Part shown: positions 1-64,000 of the stretch, piece after piece | Position numbering within the stretch: the stretch's first letter is position 1 | How the letters are laid out: each line of letters opens with the position of its first letter | Assembly (NCBI GenBank): GCA_050084515.1 | Contig: CM114271.1 | Span: forward strand, 46,686,001-46,750,000 | DNA from: Blasia pusilla | Lineage: Eukaryota | Direction of reading: 5' to 3' | Length of the DNA: 64,000 nucleotides | Made by a program: the position numbers and the translations under genes | The notes under the pieces: generated by a model | Database searches by the model: none | Seen by the model: only the letters and a program-made list of their open reading frames with translations | Told to the model about the DNA's origin: nothing

Positions 1-330
1 CTCGCGTTGTCGTCTGGAAGTTGTGCTGCGGTCGGGGATCTTCGCGTTGGTGGGCTGTGGCCCTCTGGCCCCGCCGCCATTGGCCGTGTGGGTCTGCTGC
101 TGCTGATAGATGTCGCCATGTTCTGATCGGGAGAAGAGAGGAGGAGGAGGAAGGGAGGGGGGCAGAGGGAGACGCTGTGCGGGTTGGGGTGTGTGTAAGA
201 GGGGTAGGTTGGCGATTAGGGGAAGGTCGTTCTTCATGTGGCTGGTGGGCTGACGGTAGTCGTCCTCTCTCGTCTTGCCAGGCTCCCGTCTTGACGATTA
301 CTCCACAATTGGCATTCAACGAGGGTCAGG

Positions 331-2732
<2,402 letters not shown>

Positions 2733-4599
2733 TCGAGGAATTCTCGAGCGAGTCTGTTAAAGAAACCGTGTGGTTCTAGAAAATGCTGGTCCTGCATTGG
2801 CTCATGGAAAGGACCAAGGGATCTGTATTGACAGATACTCCCCTCCAAAGCTTTCATGCTAGGGAAAGCTTGTTGTTGGGCCTGGTGTCATGATTCGCCT
2901 CTCTGGAGCTCCGGATCTGAAAACGTGCTCAATGAAAAAGAGCAAGCCAGGGATTCGGAGCTTTGTTTCTGTCAAGGACTAGCATTTTGTTGCATATCAA
3001 ACATTCATTAAGGCAATTGCCCTTCTGTTTTTTAATAGCACCAATAAAGAAGTCCTGTGTTTTTGTTGATAGAAGTACGAGTCTGATCCTGCCATTCTTC
3101 TTCCAAGTGGACGTGTGTACTGTTGGTACACTGGCACTTAAAGAAGGCATGAGTCCGTCAGTCCCTGGCTTTTGCAGTTCTGTGTAAACGTTCGTTTTCT
3201 TGCCTCCACAGATTCTGTCGCATTGTCAGGGGAAATGTGTAATGCATGAAGCTGTTGTGCCCTGGGTTTCTCTAGAGTAGCAACAAGTGTAGTCAAGACC
3301 AGGGTCTTGATGCCAGTCCCTCGTGTAGCGGGCAGACCTCCTGTGGAAAACATGAATCATATGAGAAGGTGACGACACTACTGGGAGCTCCGGATCTGGC
3401 TTTGCCGTCTTCTGAAGAGTTTGGAAAAGGTGCTAGAAACTCATGGGATCCCTGTCGCTGCCTTGACATTAGAGTCTATCGTTCTCTTGTTTCAGTGGTA
3501 CGAAGTCGGCAAAATTTGCTTTCTTCGGAATCTTAAGTGGCGGAGAATCTCTGGAGCTGCAGACGATCGATTATTGGGTCGCTTTCCGAAGCTGACAAAG
3601 GGGGATGCGGTGGGATGTGTGCCAGGGAACACGCAATTCGTCACATTTTGTACGTTCCTGACATCGGACAGAATCGTCATGTCATGTCTCTGCAATCTGG
3701 GTACGAACCTTACGCAGTGAATTGACCTCTTGTTCCTGGACAGCGACTCCGTAGTGATCATGAAACGATGAACGCCGTCAGCAACTAGTTCCTACATCCT
3801 CAAGCTGAGCTCAGACGTCACAAGCGCCTCGTGCCATGAAACTTCTTTCACATCGCCTATTTCGAGTCTATCGGAACTCATTCAGACTCTGATCTATCGT
3901 CTGCGTCAGCTGCTAATCATGCGTTTTTGTCCCGTCTTTCTTCGCGCATCAACCGTGAGATAACCTGCGCACACACGGCTCTGCGGCCCGATTGACCCCG
4001 TATCAAGCACTGGTCGGTCGCCTGTCTCTCGGCTGAAGCCCATCACCATCCACTCCCGAGAAACTCTCTTGTTACTGCTTGAGGTCCTTTCATGGCAACA
4101 AAGGCACAGTGAAAACTTCCAGTGTCTCACTGGAAGCCCAACTCCCTACAGTACATTGACACAAGGAGAGGAATGGAAACCCAAGCACTGCACCGGATTA
4201 ATAATAATAATTTTTGTGACAATCAAACATCGGCCCCTTGAATATCTAAAGCCTATACCCTACTCCATTACTGCAGACCCCTAAAACACATATCCTCTCT
4301 GTTCTAGTGGGGAAAGATGCTTCTCCCTTATGGGGAAGGGGCTTAGGTAGCTTACCTTGAGCTCAAGTGGAGACCCTCCATAGATTCACCATGAGAATCA
4401 TCTCCCCCCAACTTTCATACCTTTGGGATGAGCCAACATAGTTCTTATTCCCCAAAAAAGCCGAAAACGGTAAGCTACGAACACATGTTATTGAGTAAGT
4501 ATTGTCTCGGTCAATTGGTCCCAAGGCCTAAAATTTCCAAAACTGTATCATGCACAGATCTTCTATCGAGTGACTCTCGACTCGACCATTGCAATATCC

Positions 4600-5918
4600 A
4601 TAAAAACCTATCGCCTGCTCCTGCTCATCTACAGTAGGCTTCTCCAATCCTCATGTTAGGTCATCCCATATCATGCTTGATGGGATGCATCTATATGCAG
4701 ATAATATATGTTGGTATCCAAGTACTACCAACGCTGATAGTTAACAATTGAAGATATGGGTGGACCAACCTTGTCACATGACATAATGAGATTTGTCGTA
4801 TGACCCTAAATATATAGATATTGATATATCCATAAGTGGTTTTGCAACACTACTATTAATCATGTGCTCATCCCTCCAAAAGTATCTAGCACTCTCATAC
4901 CCTCCTCTAGATACTGCCACACAACTAGTGTACTATCCAAGGGTGCCAATGTCACAATTCCAAGAGTACAATTGCTACCTAACTTTGCCTCCTCGAGCAT
5001 TAAGGCATGACTTCACATCTATCTCACAAGCTTGTGCGCCTTCCTCTATCAATCAATGCTCGTATCCCATAATGGTGAAGAGATATTTGAACCATGGGAA
5101 GAGACACTTACCACAACATGTCTCTCCTTGGGAAATATTATTTACTAAGATGTCCTTCGGATGAATATTCCTCTCCAACAACTCTCTTGACTAACTAACA
5201 CTACCACTTAATGCTAAATCATGCCAAGGTGGTCATAATATCTCCTTATAGACCACCACTACGCCCAAAAAATCGAATGGGTACTTGGCTTATCCAACCA
5301 TTACCCGATCACTTTGCAAGTACATCCCTTGATGCTAGTGAAGGTTGTGTGTTCGGAATTGGCATAAGAGGAAGGAGACATTCGACATTGACTTATGTCC
5401 CTTCTTGATGTATTGGGGATATTTCACTTTCACCCACCTAATTTTTAACTTGGCAAGAGTTGAATGTTAGACTATAGCTAAAGCATGTGATAGATAGAGC
5501 AATGGTGCGCACACATGTGATTATGACACCATGAAAGATATATGATGTGTCATATCCCCTTGGATTCACCCCTCATTTTAGGGAGTAAAGGGTTGCCTAT
5601 GGGTAGGACCTACCATGGATGGTATATCGTACCAACCAAAACACACCACTTTGACTGTCGAAAACCCCCACCTAGTGAAACCATGACATGATCTATCACA
5701 GGTCTAATAGACAAATCCATCAACCTAGCAGTGAATCAATGGGAGATGTGCCAAGCATATGCTCTGAGAGTACTTCCATCACCTCCACATGAACTACCTC
5801 CATGTGGGAGGCACTAGCCTCTCCACAATCATATAATGTGCCCGCCAGTTGGAATACCTTAACTCATTCAACTCCCTCTGTCGCCAAGTCCATGGCGGAA
5901 AAAAATGGATCTTCATAC
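4600..5918 (-). mobile_element. Decayed, internally deleted and rearranged relative of the methyltransferase-bearing Gypsy at 29151-38426; homology resumes at 13340-13395
   Basis: Minus strand ~4805-4925 translates VVWQYLEEGMRVLDTFGGMST*LIVVLQ..IYQYLYI (cf. VVWQCPEEGVRVLDLFEGISTGLVALLQ..VHQYLYV). ~4603-4677 gives SMIWDDLT*GLEKPTVDEQEQAIGF (cf. GMIWDEVTRALEEPTADERERAMGF). 5800-5918 plus 13340-13395 align to 35300-35470. Confidence 0.85.
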
Positions 5919-6946
5919 TGTCGCAACCCTCATAACCAAACAACACCAAATAGGCGCCAAGCGAAACATCAGAGCTCAAAGGAACTCACGTTACGAGGTT
6001 TGGGCTTTGGAGAGGCGTTTGGAAGAGTCTCTTGGAAAAGTCTAAGAGACGAAACGTGGAACAAAGTTGTGCGTTTCATGCGCTAGTGGTCGCGACCAGG
6101 AAACCTAGACCAAACGCGAGCCAAGACTTGAGATGAGTTGAGTCTTGGGAGGTTGGTTGCCAAAGAGGTGAGAACCATTTTGGAACACGATTAGCGTTTG
6201 GGAGAATCTGACTGTGTTTAGGACCATAACGTTGAGCTCCTATATGCGTTCGTGACAAGTAAGGGCGCGTTGGAAAGCTGATCTTGAGACGCTTCCAACA
6301 AACTAAAGATCTCAGAAAATGCATAAGTATAGGCTGAGATATTGGCCAAAAACGATTGAGAGAGCAATCGGGTTGAGGGCCAATTGGAGAGGCCCGGTGT
6401 CTTCCCTAAATGTAGGGGCCCCGGAGATCCCTAGAAGTACTAGTAAGGGAGGACCCTCTCCGAGATGTCTCGGAAACGAATCCCCACTTTGGGCGCCAAA
6501 CGGCGTTTCAGAGGCACGGGATGGAATGAGAGTTTGGCGCGGAAATCTGAAACCCAAACCTGATCCAAGGGAGTGGACTTTGTACGCCATACTTGGATCT
6601 CAACCCGAGATTCACTTAAATGCAGTCTTGGTGAGGAAATCATTGGATGTCCATCGGATGATTGGAACCGCTAGCGAAGCGAAACGCCGTTTCAGGTTCC
6701 TGAACCGACCAGAAATTCTATCCCAAGTCTTTCGAGATTTGCCCGTGTTGGAAACCGCGAAACTAGGAAGGGTGAGCTTGATGAGAGTCCAAGTGAAGAA
6801 CTCGGAAAGTGATCCCGCTGATTGATCCAAGACCCGACTAACCAAAGTGCGTGTTTGGATGCAGATCATCGTTGAGAGCGTGACCTACTGAAGGCACGCT
6901 TCCACAACAAACAAGATTAACGTTCAAGGAGAGTAGGCGCAGGACA
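5919..6946 (+). repeat. 5' LTR of chromovirus
   Basis: TGTCGCAACCCTCATAACC...GGCGCAGGACA; near-identical direct repeat of 12305-13335. Confidence 0.95.
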
Positions 6947-6948
6947 CG

Positions 6949-6960
6949 TGGTATCAGAGC
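6949..6960 (+). promoter_or_regulatory. Primer-binding site (tRNA-iMet)
   Basis: TGGTATCAGAGC 2 nt after the 5' LTR. Confidence 0.93.
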
Positions 6961-7096
6961 TTATCTTTGATGAGCGTGAACTTGGGGTCGTTGAAGATCT
7001 GGACGTTTGGGGAGAACTCAAGGTAGTCGGAAGACCGCGACGCCAAGGAGGAACGCAAGAGGTGAGGAGGAGATCTGAGAAAGCAAAGACTCGCAA

Positions 7097-10000
7097 ATGG
7101 CGACCAAAGGCGAAGAACCGAGGAAATCGCGAGTCAAAGCAAAAAAGCCGAGGGACGAATCAATGACGGACCGAGAGCCAGAGGTGGAATTTGCGACTCC
7201 TGAAGTGCCGAGTCCCAGACATGAGGATGTTCCAACCGAAAATCTTTCCGCGGGACCTTCGGGTCCAAACTTAAACGATGCGGCCTTTTATATCCAAATG
7301 ATGGGATTGATGAAGGTGATGGCGGACGAGATGGCCGAACAGAGCAAGGTGATATCGGAATTCAAGTTAAATGGAGCCTCTAGTTCTGGCAAGGTGCTTT
7401 GTAAGACTAATTTGCCAACGCCATTCACAGGAATGGGGCGTTCTCGGAAAGTGAGCGAGTTTCTAACGGAAACCCGAACTTTATTTCGAAGCGCAAAAGG
7501 CAGATGAACAAGACAAAGTGACTGTAGCGGTCACGTTTTTGAAGGATCACGCTCTTCATTGGTGGACGGCTCACCGTAAAGAACATCTAGGTCGTGGGAA
7601 AATGTTGAGTTGGGAAGATTTCAAGGAGTTGATTGGGAACCGATTCACTCCGGAATATCAGGAGTATCGCGATGGCATGGAGGTGGTGAGGTTGCGCCAC
7701 AGTGGATCACTTGGCGCTTATGTGCGAGAGTTTAGTGCGCTCATGAGTGCACTTTCCACGGATGAACATACAAAAAAGGTGATCTTCCTAAGTGGGCTCA
7801 AACCAAGTGCCGAAAAGACCCTCTTTCGTATGCTTCACATCCCAGAGACGTGCGCGGATCTTTTGAGACTAGCAGAGCGGATTGGGGATGATGAAGTCCA
7901 ACACCCGAAGCCCTTTGAGACAAAAAGTTTTTCTAAGTTACCGAAAAAAAAGGGACATCCAAGAGGGTTTGGAATGGGGGTGAGTGCGACCACGTAGGGT
8001 CTCTTGCCCCAGCAGTGAAACGAGTGGAACTCAACGCGGAGCCAAAGGGGCCGCCGTTTACGAAGTCAACGAATGCCAAAGTGATTTGCTACAATTGTGG
8101 CAAACCCGGACATATGGCTAAGGAATGTGTTAGGCCCAAGGTTAGTAAACCGAGTATGATTGCGTTTTCCGCTAAGCATTTATCAGAGGGAGATCTAGAT
8201 ACATCTCTACAAGTCACCAAGAGAACACCCAATTTGGTTTACCTAGTATCCAAGATTGCTAATCGCGATGTGATGTTGCTCGTTGATACAGGTGCTTCAC
8301 ACTCATTCTTGAGTCCGAGAATTGTAAAAACGTTGGGATTACCAACCACCAAGGCGGATGAACCCATTAGGGTAGGATTCGCGGGAGGCAAGTCCCACCA
8401 GACTTCAGATCTGGTTTTAGGGCTAGTTGTGAGATGCGGAGTATTTGAGTTGAAGGAGAATTTCACAGTTTGCGACTTGGACCGTATCGACGGAGTCTTG
8501 GCGAACACGTTCTTGGATGCGTATGAGGTGGAACTAAGGCAAAAGCCTTTGAGGTTGAGCGTCTTGGTTAACGGCAAACGGACGGACGTCAGATTGGTTC
8601 GGGAGGTGCCTAGGAAGACGGAGTTGGTGAACGCCATCACGAGGACGAGTTTGGCCGAGTTAGAGGAAGGATTCCTTTGCTTGATGAGACGAGTAGAGGA
8701 TGATGCAAGCGCGAGATGCAGAGATCAGAACTCAGCTTCAAGGGGAATCCTTGAATCACTCAAAAGAGTTGTGAAAGAATTTGGAGATGTGTTGACTAAG
8801 GAGCTTCCGACTGAGTTGCCACCACATAGGGCGGTTGATCATAAGATTGAGGTGATACCAGGATCTCAACCACCTTCAAAAGCACCATATAGGTTGAATC
8901 AAGAGGAACTTGCTGAGTTGAAGAAACAGTTGGGTGAACTCCTAGAGAGGGGTTACATCCGAACAAGCAAGTCACCTTATGGGGCGCCCGTCCTCTTTGT
9001 AAAGAAGAAGGATGGGAAGTTGAGACTCTGTGTGGATTATCGGGCGCTGAATAAAGTGACGGTAAGGAACAACTATCCTCTACCAAAGATGGATGACCTC
9101 TTTGATCGATTTTTGGGTGCCAAGTATTTCAGCCGGATTGACCTGAAATCAGGATATTATCAGATTCGGATTGCCGAAGCGGATGTAGAGAAGACTGCGT
9201 GTAGAACGAGATACGGTTTGTTCGAGTTTGTGGTGATGACTTTCGGTCTTTGTAATGCGCCTCCGACGTTTACCACTTTGATGAACTCCATCTTTCATAA
9301 GGAGACGGATGAGTTTGTGATCATCTATATAGATGACATACTCATCTATTCGAAAACACTAGAGGAGCACACTCGACATTTGAAGACGGTGTTTGAGAAA
9401 CTTAGGGCGAACAAGCTGTATGCGAATGCGGATAAGAATGAGTTCGGTTTGACGAAGATCAAGTTCTTGGGGCATGTGGTTAGTGCGGATGGAGTGAGTC
9501 CAGACATGGAGAAGGTAAGCGCAATTTCCGAATGGGAACCGCCTTCCACGGTGAAGGGGATGAGAAGGTTAATCGGAGCAGTCCAATTTTACCGGACATA
9601 CGTGAAGAAATTTTCTGGAATAGTGAAACCTCTCACGGATTGGACCGCAAAGTTTGCCAATACTAAATAGACCAAGGAATTGGATAAAGCGTTCAATCGA
9701 GTCAAATAGATCCTCTCGCAGGAACCAGTTCTGAAACTGCCGGAGTTTGACCAACCGTTCGAAGTGCACACGGATGCTAGTGATTTCGCGATTGCGGGAA
9801 TGCTAGTGCAAAAAGGGAGACCTGTAGCATACGAGAGCAAGAAGCTTAGCAACACTGAAAGGAGATGGCCTACTCATGAGAGAGAGTTGTTTGCGGTGGT
9901 TCACTGCTTGAGGAAGTGGCGTCACTATCTGGGACTTCACAGGACTCGAGTATTCACCGATAACATATCGCTCAAGTATTTTGAGACCCAGGATCGTGTG

Positions 10001-11611
10001 ACGCCAAAACAACTTCGGTGGTATGATATCTTGGCGTTGATGAATGTGGAGCTAATCCACAAGCCGAGGACAGACAATGTCATTCCAGATGCGTTAAGTC
10101 GTAGGGATGAGCACATGCCATCGACGACACAAGTGTTGAGAGCAATGTTCCCTAATGAAACAGACCTGGAAAGAAGGATTCGTGAAGGATACATGAAGGA
10201 TGTGCAAGCGAGGGAGTACCTTGGAAAGTTAAAGCGGGGCGAGAAGGTGGCCAATCTGAGTTTGAGACACGGCTTGCTAAGGTTTAAGCAGAGCAGGATC
10301 TATGTAGGCCAAGGCAAGCTACGGACCAAGGTGTTTGTGGAATGTCATGATGGACCTTTGGCGGGACACAAAGGGGAGAAATCCACTCTTGCTGTTTTGA
10401 CCAAAAGGTTCTTCTGGCCCAACATGAAGGAAGATGTTGCTCAATATGTGAAAACATGCGTGACCTGTCAGGCAAACCGCGTTTCTTATGCGAAGAAACA
10501 AGGCTTACTTCATCCTTTGCCAATCCCGGAGGGACCCTTGCAAAGCATTAGCATGGATTTCATTACGAGTCTTCTGGAATCTGAGGGATACAATGCTATA
10601 CTTGTGATAGTTGATCGGTTTAGCAAGTTGGGGAGGTTTGTGCCGACGAGAGAGTCTGCGATGGCCTACACGACTTCCCGACTATTCCTGGATGGTTGGT
10701 GGCGAGCGCACGGATTGCCTAGGAGCATTGTGTCCGATGCGAAGTTTTCCAGTGCCTTTTGGAAACATCTATTCAGGAGGTTCCGGACCAAACTCAACTT
10801 TAGTACGGCCTTTCATCCTCAAACGGATGGGCAAACGGAAAAAGTAAACTTGATCGTAAACCAATACTTACGGAATTACGTGAGTGCGGACCAAAGAGAT
10901 TGGGCCAAGTGGTTAAGTATGGCTGAGTATTGTTACAACTTGACTAAGCATTCTGCAATCGGAGAATCTCTGTTTCTTCTGGCGTATCAAAGAGAACCAG
11001 AAGGGCCTCTTGACTTAGCTCTTTCGAAGGGCGCTACATCGACACACACTCGTCAAGCAACGGCGGAATGTTTGTTAGTGGAAATTCAGGAACAACAAGA
11101 GCGGGCGAGGAAAAGTCTCGCCAAGGCTCAACTAAGGTACGTGAAGCATGCTAACAAAAGTCAGCGCCAAGTGAGTTTCCAAGTTGGGGAACAAGTGTGG
11201 TTGAGTGTAAAGAATCTTACTCTTCCGAAGGAATTGTCCGCGAAATTTTCAGCCAAGTATGCTGGACTGTATGTGATCAAGGCAAAGCCGTTTGAGGATG
11301 TACACGTTGGAGCCGCCAAACGAGTTCAAGATTCACCCGACTTTCCATGTGTCATTATTGAAGAAGTATCTTCAAGACAATGTGCGTCGAGCGAAGGAGG
11401 ATGTTGAGACCACAACCGGTCATCAGAAATGAGGAACGAGTTGGAGGTTGAGACCATTTCTGCGTTCAGTAGAGCCACCAATCACGAGTACTTGGTCAAG
11501 TGGAAAGGCTATCATGTGAAAGAGGCGACTTGGATTGCGGAGGCGGATCTTGAACATGCGCAAGAAGCATTGCGTGACTTCAGATGGATGCAAGAAAGGC
11601 ACGTGCGTTAG
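7097..11611 (+). pseudogene. Chromovirus gag-pol with frameshifts and stops: Gag, CCHC knuckle, aspartic protease, RT, RNase H, integrase, chromodomain
   Basis: CYNCGKPGHMAKEC; LVDTGASHSF; YIDD; HTDASDFAIAG; ECHD..GH..C..C; SMDF...FHPQTDGQTE; chromodomain EYLVKWKGY...ATW (11429-11611). Split across ORFs starting at 7097, 7518, 8015, 9764 and 11429. Confidence 0.93.
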
Positions 11612-12291
11612 TACATGGTGAAGCAATGGACATAACTTGTGATCGGAAAGCTTGGGCCGATAACCCGTTGTAACTAGAAATGTTTAGTTGTTGCAATAAA
11701 GAAGACATGGATTTGGAGATTCGATGCTTGTATTGTAATTTTGAGTTTGGTTTGTGCAAGGCAATGAGTAGTTCTTCATATGCTCAGGATGTAAGTCAAG
11801 GAGACCAAACAATGAGTATTTGAGGTGAGAGCTTGTATTCAGATAAGGCATCTAGATCAGGACCAAGTGTTGAAGTACTAGCATTTGGTCTCGCCCTAAC
11901 GTCGGCGGGGCAGATGAGATTTTCTTGGGGTTTGTGGTGATCTCATTCATGTTGCATGGCTGAACTTAGTGACGCGCCTAGATGGAGTACAAGTGACCCA
12001 AAAGTAGTACGAGTTGGCTAGGTAGACATGCGGTTGTTTACAAATAGTGAGTGAAGTGTTAGGTTGCAGACTTAGTGAGCGTATTTTGATAATTAGATTA
12101 ATTCTGCAAAACTGATCTAGGCTGATCGAAAAGAAGAAGCTAATAAGTCTAAGTGTTGCAAGCGACAACCTAACACTTAAGCCAAAAGAGGAATTGCGGG
12201 TTAGCTACCAGAACGCGATTCAGTGTTAAGGGGTCGGCTTCCCAGAACTTAACATTAATAAGGTTTGCGTTGATGAGGACATCAACCTTCT

Positions 12292-12304
12292 AAGGAGGGG
12301 TGAG
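12292..12304 (+). promoter_or_regulatory. Polypurine tract
   Basis: AAGGAGGGGTGAG immediately before the 3' LTR. Confidence 0.85.
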
Positions 12305-13335
12305 TGTCGCGACCCTCATAACCAAACAGCACCAAATAGGCGCCAAGCGAAACATCAGAGCTCAAAGGAACTCACGCTGCGAGGTTTGGGCTTTGGAGAG
12401 GCGTTTGGAAGAGTCTCTTGGAAAAGTCTAAGAGACGAAACGTGGAACAGAGTTGTGCGTTTCATGCGCTAGTGGTCGCGACCAGGAAACCTAGACCAAA
12501 CGCGAGCCAAGACTTGAGATGAGTTGAGTCTTGGGAGGTTGGTTGCCAAAGAGGTGAGAACCATTTTGGAACACGATTAGCGTTTGGGAGAATCTGACTG
12601 TGTTTAGGACCATAACGTTGAGCTCCTATATGCGTTCGTGACAAGTAAGGGCGCGTTGGAAAGCTGATCTTGAGACGCTTCCAACGAACTAAAGATCTCA
12701 GAAAATACATAAGTATAGGCTGAGATATTGGCCAAAAACGATTGAGAGAGCAATCGGGTTGAGGGCCAATTGGAGAGGCCCGGGTGTCTTTCCCTAAATG
12801 TAGGGGGCCCCCGGAGATCCCCAGAAGTACTAGTAAGGGAGGACCCTCTCCGAGATGTCTCGGGAAACGAATCCCCACTTTGGGCGCCAAACGGCGTTTC
12901 AGAGGCACGGGATGGAATGAGAGTTTGGCGCGGAAATCCGAAACCCAAACCTGATCCAAGGGAGTGGACTTTGTACGCCATACTTGGATCTCAACCCGAG
13001 ATTCACTTCGTGCGTTTCTTGGTGAGGAAATCATTGGATGTCCATCGGACAGTTGGAACCGCTAGGCGCGAAACGCCGTTTCAGGTCCCTGAACCGACCA
13101 GAAATTCTATCCCAAGTCTTTCGAGATTTGCCCGTGTTGGAAACCGCGAAACTAGGAAGGGTGAGCTTGATGAGAGTCCAAGTGAAGAACTCGGAAAGTG
13201 ATCCCGGTGATTGATCAAAGACCCGACTAATCGAAGTGCGTGTTTGGATGCAGATCATCGTTGAGAGCGTGACCTACTGAAGGCACGCTTCCGCAACAAA
13301 CAAGATTAACGTTCAAGGAGAGTAGGCGCACGACA
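12305..13335 (+). repeat. 3' LTR of chromovirus
   Basis: TGTCGCGACCCTCATAACC...GGCGCACGACA, direct repeat of 5919-6946. Confidence 0.95.
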
Positions 13336-14520
13336 ATACACTCTATTCGCCATCCCCAATATGTACTTAACACTAGCACCACTTAAGCTGGCAAAGGATT
13401 TTTCTCTCCAACTCCAACTCTAACTCACAATCCCCTTGAACCACAAGTAAAGCAAGATGGGAATACGGCTAAACTCATGCACCTTTTCAGTTGTATGAAA
13501 ATGGGGATGAAGCCTTTGGTCAATACCTAGTTTCGTCCAAAAAACACAGAATGCAACAACATATGCTGATGTGTTGTTGCGTTCCTCATTTTCAAATGCA
13601 TGGGATTTGATTCTCTATATTTTTTTTTATCGATTCCACTCTCTTCAATTCACAACGTTGATTGTCCAAAAAACTCTTCTAATTATTGAGCTAAAAGATA
13701 GGAGGAGAGCCTACTGTTTTTTTTTTTGACTTACTAGAACATAAAAGAGTAAAGCACACATCTATCATGTTTTCCTTTAGATTCAACCCCTTTGAAGCCT
13801 TCTCAATTTCCTCTACAAGCATGGAGACCAATCACTTTTAGGTTCTTCACAACTTGCACAAACTTAACTATAACTCAGGATTATATTGGTAACATTTAAT
13901 TGGTAAAATATTTTGAATACTCAAATTTAGTATTTTCAAAATGTTTTACCAATTAAAAAGAAGATATCTCATTAGGTGGAAAAATCCTTTCCAATTATTT
14001 AAAAAAAGAGAGTTTTACAAGCGTACGGTTATTATTTGAGGTGTGTAGAGTTCTTAAAGATTTTTTTCCTTAAAAAAAAACTAGGTGGATGATTGAGAAA
14101 CCTAGGTTTTAAACATTTCCCCATCTTTTAAGAGTAAGTCCTCATGAAAATTGTGACAACACTCATTACACTCATCTTTTCAAAAGTTGAAGGATTCGAC
14201 AAGAAAGGAAAATTTTTAAGTTTCCTCTTTCAAGAAGGTTTTTGTTTGCCTAGTTGTATTTATAACCAACCTTTTAGTTTTTTAAAGATGTTTTTAACTA
14301 ATTTTGTGTTATTATTTTTCTCTACAATAAGTGAAAATTCAAGTCCTTGTAGTAGGACTTCCTAGACTCTTTGATAACCCCAATGGGTCGTGAAGACAAT
14401 TATCTTCAATTTATTCTTCAATGTCTTCAAACGTAACAATGATCAGACCTTATCACAAGAAGTTTTTCCTTGATAGACCTTGCACTTCTCCTACACCCTA
14501 TCTATCTAATTTTTTTTTCT

Positions 14521-14640
14521 CCAAGACCAAGCTAGAGTCCAAGAGCATGAAGTGCATCTTTATGGGATATAGTGATGAGTCTAAAGCTTATCGCCTATGG
14601 TGTCCTGAGACAAAGAAGATGCTTGTGCGAATGATGATGT
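14521..14640 (+). mobile_element. Ty1/Copia integrase C-terminal fragment
   Basis: KTKLESKSMKCIFMGYSDESKAYRLW matches the Copia KL..K..KCIF.GY....KAYR motif. Confidence 0.8.
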
Positions 14641-16452
14641 GGTGTTCTAGTACATCTTTGACATTTACTTCTTACTAGCTTCTTTAAACATAAAGCACTT
14701 GTCAAACCTCCTTTGCCGAGAACTCAAAAAATCACATAGTGGAAAAATATTTGGCTTTGACTTGCTCCTATTGAAGCAGAATTAGAATATTGAAGGTAAA
14801 AAATACAAAAGGTGAAGAAAATTAACCCTTGACTTAATTATAATTACTTAAGCTTGATATTCTTTTTGATTATTCTTGCTTAAAAGAAAATTTTGTTGTT
14901 TCAATCAACGTCCATAGAGGTAGGAACAAGCAAAAATTTCTTAAATAGAAGAAGCCTAAAAGGATGTGTGGTAGTGCTTAATAGGCTTAGGAGCAACTAC
15001 ATAAGGTAAGTTTCTGGATTTAACTTACCACGAAGGTTGGATGGCATAAATCTTTACATATTTACAAGAGAAACTGCTAATGATTACACATATTAGACAA
15101 ATTTAACAACTCCCCCCTCCCCGCCCTAAAATGAGGATCCTATGTTAAGAAAATCCTAGTAAGGACTCGTAAGGGACTGTGCGATGCATGGACCCTTGTC
15201 TGATAATTCATGTTTCAATCTCACTCCTTACCAATCTCTCTTTACGACTTCCAATTAACGTGAACAAAAGTATTTTTGAGAGAAATCTAATGACAAGTGT
15301 CAAAAAATTGAAAAAATGACTTGAAAAAATCTTCCAATATTATAATATATAGACTAAACTAATAAAGATAATCTGTTCATCACTACATTCTCTATGAAAA
15401 AGTTCGTTTTGTAAGGCCATGAAAATAGTAAATATGTACTCCTCCTATTCCAACAAAGAGCCCGCCAATATTCAAAGAACAAAAAGAAAGAACTATAAAG
15501 AAGATGTATTTATTGATCTTCCGGCTTCGTGAGACAGAAAGAGAATCCACATAAAAAAAATTGATTTAAAATAAAAATGATTGATCAATCATGCCAATTG
15601 GCCAACTGACATCAATAAGATGCCACAAAGAGAGTGAGTGCCCCCTTCATTTTCGTTCGTTCCCTTCTAATTAAATTAAATAAATAGGATCGCTCGGAAA
15701 TTATAAAAGTTAATTACTTAGAGGAGTTCATTCAAATCCCGGGGCTCACGCTAGTGACTAATCTTATCTCTTAAATAAAACCCCAAGTACCAAATTATCG
15801 GGTGGTGTGGAGCTCTACCGAGGCGGCCGAGGATGGTGAAGAGGCGCGGACGGATTTTGATGGAGTGATGGAGGATGGAGGGGGGTCGTGTGTTATACCG
15901 AAACGGAGATATCGGTCTCCTCTACGTTTTGATCCGCAGTGTCAATCTTATAGTGAAGTATTTTTCATTTTATTTTGTTTCTTAGATTCTTGATTTTTTA
16001 GGGTTTCTCATGTAGGTGTTAGGGTCCTCTTTGTTGTCTCATTTTGTTGTCATGTCATGAATGTTTCCAAGACAACTCATGTTGTTCTTCCACACCACCT
16101 TTTTTTTTTCTATGTCCTTATCATGTAGCCACGCATGTTTCTCGCTCACGTTTGACCCATTTTTTCTCCCTTATCCCACTCTATTCCCATCTATTTTTTC
16201 AAGACTTTTCTCTTTCCATATCATTAGTATCTCCATACTACCTCTACATTGTTTTGGGAAGGGGTTGGGCTATAAGTCCTAGGTGAATATGGCAGATGAG
16301 AGTTCATACTAGGGAGAGCATTTTCGTGGATGGGAAGAGAGTCGATTACCATTAGTGCTAGTTTGAATGGGGGTTGTGGGGCAGATTCTGGTGGGGATTG
16401 TCTCTCGAGTTTGACGGAGGGGGTCATGTTCTCTTTTTGGTGAGCGGTGTTC

Positions 16453-19400
16453 ATGCCTCCACCCGCATTGGCCCCTCGCGAAGGGGCCCGTGGGTCATCT
16501 AGTCGGGATACGAAATGCCCTTGTTGTCTCGAATTCTTCACTCGTTCAGGAATTCGGAACCACTTAGCGGCTTAACATCGTGACTTTGATAGATTTGGAT
16601 GGGTGGTTCCTCCAGTCGATCATGGATGCTCACCGGTGCTTCATGCATCATCGCCCCCTCTCGAGGCATGGGAGTTGTTGAGGTCCCACCTTGGCAGCAT
16701 CACGGGTCTCTTTGAGACCCGTTTTCCTTGCCCGAGGTTGTTTCATAGGATCCCCCATGCCATTCGGGATGAGCTTCGCCAGACTTTCCTCCTTTCCCTA
16801 TCTAGGATCGCGCTTGATCCTATGGATGAGCTCTCGTGGTATCTACTACTTCTGCTTCCATGATGGTATCTTCACTATACCAGAGGAGGGAAGACTGGCC
16901 ATAGAGAGCATCTGGCCCGATTGCGGCGCTTTCGAGGAGGCGATTGGGAGTCTCTGCAGAGCGAGTTTGTGGCATATACAAGAGGTAGCACTTCACTTGG
17001 TTTCCTAGCGGACGATCTTGTAGCAACCAGATTGCGACGATGTAGGACACTTGGGCAAGCCAGGGAGTACTCGAAAGCGGCTCGTGCGCTCCTCCCTATG
17101 GATATGGCTCCTCCTTCCGCTGTTACCATCGACGCCTTCCGGAGGCTACATCCTCGTCCAGTGGTTGACATCCTAACATTTGTACGTGACTTCCATCGTG
17201 ACACGACCTTATGCCTAGACGTATCCCTTTTTGCATGGGCACTCAGGGGCGTTCCCCTAGGATAGCAGCTGGAGGGTTGTCCGGTATGATGTATGAACAC
17301 CTTCGTGATTGCTTTCCCCCCGAGGACTCTGCTAGCGGCTTTTCCGAGTTACTTCAGGTTGCTTCTCACCTAGCTCAGGGGAGAGTGCCAACAACAATAG
17401 CCTAGGTATTGGGGGCGGGGCGACTTTTGGCATTGTCGAAGGAGGGTGGAAGGATCCGTCCGATCGCCATAGGGGAGGTGCTCTTGCGATTGGTGAGTAG
17501 CACTATCGCTTTGCAATTCCGTGAGGCTTTCCAGTCACATCTGAGTCCGAACCAGTTCGGAGTTGCCACACCAGCCGGTTGTGAGGCGGTAGCCTTAGGT
17601 TTGAGGGCTTATTTAGATATACATCATGAGTGGATGGTTCTCCAAGTTGATGTGGAGAACGCCTTTAACTCAGTGTCTCAGGCAGCTATCTTCACGGAGC
17701 TGAGAGACGTAGGGGGTCCTATTGCGAGTCTGATTCCCTTCGTGCATGCTTTTTATGGGCCTCCCTCGGCTATCTATTTTCACCATGGTACGTTCGAGGA
17801 GGAGGTCACGGTCTTGGAGTCTGTTACCGGGACGCGTCAGGGTGATCCCTTGGGTGGTGCATTGTTTGCTTTGGCTCATTATCGAACGGTTCTTTCTACG
17901 GTGGAGGCTTTCCGGGGTTGCATTTTCCCTTCGTTGGCAGATGATACTCATATTGCTGGCCCTGGAGACCTGGTCGTTCTTGCATTTGAGCACTTTTCAA
18001 CACAATTGGCACGTGTCGGCCTCGCGGTGAAGGTGGGAAAGTGCAGGGCTTGGTCTTTATTAGACTTGTCAACGGATATTCATTTACCCGAAGATTTTTT
18101 GACACCTGTTGGAGGGCTTCGCGTCTTGGGAGTCCCACTCCGGAGCCATGACTTTGTATCGAGTTTTATAGCGGCGTCTCTTACCGAGGATCTTCTCCAT
18201 GTCGACGATCTCATGAGGATTGGTGACCCTCAAGTAGGTTATGGAATCCTCTCGTCATGTTTTGCTCGTAGACCTGGTTATCTGTGTAGAATCGAGTGGG
18301 CGTCTAGCCATATTTCTTCCTTGTATAGATCCTTTGATAGAAAGATCATGCAAATGTTTGGGGATCTTCTAGGACCCGGCTCATTAGAGTGGCCCGCGGG
18401 GGAGTTAGCTTGTAGACAGGCTTCTTGGCCGAGTGCCTTGGTTGAGTAGGTCTCATAGCGACCGAGTTAGTGGCATCTTCACCTGTTTTAGGGAGTTGGG
18501 CCACTGTAGCACCCCTCCTTTGCTCCCAATTTTTGGGCAGGGATAGATCGCTACTTTTACAGTACTTTTCCCAGGTTGAGGATGGTCTTTTCCCACTTCA
18601 GTCTTCATTCACAGCTTGTAGAGACTCCCTTCTTGTTGAGGCTAGAGCAGTTCTTCCCGCTTTCTCTTCCCTAGTTACCTCCGGACAGTCTGGGCTCCAA
18701 TCTTCTTTGATAGAAGCCCACTTTGATGTATTGTTTAGAGCTAGTATGTCGGACGGGAATATCCCCATGGAGGTTCGGGCCCGTATTCGCTCTTGCTCTG
18801 GAAAGGGGGCAGGCTCATGGATGGGGGCTCGTCCCCTCATCGTGGCTTTCCGCATCGCACCACTCACCTACACTACAACGATGCGGTTCCGACTGGGCTG
18901 CCCCAACCATTGGTGATTGGTTTGACACATTACGAGTGTCGCCAGAGTCTGGATCCACTTGGTGTGCATTTGGCACGATGTCCAGTCAGGGGTGAGAGGA
19001 TAGCCACTCACGATGCAGTGCGGGGTATTATGTTCTCTATTGCTCGGGAGAGTGGATTCCATGTACATAGAGAGAGGCACTACTCCATGCGGGATTCCCT
19101 CATCCGTGCTGATCTCTACATGACATGCGAGTCTGAGGTGGTGGTAGCAGATGTTGTAGTGACGGATCCTACGTGGGAGGCGGTGCGAGCCCAAGTGGTG
19201 GCACAAGGGAGATTGCTACAAGGAGCGGCGGCGGCCGCGGTCAAGAAGACCCACATTTATAGTCGACTTCATGACGGACATCGATTGATCCCCCTAGCCA
19301 TTGAGATGTACGGGGCTATGGGGAAGAGGTTTGACTTGTTCCTTATGGATTGCGCCCATCATCTCAAGTCGATAAATGGGTTTTCCTTAGCCACAGCGAT

Positions 19401-19730
19401 ACTTTATTGTAGGCAACGGGTTTTCCTTAGCCACAACGATACTTTATTGTAGGCAACGGGTCTCCATAGCTTTGCAGAGTGCCCAGGCAAATGGGCTTTT
19501 GCGGCGGGCTCAGGCGGTTGGAGACGCCAATGCTACAGACCCACTTAGTAGCACTCATAATTCTCTAGGTGTTGCTGATATTATCTCTGTTGTTGGTGAT
19601 TTTGGTCGTTAGGGGGGAAGGCCCCCTTCTTTCTCATCGGGGCCGGTTCCGACCTTCGGAGTTTTTTTCTCTCTATGCCCCATTTGTATCCTGATGGCTT
19701 TCCCATCCTATTTTTTATTTATATATATAT
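16453..19730 (+). mobile_element. CRE-like non-LTR retrotransposon (C2H2 finger, RT, CCHC-like motif, restriction-like endonuclease), disrupted single ORF ~16453-19612; 5' boundary uncertain
   Basis: KCPCCLEFFTRSGIRNHLAA*H; RT motifs RIRPIAIGEVLLRL, DVENAFNS, GTRQGDPLGGALF, SLADD; ECRQSLDPLGVHLARC; HDAVR; RADL..VADVVVTDP..KK..PLAIEMYG; RQRVSIALQ. Ends in a T/TA-rich tract near 19710-19735. Confidence 0.85.
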
Positions 19731-21268
19731 TTTATTAATTCCAGGGCTTTTGGAAACGATCTCTAGAATTAATCCACCTGGCAGACCAGACGAAGAAGTG
19801 TCCAATCCTATTATCCGGGAATCACGAAGAGGGTTCTATAAGAAAGTGACACGTACTTCGATGAGTCACATACACCTCAATCCAGATTCCAGGACGAGGT
19901 CGTGAATCGTTGTGGCACCTCCCTCGAGAAAGCCTTAAAGTGGATCTCTCTTCACAAGTGAGAGCGCAGATCTCACAGTTATGTTATGGGAATCCGTAAT
20001 TTAATTTAATTGTAAATAGTGTAACCGTCTCTGGAATCTTTACTTTCTCCCATGATCCTATCCTCCGTTCGAGAGACCTTCCGTTACGATATTAGTTCTC
20101 CGGGCTTCTCCTTCGTTCGAGAAGAGCTTCCATTTATAATGCTTTTGGATTTGCTTCGGATGAAGTTAGTGTTTTTTTTTGAATTTGTATGTAATATATT
20201 AATTTCTTTCCTCCATTTCACTGACTTTCGAGCATTTTTTATTTCTCATGACACCTTAGACATTCATTATCGTGGATGTTCAAATCCTCGAAATTCTCAA
20301 TTCATGCTCATGAATCATGTCATCTTGTTGGGGTTGAGAGATCGAAAAAAATTGATCCAACTTTGCTGTAAAGGTTGGATGTCATGAAAAGATGTGTATT
20401 GTCGTAATAATAACTCATTTATATCTAGCGTCGCATCCGACCTTTATCTGGCCCTCCCTGCCCCCACTCGACGACCGACCCTCCCTAGCCTACCACTGCC
20501 ATTTGTTAAAATGCAGTTTTTTTCCCTGCCCGGATCCGACTGCCCGACTGCAGCCAATAAAGGCCGGCAAGCGGGTGTTTCGAAAATCGATGGAAGGCAC
20601 GCTAAAAGCGTCTAGATAGAAATGAAATATTATTATGAATTATCATTTACATCGAGTATGCATTGGAGGGAGTATATTCGTTCCAACTGCCTAATTGTAC
20701 GTTACTAGTTTCACGACACTTCTCATGATGATAAAAAATAATGTTAAAATAATCATTCGTACTTTTGGATTTCGATATTCCATGGTTCCTGAATCCTGAG
20801 GAGTTTGCAAAATGAAGGTGGCACTCCAATGGCAGGTTCACGGAGAAGGAGCACTGTGGAAGACATGAATGTAGATAAATTCCTACCCTTTGGGTGCCAA
20901 TTTATTCGTTGACCGATCCTCGATTAACCTTCTGCAACTTGGTTCGTTCCGGTGTTCGAGCTGAATATGATGCGGGTGCTGGTGCGGCAGGTCGTGGGGT
21001 GTTCCTTGCAACGATGCCTTGTATCGCCAAGCAGTGCCTATATCAGTAGGTTCCGACTGGTGAGCAACATGGCGATCCGTCCGCAATCGATTCGGTATTA
21101 GAGTTCGAGTTGCGTCCACTCTCCAGTGCCGGGAAGAACGACACTCAGGAGCAGTACCCAAGAGAATGAGCATGAGCATGAGCAGCTATCGAATTCACAT
21201 TTGATCGGAGTTGAGAGATTTGTGACAGGGCTTGTCGTGACAATTTCCGTGCAGGCCGTCATAGAGGG

Positions 21269-24200
21269 ATGGGTGTCGGAGCTGGAGCTGGAGAGAATGG
21301 GCAGCGTCAAGTGTATTGCATTGGCGCTATGGATACGAAGGCGGTTGATATTAGATATGTCGCAGATGCTCTTGGGTCGGCTCTATCGAAATTCTTGCCC
21401 GCTTCAAAGCACGTGAGTGCCGGTGTTGGCAGATCGTCCATCATCTTGCTGGATGTGTGTGGTTATCATGCTCGTTCTGAGAGAACATGAGTTAATTTTG
21501 AGGACAGTGTAGTACAAGAATGATGTCACGGAGACAGATCGTCTCTGAATTGGATCATCGCACGAGCTCGAGCTCAATTTCGAATCTTCCGATTTCCCAT
21601 ATTCGATGATCGAAGTCGCTGTCCTGTAATGGAATAATGAAAAAGAAATCTCCTTTTCTGACGTGGAAAAGGAAATTTATAAATCACAAATTCCACTGAA
21701 CCGTTGCTCCGTCTTGTAGCATGGAAGTTGATTCTGTGAGGGTGGAAGGATGCTTTGGTTTAGTCGGGACTAGTCTAGAGTTCTTCCTTAGTTCAACTCG
21801 ATAACTTGTGAGCTACTTTCTCAAATTGCATGGACAGTGTAGCGCATTTGGGTACCGAGTTGAGGTACCGGCTACAAGTTCTCTGGTACTCAGATTGCCA
21901 CCTTCCTGGCGCCTCTACATGCTGTCAGTATGTGCTGCAGCTACTCTTTAGTCTAAGAGATACCTTTAAAGATTAAAGTCTGATTATCCATTACATTCAC
22001 GAGAAGTCCTGCTACACGAAGGAATCGAGTGTGGATCCCCTGATAAGCAAAGTGGGCCTCAACAGAAGATACCGTCCAGTAGAGTCAGCTGGGTAGTCTC
22101 ATCGTTCTTGAATGCTTTGGTGCACGGGAGCTATGGTTCAACGTTTTAAGGTTCAACAGGTTCAAGCTGTGATTGTGAACAGTAGAAACCGTCCAGTGAA
22201 GTCAGCTGGGAAATCCCAGCGTCCTTGAATGCTTCGGTGCACGGGAACTATGGTCTTGACGTTTTAAGGTGGGTCGTGCAACAGGTTCAAGTTGTGATAG
22301 TGGACATCTCTACAGCAAAATCAAATCACAACAAACCAGAAGTGTTGTGCACGAAAAGAGAGGAAGTCCTGCGTCACCACCCTGACATCACGAAGAGATC
22401 GGTGGCTGCTATTCCCAGTGACAGGGGAGCGGCAGTGCAACTTATGAGTGAAGCCCTTGTTGAGTTCCTGAAATGTCGTCACTCGGAAGGATCTTTACTA
22501 GGTGCCATTGGCTTAGGAGGCTCTGGAGGGACTTCTATGCTTGCACCCGGTTTAAGAGCCATGCCATTGGGAGTTCCTAAAGTGTTGGTCTCCACTGTGG
22601 CCAGTGGAAATACAGCACCCTATCTTGAATCCTCAGACCTTAATCTAGTTCCTTCAGTGGTTGATGTGGCTGGCTTAAACAGTATTAGTCGAAAAATATT
22701 GGCGAATGCTGCTGCCTCTTTGGCCGGCATGGTGGCTTGCCAGGTCGAAAACGGATTGAAAGGGGAGGACACGGACAATGTTTCTGTTGGATTGACAATG
22801 TTCGGAGTAACTACATCTTGTGTGACTGCCGTGCAGAAGCAATTAGCAGCTCGTGGGTACGAGCCGATTGTGTTCCATGCCACTGGGAAGGGTATGTTGG
22901 TCGATTCTGTGTCTGAGTATTGAATTTCATTTGTTTCTGACAGATTTACGGTACATTTCTGGCCCAGACTCGTCCAGTAGAATGTTCACAGTGATCCGCC
23001 TGAACCATACTTAAATGACTCGCTGATAATCGATGTTCAATCTTTGAACAGGAGGGCAGGCTATGGAGGGTTTGGTGGAGCAAGGACTTTTACAGGTTTG
23101 TAGCACCCCTCTTCTCAGAAGTTGGTTCAGGTGAGAGCCTCAGATTTCTCGAGGAGCTATCCGAGGGCTGCTTGATGAACAGCTGCAGGATTAGTATGTT
23201 CATCAGTGTACTGACTGATTACAGAGTGAGAATGACTGAATGCTTGAAACCGTACTAAAAGGAGAGAATAGCAAGGAAGAAGGGAAAATAAGGCAGTCTT
23301 TACCAAACATCTACCCCAGCCCTGCAAACATAGAATCCTTTGTCCATGGATTAGTGAGGAGATGAGAAGGAAAGGAAGGCTTGCAATCAGATAATGACCA
23401 TCGAAAAAACCTTCACAGTCCAAGTTTAATGGGAATTATGTCTAGCAGAAGGCATAAGCTGGTAAATGTTTGGAAGAAGTAAAGGCGAATCAGGTTTCAC
23501 AACTGTCGTATTTTCATTTAAATCTTGTTATTGTTGGTCCTTATGTCATCCTGTCAGGGATGGTTCACCAAAAATGAGTCAGACCCTGTCTTGCCTCATC
23601 ATGTGGCTTATGGTCAGACAATCTGTTGTCATAGAGAATTCAAAGAGATGCTTTTGATTTCAGGGGGTGATTGACATCACAACGACAGAGGTCTGTGATT
23701 ATGTGGTGGGGGGCACAATGCCTTGCAGCAGCACTCGATTTGAGGCATCTTTGAACCGCCAAATCCCTCTGGTATTGAGTGTTGGTGCACTGGATATAGT
23801 TAACTTTGGAAGCTTGGATACTGTACCATCTGAATTTGCTGACCGACATCTTCATATTCATAACGAGCAGGTAAACCTGTTAGGCTAGGATTCCATTTCA
23901 TTCACATTAACCGTCTAATATCAATTCACTGAAGGAACAGTGTGCGTGGAATCTTTTCTTAATGTGATGCTAGTGTTGCATGTGTATTTTCTAGCCCCAC
24001 AGTGTAATACTTCGTCAATGAGGATCAAATTCTAGTCGCACAAACCTGAGAAACTTTAGCCTGTAAGACTAATTCATAGGAAATCAGGTGACTTTGATTG
24101 ATCTTTTCCAAACTGAAAATAATACTTTGCTGAGATCTATTTATTCTTATATTTTCGTCACTATTTCCAGGTAACTGCTATGCGGACCAACGTGGAAGAG

Positions 24201-27200
24201 AATCGGAAATTTGCACAATTCATTGCCCAACAACTGAATAAGTCAACTTCTCCTGTGCGTGTTTTACTGCCAGAGAGAGGAGTATCTGCATTGGATGCAC
24301 CAGGAATGCCGTTCTATGATCCTGAGGTGACGGGAGCTCTTGTACAAGAATTGGAACGGGCAATCCATCAAACTCCAGAGCGTAAAGTAAGATTCTTTGA
24401 CAGGGAATAGATATCTCCCTTCATCTGAGATTATGGGTGCTGTTTAGGGTTTAGTTGAAAGGCTTTGAATGATTCGTTTCTATGGACAAAGTAGCCTTAG
24501 AGCTTCTCCAATGCCTTTTAAATCAAGTGGAAAATTGAATAACAATCAAAATCAAGATGCTATCTCTCTCGTATCTTCAATGATCACCTGGGAATTTCTT
24601 TCTGAGAGCAAACCAGCATGGCCATCTCGCTGTTATTCAATGAAGATGTTATTATGTCAATGGGAAAGAAATCTTCTCGAGGTAGATTTCCAATACAGAA
24701 CGTAACTCATGTACTCCTGATATCTGGAGGTTATGTGGAAATTGAGCGACAGGTTCTTGACTCTTTTAAGGAGATATTGGTCAGAAGGCATCTGACAGAG
24801 ACTGTTGCAGGCTTCATATGTTAAGTCTCTCATGTAAAAGAACTTTGTACAAATGCCACTATAGTTTCTCTAATTTGTGTCCCCGGTTTAACTGGAAATG
24901 ACAGGTGATTAGACTGCCCTTCCATATAAATGATCCTGAGTTTGCTGAAGCACTCGTCTCAGAGTACTTGGATCTTACAAGTTCCTCAGTCACAAACCTG
25001 GAAGAAACAGTGTCTCAGAGTACATCTTCAGGTGCAAATCATAAAGCAGAGCAAGATTCTCACTCACCATCATGGGATACTGCATTTTACGATACCAGGT
25101 CCCAAATACAACATTTTCCAGGTGAGATTGTCTGCCTATGCGTCTGTCTTCTCTGTTGTAACAAAATTCTGGGCTGATCCCCAGAAACTCTGCACTGGTG
25201 CTGAATATGGTAAGTGCTCAGATTATATGAGAGGATCTCCCTTCCTCGTGTGGCCCTTTCTTCACTTTTATCCCTTTGACACTTGTACCCGACACTTGCA
25301 TTGTCCAACAAGGGCACAAAGTCTATGGCTACAAGGCTACAACAGGAAATGGAGCATGGTCTCTCCATTGCCATTTGCTCCAATAGCTCCTCTTATAATC
25401 ATTCTGCTAACTGATGCCTTCCGCAAGAACTATTGCATGATTGAGTAGTTTTTTTAGGGCTGTCAAACTATTGTGTACCATACGTCCCTAGATTAATGGA
25501 TATTTGGGAGTTCAAAAGAGCCTTTCCCAGACGGCAAATATTTTTATTCAAAAGAGGATTTCCCACATCTCAGGGCTCTGTATCTGGACTCATGATCAGA
25601 ACTAAGAAATTTGGCCACCTTTTTATTTTCGTGTCTGAGAATGAAGCAACTGATTTACTGCCCACAGGGAACCAGGAGGATTCTGAGACTTCAAAATTAC
25701 CATATTGGCCGTAGTTAGGAGTCTAAAATGTGGCCGATGAGTCAAATCCTGTCTCTGGATATGACGATCAGTGGATCACACGCTGGGAGTATTGGAAACA
25801 CTTATGTTCTTTTGGAAATATGGCCCAGGAACGATGAAAAGATATGAATCTACACTGGGAAAAATGCGGAGGCAGATCTCAGCGGGTATTCCAATCATTG
25901 GAGCTGGGGCAGGAACTGGCATATCAGCAAAGTTTGAAGAACAAGGAGGGGCAGATCTCATTGTTATCTATAACTCAGGACGCTTCCGAATGGCTGGAAG
26001 AGGATCTCTGGCTGGTCTCTTGCCCTTCAAAGATGCAAATGCAGTTGTGCTGGATATGGCAAACGAAGTCTTACCTGTGAGCAAAAAGCCCCTTTTCCCG
26101 TGAGCAATTACTGCGTTCAGGTGGATACATGTTCTTGAAGTCCTGGACATTGCTCATCTTGGATTTGTGTATGGCTTCCTGGGATTAAGGGACGTGCGGA
26201 TGCATCCTGCGCTATCTCAGGAAGATGGACTTGAAGGTTTGCCTAGTGACAAAAGGGCATAAGAAAAGTACTCCCTGGTTGAATTTGGTCCATTCTATTG
26301 ACATCATTGTCTCTTGGAGATTGGTGTAGGTGGTGAAAAACGTACCAGTTTTGGCAGGAGTGTGTGCTACGGATCCGTTCCGCCAGATAAGCCGTTTCTT
26401 ACGTGAACTTGAAAGCATCGGATTCTGCGGCGTGCAGAACTTTCCAACTGTTGGTCTATACGATGGAAATTTTCGTCAAAACCTTGAGGAAACTGGGATG
26501 GGCTATGGGTAGGGTGCCCCTTATCTGATTTCACCGAACTTGCATGTCGGCCTGGTGTTCTTATGCTTTTGGTTTAATTGAGACCACATTCCAACAGCTA
26601 TCGGAAGAACACTGACAAGACTTCCCAGCAATAGATACAACCGGAAGTTATGTTTGAAGTTTGAAGCTAATCAGGAAGTTTGAACTTTTGGTTCGTGTGG
26701 TAGCCTGGAGGTCGATATGATTCGGCAGGCGCATGCCATGGGTTTACTTACCACCCCATACGCATTCAACGTAGCAGAGGCCCGTGCTATGGCAGAGGCC
26801 GGTGCCGATATTGTGGTTGCCCATATGGGACTGACGACAGCCGGATCTATAGGAGCTCAAACGGCAGTCTCACTCGACAAGAGTGTAGAACTTGTGCAAG
26901 CCATTGCCGATTCTGCCAAAAAGATCAATCAACACGTCATTGTACTTTGCCATGGAGGTACTCCCTGTTTCGCCATCGAATTTGCAATGTGTGAAATTAC
27001 TTCAACATCGCTTGTAAACAATCATTTTGTTCAGAAACTACTATCGCAGTTTGATGCGGATACTGCGAATTAGCAGCATTTGTTAGGAACCTCCTACTTC
27101 TGACTGGGATAAGTTTTCACGTTTGGTAGGTCCGATCTCGGGACCTAAAGAAGCCGAGTACGTATTGCAACGTACACAAGGAGTGCATGGGTTCTACGGT

Positions 27201-27284
27201 GCGTCGAGCATGGAGCGATTGCCAGTTGAACAAGCAATCACTAATACAGTTCAGCAATATAAAGCTATCAGGTTACAAGTATGA
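21269..27284 (+). CDS. Tm-1-like protein (UPF0261 ATP-binding N-domain plus TIM-barrel domain), ~10 exons: 21269-21412, 22285-22891, 23052-23095, 23664-23870, 24171-24386, 24905-25121, 25829-26076, 26330-26508, 26704-26957, 27130-27284
   Basis: Spliced translation has [103 protein letters not shown] and [18 protein letters not shown], all characteristic of the tomato Tm-1 family. The exon 6/7 junction is least certain. Confidence 0.92.
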
Positions 27285-29150
27285 GTTTAGGGATCGGATT
27301 CAGTGAACATTCCTTGTTCCATGAACTCAACACAGGATTGCAGAATGAATAAAAGGACCACTTGAGACAAGCTACAGGATTCAAAACATGACCTCTTCAT
27401 CGTAAGTGACTGGATCACTTAAGAGTTCACAATCCTAGCAAATTCCATTATAAATTCTTCCCGCGACTACTAGTTTTTACTCTCCTTCTGGCCGCTGGAC
27501 AGGTTGTCGAGTCGCTTTTCAAGGCTTTCGCAATAATTTGATCTTCCAGTTCAGGATACAAACTTATTCCCATCAGTTCCGTTAAATGTGTTGGCAGCAC
27601 ATTTATTGCTCGTCTGCACTCTTTCTCTACACTCTAATTGTGGTTCCTGCGTCAATTACACGGACGATTCACGAGGGGAAGTTGTACTGGTCGTAGATGT
27701 ATACCTTCTTTGTTGTCGGTGCGTTGTCCATGTTGCCCACCTGATATTGTGTTCCTCCCGGCAGCCAAAAGTCTCAAACTATGCAGGACCATGGGCAACA
27801 ATGGAATGGAAACTTGGTCTTATCTTCCGCAGAGCGAAGTTACCACGCTTGCAGTGGGATTCCTATCGTCGCCAATCTCAAATCCAATTGGAACTCACGA
27901 TCGTTACCAGTTTGACTGTCGACTGGATGCGAACATGTTTTCCTCTCCTCTCATCCCTTACACCGCTAACCGGCTAAACATCGTTTGGGACAGAACGCTC
28001 TTAAATGGCGTTGCTACGTAATCACTTGAAGAAAGTCTGGAGCGCTTACAGCCTGACATTCGTCACCTCGTGCGATATCTGTGACCATATATTCAACGAC
28101 ATCGCAGTTCTCACGCATGTGTGCCTAGGACTTTCATATCGTTTCGCGTTCTCCCCAAGGAGGCAAAGTCCACGGACCATGCTCTAAAAGAAGAGAAGAA
28201 AGCTCAGGAATCTAAACTCTTCGTCGCCGCTACCTTTAAAAGAGAAGAAATAGTCCACGTACATAGACTACTTGTCGTCTCGGTAGCATATAAGAGACGA
28301 AACCCACGAGAGCCGTGATAACCTCGCAAAAGAGACAGTCACGCACATCACCTTTCGTGGTAGAAAGAATTAAAGATAGAACTTAGAAAAGGCTTACTTG
28401 TCAATGCCGGACGGCAGATTACCTCCAAGCTCAAGAAAGGTATGCCACGCCATGAAGAACGTGAAAGTTCTGCAACGATTCGGGCCAGCAAAGGGCGAAA
28501 CACAGATTCTTTCGATTGCCTTTCGTTTCTCTGACACGATTCCTCCGATTCTGGCGCGCCTACTTTGACGCACATTTTGACAGCAGTCTCTATAGACTCT
28601 ATTCAAGAGATTCTTGGTTGATCACGGACAGTAGGCGGCGTCAGACAAGACGCGAGCAGATATGCCAGCGCAGCAGCTGGGCGTCATTGTCGGTATTTGA
28701 ATTTTGAAGTTGGAAGGAGGTCAGCCGAGAAGATTACTTTAATAGAAAAAATAAATAAACTGTGTTAACTGGCTGGTCGCCGAATGGAAGGCGGGTTTCC
28801 ATTAATTTTTTTAAAAAAATTAGGAAGTAGTGGAAGATTAATGACGTTGCATACAAATTAAAATAAAATTTGTCCGTGACTTGTGAAATATTTTTTATAT
28901 GATTATCATGTGTCAAACATATAGGTATTCGTAAATCAAGAAGGCATTTTCCCATAATAATATAGATTTCACAATAATTTTTTAGATTTATTTAGAAAAA
29001 GATGAATGAATAATTGTTATAGGTTGTCGAAATATAGTTTTCCAACGCGATCGTCTTTGAAATAAGCTTGCGTATATGATTTGTAACATCCATGATTAAG
29101 ATCTGGCATGCGATTGGAATGGAAGGATCGTACGGAAAAGCAAGGAAGTT

Positions 29151-29286
29151 TGTCGTGCGCATACATATCGCTACACAACATACATCGTTGGTCACATCTA
29201 CGCCACACAACACCGATCTTCCCCACACACGGGTCGATCCACACATGTACAAAAATCAACTCATACATATACATGGAGATCACACA
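29151..29286. repeat. Repeat A (136 bp), direct repeat of 29770-29905
   Basis: TGTCGTGCGCATACATATCGCTACAC...GGAGATCACACA versus TGTCATGCGCATACATATCGCTACAC...GGAGATCACACA. Confidence 0.95.
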
Positions 29287-29288
29287 AC

Positions 29289-29767
29289 AAAAATAAAGAG
29301 TAGTAAAAATGACACACCCGGCCTAAACTCCACTCCTCAATCTACACCGGCATATCGAGCCTCGTCCACCCTGTGTTATCAAGGAATCCGGATGCTAGCA
29401 CCCTAGTCCTATCTCACACACATACAAGGGAGGTGCTCCAACGACCCAACATGAGAAAGATGGCTTAGGAAAGCCATCTTCCTCTCTTATATAGGGTTGG
29501 GAAGAGCCAAAAGGCTTTTCCCCTAAAAATAGCCCTCCCCTTGATAACCTGCGCGCACAGGTTACCAAGGGCGGGTGACCTGGTCAACAAGTCATCTGGC
29601 TGTAAAAGACCTCAACATGAAAGTTGTCAGAAACGACGTTCCTGACGCAATGGACCTATTCTCAATCTCATCCGACACTGTGGGACAAAGTTACAATGAA
29701 GATAGTCCGCTGGCTTCTACGCCCTATCCACGATAGATCTCGGCCTATCGGTTACTCAGATGTGACA
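29289..29767. repeat. Repeat B (~479 bp), direct repeat of 37948-38426
   Basis: AAAAATAAAGAGTAGT...TCAGATGTGACA in both copies. This copy lacks the first TGT. Confidence 0.95.
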
Positions 29768-29769
29768 GC

Positions 29770-29905
29770 TGTCATGCGCATACATATCGCTACACAACAT
29801 ACATCGCTGATCACATCTACACCATACAACACCGATCTTCCCCACACACGGGTCGATCCACACATGTACAAAAATCAACTTATACATATACATGGAGATC
29901 ACACA
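29770..29905. repeat. Repeat A', directly downstream (minus strand) of the PPT AGGGGGGCGAT
   Basis: Second copy of A. Minus strand reads ...CTAGGGGGGCGAT|TGTGTGATC. Confidence 0.93.
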
Positions 29906-29983
29906 ATCGCCCCCCTAGTTGGCACTTGGATCCCCCCAACTCCAGATAGAAAATATCACATCTCTCTGACATGACCTACTACC

Positions 29984-30145
29984 CTATACACATCTCGAAC
30001 ACATCCATCGTCCCGTGGGAACCACATCAAGAGGGGGGGTCAGACATGACATATGCCACCCTCGAGAACAACCATCACATACCAACATGGTGGCTGCACC
30101 CCTCGCAGATCCGCACAACATACACCTCAAGCCTGCATGTACCAT
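29984..30145 (-). pseudogene. PHD finger at the C-terminus of integrase
   Basis: CMLCGSARGAATMLVCDGCSRGWHMSCLTPPLDVVPTGRWMCSRC is a complete C4-H-C3 PHD with the conserved W before the last Cys pair. Confidence 0.93.
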
Positions 30146-30325
30146 TGCCAAGCTCGGATCCACCGTCCCATCTACGTTCGGAAGATGACATGGCGCACAA
30201 TTGCGCACATGATCCTTCCAAACCATACAATCCCGTTCCTCCAACATGAGGACTCCGGTTGGTAATACCTCGCGCACACATAGGATCGTGCGCCCCGCAG
30301 TGACATCTAGCGTCGTGGGTACCGC

Positions 30326-33056
30326 CTACTGTAAATACACGTAATCTCCACGATGAAACCTCCTAATCCCTGGACGATAACCTCCTCCACGAATGGTCGC
30401 GTACCTCAATGTATCTCTATGCGAGGCAGTAGCTAAGTTCTCAAAGGCCATAGGCATAACTCTACGAAAAACTTTTGCCCTCTGAGAACATGCTTGTACC
30501 CACACATCTGGATCATCAAGATCTAACACCTCCGCCATGTCACGTCGAATCGCTGTAGGTAAATCTGGCTCTCTCCCAAAGAGCAAAACGTACGGTGAAA
30601 ATGACGACAAGGATGCCTGTCGACTAAAGCGATAACGCATAGCCAACCATAGCAACTGTAGATCCCACTCCCTCAACTGTCCCCGCCGCAAGCCATACTT
30701 GCGCAATCCTCTCTTCATCGTCTGTACCACTCTCTCCGCCAACCCATCCGCCTCAGGATGATCTCTGGACGTGGTGCGGTGATCTATCAGCGCCTTATCA
30801 CATAAGGCCTGAAACTCTCCCCTGAACTCGGTACCCTGGTCAGTCAACACCTCCGCCGGTGCACCAAAGTGACTAAGCACACGATCTAGAAACGCATAAG
30901 TTGTTCCCTTGCTCACCTTGTCTGGTAGTGCCACCAACTCTATCCACTTGGAGAAATGCTCCACCATGACCAACACGTACCTATGATGACGTCCCGTCAA
31001 TGGCAAAGGTCCCGCAAAGTCTAAACTCCACCGATAACCTAAACCTATAATCGGCAAAGGATGTAACTGCGGAGTGGGAGCATTGAAGGATGCTCGACTC
31101 TGTCACATACCATACATCCGCCACAAACCGCTGTACCCCAATATGCATGCCGCGCCACCAAAAGATTGAACCCGAGTAAGTGTAAACGCTTTACTCCGAA
31201 ATGTCCCAACTCCTCATGGGCATGTCGTACTACACGTGCTTGCTGGGAAGGATGAGGTACCACTCGTATCTTACCATCTCCCCATACCCGCAAAATGTGA
31301 GTCTCCTCCCCCCGAACCTCTTGGCTCTCTCAGAGGATCCGATCCGCTCCCTAGCACTCATGACTCGCAATGACGCCGGTGCGCAAGAACTCCACAACCT
31401 CCATGTCGTCATGGATATCACGACCACCACCGCCTCCTCACTAACCTCCGGATCCAAAGACTCATCATCCAACCCCACCACCGAGTCATCACCGCGGGTG
31501 ACCGCCATAGTCAACCAACAAAGATAGGCAGATGCATGCCAACCGGGCACCATCTCCTCATCACTCTCTCCGTGCCATCGAGCTCTTGTGTCGTCTCTCT
31601 GACTCGGACATGGGTTACGACTCAACCCATCCGCATCCTAGTTCAGCCGACCTAGCCTATGAACCACCTCCAAACTCATACTCATGTAGTAATAGAGCCC
31701 ACCTCGCAAGCTTTCCTGTAAGCTTGTCGGACTCCATCAACCACCTCAACGGCTGATGATCAGTGATAAGTGTGAAAGGGTTGCCGAATAAATAGCACCT
31801 GAAATGTGCCACGGCCCACAATGCAGCCAAGCACTCTCCCTTGTAGGAGCTGTACTTTGCCTCTGCAATGTTGTTCGATCCGCTCGCGTAAGCCACAACG
31901 AACTCCCTCTCCTCATCATCCCTCTGAGTAAGCACTGCTCCTAGACCCAACATGCTCCAATCCGTATGTAACTGGAATGGGCGACCCCTAACCGGTCTTT
32001 GTAAAATGGGTGAGGACGTCAACCTGTCCTTGAGCTCCTGAAATGCTCGCTCTTGATCATCTCCCCACAACCAAACCTAATCAAGTCTCGTCAACAAGGT
32101 CAAAGACTTTGCGATCGCACTAAAACCCTTGACATACCGTCGATAGAAGTTTGCCAGTCCAAGAAATGCTCGAACTCGACTCACATCTGTAGGGCGTGGA
32201 ATCTACGCAATAGCCTCTACCTTCGTCTGCTGAACGCCTAACTCACTCGGGTATATGGTGTGTCCCAAGTACTCAATCTGCTCCTGAAAGAATCTGCACT
32301 TGGCTGGATGTAACTTCAGTCCATGTAACTGCGATCTCCGAAACACCTCCTCCAAGTGTCGCTCATGCTCCTCAACTGTGGAACTGAAGATAAGAATATC
32401 ATCTATGTAACATTGTACAAAATCCAAGCCAGCCAGTATCCTATCCATCACTCTCTAAAACTCTGCAGGCACGTTCTTCAACCCAAATGGTAAGAACCAC
32501 CACTGATACAAGAAATCTCTCCCGAATCGATCTATCCCCCAGAATGTTGTCTTCTCCGTGTCCTCCAACCTGATAGGAAGCTGATGATAGCCAAAGATGG
32601 AGATCTAAAAAGCATCAAGATCTTTGCATGCCCTACCGCATCAAAGATCTCCTCAGGAGTAGGCATGGCGTACCGATCTGACCTCGTCTGTCGGTTGATA
32701 GGACGGTAATCTCCACACATCCGCCTATCCGTCCAATTGCCATACATATCCTTCTTTGCCGGCATGACTGTGGCAGATGCATACTCCCCATGTGATAACT
32801 CCACAAGTCGTGCCTCCAACAAGTCCTGACTCCTGCTCTAAATCAAGGCTCGCTCCATATCAGAATACCTGTAGGGTCGACATTTAAAGATCGGCGTATC
32901 ACTAGCCAACTCAATCCGTATCCCGGGACCCTTCTGCGTACCCAAGTCTCTCATACTGAAGGCAAAACAACTGACATGCCCTCTCAGAAACCTATGAACT
33001 CGCCGTCGCTCTCCTCCTATCAACTTGAGACCTATCACAGGCTCCCAAGTCTCCAT
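30326..33056 (-). pseudogene. RT, RNase H and integrase of the MTase-Gypsy (fragmented)
   Basis: RT: YASATVMPAKKD..RMCGDYRPIN, YIDD. RH: LHTDWS..GLGAVL, ECLA..WAVAHFRCYL, TDHQPL. IN: HAHEELGHFG..CMVC, SLDFAGP, LTDQGTEF, GLAERVVQ. Confidence 0.93.
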
Positions 33057-33369
33057 CGTGACCTCACTCGGAGAGGACGCAACCTCCGCCTTTGGTTGCT
33101 ATGTAGCAACCCTAGCCACCTCCGCAACAACCACTCCACTCTGACCTCCTACACCATGCTCCACATCCTAAAAATGAACATGTGCTACTCTAGCCGCCTT
33201 CGCACTCTCTGCTTGAACGACGTCCCAGGAAGTCCATGGGTGCCTATCTCTCCTCGTCTCGCCCCCAGCCAATGCCTATACAGACCCTATAGGCAATGGT
33301 CCAACTCATGGATGTGATGGCATGGATGACACTCGCATCCGTCTGTGCTCAGCCATACCTAGGCTGACT

Positions 33370-34320
33370 ATCCATGTGAGACAGTTGAGGTCCATCGCCT
33401 GCCCCAACACCTGTCTCCGGGATGCCTCAGTCATCCCTGGCACCGCCGTAGTACCGGTAGTGAACCCCATGGCGCGCTCGCGCTCATCTGCTGTAGGCTC
33501 CTCCAATGCTCTGGTCACCTCATCCCAAATCATGCCTAGCCCTCCCTGAGGAAAGGCACGGGATGCTGGGAAGCTCACCAACGTAGGTAAGGCTGCCCTC
33601 AACTCCCCCACCCTATTGGCCATGGCCAATGGTGGTCTATCATCCCGTGTCACCACCTGAGATCGATGCCCTAAGCCGAAAATAGCATCCACTGTGAGAT
33701 GTGGTGCTCTTTGGACTCCACCGTATGCTTGACGTGGAGTGACATATCATGACGTATCATGTTCGTCCACCACAGTCGTGGACGATGGGCACGTGACCCA
33801 ACTCTCGCTGCATCTAACAACACAGCAGGTCCCAACTAGGACCTCACCTGATATACACTCGTCATCACACGTGCACGAGTGTCCATTGGAGAACATGCCG
33901 GCATGTTCTCCAAAATGTACGTTGGAGAACAAATGTGACTCTCCTGCAAGTGTCGTACTACTTACAGCATCTCCCAAAACATCCCTGACCTCGGATTCTG
34001 CAATCCAAATCCTCGGCCAGCTGATGAATGATCCTGACATGGCCATCCAACAATCACCAAATGAATGGTGCCAACTCTATGCATATCCTGTGCCCCCACC
34101 AAAGAGATGTCGGCGGGTAGCGTATGCTGATATCCCCGTACTGCAGATACCAGCAACAACTCAGGATACCTTTGGACCAATCTCGCCACGTGACGTAATG
34201 ATACTCGCCGCGCGGTCTCATCTCTCTCCACATAAAGGTACTGATGCACCCGTATGCCCGCCTGCAATAGTGCAACCAATCCGGTGCTAATCCCTTCAAA
34301 GAGATCTAACACCCTAACAC
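33370..34320 (-). pseudogene. C5 cytosine DNA methyltransferase domain, DNMT3-like (disrupted)
   Basis: Motifs in linear order: I RVLDLFEGISTG; II YVERD; IV GWPCQD; VI YILENM (~33900-33920); VIII LDAARVGSRAHRPRLWWTN (~33760-33815); IX ERERAMGF..GTT; X RRQVLGQAM. Confidence 0.9.
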
Positions 34321-34701
34321 CCTCCTCTGGGCATTGCCACACAACAGGTGTGGTATCCAGTGGGGTCAACCTCTCCACTCCAAGAGCCCGATCGCCATGT
34401 GACTCTTGCTGCTCTGGGATAAAAACATGACTCCACGCCTGCCTCACGAGGTCGTCGGCACTCCTCTGTAGCTCTCGAGTCGTACCCCACAATGGTGAAG
34501 AGGCCTCGCCAACATGGGAAGAGACACCCGCCATGGCTTGTCTCTCCGTGGGACTATCCGCTACTGGGACATCCTCCGCATGTGCGTTCTCCTCCAACTA
34601 CTCTCCTGGCCAACTAACACTACTTGTGAAAGTTGCCAACGTGGTCACAGACTCGCCTCGTGATCGACCACCTCGTCCCGCAAACTGCACGGGTAACTGA
34701 C

Positions 34702-35118
34702 TCATCTGGCCAGGATGGCAGTTAGGTGACGGCCAGGATGGACATCACCTAACCGCCATCCTGGCCGATAAGCAACGGTCTCCTCCCAGAAGTCAATGAT
34801 GAATCCTAGGGGATATAACACTGTACTCCCCACCAACACATCGTACGACTCAACTGGTGTCTTAATCGCACGTGTGCGCACCATAGCACTATCCGTCACA
34901 TGCTCTGGCTAGACTCTGACAACAATCTCCTGTCGAGTCATATACTGAGTGGGTGATACGCCCCCAATCGAGGTCTGTATCTGGAAGGGACAAGGCTCAA
35001 TGTCGGCCTTCCGTAACCCCAACGCTAAACACGCCGCCTTCCCTAACATCAAGGGTTGCGCTCCCGAATCAAGTAGGACATGCTGCGGGTGATATACTGT
35101 CACCGTCGGACTAACCAA
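34702..35118 (-). pseudogene. Retroviral-type aspartic protease
   Basis: VLLDSGAQPLMLG ... YDVLVG, with one in-frame stop at 34909-34911. Confidence 0.8.
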
Positions 35119-35985
35119 GCAAAATACTCAAGCTCGGTTATCCAGTAACACTACTCCAGGTGTCACCACTGCTCGTTCTATGGCCAGTCGAGCTGGCATA
35201 TCTACCAACTTCGCCGCCGCCGCATGCCATGACTCTGTGGGGAACGTCCCAAGCACCGGCTCTGAGGGCAAGTCCACCACCTTCTCAACTACCTTTGAAC
35301 AAGAAGCAATCATCTCTCCACGCTCACACAACATGGCGGCCAACCGGAATACCTCAGCTGGTCCAACCCCCAACGTCGCCAACTCTATGGCGGAAAATAG
35401 CGGAGTCTGACTCACTCTGGTGGCCACCTCCAACACTATGGTCGACACTGACTCCACTCGAGCCGGCATAGGAGTTGTCACTCCAACTCCTCGTGACGTC
35501 GACGTGGAGTGTGCCGAATCAGAGGCACTTTGCTGGTCGTCGAGGCACCATCGATGGTGTGTGTAGTGCCTCCGACAATGTGAACGACTGTGGAACCCTG
35601 GCCTGCCGCCCATTGGTCCCCTCTGGTGGATCAATCTCAACTCCACCTCTCGATGGCTCGGTGCCTCTCGTAGCACCCCGAGTCACCACTGCAGCTGCCT
35701 CAACCTGGGCTACACTACACATAAATCCCATACTGGCGAGATCCTCACCCGGGTCAGGGTAAGAGGTAGAAGTTGGAGTCACACTAGCTGCTCGCAGTTC
35801 TGTGCCTTCCCTAAGCTGCATCATCGTCATGGCAGCAATCCTTGGCTCCAGCCGATCGATGCATGAGAGAAGTGCCGGTTCTGGTGCTCCTGCTCCATCT
35901 CCTCTGGCTGGTGGTGGTCCTCTACCACCACGTCCAGGAAAAACTCCCCGACCTCCTCTAGGACGACCGCCCCCAGGCCCTCGGC

Positions 35986-37065
35986 CTACCTCTGGACGTG
36001 CCCCTCAGCAAAGGTCAAAACATCTATCCCTAGTGTGACCATATATGTGGCAATGGTCACATTGGTGCTCTGGTGGGGCCATCCTCTGTGGCTCCTGAGA
36101 AATCGGAGGCACTGGTGGCCCTCTCCCATGCTGAGGGCAGTCTCTCTGCCTATGGGCCCCTCCACACGTCCAACAAGACCACATCGGTCCCTGCTGGGCA
36201 ACATATGTAGGTACGGTCGTTGCCTCATAGGCTCACGGTACCCGCCCCGCTCTCTAGGCACACATTGGCCCGCTCCCATGGTATCGGTGCTTCTTGTGGG
36301 TGGGCACTGTGGGGTCACCGTCGCTCGTGGACCCGTCAACTCTCGAGAAAATCCAGCGGTCACTACCTGCTCCTCACTCATGTTGAGCTCAATATGCTCA
36401 GACAACTCAAAGACCACCTTCAATGTGGGCTTCACTGTGTGAATCAACACCACATCTCGGACTCTCCTCCGTAGTTCTCGGTCCAGAACCCCGTACCAAT
36501 ACTGGACCGGCTGTGCCTCAGTCACTCCAAACGTAGCAATGATCAACCTCCTCATGCGCGTGAATGCCTCTCTCCGACTCTCACCCGATCGTCGCTGAAA
36601 ATCCTGTAGACTCTTTAGCTTGTCGGTGCGTACGCCCTGGTAGCTCTTCCCCAACTGTCGGAAGAACTCCACTATGGGGCTAAAGCTGGGTGGCCCTCTA
36701 CCACCAGAGGTCTCTGCCACATCGCCTGTCTCACTGCCCTCCTCTCCATCTAGTCTCCGGGCTGATGGTGTGGGTCTCTCTCCTCTCACAATCCCATCAT
36801 ATGCCTCGCGACCACTAGTGGACAGATACCCTGGAGCCCAATACATCCTCCAAGCATCGATCTCTAATGAATATAGTGATCGAAACTCCATGTAGTCATC
36901 CATCGGAGGACCCTCCAAGTGCTGGAACAACCCCTTCCATGCCATGAAAGGGTTGAACCGTGTCGGGGTCCGTATCTCCTGGAAGTCGCACCATGTGTCG
37001 AACTCCTGGATAAAATCATCTAAGTCGATGGTGCCCACTACACCATGTTGTCCATCTCCTGCCAA
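35986..37065 (-). pseudogene. Gag with two zinc knuckles in a shifted frame
   Basis: 359-aa ORF at the 5' end of the element. An alternative frame gives CWTCGGAHRQRDC (~36140-36175) and CDHCHIYGHTRDRC (~36020-36061). Confidence 0.8.
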
Positions 37066-37947
37066 GTACTACTGTCTCTGTGTGTGATCTCGTCACCAGA
37101 CCCTGTGTCCAATGATGACGAGCCAGCCACAGATGGATGTCAAGGTAGCTCCTCACTGGTAACCCCTCGGTATCTCACTCCACTCCGTGTCACACCACTA
37201 CTACTGCTCGCACTACCCTGTTCTTCCAAACCCTAGAAGAACGCCGTGATGACAAACCCTGTCTCACCCGCTCAAGCACTCAGACTCACCGAGAGTCTCC
37301 CACACGCCTCACTAGCTCACCTATGCTAACATCAATCCCATGATGACATACCCGGCCTCACGCACGCTCAACACTCGGGCTCACCATGAGCCTCCCAACT
37401 GACTCACCTAACCTAGCGACACTCTCTTGGGTCATACACATGACCCCTACTTGGCAACCGCCGTATATCCACCAACATGCTACAGACGAAAAGAATCTAC
37501 ACTCGTCACCATCACTGCACCCACCTAGCACCAGCTACTACCCGATACCGAGCACTCTCAATCACACACGACAAGTGCGAGAAAAGGGATGCGCGGAGGG
37601 GGGGAGGGGGCGCGCCGTCACCGCCCGCCGTCTGTCCGCGACCGCTGACCTAAACGCCCGTTAGCGCCCCCGGCGGCTGCAAGCCCTAACTCTCTTTTCT
37701 TCTCTGTCTCGACACCCACACTCGCGTACACCCGACGCTCCACCGCACATTACACTCGGCTGCTGTCCCGCGTCAATCCGTACCAGCAAAATCTGAGAAA
37801 AATGGACAGCGCTTCCGCCCACGGCCTTCCAAACAGAAAAATGACAAACACCCGCAACACACGCGTCTCCAAGGGCTCTTGACCAAGGCAACTCACTTGC
37901 CTACCTGCAAACAAGGAATTCCCACCAGCCCCCTGACATCTTTCTCA

Positions 37948-38426
37948 TGTAAAAATAAAGAGTAGTAAAAATGGCACACCCGGCCTAAAACTCCACTCCT
38001 CAATCTACATCTGCATATCGAGCCTCGTCCACCCTGTGCTATCAAGGAATCCGGACGCTAGCACCCTAGTCCTATCTCACACACATACAAGGGAGGTGCT
38101 CCAACGGCCCAACATGAGAAAGATGGCTTAGGAAAGCCATCTTCCTCTCTTATATAGGGTTGGGAAGAGCCAAAAGGCTCTTCCCCTAAAAATAGCCCTC
38201 CCCTTGGTAACCTACGCGCACAGGTTGACCTGGTCAACCTGGTCAACAAGTCACCCGGCTGTAAAAGACCTCAACATGAAAGTTGTCAGAAACAACGTTC
38301 CTGACACAATGGACCTATCCTCAACCTCATCCGACACTGTGGGACAAAGTTACACTCAAGATAGTCCGCTTGCTCCTACGCCCTATCCACGATAGATCTC
38401 GGCCTATCGATTACTCAGATGTGACA
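37948..38426. repeat. Repeat B' (5' terminal repeat) with minus-strand TATA box at 38150-38156
   Basis: TGTAAAAATAAAG...GATGTGACA. Minus strand reads TATATAA..25 nt..ATCTTTCTCA. Confidence 0.93.
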
Positions 38427-38953
38427 AGTTCAACGACGCTTCTTCTAATTCGTCCTACTTAGGGCATGTCATGGGGAGCCTTTGGCATCTCCCATCCAAT
38501 TCCTTGGGATGTTCTGTGGAAAATGCCCGTCGTGTCCAACAGTGTATACAGCGAGATACGCACACTATGTGTTGCATAATCGTACATATAGATTGGTGAA
38601 GAACTCGCGTTGATCCACAGAATGCATGCCAACCATTTGTAGGATATCGTAGCAAATACATATGGACCATCCCAGAGTTGATTGTCTCCTCCCGGTACAC
38701 ACAAGTGCGGAAGAGTTCACGTCTAGCTAGGTATGAGAGGCGCATGTTTGTCATCTTGGGAGTCATTTTTCATGTTTGCAATTAGTTTATGAGTCCACTT
38801 CATACAAGTCATTTGCAAAATATTTGCGAGCCTAATGCGAGTTGACACTAGTTTGCGACTGTTCCTAATTTTTCATGTAAGTTGCAAGTCTTGTGTATTT
38901 GCGAGTCCAAAGAGACGCAAAAGACTTGACACATCACATTGAGATTTGCAAGT

Positions 38954-39119
38954 TTTCATGCGCATACACATCGCTACAAGTTTTCTCTATATATCTCTTA
39001 ATAAGACAAAATGAAGGGGAAACGCCTCAACAGGTCATCCTTAATCTCCTAAGGTTGTCTTCCCATATCCTTGAAGGTGCTCCACCAAAACTTGTCGATC
39101 TATCCTTAAAGATGTGACA
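38954..39119. mobile_element. Short relic with an A-like left end and a B-like right end
   Basis: Starts TTTCATGCGCATACACATCGCTACA (cf. A' start) and ends GATCTATCCTTAAAGATGTGACA (cf. B end). Confidence 0.55.
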
Positions 39120-40712
39120 GAATGTACCTCGTAAATTACTTGCAAAATGCAAGCAAACACACTTGCAAACAACAAAACCTTAGCCATAAATTTTGTAATG
39201 GCCTCCAAACCTCTATTTTCCCTTCTCCTCCCAACTTTTCAAGACTCCTCTCCTCACTTTGCAACTAGTTTCTTTCTTTAGAGGAGCTAAGTCTTGAATT
39301 TTTTTGGTATGGTTTTTTTTTGGATGTTCAAGGATATGTAGATGAATTAACTTCATAGTATTAGATTTTTTTTCAAAAATTATTATTTCTAAAGTACAAG
39401 AAATGAAGGATACCAAAAAAAAGAAAGCAAAGGCATCTCAGAGAAGAAACTAGAAGGAGCCAAAGCCCTTGTGAAAATGTGTTTCATAGTCCCAAAAATG
39501 AGTCCAAACTAACCAAAAGAGGAGAAGAAAACAAATGCTTTGCGATTGTAGAAGACCATTACTTGGACTCTTTGCTTTGCAATTGCTTTGTGAATATCTT
39601 GCGAGTGAGTTGGAAGTCAATTTTTGTGACTATCAAAAGTTGGAAGAACTGTAAAGTACTCATAAAGCTAGAAAAAAAACATCATTTTTTTACGAGCACG
39701 TTGTGAGCCTTCTGCAACAAAACTACTAGTATATTGCAAGAGTAATTTGTGAGTACAAGACTCATAATTTTGAAAAAATTCAAGTCCTATGAAAATTATA
39801 CTATGTCTATACTACTACTAAGTTGTGTCTACTACGACTCGCAAAATGGCTACAAATGTAGTAGTAGAACCATGAATATGCGTATTTTATCCAACATGGT
39901 GTTCTAGGCCGAATTCGTCTTGAACACATTTATATTGATCAAGAGCCGCTTGCAATCGGACAAGTTGAGTCTTGTACCCACTATTCCAAACTATCAACCT
40001 TAGTTTTGCAATGATCTCCAGTGTAGGCAAAAAATCTAAATACATGAGTGCAAGGGCAAGATAGTTTTTTTTTCCAATGGCCCTGCAAGCATGTAAAACG
40101 CATGGGTTGAATTTTTTTGTTGCTTGATGGATTTGTATTGGATCTACAAAATCTCTAAAAGAAGAGTCCATTTTAGCTTGGTAAATATGTAAAAAGAGAA
40201 AGTTTTTGGTAAGTTTGAAAGTTGTGAAGTCTTTTTCTAAGTTGCATCCTCAGTTTTTTTGGATATAAAAGATAGCACGAACGCCTTGGTCATCAATCTA
40301 TGATGCCCATATAAGACCAAGGGGGAAATTTTTTGTCTATTTTTAATTAAGTTCTTAGAGAAGGTAGGATCATAAAGGGGAAATAATTGAATTGTGAGGT
40401 GGGCTACATCTCTTATAGAAATAATCTTAAAGATGTTGAGATTTGTAGCTTATTACCAAAATTACCATGGGGAGAAAATTAAATTGTGAAGTTATTCATG
40501 ATTTTTTTGGAAATCAGAATTCTTTGCATAGGAATATATGGTAAGAACTTATAGGGGTAGTTCACCCTGTCATATCTCTTGTAGTTGAATGAAGAGTTTT
40601 CGCCCAATGTTTTGGGGGAAAGAAGATATCAGGCCTAGTAAGTCACAGATGATTTATTGAGGAGTAGGGTAGTCTATAAGGGCAAGTTTCCTTTTGGTTT
40701 GACCCCTTTTAG

Positions 40713-41509
40713 TGTCATGACCCTCATAACCAAACGAGCGCGGATGCGAAATATAAGGACTCTAGTAGGCTCAAACCAAGATGGATGTGCGTCGGAGAAG
40801 TCTATTGAAGGAGACATGAGATAAGAGTAAGGTTGAGGGTTTCAGTTGGTAATGGTTGTAACTTGGGGAAACTTGGACCAAACACGGACCAAGACTTGAA
40901 ATGACTCAAGTCTAGAAGGGTGGGTTGCCAAAGAGGATGAGAACATGAATTGGAACTTGATTGAAGTTTTGGTGTTTCATTGTGTTTTAGGTCATAACAA
41001 AAAAACCCAAGATTTTTCAGCCTCTCTTCTTTCGGGGAATGGTCCATGCTTCCCTTCTTCTCGAGTCTGGGGCAGGCCGAGAGCCCAAGGACCCTCGGCT
41101 CGAGAGTCGACGCGGACCGAGATCCCAAGGTTTTGGGACAAGTAAATTGGCGTTGGAAAGCTTATGTGAAGCCGATTCCAATGCACCAAAGATCTTGCAA
41201 ATGCATAAGAGAGACCAAGAAACTGCCTGAAAACTATCGGAAGAACAATTGGGTTAAGGGCCAAAAAGAGCGACCCGAGAGTACTTTCCCAAAGGTAGGG
41301 AGAGGTGGGAGAACCCCAAAAGAATATATAAGGGGGATGGTCTCCAAGAGTGCTTGGGACCGAACTCCACTTTGGGAGCCACGTGGCTTGATGTATAGTT
41401 GAGTTGAGAAATCGGTGAGTTGGAAGGTTGGTTGACTCAAACCAAGACTAATGAGAGTGTGTTTGGATGCAGACCAGTAGAATAAGCTTGACCTACTAAA
41501 TGTAAGACA
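40713..41509 (+). mobile_element. Diverged solo LTR related to the chromovirus LTR
   Basis: Starts TGTCATGACCCTCATAACCAAA. Shares blocks CCAAGACTTGA, GGTTGCCAAAGAGG, GCGTTGGAAAGCT and GTGTTTGGATGCAGA with 5919-6946. Ends GACA, with TTTAG on both sides. Confidence 0.75.
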
Positions 41510-42559
41510 TTTAGAGCCTTATTTTAGAAGCTTAAAATTTTGAGTAAGCTATGCATTTTGAAATACATGAATTTCTATTTTTTGAAAGTGATCCTTAACC
41601 CAAAATTTTAGGTTTGGGATCAAGGAGGTGATCTATGATTGCATGTCACTAGAGAGAGGGTTTGGGGAGAGAGAGAGTTTGGGAGCTCATTCTTTTTTTA
41701 ATGAAGCTTCTTTGCATGAGGAGGTTCCGAGGTGGAGATATGGACCTATGGTGCTCCTTGCCTTGTGAATAATCCTATCCTTTCATCATGATTGTGGGTT
41801 TGGTTTGATAAGAGAGGAAGAGTATGTGTATATGAGACATGGAGTTGTATTGGAGTGAGACACACTTCTGTTTCATTGGAGATAATTTGGTAGCTACTTG
41901 CCTCCATCATTAGATTCCGTGACTAAGTGCTTAGTCTAGTATTTCGAGTGTTTGATTAGTGACACTGATATATATGTTATATAGCATTATATGTATGCAT
42001 GACAACCCTTATGGTTGGATGCTAAAAATATTAAATTAGAACTAGAGGAAATTAGTTAGAGGACACATGCATTCGATCATATGGCAAAGTGAGTGTGTGA
42101 ATGGACAATAATATTGTAGCATTTTTTTCAAGTCTATTTCCATAAAATAATCAATAATCCTTAAGTGAGAAAATACCTACAACAAATTTCCCTTTTGCCT
42201 ACATGATGCCTTGTTTTTTTCTTTTGTTTCCAACTTTCCAAAACTCCTCTTTTCACTTGTAAGGTAGTTTCATTCTAGAGTGGGATTAAATCTAGAGCTT
42301 TTTAGGTTAAGATTTTTTCCATGTTGATGGAGAGAATCCGTGGATGAGTGAGGGTTGTAGTACTAATTATTTTTCTTATGGTTGATTCTCTTCTATTTCT
42401 ATTTTATTATGATTTCAATAGTAGTTATGTTGTGTTGTGTTGGTTGGATGTACACATTTTATGGATTGTATTCATGAGAAATGTATAAAGATAGCATGCT
42501 ATTATTGGAGATAAAAATATAAAAAAAGAATTAAATTATCTTATTTCCGAGTGGAGGAC

Positions 42560-44970
42560 ATGTAATCTTATGAATGCTATATGATTACTTCATGAGGAAG
42601 TTGCAAGATTTTTTTGGTATCAAGGATTCATAAAATCATTGCAAATACATTAGCTTCTCAGAGAACATGGAATTAAGGAGTAGTTCTTCATCGCATATAC
42701 ACCACAACAAAATAGAGTTGGTAAGGTGTATGGTAAAGAACAAGTTTTGAGAAAAAATAAATTTGGGATAAATTTGTTAATACTCTAGTTTATATTTTGA
42801 ATAGAGGTTCTATCAAGCCAGTACAAGGTCTCACTCCTCATCAATCACACTCAAGTAAGGGACTATTACTCTAATATTTTAGGAGTTTTGGTAATGTTTT
42901 GTACATAATGCTCATGCATCAAGGACGAAGCTCGATTCTAAGAGCAAGAAGTGCATCTTTACAAGGATAGAGTGATAAGTCTAAAGCTTATTGCTTCTAG
43001 TGTCTTAAGGCAATGAAAATATGTTCTTGTCATAACATAGTGTTCTAGGAACAACCTTGCTTTATATACCTATACCAATATGATATGAAGCCACCATTTT
43101 TAAACAAGAGTCTCAAGAAAGAGTTATATGTGTCCCAACCACTACGTTTAAAGATACTTGGATCAAAAGAGAAAGTATGTTTGCTTCATTGAGAATTGTA
43201 TGGGATAGCTTAAGCAAGCCCCCAAGATATGGTATCAACAAATAGATATATTCTTGAGAGAAAAGTGCCTCACTCAGATTCCCTTAGAAGAAAATTAACG
43301 TGGATTTTATCAAGATGGGACATACAAGTTGCTCGACAAGTTGATTATCTTATATGGGGATGATCTCATTGTCCCAAGAGACCATGATGAGAAAATAAAG
43401 GAGATGAAGGAAGTGTTGAAATATAAATTTGAATTACCTAATTTAGGTGTTTAAATCATGTTTTGCATTATTTCATAGACCTTGAGATGTGGAAATAGTC
43501 ACATTCTTCTTTTGTCTGAAAAAAACATGCACGCAATGAAGGCATTCTGACGTATTCACGATGATTGATTGTAAGGAAGTGGTCTTGCCAATAGAGGTTG
43601 ATTTGAAGCTCTTAATATAGGTTTTTTTACTATGGAAAGATGAAAATATGTACAAAAGGCTACTTGGAAATTTGATATTCTTAGGTAATACAAGATCAAA
43701 CATCAATTTTACAATGTATGTATTGAGTAGGTTCTTAACTCAAACTTGTGAGAACCACTGAACAAGCCATTGAAGAGTAGAGATGCATGTGTTGAAGCAC
43801 AACTAAACTAAGGAACTAATTACTACAACGCTACCTATAGAGCAAGCGCAAATATGATAAGATTTTGTGACTTAGATCGTGCGAGAGACTCTAATTCTCA
43901 ATCAGGTAGGATATTGTGGATGAATAAGAAACTACATATTGTGGCTCTTTCTTCTACCAAGGTTGGGTACAAGGTGGTGTATTATGCTTCATATGATTCA
44001 TTATAGAGTTCAAACTCTACTTCTCCTTGCTTCATCCTAAAGCAGTCATGACCTTGAGCTTTACAAGCATACATCATGGTTAATCCCTTATTCATGGACT
44101 TAAGTGGATAGATAGATCCCTCCCCCCTATAGGTATTTCTTAGGTTCTCCACGGGAATTGCACCTTTCCCAATGTTAAGTTGTGGGCCCTTAATTTTGGC
44201 CTACAACCCAAACGTGATTAGGGTTGTGGGCCAAAATTTGATTCGCTATCCCCCAAGATGGCTTGGTGGAGTCTTCATGAAAATTCTACAACTTCCAACT
44301 TCCCAAACACACATGGAAGCTTAGATCCACATTTTTTAAAATCTCATGGTTAGTGTCTGTCTCGACTCTCGCCGTTTGGCATTTCAAGGTTATCTTGTCC
44401 TTTGCGTTTTATGCCTAGTCTTACATTGTCTCATCCTTCTTGACTACTCCCGCGTTTCTTATTTCTCACCCTTGAATTGGAGCTTGGCTCAAGAGTTTGC
44501 CACCTTGCTTGCCTTGCCCTTATCCTTGCAAGTTGCTATGCCAGTCTCGTCTAGCGTAAGTCCCACGATCGATTTAACCATCCTTCCTTAGCCTCACAAC
44601 TAGCTATTCTAGGTTCTAACTTTGATGGACCATACCAAGGTCTCTCCTACTTGGACTCGTCATTATGACTTGCTTCTCGGGTTCTCGATAGCGTGGATGC
44701 CATAGATTTAGTTATTCATGGGGAGCAATTTGGTTGAGATGGATATTGGAGGCCATACTATTAGAAGAAGTGCCAAAGAGTGTTATTGTAATGTGTACAT
44801 TACCGTCACATAGAACCATGTGTTTAATTCTCACACAAAGCATTTAAAGATCCAATATCATTTTGATTGTGACTTGATTAAGAGAGAGGTTTTAGAGTTA
44901 GTATATCATCTAAATGGATAATCATATAGACATCTTTACCAAAGCTTTAAAGGATCTTGGAATATGTCCA
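42560..44970 (+). mobile_element. Highly decayed Ty1/Copia pol (IN-RT-RNase H)
   Basis: Motif remnants in Copia order: YTPQQN (~42700), LDSKSKKCIF (~42930), LYG/LKQAPK.W (~43200), LYGDDL (~43350), HTKHL..QYHF (~44835), DIFTKAL (~44930). Confidence 0.75.
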
Positions 44971-45684
44971 AGACAAGAGTTCACCTTAGGATGAATATTG
45001 AACATCCACTTTTTTTTTGAACCATTAATTCGAAAGACCTTCGTCTTTGGGGAGAAACCTAGATTGTTAGTCTCGACTTAGAGGTTGAAGGGATGATAAT
45101 TATAGACATAGGTGGTTTACAAAGTATAGGGTTATTAGGATGAACTACCCTTATTTTCATCAAGGTGTATGGTCCCTTGATGCATTGGAGGGTTCCATAG
45201 GCATAGCCCCTAGTACGCCAAGACAACAGAGGGGGACATTAGAGGAAGTTTTGACCCTAAAATAAATATCCTAATTTTCCAAGTAGTCAAATAGTAGGGG
45301 AATCGTAGCAATAGCAATTCTCGTGTATCAAGTTTTCTCCATGTTCAAGTTCTATCAAAGCTCTATTGAGAGTGTTTCAATGAAACATGCCACATTGTAC
45401 TTTTTAAATTTGTTATGCATGAAATGATTTTTTTTCGCAATTTATTTTCTCACACTTTCCTTGTCCTCTTATGAGCTTTGTTTAGATAATCAAGTGGATC
45501 TCTAATCAACAAATTATCATGATGTGTCGTGCAATATTTTCATTCTTTGGATCTTAGTTATTATAGAGTTATCTAATATAAGGTGATTTAATTTGTAGAT
45601 TACCATTTTGGCTCTATGCGAAAGAAGATGGAAATAGACACCTCATATTCTTTCAACACTATAGCAATCACAAATTTGAATCTT

Positions 45685-45871
45685 ACCTATCAATTTATGA
45701 TCTTGAAATTCTTCCTAGAAAAAACTTCTATTGAAATCTTCAACATTGAAGAGGAATGACACTAATAGTTTTTTTCATGCTTTCACTTTTCAATATGTTT
45801 TTCTCTTCAATGTTGAAGATTTCAATAGAATTTTTTTCTAGGAAGAATTTTAAGATCATAAATTGATAGGT
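45685..45871. repeat. Near-perfect inverted repeat: 72-bp arms, ~43-nt loop
   Basis: 45685-45756 is the reverse complement of 45800-45871 with 3 mismatches. Confidence 0.92.
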
Positions 45872-48800
45872 GTGAAATATTTTTATTTTTAGAAATTCAA
45901 ATACAACCTCAGCTTAAATCTTAAGGGAGTAATAATACTCCACTCCTCAATTAAAATTTAAATCATACCCCACTCTCCTAAAGAACTCTATCCCTCTATA
46001 AACATTTAAGTGATTTTTACTCCTCCCATGAAAGTAACACCCATTGATTAAATCCTTAGTTAATTTATATTAATGAAATCATTTTCCTCTTCGATTAAAG
46101 TTTATTTTCCCTTCCCAAAACATCAAATGTAAATTAAAGATGAATTAGGGGACAAAATTGTAAACTTGTGACTTTTTTGTCTTATTGTCTCACTATTTTG
46201 TATTACTATGCATATAGGATTGCCAATAGTAATTTAAAATATTTGAGTAAAAACTATCTAAAATATTTTCATATATATCTTACTATCTTAGGAAAGAAAA
46301 CTAATTTTCCTCCAATCATGATATATGTTATTTCTTAAAAATAATTTTCATACTCATACTTTTGTACTAATTTTGGTATTATCTATAGTTAGATTATAAT
46401 GGTGATCCCTTAAAAGAAAAAAAATGGGCTAGTAAGAAAAAATAGCAACATGTTTGAATTTTATATGCCAATTTATATTAGATGGGTAGAGAAAATAAAT
46501 TTTAATGGAATAGAAAATATTTTTATTTATAAGTAATTAAATACTATTTTATTAGAATGGATCAAATAAAATTAAATTAGATATCCTGGGAGAACGAAAA
46601 TGAATTTTAATAGAGAAAATAAAATATTTTATTAATTAAAATAATTTAGTTAGTAGATGTTAGTTTGGTGGGAAGAATAGGTATTGTTCAAATTTTTATG
46701 GAAGAGTGAAATTATTTGAGAGAGTTGAGAATTATTTAAATTTTAATTTAAAAAAATACATGTTATTTCTCTTTTAAAATCTTAAAAGAGGTTGAAATGA
46801 AATTATAATTTTCAAATTATTTTTTCATTATTAAAAAATAATTTTCGTTGGAAAATTAATTAATAGATGTACTAACTAATGATTATTTAAATAGAGTTCC
46901 GTGCCCAAAACGTAATTTTCTTCTTTTCTTTTCAATATATTGTAAAACCACCATATAACTTTTCAATCACGTGGCTAAGATATATTAAGAAATACACGAC
47001 AATAATGGGAGTCTTCACTTTTTAAAGTAGTGCGCTATTTACTTGCAATTGGTTAGACTAGTATGTACCCTCATTTAAGATCCGATCCCTTGCTCTTCGC
47101 ACTTAGCTGCCACTAAAATAGACGTTCATTTGATGGGATGAATCCCATATATTTATCTCCAAAAATTAGTAGGGAAATGAGGTGATATACAAGAGGATTA
47201 ATGCGCCTAATAGAGAAGAGGCATTCTCTGATTTGCGAGAAAGAAAGAAAGTTTAAGGACTTTTATCGCTTAGTGATATTCGGGAGCATTGTCTTATGCG
47301 AACTCTCACTTTTCAAGTTTTAATCCCAACAATTTTAGAATGCTAAAAGCTCTTCTCCCAAAATAGAAACATCTTCAAATAGAATTATTTCAATTACTTG
47401 TTTGATAATGTAAGCTTTCTAGGCTGCGTATCTTCCAGTTTTTTTTCATAAAATAGTATATCTTTAAAAATCCCATAGAAGTGGATATCTCCATTTACAT
47501 TTTCCTTGAAATGGACGATGTCTTTAAACCCAATAGAAAAAGTAAAAAAAACCATTAGGGGGTCTCATTTGGAGGACTTAAAGTTTTGGACATCTTTCAA
47601 CAGTTTGACCGTAAAATAAGGACAGCTTTCATTTATGTCCCAGTCACTTCAATCTTGAGCGGTTCCATTATTTCCAAGGTGTGTGACCTCAATGCACGCA
47701 CATCCCTCTTGGACGTCCGGTCGTAGGAGGTGAGCATCCACCTTCGATGGCACCCGAGCACGGAATTTGGCCGTATAGAAAGTTATGGCTTCAGACATCA
47801 TACCCTACGGGGCATTTCTGAGATGCTCTATTAAAGCAGCCCAAGCTAAATTAATAATGTCCTTTATTTCTTTTCAAAAACTATAGATTAAAAAAATAAT
47901 ATAAATTTATTAATATTTTATTAAAAATTATGCTTGTTGTTACATGCTCTCTTTTTTCAAAGTTCATGTGTCCTTTTTTTTTTCCAAAAGATATAATTGG
48001 TTTTCTAAGTTTCTATGAAGGATTTTTTTTTTCACAATAGTATGTCTCATTGAGGCCATTGTGGGTTCCCATTATAATTTTAGGGTTCATCACATCCCAC
48101 TCTTGAGGGATTTTATGTTGTCCATTGATGAGGGATTCTATCCTCTCCAACTTGCACTGAAAAGTGTAGAGACATACTCTAGGTGGGGGGTGAGAGCTAG
48201 GTTAAAGAATTTCCTTTCTTCCATGTATGGTGGACCCCCCTCCCCCCCCCCCCTCTACTTCTTTTCTCATAGCAACACAATAAGCCCTTGTGTCTAATCA
48301 ATCTTATCCATTTTATATATTGAGGTTAAATCAACAAATGTACATAGAGGTCATCTCTTTAATTATATATATTTACATGAATGAGATGATTGTGATGCAT
48401 GATATTGTGAGGGACACCATTCTATTGACCCTGAGATTTTAAACATGTATGTCCTTCAAGAAATGAGAGGATTCTTATAATCCTCCAAGGTTGCATGAAA
48501 ATGGACTTGTCCATCCATGTTTGGTCTATGTATGGTGAAGTTTGGACATGTCCAATGGATTACCTGCCCATTTTTTTTTGGTACCCTAGTTGCCCGCGCG
48601 GGCTTAGGACGCGGGGATAGGTACGGGCTTGGATTAAAGGATTCAAGCAGGGATCAAATAAGTATGCAGGATTCGAGCGCGTTCCTAACCCGCATCGGGT
48701 TGGCTCAGTACGGGCTACAAAACAAGTGGTAGAAATGGACGACGGATTATTGGACTCGGGTATGGGCTTGCCAAGCCCGGGTCTACGTTATGGACAGTGG

Positions 48801-51701
48801 GAACCTGGGCCTGCTCGGACATGTCCACGAATACAGACTTTGTCCGTGTGCAACCTTGTAATCCGCCATTAGAGGCATGATGAGGCATCCCATATTGCAA
48901 GGATAATCTCTTCTTTCATCAAGAGGAGATGACATACATCCCGCACATGGTAATACTAGATCCCAAATGTAAGATCTTTATTGACACTATTTGAGAGCAA
49001 CTCAAGAACTGATTGTGAGGTTCATGGTGCATATTTGGTGGAAAATAGGAATCTAAGATATGATTTAGAGAAGAGATGTGAGAGGTTGAGTTTTTCTCCT
49101 TGACAATGGAGGTGTTTGGTTGTCTTCACCTATGGATTTTTGGAGGTATCAACACCAACGACAAGGAAGGAGTAGAGGTTAAGGGCATTCCATCTCTATC
49201 TAAGGGTTGGTCGGTTGTTAATCTCAAACAACAAATTTGCAAGACCCTTCTAAGGGCATAAGCATAGGGAATATAATATAGAGTTTTGGAAGTAAACGCT
49301 TGTTTTACTAGAGGTTCTATACTTTCAATCGAAGTGTTGTACTTGTAAAGAACTTACATACTAGATCATGTAGCCTAGCTAAACCATTATTGGCAGGAGT
49401 TTTCTATGAAGTTTATGCCTTCTTTTCTTGAATTTTTTTTCATGGTGGGGGTTATTCTTATTTGTTATTTTGGGATAATTTTCTATAGATATATGTATAA
49501 AGAGCGTCTCAGAAATGCCATAATTTAACTATATAAACTATGAAGGTTGCATATTGACATCCATGAAAATCAAACTTGTTGTAATTGGTTCCAAATCTAT
49601 ATAAAAAGTATAAACATTCAAGATAAGGATCTTTGACCAATTTACGATGTCCATGAGTCCATTGGAAGATAGTCATTCAAAATTAGGTTAGAATTTGTAG
49701 TAGTTAAAAAAGGAAAGGGAAAACTTAAAAACACATTAGTATATTGGATAATCTATAGAATATTTTATAGTTTATTTAAATAACTGAAACCTTTTTCCCC
49801 AAGGGACTAACATATAGTGGGTCCAAGGGATGGATATGAAAAACTGTAATAAAAGATAGATGAAAATAAAATTCGAACAATTGAAAAAAATTGGAGATCA
49901 TAAATACTTTTGGTGAATAACACTTGTAGGTATATATGGTGAGAAATTTATGAGGAAATCCAATTGCAATGATAAAAATCTAATATGAAAATTTAAGAGA
50001 TGAGTTGCTTCTATGCAAGCATTTTCATTCATTACTTTCTTGAAGAAAAAAATTGATTTTAAATGATGTCATACTAATTAGGACCCGTGAGAGATCGTGT
50101 AATTTAATTAATATATATAAAAGAAATAGATGTCACGCGCCAAAGACACTTGTTTATATACCTCCCAAACCGTCCCCATTTCATAAACATTTTGTTTCTC
50201 GACCATAAATTCTAGAGAATTGAAGTTTTTAGTTGGATGTTTCCATTGAAAAATTGTCACTTCCGAACCTTTGTTCACACATATTTATTAATTTAAAAAT
50301 TTGACAAACAGAAATATGATAATTTAAAATAATCCTTGATGCAGATAATAATAATCAGTATCGCGTAAGTTGCCGTTGAAAGGATGCTCGCGTGGTTAGG
50401 GAAGGCGTTGTGGGGACAGCCACTGCAGTCGTAGTCCACAATAGTATCGTGGAGGAGTTCGCGGAGACAACAGTCAAGTCGCCGACTCCAGTGACGGTCA
50501 CACCGGTGGGTCCTACATATTATTGTTTTATTAAGCTGGGGTTGTCCCTTGTGATTCCCAGTAAAACGGATTGTGTGTTCGCGGCTTTCCACTTTCATGG
50601 GACCGTATGATATACAGACAGACAGATGGATCGGGGCTGCCGTCCGGCGACGGCAGTCGGAACCCGTTGTGAAATCTGCTATTTCTGGGCGGGCCCGGGA
50701 CTGGAGCGAGACGGCAGTCGAGTTCACGGACCGGTCCGACGGTCAGATGGGCCGGAAAAGCTGTACGACCCATTGTAGAGTGTAGAGTGTAGACCCGGGC
50801 GAGGAGGAACGGGTTCACGGAGCACGGAGGCGTCCTTGGAGGCTTGGAAAGCGCGTGCACGAATCGATACTCAAATGGGAGTCCACTGCGTAGAGCAGTT
50901 TGTTCTCGACTCTGTCGTCTTGGGAGCGAGACGGAGATTCATGCTCGGGGCCTGCTCGCCTTCTTCAGCTTGCAGCGTAGCCGGAGCGGCAGTGGTAGTG
51001 GTGCGAATTCTGACACAATGGTAGGAAATTTCTGCAGCTCTACTTCCATATACCCGCTTGCGCAATCGAAACTCTCCGTGGCACTCACTAATGTCTCCAT
51101 GCGCCGCGTATGGCCACTGCGAGTTGTAGTCAATTGATTACTGCCAGCAATCGAAAGCGCAATTCTCCTTCTCGTGATATCCCAGCGGAGACTGACTGGT
51201 GGAGCGATGAGCGATGATGATACCAGTCGTAGCTCACCTTGGAGAACATGGATGTCAATTTCAATGAGAGACAATTGCGCGCGTGCGCACACACATACAT
51301 TCTTCTGATTGAGCGGTGCTTGTCGTGGCCTTGCGAACACAGACCCCGCGCGCTCTGGTGCTCTGGGATGGGTAGAGGAGGAGACGGAATGTTTGAGAGA
51401 GACTTCTATTCTAGTCCACGGGAAACACAGAGCTCTATGGGATCCCTTCCATACGTGTGATTGTCACATCGTATTCTGCGGGCACTTTCACATCCATCCA
51501 GATTTCAAGCACTCGCTTGGAGTTCCCGTGGAGGAGATTTTTTTTTCCCATGAAGACCTGGGTTTCTTTCCGGATTCGGGAGCATAGTTAAGTCACAGCA
51601 AGCATGGGTTATCCATACCGCCACCAGGCGGGTATTGAACGCGTGGTCGATTCGCGAGATAACATTCTACTGGTGCTGTGTAGGAGGGGAAGGAGCAAAG
51701 C

Positions 51702-54700
51702 ATGGAGGAAACCGCAGGCATGCGAGAGCGTGCAGTGGCGAAGGCGGATTCGAAGGACTCCGAATACACTCTCGATGGATCAGTGGACATGAAGGGGAAT
51801 CCTTCAGTGCGAGCCAAAAGTGGGGGTTGGGGGGCATGTCCGTTCATTTTGGGTTAGTACTCTGCTTTCCTTCCTCCCTCCGCTCATTCGTCAAGAAGGA
51901 CATGCTGAGCAGAACATGCCCAGGAGTTCGTTTCATTCTCTCTGGTTACGTGATGACAGGAAACGAGATGTGCGAAAGACTCGCCTTCTACGGTATCGCC
52001 ACCAACTTGGTGGTGTATTTGACCTCAGAATTACACCAAGGGACCGCGCAAGCATCCAACAATGTTACCAACTGGTCAGGCACTTGTTACATCACAACAA
52101 TCATTGGCGGATTCGTCGCTGACGCGTATCTGGGGAGGTACTGGACAATTGCAATATTTTCGGCCGTCTACTTTCTTGTAAGTCTCAACACTTCCGTGTC
52201 CAACTGCGTTTCGTCACTTTCTTGGTGTCACTGACCTCTGTCTATGCGGTTTCCTCGAAGCGAAAACGCCAAACTCTAGGCCTGCCAATTTCCGAAGGTG
52301 ATGTTTTCTGGTCGTTCGGTCTGGAGTTCCGAGTTGTCGTAACTCGAGTCGAGACGACGACGTTTTACACCGCGAATCTAGGACGGCGTGAAGCTATACT
52401 CTTCTTTCTGGCAGCACACTATCTTTGCGGAAACCGTGTGCCAACCTCGAATTTCTTCGAAGAAGAGAGTGTTGTCTGAGTCCTGAGAAGTCGAAGCGGA
52501 GGGTGTTTGAGCCATTTAAGAGCTTTCAGTCAATGTTTGGTCAATGTAACAGACAGTAAGACCCATGTTTCGTGGATACCCGCACGCCGATGACACGGTT
52601 TTACACGAATCTTCTCTTTCTGGATAAGAATCTTCATCTCACGAAATGAAATTGTCGCATTTTGAGGTGTTGATGACTACAAGCTGAACGGCTCTCTTGA
52701 ACACTGAGACTGCAAAATCTTCTGGCGATGTTCTCCATCGACGATGCGTTTTCTTGTCGTCGAAGTCCTGCTTGAACACTGATCATGATCTTGACACTCG
52801 CAGGGGATGATTTTGTTGACCCTCTCCGCATCGTTACCCTCGTATCGGCCAGCCCCTTGCGTGCCTCCCCACAGTAATTCGTGCCCTCCAGCCTCAGAGA
52901 GTTCGCTTGTGCTTTTCTACTTCTCGTTGTATTTGGTGGCTTTGGGGACCGGAGGAATCAAACCCTGCGTCTCGTCTTTCGGAGCCGACCAATTCGATGA
53001 AAACCATGAGAAAGAGAACATTCGGAAAGCCTCTTTCTTCAACTGGTTCTACTTCTCCATCAACATCGGGGCCGTCGTTGCCTCCAGCGTGCTTGTGTAT
53101 GTTCAGACGAACCTTAGCTGGGGCATAGGCTTTGGTATTCCTGCGGGAGCCATGGGAATTGCCATCGTCAGTTTTTTTCTGGGGACCCCTAGATATCGCC
53201 ATCAAAGACCTGGGGGCAGTCCTCTCACTCGCATTGCCCAAGTGATGGTTGCATCACTCCGGAAGTGGAATGTGGAAGTCCCAGCCGAAGAGTCACAACT
53301 CCATGAAGTGCACGACAGGGAGTCTGCAATTCAGGGCAGTCGCAAAATGAGGCACACCAACAAGTTCAGGCAAGCGACCGTTCCATTCCTTCTCTGTCCA
53401 ATTCCTGTCCAGCGTAAACATGTCTTCTTTCTCACGTCGTCTGTTCTTTTCATGGTTCTTGGGAGAGCTTTGTGATTTTCGGTTCCTCGCCATCAATTTA
53501 AAGGTGAGCGCAATCCTTCCATTCCAGCTCCAAGGAACAGGAATCTTGCAATTCGCTTTCCCCCTTCGCTCTTTGCTGAAGGTAAATGTTCGATATCCGC
53601 ATTCGACTGGAATGCTGCGAGGAAGTCTGTACATCCGCTTCATCTGCAACAAGCGAGTGAGCGGAGGTGATCTGGAAGAAAGGATTTGCGGTTCTGTGGA
53701 AGGCAGAATGTATCACGCAGGCGATGTAATAGAGGAGACAGGTGAAGGTAGTATGCTTATTGAGCTTACGATATAGCCCTTGTCCCCGGGGGTCTTCCTT
53801 GCAGGTTTCTCGATAAGGCGGCAACAGCGAGCCCGACGGACATGCAGGGATACAAAGATCAGAATGGCGTGAGCCCTTGGAGGCTTGTCACTGTCACGCA
53901 GGTCGAGGAGGTGAAACTCGTTGCGCGGCTTATGCCAATATGGGCGTCGAGCATAGTGTTTTCGACTGTATACAGTCAGATGTCCACGCTGTTTGTCGTT
54001 CAGGGTGAGAGGATGAATAGTTCTATGGGACCAAACTTCAACATTCCGGCTGCTTCTTTAAGCATCTTCGACACGCTCAGTGTGATCTTTTGGGTCCCGG
54101 TCTACGACCGTTTACTGATTCCTTTGGTGCGGAGATACACGGGCCATCCTCGAGGGTTTTCACAGCTTCAGCGCATGGGAATCGGATTAGCGATCTCCGT
54201 CTTGGCGATGGTTGCTGCGGGGGTCGTGGAGATTGAGCGGCTGCGAGTAGCGAAGAACAAGAACTTGCTGAATGACGCAGATCATGAAGTGCCGCTGAGC
54301 ATTTTTTGGCAGATTCCTCAATATTTCCTCATTGGTTGCGCGGAAGTGTTCACATTTGTTGGTCAGATAGAATTTTTCTACGATCAAGCTCCCGATGCCA
54401 TGCGTAGTCTTATGAGTGCCATGAATTTAGTGACGGTTGCTCTTGGAAACTATTTGAGCACTTTGTTGGTCACCATCATGACGCACATCACAAGACGAGG
54501 AGGTAGTCCAGGTTGGATCCCCGACAACATCAACGTTGGCCACATCGATTACTTCTTCTTCCTCCTTGCCGTTCTCAGTGTGCTCAATTTGATCTACTAC
54601 TTACTTGTTGCAGTCTGGTACCGATACAAGGCAGTGGAGCCTGTCAACGAAGAAGATGACTTGCAGCTGTCTTCTCAAAATCTTCAGCAGCTACACAGCC

Positions 54701-54705
54701 ATTGA
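51702..54705 (+). CDS. NRT1/PTR family (NPF, likely NPF8-type) peptide/nitrate transporter, exons 51702-51852, 51960-52177, 52804-53369, 53805-54705
   Basis: [30 protein letters not shown] (ExxER), [88 protein letters not shown]. Confidence 0.95.
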
Positions 54706-56694
54706 TGTGGTGCTCCCCTTCGTGATTTTCTCCGCCCAAACTGTCAGCGTGTGAAAATGGAATATGAAGAAACGATCGAGAGAGTTTTCCCTCTCTCGCG
54801 CTCGCAACCTTCGCTTTGACTGTTGAGCTCCGCTCACGGACGAGAGTAATCGCCCAGTAACGAATTCAGTGGTTCTCCTGACGGTATCGCGGGAATCGTC
54901 CATCTGCGGTAAGAGGCCATCTGCGGTAATAGCTCTCACGGTTGTTTTCGAGACCTAGGCTGGCGTCTGGTGACATGTTTTCGTGATGGATACGTTTGTG
55001 CCGGGCACATTCCTAGGTTGTGGTGCGTGGGTCATCCTGCATTTCATGCGCTGTCATCGGGTTGGTGCCTCGTCTACGTTTGGAAGCACTTCATGGCACG
55101 TTATGGAGACTGCAAGCGTTAGCTGAGAAGATTGGAGAGGAGACTGGTGTCGCGCGCTTTCTTTTAATCTGTGCATGCGTCATGTCACATTCCTTGGTCG
55201 GTGTCGAACTTTCTCCGCACGATTGCGAGGTTTATCTCGCTGCAGGCGCTGACGGATCGATAGGATTGCCTGCTAAAGAAGTAGTGTTGAAGAAAGTTTG
55301 CAGCTCGAATGCCGTGCTAACACGGGTATCAGCCGGCAGTGTGAAACTTCACTGTCTGAACCCCCAAAATTCGGGAGTGTTCCTTGTGCTTAAGAATTGT
55401 GAATCGAATGAGGCAGAATCCCTGCGGCGTTCACTCTCCGATGCATGCGTTTTTGTCTCAGAGAGTCAGTCATCTCGTAACCGCTTCGGACTGATGGGAA
55501 GACGTTCGCGTCGCAAAGAATTCAGAAAAGATGGCTATGTCATCTCTGTCAGGTTCATCTGCACAACTGCCGTCGGATCTTATGTTTTATCCCGACTCCT
55601 GATCAACAATTCTTGAGTTCTATGTCACTATTTGAAAATTGTTTTCGTTTTTTCTTAGAAGTTGTTTCAAGAAAAAGTTTATAGTAGAATCATTTTCCAC
55701 ACGGAGGTCAATGCCTGGGAAGCATCATCGACTGAGATCTATCGATTCAGCTTTAACGTCCGCTTTGATTGTCAGCTTTAAGACGCGTGAGATAGTGGCG
55801 ATACGAACTTTTGGTGATTCCGAGCATAGAGCTGTTGAATGCACCGATCGCTTCACGGATTCATCGACTTGCGATCTTCATGAGCACCGGGCTAATGAAG
55901 CGCAACGGCCGCTCAGTTGTAGAAACCTTGGTTTCCGAGAGTTTTCATGATGCTCATGATATCCTGCCCCAATTCCTCAGGAACAATCGGTGAACGGCGA
56001 ATTTGAGGCACTCAGCAGCAAGAGTGCGTTCAAAAGTGAGCTTGAAAAAGGGCACCAAGGGATTGCGGTCGGCATGGACGTTTTTCATAGAGGGAAGGTG
56101 CTCGTTGTGACCCTCCAGTAAGTCGGAGTTCAAACTTCACAGGGCTGGCTCTGCCTACAGCACAGGAATCACGTATTCCCAGACGTCAGCGACAGACGAT
56201 ACCACCACAAATGCTGTCTCCGATGTCGGCCAATGCGACGACAGAGCGCTGGTTGCTCCCCGAATCCCTCTGCTTCTTCTTACGCTGTACTTTTCCAAGG
56301 TCCTACCCACGTCGTCGTCGGCAGGCCCCGGTCAAGCTCATCCCGTGAGTCCAGCTTCTCCATAATTGCTGTTCTCCACCAAAGCGGTGGACATAGCTGC
56401 ACGCACGGGAGGTTCTCTTTCACCGTCACAGGATTTCTCCGTTAAAGATTTGAGTTACCGATTTCCAGCCCCCGCTCAAACACAGTGCAACCTTCTGCCC
56501 TCCCAAGAACCTTGCACTTCGATTTCTACGGTGTGCGCAAGTACTGCCGGAAAGTCTCCTCACCGGTTGATCCGCCGAAACACAATCAAAGCTTCTGCCT
56601 CCTCCATTCAACTTCGATTCAGAGGGTAAGTATGTTGTGGGAAAAGGTACTTCTTTCTCTACTCTTGAACAGGGCCTCCATTATCGTCAAAATT

Positions 56695-56954
56695 GAAACT
56701 TTTCCTACGATCACTCCAATCACTTTCAACTAAACTTACTCTAAACTTGAACTTATGAACTCGGAAACTTTTCCCATGCTTCTACGATCACTCCCATCAC
56801 CTTCAACTATACATATACAAAATTCAGGGCTTTTTTCGTTGAGCTGATCACCAATATGAACTCGGAAACTTTTCTCATGCATCTACTATCACTCCAATCA
56901 CCTTCAACTATACTAAACAAAATTCAGGGCTTTTATCGTTGAGCTGATCACCAA
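56695..56954 (+). repeat. Tandem repeat, ~100-bp unit, two full copies plus one partial
   Basis: TATGAACTCGGAAACTTTTC..CTAC.ATCACTCC.ATCACCTTCAACTA..AAAATTCAGGGCTTTT.TCGTTGAGCTGATCACCAA at 56754 and 56855; partial copy from 56695. Confidence 0.85.
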
Positions 56955-59900
56955 AGTTCAAAACCCAGGACTTAGATTCTAGTTATAAAACGAGAGGGTA
57001 GTCGACAAGGTCAAAGTACTTATTTCTCTCTTCTTCATATCTCAACAACAATCACCCCAAAATTTGATTGAGGCACTAACCTTCTTCTTATCAAGTCTCT
57101 AAAATCTCCAAGATGTGAGCAACTCCTACTTGATGTCTTTTGACTTCATACAACTTCAATCAACAATTAAACTTTTATGTAGCATCCCTGATTCCACGTA
57201 ATCTCACTATATGGGAGTTGTGGAAACTATCTTGATAAGATTAAAATAATAAAAGAACACAAGTCTTCCCAACTTTCCATCTTTGCCTCAATCTCCTTGC
57301 CATCACAAATAAAACTCCCACAAAGCTCCAAACCGTCTTCCCTAAACCCTTTTCTTTAAACGTCTTCTCCAACTTTTCGCAGCAAAATTCGTAGATCCCC
57401 TTTCACTTCACGGCTCCTCCCATGCTCTTTGTTTCTAATCGCGCTCAGCCACCTAGCGTTCTGGAAGTTTCTCCTTCTTGGCCTACCAACATCTTCTTGA
57501 TCTCCCTAAATGCTTCTCATTTGCTCCTCCAAAATGTGCGTTACTCTCCCTTAACTTATCCTTCCAAATCACTTCTAAGACGCTTTTGCCATTTGGCTAG
57601 CTTTGAATGGCAAAGAATTTTCTATCCATCCTTGGTCAATCTTAATACCTTTCCAATTTAACTGGAGGTATTTCGTCCTCTTTCTCTGAGATTTACACTT
57701 GACCAAATCTTTACCAAGATTCATTGGTCATTGACAAGGTACCAACAACATGATTACTCTTTGGACGACAACTCCTTGAGACTAATCTCCACCTTCTATC
57801 TTCTTTCCTTTTTCACTTTAGAAGTCTTCTTTTGTACTTTTCGGAAGTGTCGCCTTCATACTTCTTCTCGGCTAACACTAAAAAATTTTCCCATGAGTAT
57901 TACATGAGGCGCATGTCGGGCTTTACTACGACTTTCCTTACGAGATCTTCTAGTTTAGACTTCTAAGGCTCCAAGTCTCAATTTAGGTGATGAGACTCAT
58001 TGTTGGTTTAAATCTTCATCGCCCAATTCAGTTTAGAATATACTTGAGCACTTAAAGTGAAAATATTTCTCAACCACACGCATTTTTTTTCTTGACACGT
58101 TACATTGACTATTTCATATATATAAGTAGCGGTTAATCTATTGAAATACAAGCAAAGCTTTTATCTCCTCCATTAAACTTCGATTTCGATTTCGTATGTA
58201 AGTAGCCTCGGGTTATACGAGAACTATTCTTGACCAATTGACCACAATGATGGTAACATGGTCTCGACGTTGATGATTGGTGAGTCAGCAACTAGCAGCC
58301 ATCGTTAAATAAAATGAAACCATTTGCTACACAACTTCAACTTTGCGCTATGTACGGTTGATTCTATGAGACATTCTCTTGACGGATTGACCCCATTCTC
58401 ATGGTTCCTACACTTCTGCGTTACCATTTTCTAGTGTCCTCTAAATACCATGAAACCTTCTTCCTCCTACCTTCCACTTTAGTTTCTATGGAGTGGATAA
58501 GTAATCATGGTTTCACGCTCGTGCAAAGAGGTTCAACAAAAAGAGAATGAACACTCAAGCTCTCTCTCCTTGAAATATACCCCTCCACTCCCCCAAGCTC
58601 TCTCCATGGTAACCTATGCTCCCAAGTCGCCTCCTTGGCTCTTGACATGATGTAGGAGGTCAAGGTCCACTTACCAAAAAGAGAAAGTTGATCATATACT
58701 CAAAAATGATACTGACCTAAAATAGTAAATTCCTTATTATGGCTCCAAATGAGCCGAAACGAAGGGGAAACTTGCTCTCTCAGGTTTCCCAGGGCCTCAA
58801 TAGGTCATCCTTGATCTTCTCAGCATGTCCTCCACTACTCGAGAAGGCGCTCTACTAGATCTCACCGATCTATTCTAAAAGACATGACAAGGGATACGCT
58901 AGCGACAAAAATACTACTGCGAATGGGTTGATGAACGGGAGGTCGAGCAACGAGGCAATTTTACTCCGAAACTCCAAGACGTAAAGATTTGGTCTGATCA
59001 ACTGGGATTTCAGCTGCACCAACTCAACGAAAGCGATTAAGCCCTCATGTTGAGCTCCTTGCAATGGAATTCAGCTTGCAAGTTTTACCTTTTGATGAGG
59101 GATTTAGTTGGGCGATGGATAATTACACTTTTGTGTAGAAGAAAATTGACATATGGAGCTTCAAGCTCAATCTCAAACCCCGTATATTTTGGAATAATGC
59201 TAAATGGACTTAACCCTGTGATTTCTCATAGGATAAGCAGGTCTAACTTTTTATGCACCACAAAAGTTTGAAAGTTGAAGTCCATATTAACGTGCTACTC
59301 GAAACTCTCATCAACGCGATCTAATATTTTCTCTCCTGAGAATGTTGAAGAGCTCGCAAAACGTCAGGTGATCATAGAGGCATGCGAGAGGAGATTTTAT
59401 GTGTAGATAACACTCTTTCGATGTATTACCAACCTAGATCTCGTCAAAGATCCAAGTTTATGTGTGATTGTAAGATCATGCCATGCAATATTATGTTGTA
59501 CTTGCTAGAATTTCAAGGTCTCGGATAGAGGCCTTGGAATCTGCCATGACAATCTCAGGGTTGCAATATATAGAAATTGAGAGTTTTTGCTAGCTCGTAA
59601 ATAGTCAAGAAATATCTGCTTGCCCAATCATGTCATAACTTGAATAAATTTTGGAGTTTCTCTTTCTCTTCTAACTGTTTGAATAGAAACGTATAGGTTC
59701 ACCCTTCCACAGTTTGAAGGAATGCCTTGCATAGTTGATGGATTGCGCATCTTTTGCTCTAGAAACTGTCTCCAACATGTACTATGGGAGATAGGAATGT
59801 TATTCATTGAGACATTGAAGAACAAAATTTGCCCCCTCCTCTCCCAACTTCCCAAGGCCTTTCCTTACCAAGGGCTGATCTTACTAAGAGTGCCTTGGTT

Positions 59901-62795
59901 CAAAGCATCAAACCTTCGGATCTAGGACGACTGAGTTTACCACTCGGTCAATTATTTGTTGATCATAGAGAATACCATGAAGTGCTCTTTAGGCAATTAC
60001 TGTGGAAAGTTGGAGGGAAGCTCAGGCCCTTAGAAAACCACCGATGGATATAGAATTGGTAACAAGATCCAACTCTAGATTCCCAAAATAGGCTACGGAG
60101 CAGATAATTGGAATGGATGGTTTAGTAGGGATCGAGCAGATTGAAAAGTGGTGGTAACAACTAGGGCTTGGATAACGGGAGAAGGTCTATGATCGAATTT
60201 CATAACGGGAATACAGGCCGAAACAATGAGCAAACCTCATGCCTAATTCCTTCATCTCTCCTGGAGGTCTCAATAGACCCTGAACTAGCTTACGAGGTTT
60301 CAGTATGGGAATGTACAAAATACCTCTAGGGAGTCTCAAGCATCTTATCATTCCTGTAGCTCATGAATTGGAAACTTGGGGAGGGAATGCATCGTATGTA
60401 AGGTTAGAGGAAACATTCAACTCATTTGAGATCTACCGTGTCATAAATATGCTTGACATTATCTGTTATGGAGAAGTCACTAATCGTCGTGACTAACTAC
60501 ATCCTTAACAGGTGAAGAAGGCTTGCTTATTGGCTTCTGAACCCAAAAAAATTTCCGCTATTCCTATCATCCTAGTCATCTAGTCAGTTGGCAAGCTCAA
60601 ATCCTCATCCCCGTGACAAGAAATTGCGGCACTGAGCTTCGCGTGGAACGAGGTAAAGAGAGAAGAGAAGAATGCATGTCCTTTAGCACAAACATGATCT
60701 TGCGGGCTCCAAGGGTAAGAGTGGGAGTGGTGTGGGGATCTAGTTCGTTGGAGAGCCTATTGAGGTGAAGAAAGACAATGGAGAAATGATGAGATATGGA
60801 TGGAGCACCATGAGATAAGTCATTCCGTGTTGGTCTACTACGAGGGCGGTCATGTGACTCAACTAGATTGGAACTTTGGAAAGCCTACATCCCAAGGATT
60901 CTACAAGGAGTAAGACTTATACGATTGTGCTTCCCTTCGCATATGCTATTGCTGCCTCTACCATTGACGAAAGTCTGTCTCTAACCTTCAGGGCGGGACT
61001 CTAGAGTTCCGAAGGTTCAACACCTAGATAAAGTTAAGTAGAGCTAAATGGCAGATACTTCCGATGCTTTTGTGGGCACGTCCAACCCCTGCATAATCCG
61101 CTCTTTGTGCTGCACCAAATCGTAGGCTTGTGAGTTCTATCCAAACTTCACAATAATAACCTCTTCACTGAATCTCTGGAAGCTCTGTTCATGAATGGGC
61201 GGATGGACGGGTTGGCATCAATCTTGAAGATCAAGCTTTGGATCTTCACCAAATTTTCTGTTGATCATTTGGATCCTCTACTTTGGTCTATACCTACCGC
61301 TTATCTACAGTAGGACACAAGAAAAACTCTCTGATTTCGCACTTTGGCATAGATCAGGAAAGGTGAAAATTCTCATCACTTTGCTTGTGATGAGTATCCA
61401 ACGTCAATGGAAGGTTGCGTTAAGGGGATGGCCAGTAAAGGGTTGTCATAGAAGGCATTCTAGAGACAATTTGAAGAATAACATGGGGAAAAAGTAAGAA
61501 AACAAAATTTTTCACCTAAAAAAAGCGACAAGGGAAGGGACGGGGGAAGACCACAGAATATTCGATTCTCACACAATCTTAAGCATATGCATTTCTATAT
61601 AAACATACCCACTTAATGTGAAGTTATTGGCTAGAACAAGCACATGAAGAATTTTTTTGTAATTGTAGTGGGGTATGACCGCCTTCAAAAGCAATCGCCT
61701 CCAATTTTACAGAGAAGGTTTGTATGAGCTTCTCCATCTGTGCGTTCCACGATTCGACTTGGATTGCACGTCTTCATATCCTCTTCGAATCTCCTCAAGA
61801 TCGGTCTCCAATCTTAGGGCGAATATCACCCCAGCCTGACCCAAAATAATACCAACTCGATTAACATGGCTATAGTGTGACGAGACCTCACGGAAGCCAT
61901 TCTTGCGATTTTCATTCAGCCATCGTAAAAGTGTGTACATACCTTGTGGAGAAGCGCGATTCCAACTTCAATCTTGGAGAGCCTATATCTCACGACGAGC
62001 AGGAAACACACTTTCCTTAAGCGACATGAGGCTAGTAAGCCCTAAACCTACTTACACAAGTATTAGGGAAAGTGTTTCAACAAACGTCCTAAACTGGGTT
62101 CGGAAATTATGGGAAAGCATTCCAATACGACTTCAATACCACGGTCCTGGTACTGGATTGAATTTGAGCTTATGGAAATACCTCTTAAATTGAACCTTCT
62201 TCTCATCTGAATTCAATCCTATGTTTGCCAAGAATCAGCATTCTTTGTAAACGTAGCCGGTTGAGATCGTGTGATTTTCACATGAAATCTGAAACTTTAG
62301 TAAAATTTTCGATGTGAAAATTGGTTTTTCTTTGTTAAATAAAAAAGAACCGGTTAGAATGATGAAATTTTTTCTTGTCTTGAAAGATCTCTCGGAAAAA
62401 GATCCGGTGTGCCTAAAAGTCATGTTTGAGCACTAATTCAATCCATGCTATTACTTATGTTAAAAGAAAGTAAAATATTATTGAGATCATTTATCTTTTT
62501 CAAATATTAAATGAGCTCCACCTAATCTCTCAGTAAAATTTATTTTTACTAATAAATTTATTATTATTCAAAAATAGACTTGGAAAATTTTACACATGAG
62601 AATTTTAAGAGTTAAGCTTTTTAAGGGTTAGGAGAATTTTAATGCCAACATGGAAAAGTGAATGTATAGCCGCGGGAGTTAAGACCTTAACATTCCTTTG
62701 AAGCGAATTCCAAGCAAGAAATGGAAATTAATAAATACACTGTGTATGGTAAGGATCCATTTCAGCCAACAAAATTAAAGATAATATATTTTCTA

Positions 62796-63505
62796 TATCT
62801 ATATTATTATTGGAGAGTGCCTTCTTGATTTGCAGACATCTCTTTGCTTGACATGTGACAACCGGGCAGCAAGAAAAGATTTCCTCCTCTACAATCAACA
62901 AGAAAAATATTTTGTGTCCAATATGATTAGTCCCTTCACTCTTGTGCATGGCACGGGTTGCCCACTACCTTAACAGAAGTTGGGTTACGAGAAGTTCCGC
63001 TCTTGTTATTGATACATGTGTTTTAGAGCTCTTCTTCTATCAACTAGTGTGCAGACCTTTCCCACCCATTCGTTAAGGCACCTTTCAATAAAGTACCTGT
63101 AACATGTGAAATATTTTCTTGCTGCCCAATTGCCACATGTCAAACATAGAAGAGTTTCCAAATCAAGAAGGCACTCTCATGATAATATAGATCTTAAAAA
63201 TAAAAAAATCAATTTTAATGTTTTATGCTCAATTGTAGTGTTTGTTGTATTAGAAGAGGTTCCGATGTTATAACACAACCACCACGAATAGTTACTAGTA
63301 AGGCATTTGGGAAATATTTTTTTTAAGAGCTAACTCATAATCTGTCAAGGGAAGAGATTAATAATATTATATATAAATTTAATTTTCTTTTCTTGCTATA
63401 GCATGTGAAATAATTTTTTATTGCCCAATAACCCTATGCCAAAAAAGAAGAGTTTATAAATAAAAAAGACACTATCTCATATTAACATAGATTTAAAAAT
63501 ATAAT
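62796..63505. repeat. ~90-bp dispersed repeat in inverted (62796-62883 vs 63108-63192) and direct (63401-63505) copies
   Basis: Core GAAATATTTTCTTGCTGCCC..CATGTCAAAC..AAATCAAGAAGGCACTCTC..ATAATATAGAT. A similar copy is at ~28880-28970. Confidence 0.65.
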
Positions 63506-64000
63506 TATTATATTTGGAGAAAAAAAATCTAAATCTTTTTCCCGTCACTAATGTTGCATAACACTGGCAATATGAATAATCGGAAAATTGGAAGATTACT
63601 ACACGCCTTTCCCGACAACAATTGCACGGAGATGACGCGTCGCAGGGAACATGCAGACGTGGATGCCCTAATATCGTGGAGGCTCTAGATGTGGAAGTTT
63701 CTCCAGGTCACTAGTACGGTAGGACTACGTGGTCATTGGGCCCTTACCACAGTCATCGCAGCCATCATTCCATCTGCAGTTGACGGACGGAGAGGAAACC
63801 GTTGGACCGGGCGACCGCACAGAGTGACAGAGTTGCTCGATCGAGAAGAAACAGCCGCCGACACTGGGGGAGCGAAATCAGCAACATTGATGGGGAGTTA
63901 TTGTCGTTCCTCGCGGCGTTTATGGTTTTCCTGACTCCCTTAAATGTGTTCAGATCATCGTCATGTCAGACCGTGTTCTTCTGCTCCTCCTCGTGCTCGT

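What the first reader, a model, noticed from the sequence alone, without database searches (positions are those of the whole stretch)
29151..38426. Split, permuted terminal repeats (B-internal-A-B-A) with an internal palindromic att junction: apparent integration from a two-LTR circle
Seen: in the sense direction the order is B'-ORFs-PPT-A'-B-A. PPT and PBS positions define a conventional LTR as A+B. The integrated ends, however (TGTC..GACA with 4-bp TSD AGTT), fall at the A/B boundary inside that LTR. The uncut copy of this boundary is the palindrome TGACA-GC-TGTCA (29763-29774). The join between the expected cDNA ends (29286-29289) is imperfect (TGT lost, AC present), like an end-joining scar. 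Known: A1-B1-A2-B2 split repeats typify tyrosine-recombinase elements (PAT, TOC1, Ngaro), not DDE-integrase Gypsy elements. Inference: linear cDNA circularises and integrase cuts at the internal palindrome, losing the central GC. This would be a non-canonical integration route that standard LTR finders would mis-annotate.
Basis: partly seen in the sequence, partly recalled or inferred. Interest (0 to 1): 0.9.

Follow-up and report, generated by a model that had tools for sequence, protein, structure and literature searches.

The report
Split-repeat Gypsy retrotransposon with methyltransferase
This is a dead copy of a very abundant plant-type Gypsy retrotransposon whose end repeats are split and permuted as a rule of its lineage, apparently because its integrase joins the element to the host at a palindrome inside the repeat and not at the ends of the DNA copy.

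Summary
On the + strand the order is A1(29151-29287)-c-B1(29289-29767)-GC-A2(29770-29906)-internal-B2(37951-38426). The ends read TGTC..GACA and are flanked by AGTT on both sides.

The element lies on the minus strand and is degraded. It is a Ty3/Gypsy type with gag, protease, a Dnmt3-like methyltransferase, RT, RNase H, a DDE integrase and a PHD finger.

It is not a one-off:
- Reads put the family at roughly a thousand copies. Many different flanks abut the A start, and the A-B join is covered at near-normal depth.
- Related families in 80 metagenome loci show the same layout, the same conserved end motifs, an internal ..GACA-NN-TGTC.. junction and 4-bp target duplications.
- A polypurine tract, and a self-priming primer site that covaries in three families, show that reverse transcription defines the LTR as A'+B'. 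The integrated ends therefore lie inside that LTR.

Two integrated forms exist: B'-int-A'-B'-A' and the repeat-less B'-int-A'. Both carry target duplications. No conventional copy was found.

The two-LTR circle itself is unproven, and the join is not a random scar. The repeat layout was noted in 2018 for a Klebsormidium Gypsy-Dnmt3 element.

The parts
29147..29150 (.). Target-site duplication, left copy (AGTT)
   Evidence: It is identical to 38427-38430, and repeat homology stops at 29151.
29151..29287 (-). In the sense direction it is the last segment and ends ..CGACA at 29151.
   Evidence: 95.6% identical to 29770-29906. 1099 raw reads carry unlike flanks before 29151, with consensus agreement 0.34.
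29288..29288 (-). J2: the single base at the join between the U5 end (X2) and the U3 start (Y2)
   Evidence: Depth 726 in X21 with 9 one-base deletions. The organism-B contig (record 17) spans 29259-29678.
29289..29767 (-). It holds the TATA box (29487-29493 on +) and the 14-nt segment complementary to the primer site (29449-29462).
   Evidence: 93.5% identical to 37951-38426. The motifs were read and located.
29763..29774 (.). J1: the uncut palindrome ..TGACA-GC-TGTCA.., made of the two integrase half-sites with a GC spacer (29768-29769)
   Evidence: The same junction..GACA-NN-TGTC/TATC.., is seen in the other families.
29770..29906 (-).
29907..29918 (-). Polypurine tract (sense ..AGGGGGGCGA), with the G run at 29910-29915
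   Evidence: An equivalent G run lies 3-6 nt before Y1 in all 13 locus rows shown.
29984..30325 (-). PHD finger at the C-terminus of the integrase
   Evidence: Pfam PF00628, E 2.7e-11.
30326..31329 (-). Integrase: zinc-binding region (31045-31329, frame-shifted) and DDE core (30326-31102)
   Evidence: Pfam PF00665, E 4.5e-15. Homologues carry PF17921+PF00665+PF00628.
31657..32076 (-). RNase H
   Evidence: Pfam PF17917, E 9e-34.
32203..32837 (-). Reverse transcriptase, in three frame-shifted pieces
   Evidence: Pfam PF00078, E 1.1e-16 for 32203-32454.
33306..34597 (-). Dnmt3-like C5 cytosine methyltransferase, broken into at least 3 frames
   Evidence: Pfam PF00145, E 4.2e-5. The best solved relatives are DNMT3A and DNMT3B, E 2e-4. 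The intact relative P0017 has the DNMT N-terminal to RT.
34909..35127 (-). Aspartic protease (LLDSGA motif)
   Evidence: Translation. There was no Pfam hit, so this is by eye only.
35986..37068 (-). gag-like ORF. A CX2CX4HX4C knuckle lies in the neighbouring frame at 36005-36232.
   Evidence: Translations. There was no Pfam hit.
37937..37950 (-). Self-priming primer-binding site. These are the 14 nt directly after X1, and they are perfectly complementary to X positions 302-315.
   Evidence: The same relation holds with unrelated sequences in the L004 family (16 nt) and in L080 (15 nt).
37951..38426 (-). It starts TGTCA at 38426. The TATA box is at 38150-38156, and the putative RNA 5' end segment is at 38112-38125.
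38427..38430 (.). Target-site duplication, right copy (AGTT)

Best explanation
The region is a dead copy of a high-copy Ty3/Gypsy-type retrotransposon on the minus strand. Its domains are gag, PR, a Dnmt3-like DNMT, RT, RH, a DDE integrase and a PHD finger. It belongs to a green-plant lineage in which split, permuted terminal repeats are the normal integrated form.

Reverse transcription is conventional in outline. A polypurine tract starts U3 at A' (Y). A self-priming site directly after B' (X) ends U5. The cDNA LTR is therefore Y-J1-X.

The integrase does not use the cDNA tips. It uses the two half-sites of the palindrome J1 inside the LTR (..CAYGACA | NN | TGTCRTG..). A cut after the CA on each strand, 2 bp apart, yields recessed CA-3'OH ends. 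Joining these to the host gives a 4-bp duplication and loses the NN spacer.

Cutting the two J1 sites of plain cDNA, or the one J1 of a 1-LTR circle, gives the repeat-less X-int-Y. That form lacks a 3' R and is dead on arrival. The replication-competent X-int-Y-J1-X-J2-Y arises when the U5 end has first been joined to a U3 start (J2). This could happen in a two-LTR circle or in a cDNA with a third LTR added at its 3' end.

Shown: the anatomy, its conservation across the lineage, the TSDs, the PBS/PPT logic and the absence of conventional copies.
Inferred: the cleavage chemistry, the nature of the J2-bearing intermediate, and the claim that X-int-Y forms at integration.
For: Anatomy and TSD.

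Domains.

Reads:
- Family depth is about 340-650 per direction across the element, against 0.37 in the right flank.
- 1099 reads have heterogeneous flanks before 29151.
- J2 depth is 726.
- A contig from organism B spans J2.

Relatives:
- Among 38 distinct 3' ends, 16 are Y-X-Y, 18 are Y-only and 4 are ambiguous.
- 0 of 9 clear distinct 5' ends have Y upstream of X.
- Ends read TGTCA..GACA in all families.
- TSDs match 4/4 in 5 of 9 complete elements (window, L004, L003, L016, L051), 3/4 in 2 (L009, L080) and 2/4 or less in 2 (L049, L070).

Primer site: the first 14, 16 and 15 nt after X1 pair perfectly with a segment 27-33 nt downstream of the TATA box in three families with unrelated sequences. 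The chance expectation for one 14-mer is about 3e-5.

The RT-defined tips lack TG/CA in the L080 and L044 families, while the J1 half-sites keep it.

In the tree, Y-only copies are not older than Y-X-Y copies. Terminal branches are 0.034-0.10 against 0.040-0.087.

A conventional Gypsy in the same window (5919-13335) has LTR tips TGTCG..GCGCACGACA, the same end motif as the J1 half-sites.
Against: - No extrachromosomal DNA, no integrase assay and no RNA ends were available, so the cleavage at J1 and the intermediate are inferred.
- The window copy and all the relatives I inspected are degraded, so activity is not shown.
- 2 of 9 complete elements lack a recognisable TSD (L049, L070).
- Only 6 of more than 4000 loose-end rows for the raw-read run were displayed. 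The expected heterogeneous flanks behind 38426 were therefore not seen, though not excluded either.
- X-int-Y could also arise by recombination between Y1 and Y2. The branch-length test (n = 15) argues against this only weakly.
- The mirror form expected from random cutting of a circle is absent. The simplest circle model therefore needs an added bias.
- All 80 related loci come from a handful of metagenomes and may represent few host genomes.
Confidence: 0.78

Rival explanations
1. The full linear cDNA is ligated into a two-LTR circle, and integrase opens one of the two J1 palindromes at random, giving the integrated element.
For: The integrated form is an exact circular permutation of a two-LTR circle. 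J2 is a near-precise U5-U3 join, and some insertions carry patchwork insertions or retained post-PPT bases. One contig has part of the primer site between X and Y (table 5c). That is how retroviral circle junctions behave (recalled). Cleavage of palindromic LTR-LTR junctions by foamy-virus and HIV-1 integrase is in print (PMC1180852 and PMC1905944; I saw only the search listing and the start of each abstract).
Against: A random choice of J1 predicts X-Y-X-int-Y as often as X-int-Y-X-Y. There are 16 distinct Y-X-Y 3' ends, yet 0 of 6 elements with a Y-only 3' end and a visible 5' end are the mirror form, and 0 of 9 clear 5' ends have it. About three quarters of the window-family copies carry J2 (726 against 984). 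That is high for a by-product of host end joining. No circle was observed.
Confidence: 0.35
2. The J2-bearing substrate is a linear cDNA that carries a third LTR at its 3' end. The plus strand reaches the U5 end, switches end-to-end onto a U3 start and copies on. Integrase then picks the first X-side half-site and either the second or the third Y-side half-site. The products are X-int-Y, X-int-Y-X-Y or a solo X-J2-Y, but never the mirror form.
For: It explains the asymmetry and the coexistence of the two integrated forms. It also fits the high share of J2 in the window's family. The single purine at J2 in three families fits non-templated addition before a template switch (the RT property is recalled).
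Against: This is pure inference. No such molecule is known for Ty3/Gypsy elements, as far as I recall. No clear solo X-J2-Y with a TSD was found; the two candidates in L009 and L037 were too decayed to judge.
Confidence: 0.25
3. Every insertion is X-int-Y-X-Y. The repeat-less X-int-Y copies arise later by recombination or single-strand annealing between Y1 and Y2.
For: TSDs would be kept, as observed. Direct repeats of 113-180 bp lying 300-480 bp apart can recombine (general knowledge).
Against: Y-only copies are not older than Y-X-Y copies. The two shortest terminal branches (0.034 and 0.035) are Y-only, and the medians are about equal (n = 15). 18 distinct Y-only against 16 Y-X-Y would need very frequent deletion between short repeats.
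Confidence: 0.2
4. A local accident or artefact: a misassembly, a nested insertion into a solo LTR, or unequal recombination in this one copy.
For: None beyond the oddity of the layout in a single copy.
Against: Every junction is covered at family depth in raw reads, and a contig of another organism label spans the J2 join. The same layout with its own TSDs appears in 16 distinct loci from several diverged families. The same kind of layout is reported for Klebsormidium (PMC5890265).
Confidence: 0.02
5. A tyrosine-recombinase (DIRS/Ngaro/PAT-type) mechanism inserts a closed circle by site-specific recombination.
For: The split direct repeats have the same topology as A1-int-B1-A2-B2.
Against: No PF00589 hit was found in the 16 distinct window ORFs scanned or in the intact relatives P0017 and P0057. 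A DDE integrase with a zinc domain is present. 4-bp TSDs and TG..CA tips are present. By recall, YR elements make no TSD.
Confidence: 0.02

Closest known systems
KnitGypsy-Dnmt3 of Klebsormidium nitens (de Mendoza et al. 2018, PMC5890265; I read section 9 and passages, not the figure or the supplements)
   Same: Gypsy domain composition with a Dnmt3-type methyltransferase inside Pol. The legend states that the repeat structure is that of a DIRS element (A-coding-B-A-B). K. nitens proteins are among the integrase homologues at 51-56% identity.
   Different: The host is different: the closest named homologues are liverwort proteins. The parts of the paper that I read give no ends, TSDs, internal palindrome, primer site, repeat-less form or mechanism.
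DIRS / Ngaro / PAT-like tyrosine-recombinase retroelements with split direct repeats
   Same: The topology A1-int-B1-A2-B2. The implied need for a permuted or circular intermediate.
   Different: There is no tyrosine recombinase here. The element has a DDE integrase, TG..CA tips and 4-bp TSDs.
Tf1/Sushi-type self-priming LTR retrotransposons, and the Tcn1 clade of mosses (PMC6317226, passages read; Tf1 details recalled)
   Same: The primer-binding site directly after U5 is complementary to the predicted first nucleotides of the transcript.
   Different: The C-terminal reader domain is a PHD finger, not a chromodomain. The LTR is permuted in the integrated form. The RNA 5' end has not been mapped.
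Integrase cleavage of the palindromic LTR-LTR junction of two-LTR circles (foamy virus and HIV-1; PMC1180852 and PMC1905944, listing and abstract start only)
   Same: A ..CA-NN(NN)-TG.. palindrome made of two abutted integrase end sites is cut to give integration-competent ends.
   Different: There the palindrome is the junction of the cDNA tips and regenerates a normal provirus. Here it lies inside the LTR, is inherited through U3, and permutes the provirus.
Circle junctions of IS3/IS911-type insertion sequences (copy-out, paste-in; recalled)
   Same: Two transposon ends abutted with a 2-4 bp spacer act as the active substrate of a DDE enzyme.
   Different: Those are DNA elements without reverse transcription. 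The resemblance is an analogy and has not been tested.
Gypsy-7a_cRei of Chlamydomonas reinhardtii (PMC9940879, passages read)
   Same: A Gypsy element with a PHD finger. The legend speaks of 'LTR subparts', and the element is active in laboratory strains. Chlorophyte proteins appear among the homologues.
   Different: I could not see the figure or the sequence, so I do not know whether its repeats are split in the same way. This is a lead only.

Membership tests
Ty3/Gypsy LTR retrotransposon | Pol order PR-RT-RNase H-integrase, with a DDE (rve) core and a zinc-binding domain | tested here: met
   PF00078, PF17917 and PF00665 occur in that order on the minus strand. The relatives also carry PF17921.
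Ty3/Gypsy LTR retrotransposon | Two complete identical LTRs, one at each end of the integrated element | tested here: not met
   The 5' end carries only X. The 3' end carries Y-X-Y. 0 of 9 clear 5' ends in the relatives have Y upstream of X.
Ty3/Gypsy LTR retrotransposon | TG..CA tips and a 4-5 bp target-site duplication | tested here: met
   TGTC..GACA with AGTT on both sides. TSDs match 4/4 in 5 of 9 complete elements.
Ty3/Gypsy LTR retrotransposon | A primer-binding site after U5 and a polypurine tract before U3 | tested here: met
   A G-run tract lies before Y1. A self-complementary primer site lies directly after X1. These are sequence-level results only.
DIRS/Ngaro/PAT tyrosine-recombinase elements | Encodes a tyrosine recombinase | tested here: not met
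   No PF00589 hit in the 16 distinct ORFs of the window element scanned, or in P0017 and P0057.
DIRS/Ngaro/PAT tyrosine-recombinase elements | Split direct repeats A1-int-B1-A2-B2 | tested here: met
DIRS/Ngaro/PAT tyrosine-recombinase elements | Insertion without a target-site duplication (recalled) | tested here: not met
   4-bp TSDs are present.
KnitGypsy-Dnmt3-type elements | A Dnmt3-type C5 methyltransferase inside a Gypsy Pol | tested here: met
   PF00145, E 4.2e-5. The best solved relatives are DNMT3A/3B, E 2e-4. The match covers only part of a broken domain.
KnitGypsy-Dnmt3-type elements | Repeat order A-coding-B-A-B | tested here: met
.
KnitGypsy-Dnmt3-type elements | Common descent with the K. 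nitens elements | tested here: inconclusive
   K. nitens proteins P0007 and P0056 match the integrase at 56% and 51% identity. No tree with the published elements was built, because their sequences were not at hand.
Tf1/Sushi self-priming group | A primer site complementary to the 5' end of the element's own RNA | tested here: inconclusive
   Complementarity of 14-16 nt, placed 27-33 nt after the TATA box, in three families. The transcription start has not been mapped.
Tf1/Sushi self-priming group | A chromodomain at the integrase C-terminus | tested here: not met
   Pfam finds a PHD finger there and no chromodomain.

The most novel reading that the evidence does not exclude
A whole, old lineage of DDE-integrase Gypsy retrotransposons of green plants (streptophyte algae to bryophytes, perhaps chlorophytes) never integrates through the tips of its cDNA. 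It must first join U5 to U3. It then lets integrase cut a circle-junction-like palindrome carried inside the LTR, much as IS3-type elements use their circle junction. One by-product is a large population of insertions with no terminal repeats at all (X-int-Y). Another is permuted copies that LTR finders miss or mis-annotate. The extra Y after the 3' LTR may supply the downstream element that makes only the 3' poly(A) site work.
Probability: 0.45. Interest if true: 0.85.

Novelty: new member of a known kind. Interest (0 to 1): 0.72.

Why it matters
Textbook LTR retrotransposons and retroviruses integrate through the two tips of a linear cDNA. LTR circles are treated as dead ends.

This lineage, which has about a thousand copies in one genome, shows integrated ends that cannot come from those tips. 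The ends match the halves of an internal palindrome.

If the inference holds, it is a natural case of a retroviral-type integrase working on an abutted-ends junction. It would link retrotransposon integration to the circle-junction chemistry of bacterial insertion sequences, and to the disputed idea that LTR-LTR junctions can be integration substrates.

There is also a practical point. Such elements, and above all the repeat-less X-int-Y form, escape LTR-based annotation. Repeat content and Gypsy diversity in bryophyte and algal genomes may therefore be undercounted.

The self-carried Dnmt3 and the PHD finger add an epigenetic angle.

Tried and rejected
- No whole genome is held for this window, so no census of copies in the source assembly was possible.
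- Within the window, the only other related sequence is a diverged fragment at 4603-5923 and 13370-13415, split by another element. It has no usable ends.
- I looked for X1 upstream of the Y-X-Y ends in L045, L059/L061 and L062 and found none within 10 kb. Those copies are 5'-truncated or longer than the locus.
- I looked for solo X-J2-Y insertions. Two candidates (L009 1-470 and L037 minus strand) were too decayed to define ends or TSDs.
- L033/L037 and L073 (Y plus a partial X) and L040-L043 (a partial Y) were left unclassified.
- There is no tRNA-type primer site after X1. The TGG 23 nt downstream is too far away, and it was dropped once the self-priming match was found.
- Pfam gave no hit for the gag, protease, zinc-knuckle and integrase zinc-finger ORFs of the window copy. 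Those assignments rest on motifs seen in translation or on the relatives.
They are not used as evidence of host or habitat.
- Literature searches found no description of the ends, TSDs or mechanism of split-repeat Gypsy elements beyond the 2018 legend. Supplements and figures could not be seen and may hold more.

Full report
OBSERVATION

On the + strand:
- A1 is 29151-29287 and A2 is 29770-29906. They are 95.6% identical.
- B1 is 29289-29767 and B2 is 37951-38426. They are 93.5% identical.
- One base (29288) lies between A1 and B1, and GC (29768-29769) lies between B1 and A2.
- The internal region is 29907-37950.

Homology stops exactly at 29151 and 38426. The ends read TGTC..GACA, and both flanks read AGTT. 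The uncut boundary is the 12-bp palindrome at 29763-29774.

In the sense direction (minus strand) I call B' X and A' Y. The order is then X1-internal-Y1-J1-X2-J2-Y2, where J1 is the Y|X junction and J2 is the X|Y junction.

WHAT THE ELEMENT IS

Translations and Pfam give, in sense order:
- a gag-like ORF with a zinc knuckle (seen by eye only);
- a protease motif (seen by eye only);
- a C5 cytosine methyltransferase (PF00145, E 4.2e-5), whose best solved relatives are DNMT3A/3B (E 2e-4);
- RT;
- RNase H (E 9e-34);
- a DDE integrase core (E 4.5e-15);
- a PHD finger (E 2.7e-11).

The copy is dead, with many stops and frameshifts. No tyrosine recombinase was found in the 16 distinct ORFs scanned.

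Integrase homologues at 72-91% identity come from metagenomes and from proteins that their sources name as liverwort. More distant ones are named as moss, Klebsormidium, Closterium and chlorophyte proteins. Most of them carry the PHD finger, and some carry the methyltransferase. The intact relative P0017 has DNMT-RT-RH-IN-PHD in one protein.

IT IS A LARGE FAMILY AND THE ENDS ARE FAMILY-WIDE

No genome is held for the window, so I used public runs. 13 runs from 7 studies hold part of the stretch. I laid four of them.

In the raw-read run, of which about 1 in 100 reads was read:
- 69,594 reads were laid. Depth is about 340-650 per direction along the element, against 0.37 in the last 315 bases of flank. 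That flank figure rests on about one read, so I say only that the family has roughly a thousand copies.
- Differences are dominated by C>T (900 places) and G>A (760 places).
- 1099 reads stop matching just before 29151, with a loose-end consensus agreement of only 0.34. This means many different flanks.
- A further 796 reads carry a diverged B-end-like sequence ending ..GTGACAG before 29150.
- The A1/B1 join is covered at depth 726, and 9 of those reads show a one-base deletion. The B2/primer-site boundary has depth 984.
- A 421-nt contig from a second organism label spans 29259-29678.

The join is therefore a family trait, not a scar of this copy.

Only 6 of more than 4000 loose-end rows of that run were shown. 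The missing row for 38426 therefore proves nothing.

RELATIVES SHOW THE SAME DESIGN

An alignment of the integrase with 19 metagenome-derived homologues retrieved 80 loci, each oriented in the sense direction. Self-comparison, and mapping of X and Y, gave these results:
- Among 38 distinct 3' ends, de-duplicated by flank, 16 read Y-X-Y.
- 18 read Y followed directly by unrelated flank.
- 4 are ambiguous (a partial Y, or Y plus a partial X).
- Among 9 clear distinct 5' ends, all start with X at TGTCA directly after unrelated flank.
- None has Y upstream. There is therefore no conventional 5' LTR and no mirror form.

Several families that no longer align in X or Y keep three things: the end motifs (X starts TGTCRTG, Y ends CAYGACA), the J1 junction ..GACA-NN-TGTC/TATC.. 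(NN is GC, AC or AT), and a G-run tract a few bases before Y1.

TSDs in the nine elements with both ends visible:

| Element | Left / right flank | Match |
|---|---|---|
| Window | AGTT / AGTT | 4/4 |
| L004 | AAGG / AAGG | 4/4 |
| L003 | TGTT / TGTT | 4/4 |
| L016 | TACA / TACA | 4/4 |
| L051 | ACTA / ACTA | 4/4 |
| L009 | not listed here | 3/4 |
| L080 | not listed here | 3/4 |
| L049 | not listed here | 2/4 |
| L070 | not listed here | 1/4 |

With a chance of 1/256 per element, five perfect matches in nine is decisive for staggered-cut, integrase-type insertion at these ends.

WHERE REVERSE TRANSCRIPTION PUTS THE LTR BORDERS

The tract before Y1 marks the U3 start.

For the U5 end I tested the bases directly after X1 for complementarity to X:
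- In the window, the first 14 nt (37950 down to 37937) pair perfectly with X positions 302-315. That is 31 nt after the start of the TATA box, where transcription should begin.
- In the L004 family the first 16 nt do the same.
- In L080 the first 15 nt do the same.
- In each case the sequences are unrelated, and the match lies 27-33 nt after a TATA box.

The chance of one such 14-mer is about 3e-5. Three covarying cases make a self-priming primer site of the Tf1/Sushi kind the clear reading. That mechanism is recalled, and PMC6317226 (passages read) reports predicted self-priming in the moss Tcn1 clade.

The promoter lies in X, so a 5' end with X alone can still be transcribed.

The RT-defined tips carry no conserved TG..CA in the L080 and L044 families, whereas the J1 half-sites always do.

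A conventional Gypsy element in the same window makes a useful comparison:
- It spans 5919-13335, with LTRs 96.7% alike.
- Its TSD is ATAC and its primer site reads TGGTATCAGAGC.
- Its LTR tips read TGTCG..GCGCACGACA, the same end motif as the J1 half-sites.

TWO INTEGRATED FORMS

In the L004 family (85-92% nucleotide identity between members), whole elements align from the X start to the Y1 end.
- L003, L016, L049, L051 and the internally deleted L009 stop there. They are X-int-Y, with no terminal repeat at all.
- L004 goes on with X2-Y2.

Both forms have TSDs.

A maximum-likelihood tree of 1250 bp from 15 distinct loci is star-like:
- Terminal branches are 0.040-0.087 for the five Y-X-Y copies.
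- They are 0.034-0.10 for the ten Y-only copies.
- The two shortest branches belong to Y-only copies.

Y-only copies are therefore not older. This speaks, weakly, against their origin by slow deletion between Y1 and Y2.

Only X-int-Y-X-Y can give an RNA with R at both ends. X-int-Y should therefore be dead on arrival (inference).

In the window's family, the ratio of J2 depth to X1/primer-site depth (726/984) suggests that about three quarters of copies carry J2.

THE J2 JOIN

In the L004 family, X ends ..TTTTCA in both X1 and X2.
- J2 then has a single purine before Y: A in L004, L029 and L031, and G in L011.
- L019 has a 19-nt patchwork insertion that ends with the bases found just after the G run of the tract.

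In the L080 group, J2 keeps 0, 4 or 5 of the bases that follow the G run (L080, L072 and L062).

One contig of run X1 joins Y to X through part of the primer site plus 6 other letters (table 5c; depth 10.9).

J2 thus looks like a join of finished cDNA ends. It is usually precise and sometimes untidy. Under ordinary reverse transcription J2 is not in the RNA, so it must be remade in each cycle (inference).

MECHANISM

Shown:
- the anatomy;
- its conservation;
- the TSDs;
- the primer-site and tract logic;
- the absence of conventional copies.

Inferred:
- Integrase nicks after the CA on each strand of J1. The nicks lie 2 bp apart, so the duplex falls open. This leaves recessed CA-3'OH ends with 2-nt 5' overhangs, the normal product of 3' processing.
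- Strand transfer with a 4-bp stagger then gives the TSD, and the NN spacer is lost.
- Applied to the two J1 sites of plain linear cDNA, or to a one-LTR circle, this gives X-int-Y.
- Applied to a molecule in which U5 has been joined to U3, it gives X-int-Y-X-Y.

With 16 Y-X-Y ends on record, none of the 6 elements that have a Y-only 3' end and a visible 5' end is the mirror form. Either the choice of J1 is biased, or the substrate is directional. A directional substrate could be a linear cDNA with a third LTR added at its 3' end by end-to-end template switching. I cannot decide between these.

A speculative role for Y2: its GU-rich start may serve as the downstream element of the 3' poly(A) site. 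X1 lacks such an element.

WHAT IS KNOWN

The Fig. 4c legend of PMC5890265 (section 9 and passages read; figure and supplements not seen) states that KnitGypsy-Dnmt3 of Klebsormidium nitens has the repeat structure of a DIRS element with Gypsy domain composition. So the kind is in print.

The parts of that paper I read give no ends, TSDs, palindrome, primer site or mechanism. My searches found no other account.

PMC9940879 (passages read) describes an active Chlamydomonas Gypsy with a PHD finger and 'LTR subparts'. This is a lead that I could not check.

Cleavage of palindromic LTR-LTR junctions by foamy-virus and HIV-1 integrase is in print (PMC1180852 and PMC1905944, listing and abstract start only). 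The analogy to IS3/IS911 circle junctions is recalled.

VERDICT

- The element is a new member of a kind that has been noted once but not explained.
- The integrase-at-an-internal-palindrome reading is well supported by sequence evidence.
- The nature of the intermediate is open.
- Caveats: all copies inspected are degraded. The 80 loci come from few metagenomes. No biochemical or extrachromosomal evidence exists here.

Noticed in passing
window 5919-13335: A conventional LTR retrotransposon on the + strand. Its LTRs are 5919-6946 and 12305-13335, 96.7% alike. The TSD is ATAC on both sides, and a primer site reading TGGTATCAGAGC follows the 5' LTR. RT and RNase H lie at 8936-10033. Its LTR tips (TGTCG..GCGCACGACA) carry the same end motif as the half-sites of the split-repeat element.
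   Followed up: partly
window 4603-5923 and 13370-13415: A fragment of a second, diverged methyltransferase-bearing Gypsy element on the minus strand. It is about 69% identical at the nucleotide level and 45-52% at the protein level to the finding's protease/DNMT region. The insertion of the 5919-13335 element splits it. No RT, RNase H or integrase part was found below 4603.
   Followed up: partly
window 34706-34745, within the 59-bp inverted repeat 34708-34766: Most family copies lack about 38 bases present in this copy. Reads and contigs join 34706 to 34745, usually with about 6 other letters between them (242 reads in X21 for the main joint). The extra bases form part of a hairpin-like inverted repeat.
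   Followed up: no
window 29190-29904 and 29809-29904: In about 820-875 reads per place, the A segment continues after 29190 or 29809 with a different, CA-rich sequence (agreement 0.85-0.88). The middle of A (Y) therefore differs between subfamilies, while its two ends are kept.
   Followed up: no
window 28800-38800 (read differences): Differences between this copy and family reads are dominated by C>T (900 places) and G>A (760 places). Other change types have 35-214 places each. This is as expected for decay of methylated cytosines in an element that itself once encoded a cytosine methyltransferase.
   Followed up: no
window 28800-29133: The left flank of the element is itself repetitive. Its depth is about 27, against 0.37 for the right flank, so the element sits in another repeat.
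   Followed up: no
window 33886-33913: A perfect 28-bp palindrome inside the methyltransferase region of the element.
   Followed up: no
L069 2300-2724 and L072 4518-4942: A Y-X-Y tail in which X2 is only 75 bp long. The 3' flank is the same in both loci, so they are probably one locus. Either X2 has an internal deletion or the U5-U3 join was aberrant.
   Followed up: no
L020 8097-8414 and 8535-9002: Two pairs of head-to-tail tandem duplications (159 bp and about 230 bp, 93-94% alike) lie downstream of the integrase, where Y and X are expected. No recognisable Y was found there.
   Followed up: no

Follow-up and report, generated by a model that had tools for sequence, protein, structure and literature searches.

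We analysed a stretch of 64,000 nucleotides from the land plant Blasia pusilla (assembly GCA_050084515.1, contig CM114271.1, positions 46,686,001 to 46,750,000 of the forward strand), hereafter called the window, and all positions given below are counted within it. On its minus strand, from 38426 to 29151, lies a decayed Gypsy-type retroelement whose polyprotein ends in a PHD finger (Table 1). The order of the parts is gag, protease, DNMT3-like methyltransferase, reverse transcriptase (RT), RNase H, integrase and PHD finger, the same as in the intact relatives P0150 and L032, and it contains the Ty3/Gypsy succession of gag, protease, RT, RNase H and DDE integrase. The ends of the element are also those of a Ty3/Gypsy insertion, reading TG..CA between 4-bp target duplications (AACT). 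Two complete long terminal repeats, which are expected of Ty3/Gypsy elements, are not present; instead we observed split direct repeats in the layout A1...B1-A2-B2, with A alone at the 5' end and B-A-B at the 3' end. The relatives L042 and L003 have the same repeat layout and 4-bp target duplications of their own (CATA and AAGG, respectively), while no repeats were found in loci L022 and L062. The gag-like ORF, the protease region and the integrase HHCC region of the window copy gave no match in Pfam and were placed by the alignments listed in Table 1.

The two copies of repeat A are only 94.3% identical, with 20 transitions and 7 transversions between them, and the insertion is therefore old. 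Twelve premature stops (nine TAG, two TGA and one TAA) fall within the alignments to intact relatives, and the reading frame changes at least six times along the polyprotein. The window copy is dead and therefore cannot act. The same window holds a separate chromovirus, at about 7467-11605, and intron-containing plant genes: a UPF0261 and PEP-hydrolase gene, and a POT/NPF transporter, one exon of which is 74% identical to Riccia proteins, 71% to a Marchantia protein and 67% to Diphasiastrum and Ceratodon proteins. The transporter is thus nearest to liverwort genes, which points to a land-plant host, most likely a bryophyte.

Table 1. Features of the PHD-bearing retroelement, in the order of its own reading direction, and of the chromovirus used for comparison
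Feature	Coordinates	Strand	Evidence and remarks
Target-site duplication, 5' side	38427..38430	-	AACT on minus strand; same four bases at 29150..29147
Repeat A1, 5' terminal	37951..38426	-	Begins TGTCAC; 448/475 ungapped positions identical to A2
gag-like ORF, 360 aa	35989..37068	-	tblastn with L032 gag region, 25% identity over 275 aa
CCHC zinc-knuckle stretch after gag ORF, other frame	near 36008-36232	-	
Protease region, stop-broken	34705..35127	-	Aligns with protease parts of L032 ORF1 and of P0150; two stops inside
DNMT3-like C5 cytosine methyltransferase, two frames with stops	33309..34597	-	PF00145; aligns with DNMT of L032 and P0150
TAG-CAA-CCA, junction of gag-PR-DNMT and RT-RH-INT-PHD	33093..33101	-	Same type of junction motif in L032 and L035
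Reverse transcriptase, broken	32206..33062	-	PF00078 E=1.1e-16 on 32206-32454; 75-79% identity to P0122
RNase H	31660..32076	-	PF17917 E=9.1e-34
Integrase zinc-binding (HHCC) region, frame differs from core	31048..31329	-	Alignment
Integrase catalytic core and C-terminal SH3-like part, 258-aa ORF	30329..31102	-	PF00665 (rve) E=4.5e-15
Premature TAG between integrase ORF and PHD ORF	30326..30328	-	In frame with both; sense codon in intact relatives
C-terminal ORF, 113 aa	29987..30325	-	End of SH3-like domain, linker with conserved NCAPCH motif, PHD finger
PHD finger proper, C4HC3, ORF residues 68-112	29990..30124	-	PF00628 E=2.7e-11; ligands; model; fold matches
Natural stop codon of polyprotein	29984..29986	-	One residue past last zinc ligand
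Repeat B1	29770..29906	-	Six differences from B2 in 137 bases, all transitions
Repeat A2	29289..29767	-	Pairs with A1
Repeat B2, 3' terminal	29151..29287	-	Ends ..CGACA; pairs with B1
Target-site duplication, 3' side	29147..29150	-	AACT; pairs with 38427..38430
Chromodomain of separate chromovirus	11408-11605	+	PF00385 E=1.5e-11

The ligands of the PHD finger have the canonical spacing C-x2-C-x11-C-x2-C-x4-H-x2-C-x14-C-x2-C, and the match of the C-terminal ORF to PF00628 scores 43.7 bits, against a Pfam cut-off of 24. Only PHD families were matched in this ORF, and the chromodomain that would mark a chromovirus is not among them. In an AlphaFold model of the ORF the mean pLDDT is 74, with values of 76-89 across the finger itself. 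Foldseek aligned the model with a probability of 1.00 to many solved PHD fingers, at an rmsd of 0.8-2.8 for the single-domain matches among them; examples are ORC1b bound to unmodified H3 (47 columns, rmsd 0.8) and a BAZ2A entry containing unmodified H3K4 (rmsd 1.8). Directly before the finger the model shows three strands of the SH3-like C-terminal domain, and it also gave weak matches to the Tudor-PHD folds of PHF1 and MTF2. A preliminary description of this DNA had claimed an intact C4HC3 PHD finger at 29984-30277, a range that corresponds to the natural stop codon plus ORF residues 17-113, and had proposed the PF00628 search; the finger is present as claimed, on the minus strand, and is to be called intact at the level of sequence only, since the copy that carries it is dead.

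The PHD ORF shares its frame with the integrase-core ORF (31102..30329), and a single premature TAG divides the two; read together, they are 77% identical to P0122 over 369 aa. With this integrase-PHD frame as the query, an X standing at the premature stop, a database search returned 181 longer proteins. Of these, 120 were listed, and 116 have PF00628, with the query covered to about 99% in nearly every case. The named matches include Coleochaete scutata (69% identity), Klebsormidium nitens and Closterium, as well as the chlorophytes Volvox, Tetrabaena, Chlamydomonas eustigma and Haematococcus, where the integrase is likewise followed by the PHD finger. P0150 encodes the domain order of the window element in a single uninterrupted frame (2811 aa), and L032 and L035 each have an intact RT-RH-INT-PHD ORF of 1047 aa. 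Metagenome contigs, when scanned, yielded 137 relatives, from which 80 loci were kept; the well-covered loci, each with at least 360 of the 375 residues from integrase core to PHD, number 59. Integrase and PHD lie in one frame in 40 of these 59, all eight zinc ligands are kept in 42, and the stretch from integrase to PHD is free of stops in five. The preliminary description had staked its reading on a fusion that is in frame in intact copies, and neither absence of the PHD finger nor a shift of frame was observed in P0150, L032 and L035 or in the five stop-free loci.

In the relatives the PHD finger is conserved under purifying selection. All eight zinc ligands, each of them kept by the window copy, are invariant in the 48 aligned relatives, and D84, G89, L95, P97, P103 and W107, likewise kept in the window, are near-invariant. 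After the ligands the best conserved positions of the finger are M80-L81-L82, D84, P103, G105 and W107, which we take to be the positions lining the H3 groove in solved PHD complexes. Within the NCAPCH motif, between the SH3-like domain and the finger, C46 is invariant in 48 of 48. A C4HC3 regular expression matches 133 of 161 stored proteins; of the remainder, several are incomplete records or have a terminal His or a changed first spacing. Pairwise comparison of five intact loci gave a dN/dS of 0.04-0.37 for the PHD finger in those seven of ten pairs whose dS is unsaturated, and of 0.02-0.14 for the integrase core.

Three raw-read RNA runs, chosen by the best-matching species label, were mapped to the element. 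The reads falling on 28500-39500 number 332, 348 and 346, of which 13, 17 and 18, respectively, show at least 99% likeness and the remainder 95-99%; because most are in the lower range, they come mostly from other copies, and they carry other letters at three premature-stop sites of the window copy. First mates map almost entirely to the plus strand across 29968-33270, the PHD bin included (depth 3-9). Relatives of the window copy are therefore transcribed, probably in the sense direction, provided that the libraries follow the common stranded design. One read joint connects 39044 to 29153, its shorter side being just 21 letters long.

The preliminary description compared the finger with a chromodomain in the same window, given as 11429-11611. 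This chromodomain is real, with the slightly different limits of Table 1; it is in frame with the integrase ORF 9710-11404 of its own chromovirus and is cut off from it by one stop. The PHD finger does occupy the place that the chromodomain has in chromoviruses, at the C-terminus of the integrase: in both kinds of element the polyprotein ends in a small chromatin-reader domain, placed after the C-terminal domain of the integrase. The reader itself differs, being in chromoviruses a chromodomain directed at H3K9me and here a zinc-binding PHD finger whose likely ligand is the H3 N-terminus. The two elements of the window are distant from one another, their RNase H domains being only 28% identical.

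To which state of the histone tail the finger corresponds can be approached through its solved relatives. A phmmer search of the PDB placed PHF12 PHD2, CHD4 PHD2, DPF3/DPF2 PHD2 and KDM5A/B PHD1 at the top, followed by PHF21A, KAT6A, AIRE PHD1, BAZ2A, ATXR5, ORC1b and UHRF1, with E-values from 1e-13 to 1e-6 for the best matches; no ING, BPTF or TAF3 finger is named among the 60 PDB sequence matches listed. Foldseek recovers the same set, and several of its entries are complexes with unmodified H3 peptides. We take the best solved matches (DPF3, BAZ2A, BHC80, AIRE and ORC1b) to be readers of the unmodified H3 tail, several of them by the title of the entry. The finger has in common with solved fingers of this kind (DPF3 PHD2, BAZ2A, BHC80/PHF21A, AIRE PHD1, ATXR5, ORC1b and UHRF1) the patterns G-[WY]-H and P-x-G-x-W and the absence of a cage Trp. 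The position two before the zinc-binding His, presumably that of the cage Trp in trimethyl-lysine readers such as ING2 and BPTF, is Gly in 44 of the 48 aligned relatives, and by this criterion the PHD subfamily has no aromatic cage for trimethyl-lysine, as judged from its sequences.

The likeness does not extend to the acidic residues by which solved unmodified-H3 fingers presumably contact K4. In AIRE we assume this contact to be the acidic residue two after the second Cys; the window copy has Ser at the corresponding position, residue 73, where the 48 relatives have D or E (only 16 of them), S (12) or R or K (14). The residue preceding the first Cys is mostly basic. In a more distantly related algal group, the residue-73 loop does contain acidic clusters. 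Because the acidic K4-contact position is not conserved, H3K4me0 specificity is uncertain for the subfamily of the window element. Of the preliminary proposal of an H3K4me0-type finger, the resemblance stands, in the nearest solved relatives and the missing cage Trp, whereas the acidic K4 contact that should accompany it is not conserved in the subfamily. The likeness to readers of the unmodified tail may also just mirror the commonest canonical kinds of PHD finger among solved structures.

The second domain of interest is the methyltransferase. In the window copy the PF00145 match is weak (23.6 bits against a cut-off of 22), with motif I (DLFEG..G) and motif IV (GWPCQ) still readable. In the intact relative L032 the match reaches 51.1 bits, motifs I, IV and VI are kept, and the best solved relatives are DNMT3A/3B/3C, at E ~8e-8. 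The motif IV Cys is present in 30 of 30 aligned DNMT regions, preceded by Pro in 9 and Glu in 19. A DNA methyltransferase in the same element as the PHD finger had been claimed from the outset, and it is there, weakly in the window copy and clearly in L032.

We searched 160 proteins for this domain with BLAST and with an HMM built from the DNMT regions, and found it in 58. Of the proteins without a match, 55 are uninformative, their frames starting 76-335 residues before the RT motif, and a further 46 lack an RT; the DNMT-like domain is missing from a single informative protein, P0050. Since each search started from the integrase of an element that itself carries a DNMT, this count of co-occurrence is biased. 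A candidate interpretation in which the PHD finger is ancestral and independent of the DNMT had rested on the Pfam column alone (PF00145 in 10 of the 120 listed) and was rejected on the result of the direct search.

The relatives fall into two arrangements. In the first, that of the window group, the PHD finger is terminal, the relatives ending 2-14 residues past it, and the DNMT precedes the RT, as it does in 30 of the 33 loci that have 4200 or more bases of sequence ahead of the integrase. In the second, that of the Volvox, Tetrabaena, Haematococcus and Chlamydomonas eustigma group, the DNMT lies between RNase H and integrase, and, unlike in the window element, 19-596 further residues follow the PHD finger. 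Visualizing the relatedness of 118 rows as a tree with a midpoint root, we observed that all rows of known arrangement sort by arrangement, the basal split having only 52% support. The loci L032 and L035 each have two separate frames in register, gag-PR-DNMT (1369 and 728 aa, respectively) and RT-RH-INT-PHD, with one TAG followed by CAR-YYA between them, and the window copy has TAG-CAA-CCA at the same DNMT/RT junction. Programmed read-through at this junction was considered as a trait of the whole family and rejected, TAG-CAR-YYA being found in only 2 of the 37 loci scanned.

In cellular DNMT3A and DNMT3L, the ADD domain is a Cys-rich reader of H3K4me0, a composite of a GATA-like and a PHD finger placed directly N-terminal to the catalytic domain. 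The element resembles this arrangement in that a Cys-rich, probable histone reader accompanies a DNMT3-type catalytic domain. It differs in that the reader is a single canonical PHD finger, not adjacent to the DNMT but about 1100 residues away and behind the integrase; no ADD family, and hence no composite finger of that type adjoining the catalytic domain, is found among the four Pfam matches of the window element (E up to 0.01).

We think it reasonably probable that the PHD finger tethers the integrase to chromatin through the H3 tail and so biases insertion, by analogy with the chromodomain of chromoviruses. Active members of the family would make the whole polyprotein, from gag, protease and DNMT3-like methyltransferase through RT, RNase H and integrase to the PHD finger. 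The finger would bind the N-terminal tail of histone H3, probably unmodified at R2 and K4, and would tether the integrase with its cDNA to nucleosomes, biasing the sites at which new copies land much as a chromodomain does; its action would thus be on integration rather than on the methyltransferase. We regard the finger as tied to the integrase and not to the enzyme because the DNMT changes position between the two arrangements and the finger remains behind the integrase in both. The window element, L042 and L003 bear the signature of integrase-type insertion, with TG..CA ends and 4-bp target duplications; these are also the only three insertion sites with defined ends, all with AT-rich flanks and uninformative on chromatin state.

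A different role, unlikely in our judgement, would be that the PHD finger does for the DNMT3-like enzyme of the element what the ADD domain does for cellular DNMT3, reading H3K4me0 and directing or activating cytosine methylation, either inside the uncleaved polyprotein or between its cleaved products. The enzyme has neither an ADD nor a PWWP domain of its own in Pfam, the nearest solved relatives of the finger are presumed readers of unmodified H3, and finger and DNMT-like domain travel together through two domain orders, in the 58 of 160 proteins and with the single informative exception given above. Yet this company is counted from a DNMT-bearing seed, no ADD family was matched, and the finger keeps its place behind the integrase while the DNMT relocates. 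RT, RNase H and integrase lie between the two domains, to which protease processing is probably to be added from the general biology of the family, and a stop codon separates the DNMT part from the rest in the window copy, L032 and L035. The preliminary description had suggested that the finger might guide the methyltransferase; for two domains at opposite ends of the polyprotein, separated in this way, such guidance is unsupported, and the self-contained epigenetic module of that description would be a minority reading. The near-constant company of a DNMT-like domain, as seen in the sequences, may still reflect a functional link with methylation.

That the finger instead recognises a tail with a modification, such as methylation of H3K4, or a host protein other than a histone, and steers the element to active or otherwise marked chromatin, we hold to be quite unlikely. 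The Gly found in 44 of 48 relatives at the presumed cage-Trp position leaves no aromatic cage, and the 60 PDB matches listed include no trimethyl-lysine reader of the ING, BPTF or TAF3 kind, which speaks against a methylated ligand; on the other hand, the PHD fold binds many ligands, its specificity is not readable from the fold alone, and the acidic contact for unmodified K4 is missing in the window subfamily. It would also fit this reading that the PHD-bearing element Gypsy-7a_cRei is reported with 25 insertions in UTRs and 10 in introns (PMC9940879). Least likely of all is a structural role, in which this zinc module would help the C-terminus of the integrase to multimerise, to bind nucleic acid or to remain stable, and would read no chromatin. 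Its place directly behind the SH3-like domain with the weak Tudor-PHD matches, and the further Cys/His motif NCAPCH with its invariant C46, might suggest such a role, but after the zinc ligands it is the positions presumed to line the H3 groove that are best conserved.

The components of the element have precedents. REM1 is reportedly a PHD-bearing Gypsy element of Chlamydomonas. KnitGypsy-Dnmt3 of Klebsormidium nitens is described as combining a Gypsy domain set, whose Pol includes a Dnmt3, with repeats like those of DIRS elements (de Mendoza et al. 2018, PMC5890265), and two of its traits, a DNMT3-like methyltransferase in a Gypsy polyprotein and DIRS-like split direct repeats, are present here. 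Its host is a charophyte alga, whereas the element described here is in a land plant; the window element is of the Gypsy-DNMT3 kind, now in a land plant. A PHD finger is not mentioned in the main text or in three supplementary files of that paper (PMC5890265). Among the K. nitens proteins in our set, P0107 (KFL_009030040) has the DNMT before the RT and is 56% identical to the window integrase over 76% of the query; its record is incomplete and stops short of the PHD position. P0115, from the same species, groups with the terminal-PHD clade, with the reservation that the basal split has just 52% support. A 2026 preprint mentions 'streptophytes (Gypsy-DNMT3)'.

That PHD-bearing Gypsy elements occur in green algae, as the preliminary description stated, is in print for Chlamydomonas, and PHD fingers are named as accessory domains of Chlamydomonas transposons (PMC8557442, PMC9940879). 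Gypsy-7a_cRei is, like the element here, a Gypsy polyprotein with a PHD finger; its figure legend gives the order RT, RH, PHD, INT and names no methyltransferase, and by this description it is set apart (PMC9940879). Its intergenic insertions are reported at 2.6 times expectation, and the authors propose that the Chlamydomonas PHD influences Gypsy insertion (Craig et al. 2022, PMC9940879). A further paper sets the targeting of Gypsy integration by chromodomains beside the PHD fingers of retrotransposons, as parallel cases of possible integration guides (PMC6673714). The Chlamyvir clade was considered as a carrier of the PHD finger and ruled out, the literature giving it a chromodomain. Our literature search, to which figures, the Craig 2021 thesis and Repbase were external, found no publication that joins a PHD finger to a DNMT in a Gypsy element or that places the family in bryophytes. 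A PHD-bearing integrase and a Gypsy DNMT are thus each already known, separately, and their pairing is real and conserved.

The window copy itself, a long-dead insertion whose components are known separately, has small practical weight. The main side result is the regular co-occurrence of a C-terminal PHD finger on the integrase with a DNMT-like domain in elements of the green lineage: the pairing is the rule in a large clade with members among green and streptophyte algae and, in the present case, in a land plant, and one polyprotein unites a probable histone reader with a DNMT3-like writer. It might be supposed that the two are an anciently co-retained reader-writer pair of the green lineage, in which the PHD finger replaces the ADD domain and the element methylates chromatin free of H3K4 methylation; we find this doubtful. 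If it were so, the family, spanning green algae into land plants, would have relocated its methyltransferase (before the RT in the streptophyte type, between RNase H and integrase in the chlorophyte type) while keeping the PHD finger, and the element would carry its own system of de novo silencing or camouflage, inserting into chromatin without H3K4 methylation and then methylating it. Any cooperation of the PHD finger with the methyltransferase would make the element a mobile counterpart to the ADD-DNMT3 logic known from animals. If, as we favour, the PHD finger steers integration, it would be a second, independent answer to the problem for which chromoviruses use a chromodomain. Here the PHD-bearing element and a chromovirus stand 20 kb apart in the window, so that the insertion landscapes of the two could be compared within one genome. 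Retroelements with chromatin tools of their own show how mobile DNA negotiates with the silencing of its host.

The window copy of the element (29151-38426, minus strand) has decayed mainly through point changes. TAG accounts for nine of its 12 premature stops, and wherever the intact relatives concur on the residue opposite a stop, that residue is in most cases Gln or Arg. Comparing the split direct repeats, we observed that all six differences between B1 and B2 are transitions, and that A1 and A2 are separated by 20 transitions and 7 transversions. This pattern of stops and transitions is the one that deamination of methylated cytosine would be expected to leave in the sequence. The loci related to the element contain many stops and few frame changes.

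At the DNMT/RT junction, a TAG is followed by CAR-YYA, a leaky-stop context of the tobamovirus type. The window copy and the two intact loci L032 and L035 (both on metagenome contigs) have this motif at the junction, but a scan of 37 loci found it in only two; the related protein P0150, a single frame of 2811 residues, lacks a stop at this point.

Positions of the junction motif, the pre-PHD motif and other features in the window and in two related loci
Feature	Position	Strand	Remarks
TAG then CAR-YYA	window 33093-33101	-	exactly between gag-PR-DNMT and RT-RH-INT-PHD frames
TAG then CAR-YYA	L032 5083-5091		same junction, intact locus
TAG then CAR-YYA	L035 4661-4669		same junction, intact locus
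N-C-A-P-C-H	window about 30185-30202	-	residues 42-47 of 113-aa ORF
Chromovirus	window 7467-11605	+	gag, protease, RT, RNase H, integrase, chromodomain
Fragment related to region just upstream of element's DNMT	window 4809-5204 and 5465-5531		46% identity over 108 aa
UPF0261 plus PEP-hydrolase gene	window 22186-27070	+
POT/NPF transporter	window 52795-54702	+
RT-only ORF	window 17406-18446	+

The SH3-like domain and the PHD finger are separated by a conserved N-C-A-P-C-H motif, whose second Cys is invariant (48 of 48); here Pfam reports a PHD-like extended zinc finger as a weak match (E=0.0054). The motif may represent either an additional metal site or a pre-PHD element. Chlorophyte-type relatives (proteins P0033, P0045, P0052, P0102 and others) show a second domain order, namely RT, RNase H, DNMT-like domain, integrase, PHD and a C-terminal extension of 19-596 residues, in which we found no Pfam family. 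Across 30 aligned DNMT regions the motif IV Cys is always present, preceded in 19 by Glu rather than Pro.

RNA reads accumulate on repeat B2 (window 29151-29233), and loose ends of these reads carry other flanks. A joint from 39044 to 29153 (29151-29233 with 39024-39044) is spanned by 8, 31 and 16 reads in the three runs, its shorter side being only 21 letters; other copies or a short shared repeat probably account for it.

Elsewhere in the window, the UPF0261 plus PEP-hydrolase gene and the transporter are host genes with introns, and the RT-only ORF is probably a non-LTR element. The DNMT-related fragment, 70% identical at the DNA level and including a short inverted piece, is probably a remnant of another member of the element's family. 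In the chromovirus, a single stop also splits the chromodomain from the integrase frame. Given that the chromovirus bears a chromodomain and the element a PHD finger, two different reader-bearing Gypsy families lie 20 kb apart.

Follow-up and report, generated by a model that had tools for sequence, protein, structure and literature searches.

The stretch of DNA that was analysed here (64,000 nucleotides, hereafter the window) contains on its minus strand, from 38426 to 29151, a 9,276-bp retroelement of the Ty3/Gypsy type, which lies between the copies of a 4-bp target duplication and has the coding order gag, protease (PR), DNA methyltransferase (DNMT), reverse transcriptase (RT), RNase H (RH), integrase (INT) and PHD finger. 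The series of protease, RT, RNase H and integrase that characterises Ty3/Gypsy elements (RVT_1, RT_RNaseH, Integrase_H2C2 and rve) was found in the window as well as in the intact relative L040. The locus is very probably a dead insertion of the "Gypsy-DNMT3" lineage, which was first found in the charophyte Klebsormidium nitens, in a land-plant host that is closest to the liverworts. Its features are as follows:

38427-38430, minus strand: target-site duplication AACT, 5' side; the identical four bases stand after repeat B2
37951-38426, minus strand: terminal repeat A1, starting TGTCAC; 93.8% identity to A2 over 481 columns
35989-37068, minus strand: gag-like ORF piece of 360 aa, collinear (by eye) with the gag of Marchantia protein P0003
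34705-35127, minus strand: aspartic protease with an LLDSGAQ string and one stop inside (three-frame translation)
33309-34597, minus strand: DNMT3-like C5 DNA methyltransferase domain with its N-terminal linker (PF00145; PDB search)
33099-33101, minus strand: conserved ORF1/ORF2 in-frame stop, TAG then CAA CCA (stop-CARYYA context)
32206-32837, minus strand: reverse transcriptase in two frames, YIDD string (RVT_1, 61.6 bits on 32454-32206)
31660-32076, minus strand: RNase H (RT_RNaseH, 116.2 bits; RT_RNaseH_2, 109.8 bits)
30329-31329, minus strand: integrase, zinc-binding part and DDE core, one frame change (rve, 56.2 bits on 31102-30329)
29987-30325, minus strand: C-terminal PHD finger behind the integrase (PF00628, 43.7 bits, E 2.7e-11)
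29907-29916, minus strand: polypurine-tract-like AGGGGGGCGA, immediately 5' of B1; the identical string precedes B1 in the loci L031 and L043
29770-29906, minus strand: repeat B1; 95.6% identity to B2, 137 nt
29289-29767, minus strand: repeat A2, which pairs with A1
29151-29287, minus strand: repeat B2, which pairs with B1; element end ...CGACA
29147-29150, minus strand: target-site duplication AACT, 3' side, matching the 5' AACT
4603-5204, minus strand: second related element fragment, heavily decayed, with the protease end and DNMT pieces (tblastn, blastn)

Of the ten pieces of the window element that were scanned against Pfam, five matched no family: gag, one piece each of the RT and the protease, and the DNMT pieces of 54 and 146 aa. 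The gag-like region, which had no Pfam match in the window, carries two Cys-His knuckle-like strings (36232-36005, minus strand), and a zf-CCHC match was obtained in the near-intact relative L001. The protease piece that was scanned (72 aa) had no Pfam match either; the relatives L040 and P0173, a K. nitens protein, gave Asp_protease_2 matches that were under the Pfam cut-off. Two in-frame stops and one frame change interrupt the DNMT stretch. When the whole window copy was aligned to L001, nine pieces with eight frame changes and 17 in-frame stops were obtained; one of these stops is the conserved ORF1 stop of the family, which leaves about 16 premature ones and bears out an earlier reading made from the sequence only, in which this copy was described as disrupted. 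The second fragment resembled the main element in tblastn (46% over 108 aa, E 1e-21; 51% over 35 aa) and in blastn (70% over 351 nt).

In the minus-strand three-frame translation, the methyltransferase domain has the string VRVLDLFEGISTG at ~34320, which is followed in order by GWPCQDHSSAG, ILENMP and DAARVGSRAHRPRLWWTN and, past a frame change, by ERERAMGF and then RRQVLGQAMD at ~33390; we take these strings to be motifs I, IV, VI, VIII, IX and X, respectively. The PF00145 profile exceeded its curated cut-off of 22 bits both on the 211-aa open piece (23.6 bits) and on a 308-aa piece in which two stops were read as X (32.9 bits, E 6.1e-8), and scored 35-58 bits on the DNMT domains of the relatives. 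In the phmmer search of the PDB, DNMT3A, DNMT3B and DNMT3C ranked first for the window piece, with 1.1e-7 for DNMT3A/3B compared to 3.5e-3 for DRM2, whose alignment was confined to its motif I-IV half, and at least 0.2 for the bacterial enzymes. The intact Calypogeia protein P0002 matched DNMT3A at 8.4e-11, DRM at 3.9e-7 to 2e-4 and, weakly, DNMT2 at 9e-3, while no DNMT1 or CMT chain was retrieved at E ≤ 0.01. An AlphaFold model of the L001 domain (pLDDT 91.6) was also compared using Foldseek, where DNMT3 chains accounted for all 31 matches listed within ranks 1-50, the best of those listed being 6f57_D (E 2.8e-17, TM 0.73/0.81). The element-borne methyltransferase is therefore closest to DNMT3 among the solved methyltransferases in both sequence and fold: DNMT3A/3B are the best PDB relatives by sequence and the modelled fold of the relative matches DNMT3A. 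What the sequence-only reading had stated about the domain, namely that it is DNMT3-like, that its motifs lie in linear order between the protease and the RT on the coding strand, and that this order is not circularly permuted as in DRM, agrees with these results. The catalytic domains of animal DNMT3A/3B/3C are the nearest relatives in sequence and fold and have the same motif order, but their identity in the fold alignment is just 20-22% and the motif VIII-IX stretch is longer in the element domain (P0002 alignment). No Pfam match to the PWWP or ADD reader domains was found in ORF1 of L040, L001, P0173 and P0003, and it appears that the element acquired the catalytic domain of DNMT3 alone.

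A protein search revealed 22 long related proteins, 19 of which were named from Marchantia, Calypogeia or Sphagnum, and 80 metagenome loci were retained of 126 that were confirmed. Collinear relatives that bear the DNMT were found in Marchantia, Calypogeia, Sphagnum, the metagenome loci and K. nitens. In 53 of the 80 loci, gag or protease precedes the DNMT and RT follows it wherever these neighbours fall on the contig. The K. nitens protein P0173, which has the CCHC, protease and PF00145 matches, is collinear with the bryophyte ORF1, and a single alignment with Marchantia P0003 spans protease, linker and DNMT (29% over 569 aa, E 2e-54). The DNMT domain is a family trait and not a one-off capture. 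The opposite case is that a host DNMT3 gene fragment was captured by or nested in a single copy, an outcome that the sequence-only reading had named as refuting, or that the assembly is chimeric. It could draw on the decay of the window copy and on the RNA and DNA depth, which is lower over the DNMT than over RT-INT, but it is hardly credible in view of the collinear PR-DNMT-RT order in the proteins of three bryophyte genera, 53 metagenome loci, the second window fragment and K. nitens, the single open gag-PR-DNMT frame of 1369 aa in L040 and the absence of any duplication or breakpoint bounding the domain.

Of 51 loci in which the DNMT was matched over its full length, 28 had no stop inside it, and the GW.CQ, EN and AHR.R..W.N motifs as well as the motif IX and X residues were invariant in all 21 aligned stop-free domains. 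The dN/dS of the domain was 0.12 for L040 compared with L042 (dS 0.27) and 0.13-0.17 for L001 compared with the moss-like family, at a dS of 1.6-2.2 that is near saturation; for the deep lineages the values are saturated, and dS was not computable for L040 and most of the others. The DNMT of the intact relatives is under purifying selection (dN/dS 0.12-0.17), and these relatives retain all of the catalytic motifs. Within the decayed moss-like family, the median dN/dS of the DNMT was 0.51 (66 pairs) compared to 0.32 for RT-RNase H (10 pairs), which may reflect either a signal that was diluted by decay or a weaker constraint.

The sequence-only reading had placed the methyltransferase inside pol. 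Its position between the protease and the RT holds, but the domain ends ORF1 and a stop separates it from RT-RH-INT-PHD. Across the family, ORF1 comprises gag (CCHC), the protease and the DNMT3-like methyltransferase, while ORF2 comprises RT, RNase H, the DDE integrase and the PHD finger. All 34 type-1 loci in which the end of the DNMT and the start of the RT are both present, and the window as well, have an in-frame stop at the homologous site. As the last domain of ORF1 (gag-PR-DNMT), the DNMT lies upstream of this conserved stop. In L040, the two frames are open and in one phase, with 1369 aa (gag-PR-DNMT) and 1047 aa. Gene models of Calypogeia and Marchantia end 87-89 aa past motif X, and the ORF1 tail behind this motif is 87-91 aa long in the elements described here, compared to 16 aa in four proteins of the K. 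nitens type. The stop is followed by CAA CCA in the window and L001 (TAG CAA CCA) and by CAG TTA in L040 and L042 (TAG CAG TTA); in the moss-like family, TAG or TAA (the latter in 11 copies) precedes CAA CCC, which fits five of the six consensus places. Leaky stops are used to express the polymerase in TMV and murine leukaemia virus. The stop-CARYYA context is the plant read-through consensus (PMC5397192) and, as in the leaky-stop polymerase systems described there, the upstream frame of the element is parted from the polymerase frame by an in-frame stop whose next six bases match the consensus. Unlike in those systems, the upstream frame of the element adds a protease and a methyltransferase to gag, and read-through is predicted here from the nucleotides around the stop.

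The repeats of the window element are arranged as A1-internal-B1-A2-B2, i.e., as split direct repeats with A only at the 5' end and B-A-B at the 3' end. The same A..B-A-B layout was found in L031 and L043, and B-A-B was found in L007 and L020. A plain-LTR reading (29325-29767 and 37988-38426) was ruled out by the 137-nt copy that flanks the 3' repeat on both sides, also in four other loci. The termini of the element are split direct repeats and not a whole LTR at each end. Perfect 4-bp duplications surround all three elements for which both ends are available (the window, L031 and L043), the purine run before B1 is conserved in the same three, and the ends read TGTCA...GACA, which gives the element both a short target duplication and TG...CA ends. 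A blastn search with the B repeat of L031 gave no match at E 1e-8, no terminal repeats were present on the contig of L040, the best intact relative, and none were made out on the seven contigs of the elements with the order RT-RH-DNMT-INT. We recognised no primer-binding site in the element, and the window is devoid of tRNA genes according to ARAGORN. The ORFs that were scanned had no Pfam match to a tyrosine recombinase at E ≤ 1e-3, while rve and Integrase_H2C2 were present. The A1-B1-A2-B2 layout is shared with the PAT, Ngaro and VIPER tyrosine-recombinase elements as these are described in PMC4157794, and the internal repeats lie downstream of the coding part, but the window element differs from them in having a DDE integrase and a 4-bp target duplication. 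In the part of the literature that was available, no paper on split direct repeats combined with an integrase was found.

The PHD finger had PHF12, CHD4, DPF3, KDM5A/B, PHF21A and AIRE as its best PDB relatives and, judging from these similarities, it resembles the readers of unmodified H3K4. It was found behind the integrase in both domain orders, i.e., in the PR-DNMT-RT elements and in the RT-RH-DNMT-INT-PHD elements, of which the Scenedesmus "pol" is an example. Chromoviruses are Ty3/Gypsy elements that have a chromodomain after the integrase; here, by contrast, the reader is a PHD finger. The available literature yielded no paper on PHD fingers at retroelement integrases.

Three RNA-seq runs that bear the species label of the window contained 951, 996 and 1036 reads, respectively, with at least 90% likeness over the element, and their first mate was mainly on the plus strand. 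Just 5-8 of the ~1000 reads per run were at least 99% like the window copy. RNA of the family is therefore present and comes mostly from sister copies. The depth over the DNMT and gag was below that over RT-INT in the RNA and in the DNA contigs, and there may be sister elements that lack the DNMT.

These observations can be placed beside those of de Mendoza et al. (2018, PMC5890265), who described KnitGypsy-Dnmt3, an intron-free Gypsy-type element of K. nitens with an unpermuted Dnmt3-type domain. Its repeats were reported to be "the same as that of a DIRS retrotransposon" alongside Gypsy domains, and the window element likewise combines a DIRS-like repeat layout with Gypsy domains (PMC5890265). 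The K. nitens domains were placed in a divergent Dnmt3 clade, and the DNMT was found to be under purifying selection (PMC5890265). The window element differs in its land-plant host, in a DNMT that falls in a distinct clade of our quick tree and shows 32% identity between K. nitens and the window piece, and in the longer ORF1 tail of the bryophyte elements. For KnitGypsy-Dnmt3, the available text of PMC5890265 is silent on a 4-bp duplication, a CARYYA stop and a PHD finger, and "PHD" occurs in it 0 times. Other retroelement-borne C5 methyltransferases, SymbioDIRS-Dnmt3 and SymbioLINE-Dnmt, belong by their description to the tyrosine-recombinase DIRS and LINE classes and were judged by the authors to be independent acquisitions (PMC5890265). 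No DNMT-bearing retroelement of bryophytes or other land plants was described in the literature searched, which lay outside the subscription papers; this fits the statement in the sequence-only reading that no family had been characterised in a land plant. The main text of PMC5890265 contains none of the words "Marchantia", "liverwort", "moss" and "Physcomitrella"; bryophyte matches may be given in its Supplementary Data and Figures 13-14. The element is of a known kind, that of KnitGypsy-Dnmt3, and is new as a land-plant member.

It could be argued that DNMT3 was acquired separately by the bryophyte and the K. nitens elements, in place of a single lineage that was inherited or transferred whole, and that the RT-RH-DNMT-INT-PHD order represents a separate capture. 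The quick DNMT tree separates a K. nitens clade (100) from a bryophyte clade (100) and puts the clade with the other order (97) between them as the sister (88) to the bryophyte group, which would suit this explanation, although the tree has SH-aLRT support and a midpoint root on the long branch P0023, so that its order of events is not trustworthy, and it was built without host DNMT3, DRM, CMT or MET1 sequences. Because host DNMT3 is absent, the number of DNMT captures cannot be counted from it. Against independent uptake, the DNMT sits in the same place after the protease in the bryophyte and K. nitens elements, ORF1 ends shortly past it in both, the alignment runs collinearly through protease and DNMT, the DIRS-like repeat layout is common to both (for K. 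nitens according to PMC5890265) and the PHD finger follows the integrase in both domain orders. We consider separate uptake to be improbable.

A chain of steps may be proposed for the function of the enzyme. Ribosomes would mostly halt past the DNMT and only occasionally read on into ORF2, and the methyltransferase would thus be produced as Gag-PR-DNMT in Gag-like amounts. It would enter the particle via Gag, be released by the protease and act on the fresh cDNA by de novo methylation, no later than at integration. The PHD finger of the integrase would guide the insertion to silent chromatin, and new copies would land pre-marked in places where they do little harm to the host. We put this whole chain, from read-through and Gag-borne packaging to cDNA methylation and PHD-steered integration, forward tentatively, at somewhat less than an even chance.

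The main alternative is that the DNMT is conserved for a role other than the methylation of cDNA: it might act on RNA (the genomic RNA or a tRNA primer) or on host target DNA, serve as a non-catalytic binder or damp the element itself and so spare the host. The K. nitens domain showed no DNA methylation in yeast, a result that its authors called inconclusive, and RNA methylation, camouflage, protection from deaminases and self-limitation are among the roles that they list (PMC5890265); in addition, DNMT2 was one of the weak PDB matches of P0002 (9e-3). However, human DNMT3B failed in the same yeast assay (PMC5890265). The SymbioDIRS-Dnmt3 domains of dinoflagellates perform de novo CG methylation in yeast (PMC5890265). 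The catalytic Cys, ENV and RxR motifs, invariant in 21 of the 21 stop-free domains, argue against a non-catalytic role, the DNA enzymes DNMT3A/B are eight orders of magnitude ahead of DNMT2 in the search with P0002, and the matches of the modelled fold are DNMT3-DNA complexes. We regard such another role as less likely than not.

The preferred reading, methylation of the element's own cDNA, can be extended to a wider one, which is speculative and which we regard as doubtful, namely that these elements form one old clade across the green lineage that is integrase-bearing, combines DNMT3 as the writer and the PHD finger as the reader of chromatin marks, and has its own replication layout and expression plan. 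The layout would be that of split direct repeats with a 4-bp target duplication, and in both land plants and charophytes the methyltransferase would be made at the level of Gag, ahead of a leaky stop. The enzyme would mark the new DNA of the element, whose epigenetic state would then be self-set and not left to the host. The clade would have survived into land plants, would be abundant in Marchantia polymorpha and would still be transcribed.

Because cytosine methylation is the main tool with which the host silences transposons, it is paradoxical that a transposon should bring along a de novo methyltransferase. This paradox dates from 2018, when the sole streptophyte example was algal and its enzyme had no clear activity (PMC5890265). 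The occurrence in bryophytes moves the question to plants that are open to testing, such as the transformable Marchantia polymorpha, in which many copies are annotated as "hypothetical protein". Intact copies in metagenome contigs, which are under purifying selection, and transcripts in a liverwort-like host are resources for such work. Some bryophyte "DNMT3" gene models are ORF1s of these elements, which calls for caution in annotation. The anatomy of the element also yields hypotheses on the dose of the enzyme, which may be set by the position of ORF1 before the CARYYA stop, on targeting, in which the PHD finger may participate, and on replication, for which the split repeats with an integrase-type duplication would have to be accounted for.

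The methyltransferase (DNMT) of the Ty3/Gypsy-type element at 38426-29151 on the minus strand is, judging by PDB ranking and the modelled fold of a relative's domain, a DNMT3-type catalytic domain that is not permuted, and the element belongs to the class published as KnitGypsy-Dnmt3 of Klebsormidium nitens, as outlined in de Mendoza et al. (PMC5890265). Three-frame minus-strand translation (29300-38500) and the ORF list gave the following anatomy.

38426-37951, minus: repeat A1 (5' repeat)
37068-35989, minus: gag-like frame, then two Cys-His knuckle-like strings (translation, ORF list)
35127-34705, minus: protease with LLDSGAQ (translation)
34597-33309, minus: methyltransferase (translation; PF00145, 23.6 bits)
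32837-32206, minus: reverse transcriptase (RT) with YIDD (RVT_1, 61.6 bits)
32076-31660, minus: RNase H (RT_RNaseH, 116.2 bits)
31329-30329, minus: integrase (rve, 56.2 bits)
30325-29987, minus: PHD finger (Pfam PHD, 43.7 bits)
29906-29770, minus: repeat B1, 137 nt, beside A2
29767-29289, minus: repeat A2, 93.8% identical to A1 over 481 columns
29287-29151, minus: repeat B2, on the other side of A2, 95.6% identical to B1

No Pfam family was found on five of the ten element pieces scanned (two DNMT, one RT, one protease and gag). The window copy is dead, as the sequence-only reading had noted in calling it disrupted: against the polyprotein of the near-intact metagenome locus L001 it aligned in nine pieces with eight frame changes and 17 stops, including a conserved one that ends ORF1. 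A perfect 28-nt palindrome lies in the DNMT region (33886-33913), and the protease/DNMT linker has an inverted match of 70 nt, imperfect at 83% (34701-34772).

The motif strings that the same reading had quoted were all found in the translation, in the linear order I, IV, VI, VIII, IX and X with a frame change after VIII, and the PF00145 check that it had proposed was passed above the cut-off of 22, at 23.6 bits for the DNMT piece and at 32.9 bits (E 6.1e-8) for its N-terminal 308 residues with two stops read as X. Among the 48 distinct sequences that phmmer returned at E ≤1 for this piece against all PDB chains, the first 29 were DNMT3A, 3B or 3C (1.1e-7 to 6e-6). DRM enzymes came next (3.5e-3 to 0.02), with bacterial enzymes only from 0.24 upward. 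The intact Calypogeia protein P0002 matched DNMT3A at 8.4e-11, tobacco DRM at 3.9e-7 and DRM2 at 2e-4, with weaker matches to M.HaeIII (4e-4) and DNMT2 (9e-3), and no DNMT1 or chromomethylase appeared at E ≤0.01 in that PDB search. The L001 domain was modelled with 21 natural sequences (mean pLDDT 91.6, pTM 0.91); DNMT3 chains filled all 31 rows listed among Foldseek ranks 1-50, the best being DNMT3A in 6f57 (E 2.8e-17, TM 0.73/0.81, 22% identity). Because DNMT3 enzymes lead the sequence ranking and the Foldseek matches, the initial description of the domain as DNMT3-like and unpermuted appears sound. Neither a PWWP nor an ADD domain was found when the ORF1 products of four relatives were scanned with Pfam.

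The DNMT is not a one-off. A longer-protein search with the DNMT piece gave 22 matches, namely 16 Marchantia polymorpha 'hypothetical proteins', one from Calypogeia fissa, two from Sphagnum and three unnamed, with 39-62% identity in the first 21 and 30% in the weakest, P0023. Two of these gene models (P0013, P0020) extend from the DNMT through RT and RNase H and a third (P0022) as far as the integrase. The exhaustive protein search returned 2659 representatives at E ≤1e-3 (20 at ≤1e-30), and the metagenome scan confirmed 126 stretches, from which 80 loci (L001-L080) were kept. A second, badly decayed fragment with a protease end and DNMT pieces lies in the window itself (5204-4603). A profile search also found K. 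nitens KFL_013780020 (P0173), which carries CCHC, an aspartic-protease match under the cut-off and PF00145 (58.4 bits), and which forms a single collinear alignment with the Marchantia protein P0003 that spans the protease through the final DNMT motif (29% over 569 residues, E 2e-54). A one-off capture is ruled out by these 22 proteins, 80 loci, the second fragment and P0173, and the recurrence in Marchantia, Calypogeia and Sphagnum bears out the earlier reading of the domain as the element's own. Separately, P0023 (1978 aa) combines the Copia-type RT family PF07727 (precomputed) with a weak DNMT-profile match (E 1e-13; 23 bits); it may be a Copia-borne DNMT, a type mentioned in PMC12344493.

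Two domain orders were distinguished by tblastn of twelve protein pieces from the window on the 80 loci. In 53 loci (L001-L052, L058), whose DNMTs are 36-68% identical to that of the window, gag and protease precede the DNMT and RT comes after it, wherever present on the contig; in the other 27 (L053-L057, L059-L080; 29-41%), RT and RNase H precede the DNMT and the integrase comes after it. A PHD match follows the integrase in 16 first-order and 22 second-order loci. Second-order proteins include P0031, P0043, P0046 and P0051, with a Scenedesmus sp. 'pol' among the long representatives, and this order often forms one giant open frame (e.g., 3329 aa in L071). In a quick tree of 52 domains with SH-aLRT support only and a midpoint root on a long branch, the window DNMT shared one clade (100) with those of L001, Calypogeia, Marchantia and Sphagnum/L010, and a separate clade (100) was made up of the K. 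nitens-type proteins. The second-order domains formed a clade (97) whose sister (88) comprised L040 and the bryophyte group. This would fit a single old capture with later relocation inside the polyprotein, with which the tree is compatible without proving it.

The methyltransferase closes a gag-PR-DNMT frame, as shown by a conserved in-frame stop after it and by gene models that end there. The intact L040 has a frame of 1369 aa with protease and PF00145 (51.1 bits); a lone TAG separates it from a second frame of 1047 aa, in phase with the first, which carries RVT_1, RNase H, Integrase_H2C2, rve and PHD. L001 shares this stop and has one more. A stop stands at the homologous place in all 34 of the 53 first-order loci that hold the DNMT end and RT start, loci that are not independent and represent about five lineages (window, L001, L040/L042, L045 and a moss-like family), as well as in six loci with no RT match and in the window (33101-33099). 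Calypogeia and Marchantia gene models end 87-89 residues past motif X (83 in one JGI protein), and four of four K. nitens-type proteins end 16 residues past it. The earlier placement of the domain inside pol thus stands as regards its position between protease and RT; as a segment internal to one pol it is contradicted by the stop in 34 of 34 loci. Synthesis of ORF2 would presumably proceed by read-through. The hexamer after the stop is CAACCA in the window and L001, CAGTTA in L040 and L042 and CAACCC in the moss-like family (stop TAG in 23 copies, TAA in 11), with decayed variants in L043, L045 and L050. Stop-CARYYA is the plant read-through consensus cited in PMC5397192, and a random hexamer would fit CARYYA with a chance of 1/512. 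Since two different hexamers (CAACCA, CAGTTA) fit it fully, the sequences speak for selection on this signal.

The coding-strand layout, A1-internal-B1-A2-B2, is that of the split direct repeats described for PAT and Ngaro elements in PMC4157794. It is no accident of the window copy, because L031 and L043 repeat it (A 337-342 nt, B 113-116 nt) and L007 and L020, whose 5' ends are missing, show B-A-B; no terminal repeats were found in L040. In the window, as in L031 and L043, the purine run AGGGGGGCGA immediately precedes B1. The joint between B1 and A2 reads ...GACA GC TGTC..., and the element starts with TGTCA and ends with GACA. All three two-ended elements have a perfect 4-bp duplication (AACT, AAGG, AATC) at the exact repeat borders, which marks the work of a DDE integrase and not that of a tyrosine recombinase; among integrase types, Pfam showed only rve and Integrase_H2C2 in the scanned ORFs. 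For the K. nitens element, the 2018 figure legend gives DIRS-like repeats, and the consulted part of that paper does not mention a target duplication.

Selection on the DNMT was visible in the loci. A single match covering at least 90% of the 314-residue DNMT reference occurs in 51 of 80 loci, and 28 of these matches are stop-free (four first-order, L001, L010, L040 and L042, and 24 second-order). All 21 stop-free domains in the alignment agree without exception at GW.CQ, EN, AHR.R..W.N and the residues of motifs IX and X. For L040 against L042 the Nei-Gojobori dN/dS was 0.12 (dN 0.032, dS 0.268); when L001 was compared with twelve moss-like copies it was 0.13-0.17, with dS near saturation (1.6-2.2). 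Over the 66 pairs with dS 0.05-1.5, of which 65 join decayed moss-like copies and the lowest is L040 against L042, the median was 0.51 (0.12-0.76); one pair with dS <0.05, whose dN/dS was 1.13, was excluded by the filter, and the RT-RNase H control had a median of 0.32 over 10 pairs. The element has an observed/expected CpG of 0.73, compared with 0.28 for L001, 0.55 for L040 and 0.92 for the window's transporter gene. In these values, uncorrected for composition, the strong depletion in near-intact L001 (321-6809) and L040 (976-8226) would be consistent with family copies having been methylated over a long time.

The family is also transcribed. No indexed RNA run was found to contain the stretch. 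In three raw RNA-seq runs with the species label of the best-matching DNA run, 951, 996 and 1036 reads were placed on the element at a likeness of at least 90%. The RNA comes mainly from sister copies, because only 8, 5 and 6 reads were at least 99% alike; about two thirds were 90-95% alike. First mates on the plus strand far outnumber the opposite in most of 30 bins, which would point to RNA of the minus strand, the sense strand of the element, if the libraries were of the usual stranded kind. Depth over DNMT and gag (33182-37891) was lower than over RT-integrase in the RNA and in the DNA contigs of run X1, which could reflect weaker conservation or relatives that lack these parts. B-repeat reads continued into window-unlike sequence, 41-91 per run at 29151 and 67-137 at 29190; because the consensus beyond 29151 opens like the start of repeat A before diverging, a B-A joint in which A has diverged seems to be present in expressed relatives.

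The remaining features of the window are as follows.

7079-11407, plus: another Ty3/Gypsy-type element with two long open frames (577 aa, by eye gag-PR-RT; 565 aa, by eye RH-INT)
16864-19452, plus: LINE-type (non-LTR) RT-like run of open frames, 133-347 aa (by eye)
22186-22923, plus: probable host gene, open frame resembling a Tm-1-like/UPF0261 protein (by eye)
51554-54705, plus: host gene, NPF/PTR peptide-nitrate transporter, several exons (one searched)

The transporter exon (53767-54705) matches liverworts best among database proteins (Riccia 74%, Marchantia 71%, lycophyte and moss 67%, flowering plants 56-66%), which assigns the window to a land plant. The RT of the 7079-11407 element shares about 31% identity with the RT of the DNMT-bearing family, and the element has no DNMT; it adjoins the second DNMT fragment, into which it may have inserted. 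Similar stretches lie near 6307-6825 and 12462-13201.

How such an element might work can be sketched. Most ribosomes would halt after the DNMT, making Gag-PR-DNMT the abundant product, and a minority would read through into RT-RH-INT-PHD; Gag would carry the enzyme into the particle, where it would methylate new cDNA, and the PHD finger would steer integration toward silent chromatin. We infer every step of this chain and hold it tentatively, as somewhat less than an even prospect. The nearest solved fingers are those of PHF12, CHD4, DPF3, DPF2, KDM5A/B, PHF21A, KAT6A, AIRE and UHRF1 (1.5e-13 to 1e-5). Recognition of the unmodified H3 tail (K4me0) is common among these proteins, and by likeness to them it is a lead for the element's finger. 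The main rivals are a substrate or role for the enzyme other than cDNA methylation, which we rate as slightly less likely than the chain, and variants of the chain itself. The 2018 discussion lists possible roles. In the yeast assay of that paper the K. nitens domain gave a negative result, which is of limited weight because human DNMT3B failed there too (PMC5890265).

As a kind, Gypsy-DNMT3 is already known; for streptophytes it is cited as such in a passage of a 2026 preprint (10.64898/2026.05.21.726589) and, loosely, in PMC12344493. The initial statement that no characterised family was known from a land plant agrees with our search, which found no published description in openly accessible main texts; no bryophyte element is named in the main text of the 2018 paper, and Gypsy-DNMT3 in land plants does not come up in two papers on plant DNMT3. 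For specialists, three anatomical points stand out: the methyltransferase sits in ORF1 ahead of a CARYYA stop, split repeats occur together with a 4-bp duplication, and the element carries a PHD finger.

Follow-up and report, generated by a model that had tools for sequence, protein, structure and literature searches.

How does a Gypsy-type retrotransposon start reverse transcription when no TGG follows its 5' repeat? The question was raised by an element of about 9.3 kb, equipped with a C5 DNA methylase, on the minus strand of the window, as we call the whole 64-kb stretch of DNA that was analysed. An earlier note on this DNA had proposed that the element primes itself in the manner of Tf1, for which the primer is the first 11 nt of its own RNA. 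The proposal is supported here by a 14-nt complement at the end of the repeat, by the spacing from the promoter, and by compensatory changes in a relative. In what follows, r denotes the complementary segment inside the repeat, and P the one that directly follows it.

A methylase-bearing Gypsy element with split repeats

The repeat search of the whole 64-kb window gave the layout A1-internal-B1-GC-A2-B2 for this element; with its direct repeats split in this way (A1-internal-B1-A2-B2), it is not a plain LTR element. The 5' repeat described earlier is present, but it belongs to a split repeat, of which it forms the A half alone. All of the following features lie on the minus strand. One copy of the target-site duplication AACT (38427..38430) stands immediately upstream of A1 (37951..38426, 476 nt), which starts with TGTCACA and holds both the promoter and r. 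At the other end of the internal region, a polypurine-like tract, AGGGGGGCGA (29907..29916), has a G run, 3 nt beyond which the B repeat starts. B1 (29770..29906, 137 nt) ends in ...TGACA, and A2 (29289..29767, 479 nt) contains a second copy of r at 29449-29462. The palindrome TGACAGCTGTCA (29763..29774), at the B1|GC|A2 junction, places the two integrated-end sequences head to head. A single base (G, 29288) separates the end of A2 from B2 (29151..29287), which ends in ...CGACA and has the second AACT (29147..29150) immediately downstream. The bounds of the insertion are, in short, TGTCACA... at the start of A1 and ...CGACA at the end of B2, with the 4-bp duplication on each side.

When the two A copies were compared, 449 matches, 26 mismatches, and 5 gap columns were counted, and the B copies were identical at 131 of 137 positions. 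The homology between A1 and A2 ends at ...TTTATTTTT, its last base being 37951. Where A2 meets B2, the base that precedes P is followed by one G and then by the sequence that starts 3 nt past the G run, and it is here that minus- and plus-strand DNA would start; the G at 29288 is an extra base outside what the model proposed below accounts for. [quoted passage not shown] An LTR consisting of A+B (TGTCA...TGACA) was considered and discarded, as no purine tract precedes A2, no PBS follows B, and the observed topology is not produced. The search of all 64 kb found no further copies of the element, only its own A and B repeats and one unrelated second Gypsy.

The leader and a degenerate coding region (29987..37936), with many stops and frameshifts, are colinear with a nearly intact relative, L002 (contig CADCWO010000201.1, 9285 nt), whose integrase is 71% identical. 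The window copy, with its frames interrupted by numerous stops and shifts, is dead. A domain scan of 23 of the 38 open segments of at least 50 aa between A1 and B1 gave Pfam matches, in this order, to a C5 DNA methylase (PF00145, 33965-34597), RT (32206-32454), RNase H (31660-32076), the integrase core (rve, 30329-31102), and, after the integrase, a PHD finger (PF00628, 29987-30325). Integrase_H2C2 was also matched alongside rve, in ORF pieces of the window, in L002, or in both. The methyltransferase that had been ascribed to the Gypsy element was thus recovered next to RT-RNase H-IN, as a C5 DNA methylase assigned at the level of the Pfam family. No chromodomain was reported in the window, in L002, or in the five relatives scanned, all of which have the PHD finger (PF00628) after the integrase, and no match to the tyrosine recombinase family PF00589 was obtained in the 23 window ORF pieces or in three ORFs of L002.

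Among the matches listed, the integrase piece was closest to liverwort proteins, from Calypogeia fissa (79-91%) and Riccia sorocarpa (85%), followed by Sphagnum, Marchantia, Klebsormidium, Closterium, and chlorophyte proteins; those of Klebsormidium nitens had 51-56% identity. Many of these proteins contain a PHD finger and some a methylase domain; domain orders were determined for five of them. The element belongs to the streptophyte Gypsy-DNMT lineage as found in K. nitens, where KnitGypsy-Dnmt3 has been described as having Gypsy domains together with DIRS-like repeats in the order A-coding-B-A-B (PMC5890265, de Mendoza et al. 2018); in a preprint of 2026 the lineage is called 'Gypsy-DNMT3'. 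A DNMT domain in a Gypsy polyprotein (RT-RNase H-IN) is common to KnitGypsy-Dnmt3 and the window element, and the A-coding-B-A-B repeats were found both in the latter and in a second relative, L001. They differ in that the closest named relatives of the window element are the liverwort proteins, at 79-91% among the matches listed. In the main text of de Mendoza et al. (2018), the term 'primer binding' has no occurrences and no mode of priming is given.

The methylase does not occupy a constant place in the family. It is upstream of RT in the window element, in L002, and in the protein P0017, and between RNase H and integrase in the proteins P0057 and P0093 and in the locus L007, which suggests more than one capture or an internal move.

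Complementarity between r and P

Located at 38112..38125 and reading CATCTTTCTCATGT, r is the candidate self-primer and would make up the first 13-14 nt of the transcript, while P, the candidate PBS (37937..37950), reads ACATGAGAAAGATG and adjoins the last base of the A1/A2 homology. The exact complementarity reported in the earlier note was reproduced in full, with 38125..38112 matching 37950..37937 on the minus strand at 14 of 14 nt. The 14-mer occurs exactly three times in the window: as r in A1, as r in A2 (29462..29449), and as the complement of P. The repeat end, previously drawn as TACA|TGAG, is real, but the boundary was placed 3 nt off; ACA is part of the PBS, since the homology between A1 and A2 ends at 37951. 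As claimed, there is no TGG at the boundary, which reads ACATGAG. The nearest TGG (37927..37925) cannot mark the start of minus-strand DNA, because it is 24 nt past the end of the repeat. That start would instead coincide with the boundary of P, because that is the point at which A2 ceases to match A1.

How often such a match arises by chance was estimated from the 30 nt after the repeat, in which the longest complement to any part of the repeat was sought at offsets 0-5 and compared with 20,000 mononucleotide shuffles of the repeat. The observed length was 14 nt at offset 0; none of the 20,000 shuffles reached this value, the maximum being 12. The tRNA-primed Gypsy of the same window served as a control and, in the same test, showed no complement of at least 6 nt to its own LTR. 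This second element (5919-13335, plus strand) is better preserved, with LTRs of about 1.03 kb (about 5919-6946 and 12305-13335; TGTCGC...GGACA), domains for gag, zinc knuckle, protease, RT, RNase H, and zinc-binding integrase, and an apparent 4-bp duplication, ATAC, of the same length as the AACT of the methylase element. Its PBS, TGGTATCAGAGC, lies 2 nt after the 5' LTR and is presumably the classic plant initiator-tRNA-Met site; the purine tract AAGGAGGGGTGA precedes the 3' LTR. In the methylase element, the intact 14/14 pairing is not by itself evidence of selection, because the copy has decayed, its ORFs being broken and its A1 and A2 differing by 26 mismatches and 5 gap columns.

The position of r with respect to the promoter agrees with what had been claimed for it. 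The distance from the first T of the TATA box TATATAA (38150..38156) downstream to the start of r is 31 nt, compared with the earlier figure of about 32. Judged from the TATA spacing, the transcription start site (TSS) would be at 38125 or 38124, and r would then be the 5' end of the RNA; the complementarity of P to a segment 31 nt past the TATA box is itself observed. The hairpin that the earlier note had seen over the predicted TSS, at 38120-38143, exists but is longer, with 14 bp at 38116..38147 (38147..38134 paired with 38129..38116, -22.4 kcal/mol). The 5' arm is similar in sequence to the PBS, and nt 1-10 of r lie in the 3' arm. With the TSS at r, the upstream arm would belong to U3 and remain untranscribed, so that the hairpin could form only in the U3-containing 3' copy of the RNA or in DNA. 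In the minimum free energy (MFE) fold of the RNA 38125..37925, nt 1-10 of r are paired with P (-72.1 kcal/mol, z = -2.94), so that 10 of the 14 possible r/P pairs are used; r and P are 175 nt apart.

Covariation in relatives

Relatives were sought by scanning bacterial and archaeal genome contigs with an alignment of the integrase, made from the window piece and 18 of the 120 matches listed. Nine loci with the same eukaryotic element family were found on MAG contigs. The contigs of seven of them (L001-L007) are filed under cyanobacterial, Mollicutes, Halorubrum, Halanaerobiaceae, and Cyanobium records, yet they carry eukaryotic Gypsy-PHD/DNMT retrotransposons, and those MAG bins therefore contain eukaryotic contamination. 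The remaining two (L008 and L009) are remote, at 29-30%, and were left out of the comparison of loci.

The most informative relative was L002. The ends of its contig are identical over 127 nt, and the assembly therefore represents a single 9158-nt unit, either collapsed or circular. From the gag-like region through PHD, this unit is colinear with the window element, and its domain order is the same, the methylase being upstream of RT, RNase H, IN, and PHD. It is nearly intact, with one in-frame stop only, between the methylase and RT parts. This stop (3489-3494), which may be read through, splits gag-protease-methylase from RT-RNase H-IN-PHD. The leader of 1.2 kb includes a run of about 28 A (8150-8177), which is perhaps an inserted retroposed sequence.

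Downstream of PHD, L002 presents G7-CAC, B, ...CGACA GC TGTCAC..., A, and then P, which reads ACTTGACAAAGAT. Inside A is r, ATCTTTGTCAAGT, the exact 13-nt complement of P, and the two form the sole inverted pair of at least 11 nt at a spacing of 60-600 nt in the 9285 nt. Compared with the window, r differs at position 8 (C>G) and position 12 (T>A), and both changes are complemented by changes in P. As a result, 13 of the 14 r/P pairs are kept, two of them by a compensatory double change, and the first pair is lost. These pair states were read from the direct comparison of the window with L002; MAFFT puts the 2-nt length difference inside P. The spacing from r to P is 177 nt, against 175 nt in the window, a TATA-like TATAG is found 29-30 nt upstream of r, the boundary of the repeat has no TGG, and the MFE fold again pairs r with P (z = -3.04). 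From reading of the sequence, a 12-bp hairpin, CTTGACTTGACA/TGTCAAGTCAAG, also surrounds r (about 7226-7253), with an upstream arm that copies part of P; as this arm, too, precedes the predicted TSS, formation of the hairpin would again be confined to the 3' copy of the RNA or to DNA.

Outside these segments, the two elements have little left in common. MAFFT was unable to align U3, the loop, or the leader, and the observed similarities were close to those of shuffled sequences (U3, 0.428 vs 0.438; loop, 0.516 vs 0.498; leader, 0.457 vs 0.453). Because these regions are at the level of the shuffles while the changes in r and P are compensated, r and P stand out as a conserved pair that co-varies within an LTR that has diverged around them. 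Relatives in which the PBS covaries with the 5' end had been named as a check on the proposal, and such covariation was thus found in the one relative (1/1) with both sites and a recognisable family LTR.

The remaining loci inform on the geometry of the repeats. L001, about 90% identical to L002 over B-A, has no 5' end and is laid out as G7-CAC, B1, ...CGACA GC TGTCAC..., A2, B2, and flank, with the same B start and order as the window; the succession of G7+CAC and then B is common to L001 and L002. L005 and L006 end before the repeats. In L003, L004, and L007 (42-52% IN identity), repeat copies are absent and there is no cross-similarity with which to fix the end of A. L003 has a 12-nt inverted pair with no upstream TATA box, at chance level and with the A end not fixed, and an 11-bp pair with two G:U downstream of a TATA-like box, also at chance level, as are the pairs of 9-11 nt in L004 and L007.

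Since short inverted repeats are frequent, as these last pairs of 9-11 nt illustrate, the r/P match could be a chance inverted repeat as well, a reading to which we attach practically no credence, given that 0 of 20,000 shuffles reach 14 nt and that two compensatory changes occur in an otherwise unalignable LTR. More serious is the case of a host small RNA (a tRNA half, a tRNA fragment, or other) that shares the sequence of r, binds P, and acts as the primer. Priming by tRNA halves exists in plant copia lineages (PMC6317226), and the core of r is conserved between the two hosts, as a conserved host RNA would be. The 64-kb window and the loci L001-L007 contain no tRNA genes with which P might be compared. 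P and the LTR copy of r, however, change together between the window and L002, a covariation with the LTR that a host primer would not cause; r is at TATA +30/31 in both elements; and the boundary is without TGG. Moreover, the Rfam scan of 37600-38500 returned no family above chance, only FsrA, which scored 22.8 bits where the gathering threshold is 80. A host primer is, on this evidence, quite improbable.

The stem formed by r and P might also be a structural RNA element, with a function in packaging, dimerisation, translation control, or cyclisation of the leader, while priming follows another route. Long-range stems are common in the 5' leaders of retroelements, the MFE z-scores of about -3 are those of a structured leader, and the covariation as such shows pairing, not priming. 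We nevertheless consider this explanation unlikely, because P begins exactly where the A1/A2 match ends, which is where minus-strand DNA must begin, and because no other candidate PBS adjoins the boundary, the nearest TGG being 24 nt further on, outside the repeat.

Self-priming is the best reading of these observations, because P is at the end of the repeat with no TGG, r is at the predicted TSS, and the pairing is kept by compensation. From the sequence comparisons, therefore, P is probably the minus-strand PBS, with reverse transcription primed by the 5' end of the element's own RNA.

Proposed replication pathway and comparison with known elements

In the pathway that we propose, transcription would start about 31-32 nt past the TATA box in A1, at 38125 or 38124, and the first 13-14 nt of the RNA (r) would fold back onto P over a loop of about 160 nt. 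The RNase H of the element would then cut past the paired segment, as in Tf1, leaving a primer of presumably 13-14 nt, and the freed 3' OH would be extended through A1, generating a strong-stop DNA that would be transferred to the A2 copy. Plus-strand synthesis would begin at the G-run tract upstream of B1, and reverse transcription would yield a repeat unit B-GC-A. The genomic copy would accordingly correspond to a product with two B-GC-A units that has undergone circular permutation, the opening being at the internal palindrome. Owing to the split repeats, this pathway may differ from the textbook one.

The permutation itself bears on a further alternative, in which the complementarity serves a DIRS-like cDNA step, as a fold-back or as a splint for the formation of a circle, and not RNA self-priming. 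DIRS elements use internal complementary regions, and the split direct repeats (A1-internal-B1-A2-B2) resemble those of DIRS, Ngaro, and PAT elements, fitting the order A-internal-B-A-B. Members of these groups code for a tyrosine recombinase and are not known to generate target duplications, whereas the window element, in whose scanned ORF pieces no tyrosine recombinase was detected, has a DDE integrase, a 4-bp duplication, and ends of the TG..CA type. RNA self-priming would, in addition, predict just the places that r and P occupy, the former at the predicted TSS and the latter at the end of the repeat. A DIRS-like step thus appears very improbable. REM1, considered as an element of the same kind, was rejected, as it is described with a truncated and reversed integrase.

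How, then, could a self-primed element with a DDE integrase arrive at permuted repeats? The palindrome offers a possible answer. Its core, GACAGCTGTC, was found in all five loci that reach the region (L001, L002, L003, L004, and L007), downstream of IN/PHD and 55-240 nt past the G run. We tentatively suggest, as a possibility short of an even chance, that the ends of reverse transcription are uncoupled from those used by the integrase, and that the DDE integrase opens a circle or head-to-tail junction at the internal palindrome (...GACA GC TGTC...). Self-primed reverse transcription would first build B-GC-A, with the PBS at one limit and the G-run tract at the other. The substrate for integration would be a circle containing the junction, or a head-to-tail form, equivalent to a 2-LTR circle and cut at the palindrome, and its opening there would give A-internal-B-A-B copies flanked by 4-bp duplications. 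It may also be that 3'-end signals, missing after the 5' A copy, are provided by the downstream B copy. If this is true, circular DNA would be an obligatory intermediate for a retrotransposon with a DDE integrase.

There is a precedent for part of this scheme, as integrases of the retroviral type are reported to cut the palindromic LTR-LTR junction of 2-LTR circles in foamy virus (PMC1180852) and HIV-1 (PMC1905944). The likeness lies in the palindrome, which has the form ...CA nn TG... and results from two att ends in head-to-head arrangement (PMC1180852, PMC1905944). The difference is that the viral junction exists only in circles, while here it is a permanent internal feature of each copy, located inside the unit of reverse transcription.

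Self-priming itself is already known, and what is unusual is its combination with the permuted architecture. It has been demonstrated for Tf1 of Schizosaccharomyces pombe and proposed for Tj1 of S. japonicus and other elements, from fungi to vertebrates (PMC4600332). As described there, the 5' repeat of Tf1 and Tj1 is directly followed by a PBS that can pair with the first nucleotides of the mRNA of the element itself, with no tRNA involved, as would be the case for the window element, in which the start of the mRNA is predicted. The latter differs from both in having an integrase with a PHD finger and not a chromodomain, a C5 DNA methylase in the polyprotein, and, its repeats being split, a repeat end beside the PBS that differs from the integrated ends. 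It also has a complementary stretch of 13-14 nt, where 11 nt are quoted for Tf1. With a PHD finger and no reported chromodomain, the element is set apart by domain content from the Tf1/sushi (Tcn1) clade of chromoviruses.

In plants, self-priming has been predicted for Tcn1-clade chromoviruses (mosses and club-mosses) and for the TAR copia elements, amounting to 12% of all elements surveyed (PMC6317226, Neumann et al. 2019). Like the window element, these are LTR retrotransposons of green plants with no tRNA PBS and are predicted self-primers (PMC6317226). The main text of that study mentions neither the PHD finger nor methyltransferase nor Marchantia, and in the literature searched, taking PMC6317226 and PMC5890265 as their main texts, we found no description of self-priming in the Gypsy-DNMT/PHD lineage. 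Self-priming, shown experimentally mainly in elements of fission yeast and predicted in a few plant clades, would therefore extend to a different Gypsy lineage, marked by a PHD finger and a DNA methylase and ranging from green algae to liverworts, the support being comparative and coming from two elements. With the PBS and PPT boundaries away from the integrated ends, a structural oddity noted in 2018 becomes a concrete and testable model of replication, for which the nearly intact L002 is a candidate test system.

Outside the methylase element, 94 ORFs reach at least 90 aa, and in the 44 of them that were scanned against Pfam the second Gypsy, a non-LTR RT, and host genes were identified. The non-LTR RT is an ORF of 347 aa (17406-18446, plus strand) with a match to RVT_1 (E = 7.9e-18) and no LTRs nearby, and is probably a fragment of a non-LTR retrotransposon. 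The host genes, which appear in exon-like pieces on the plus strand, comprise a UPF0261 + PEP-hydrolase-like protein (22186-27070) and a transporter of the PTR2/POT family (52795-54702).
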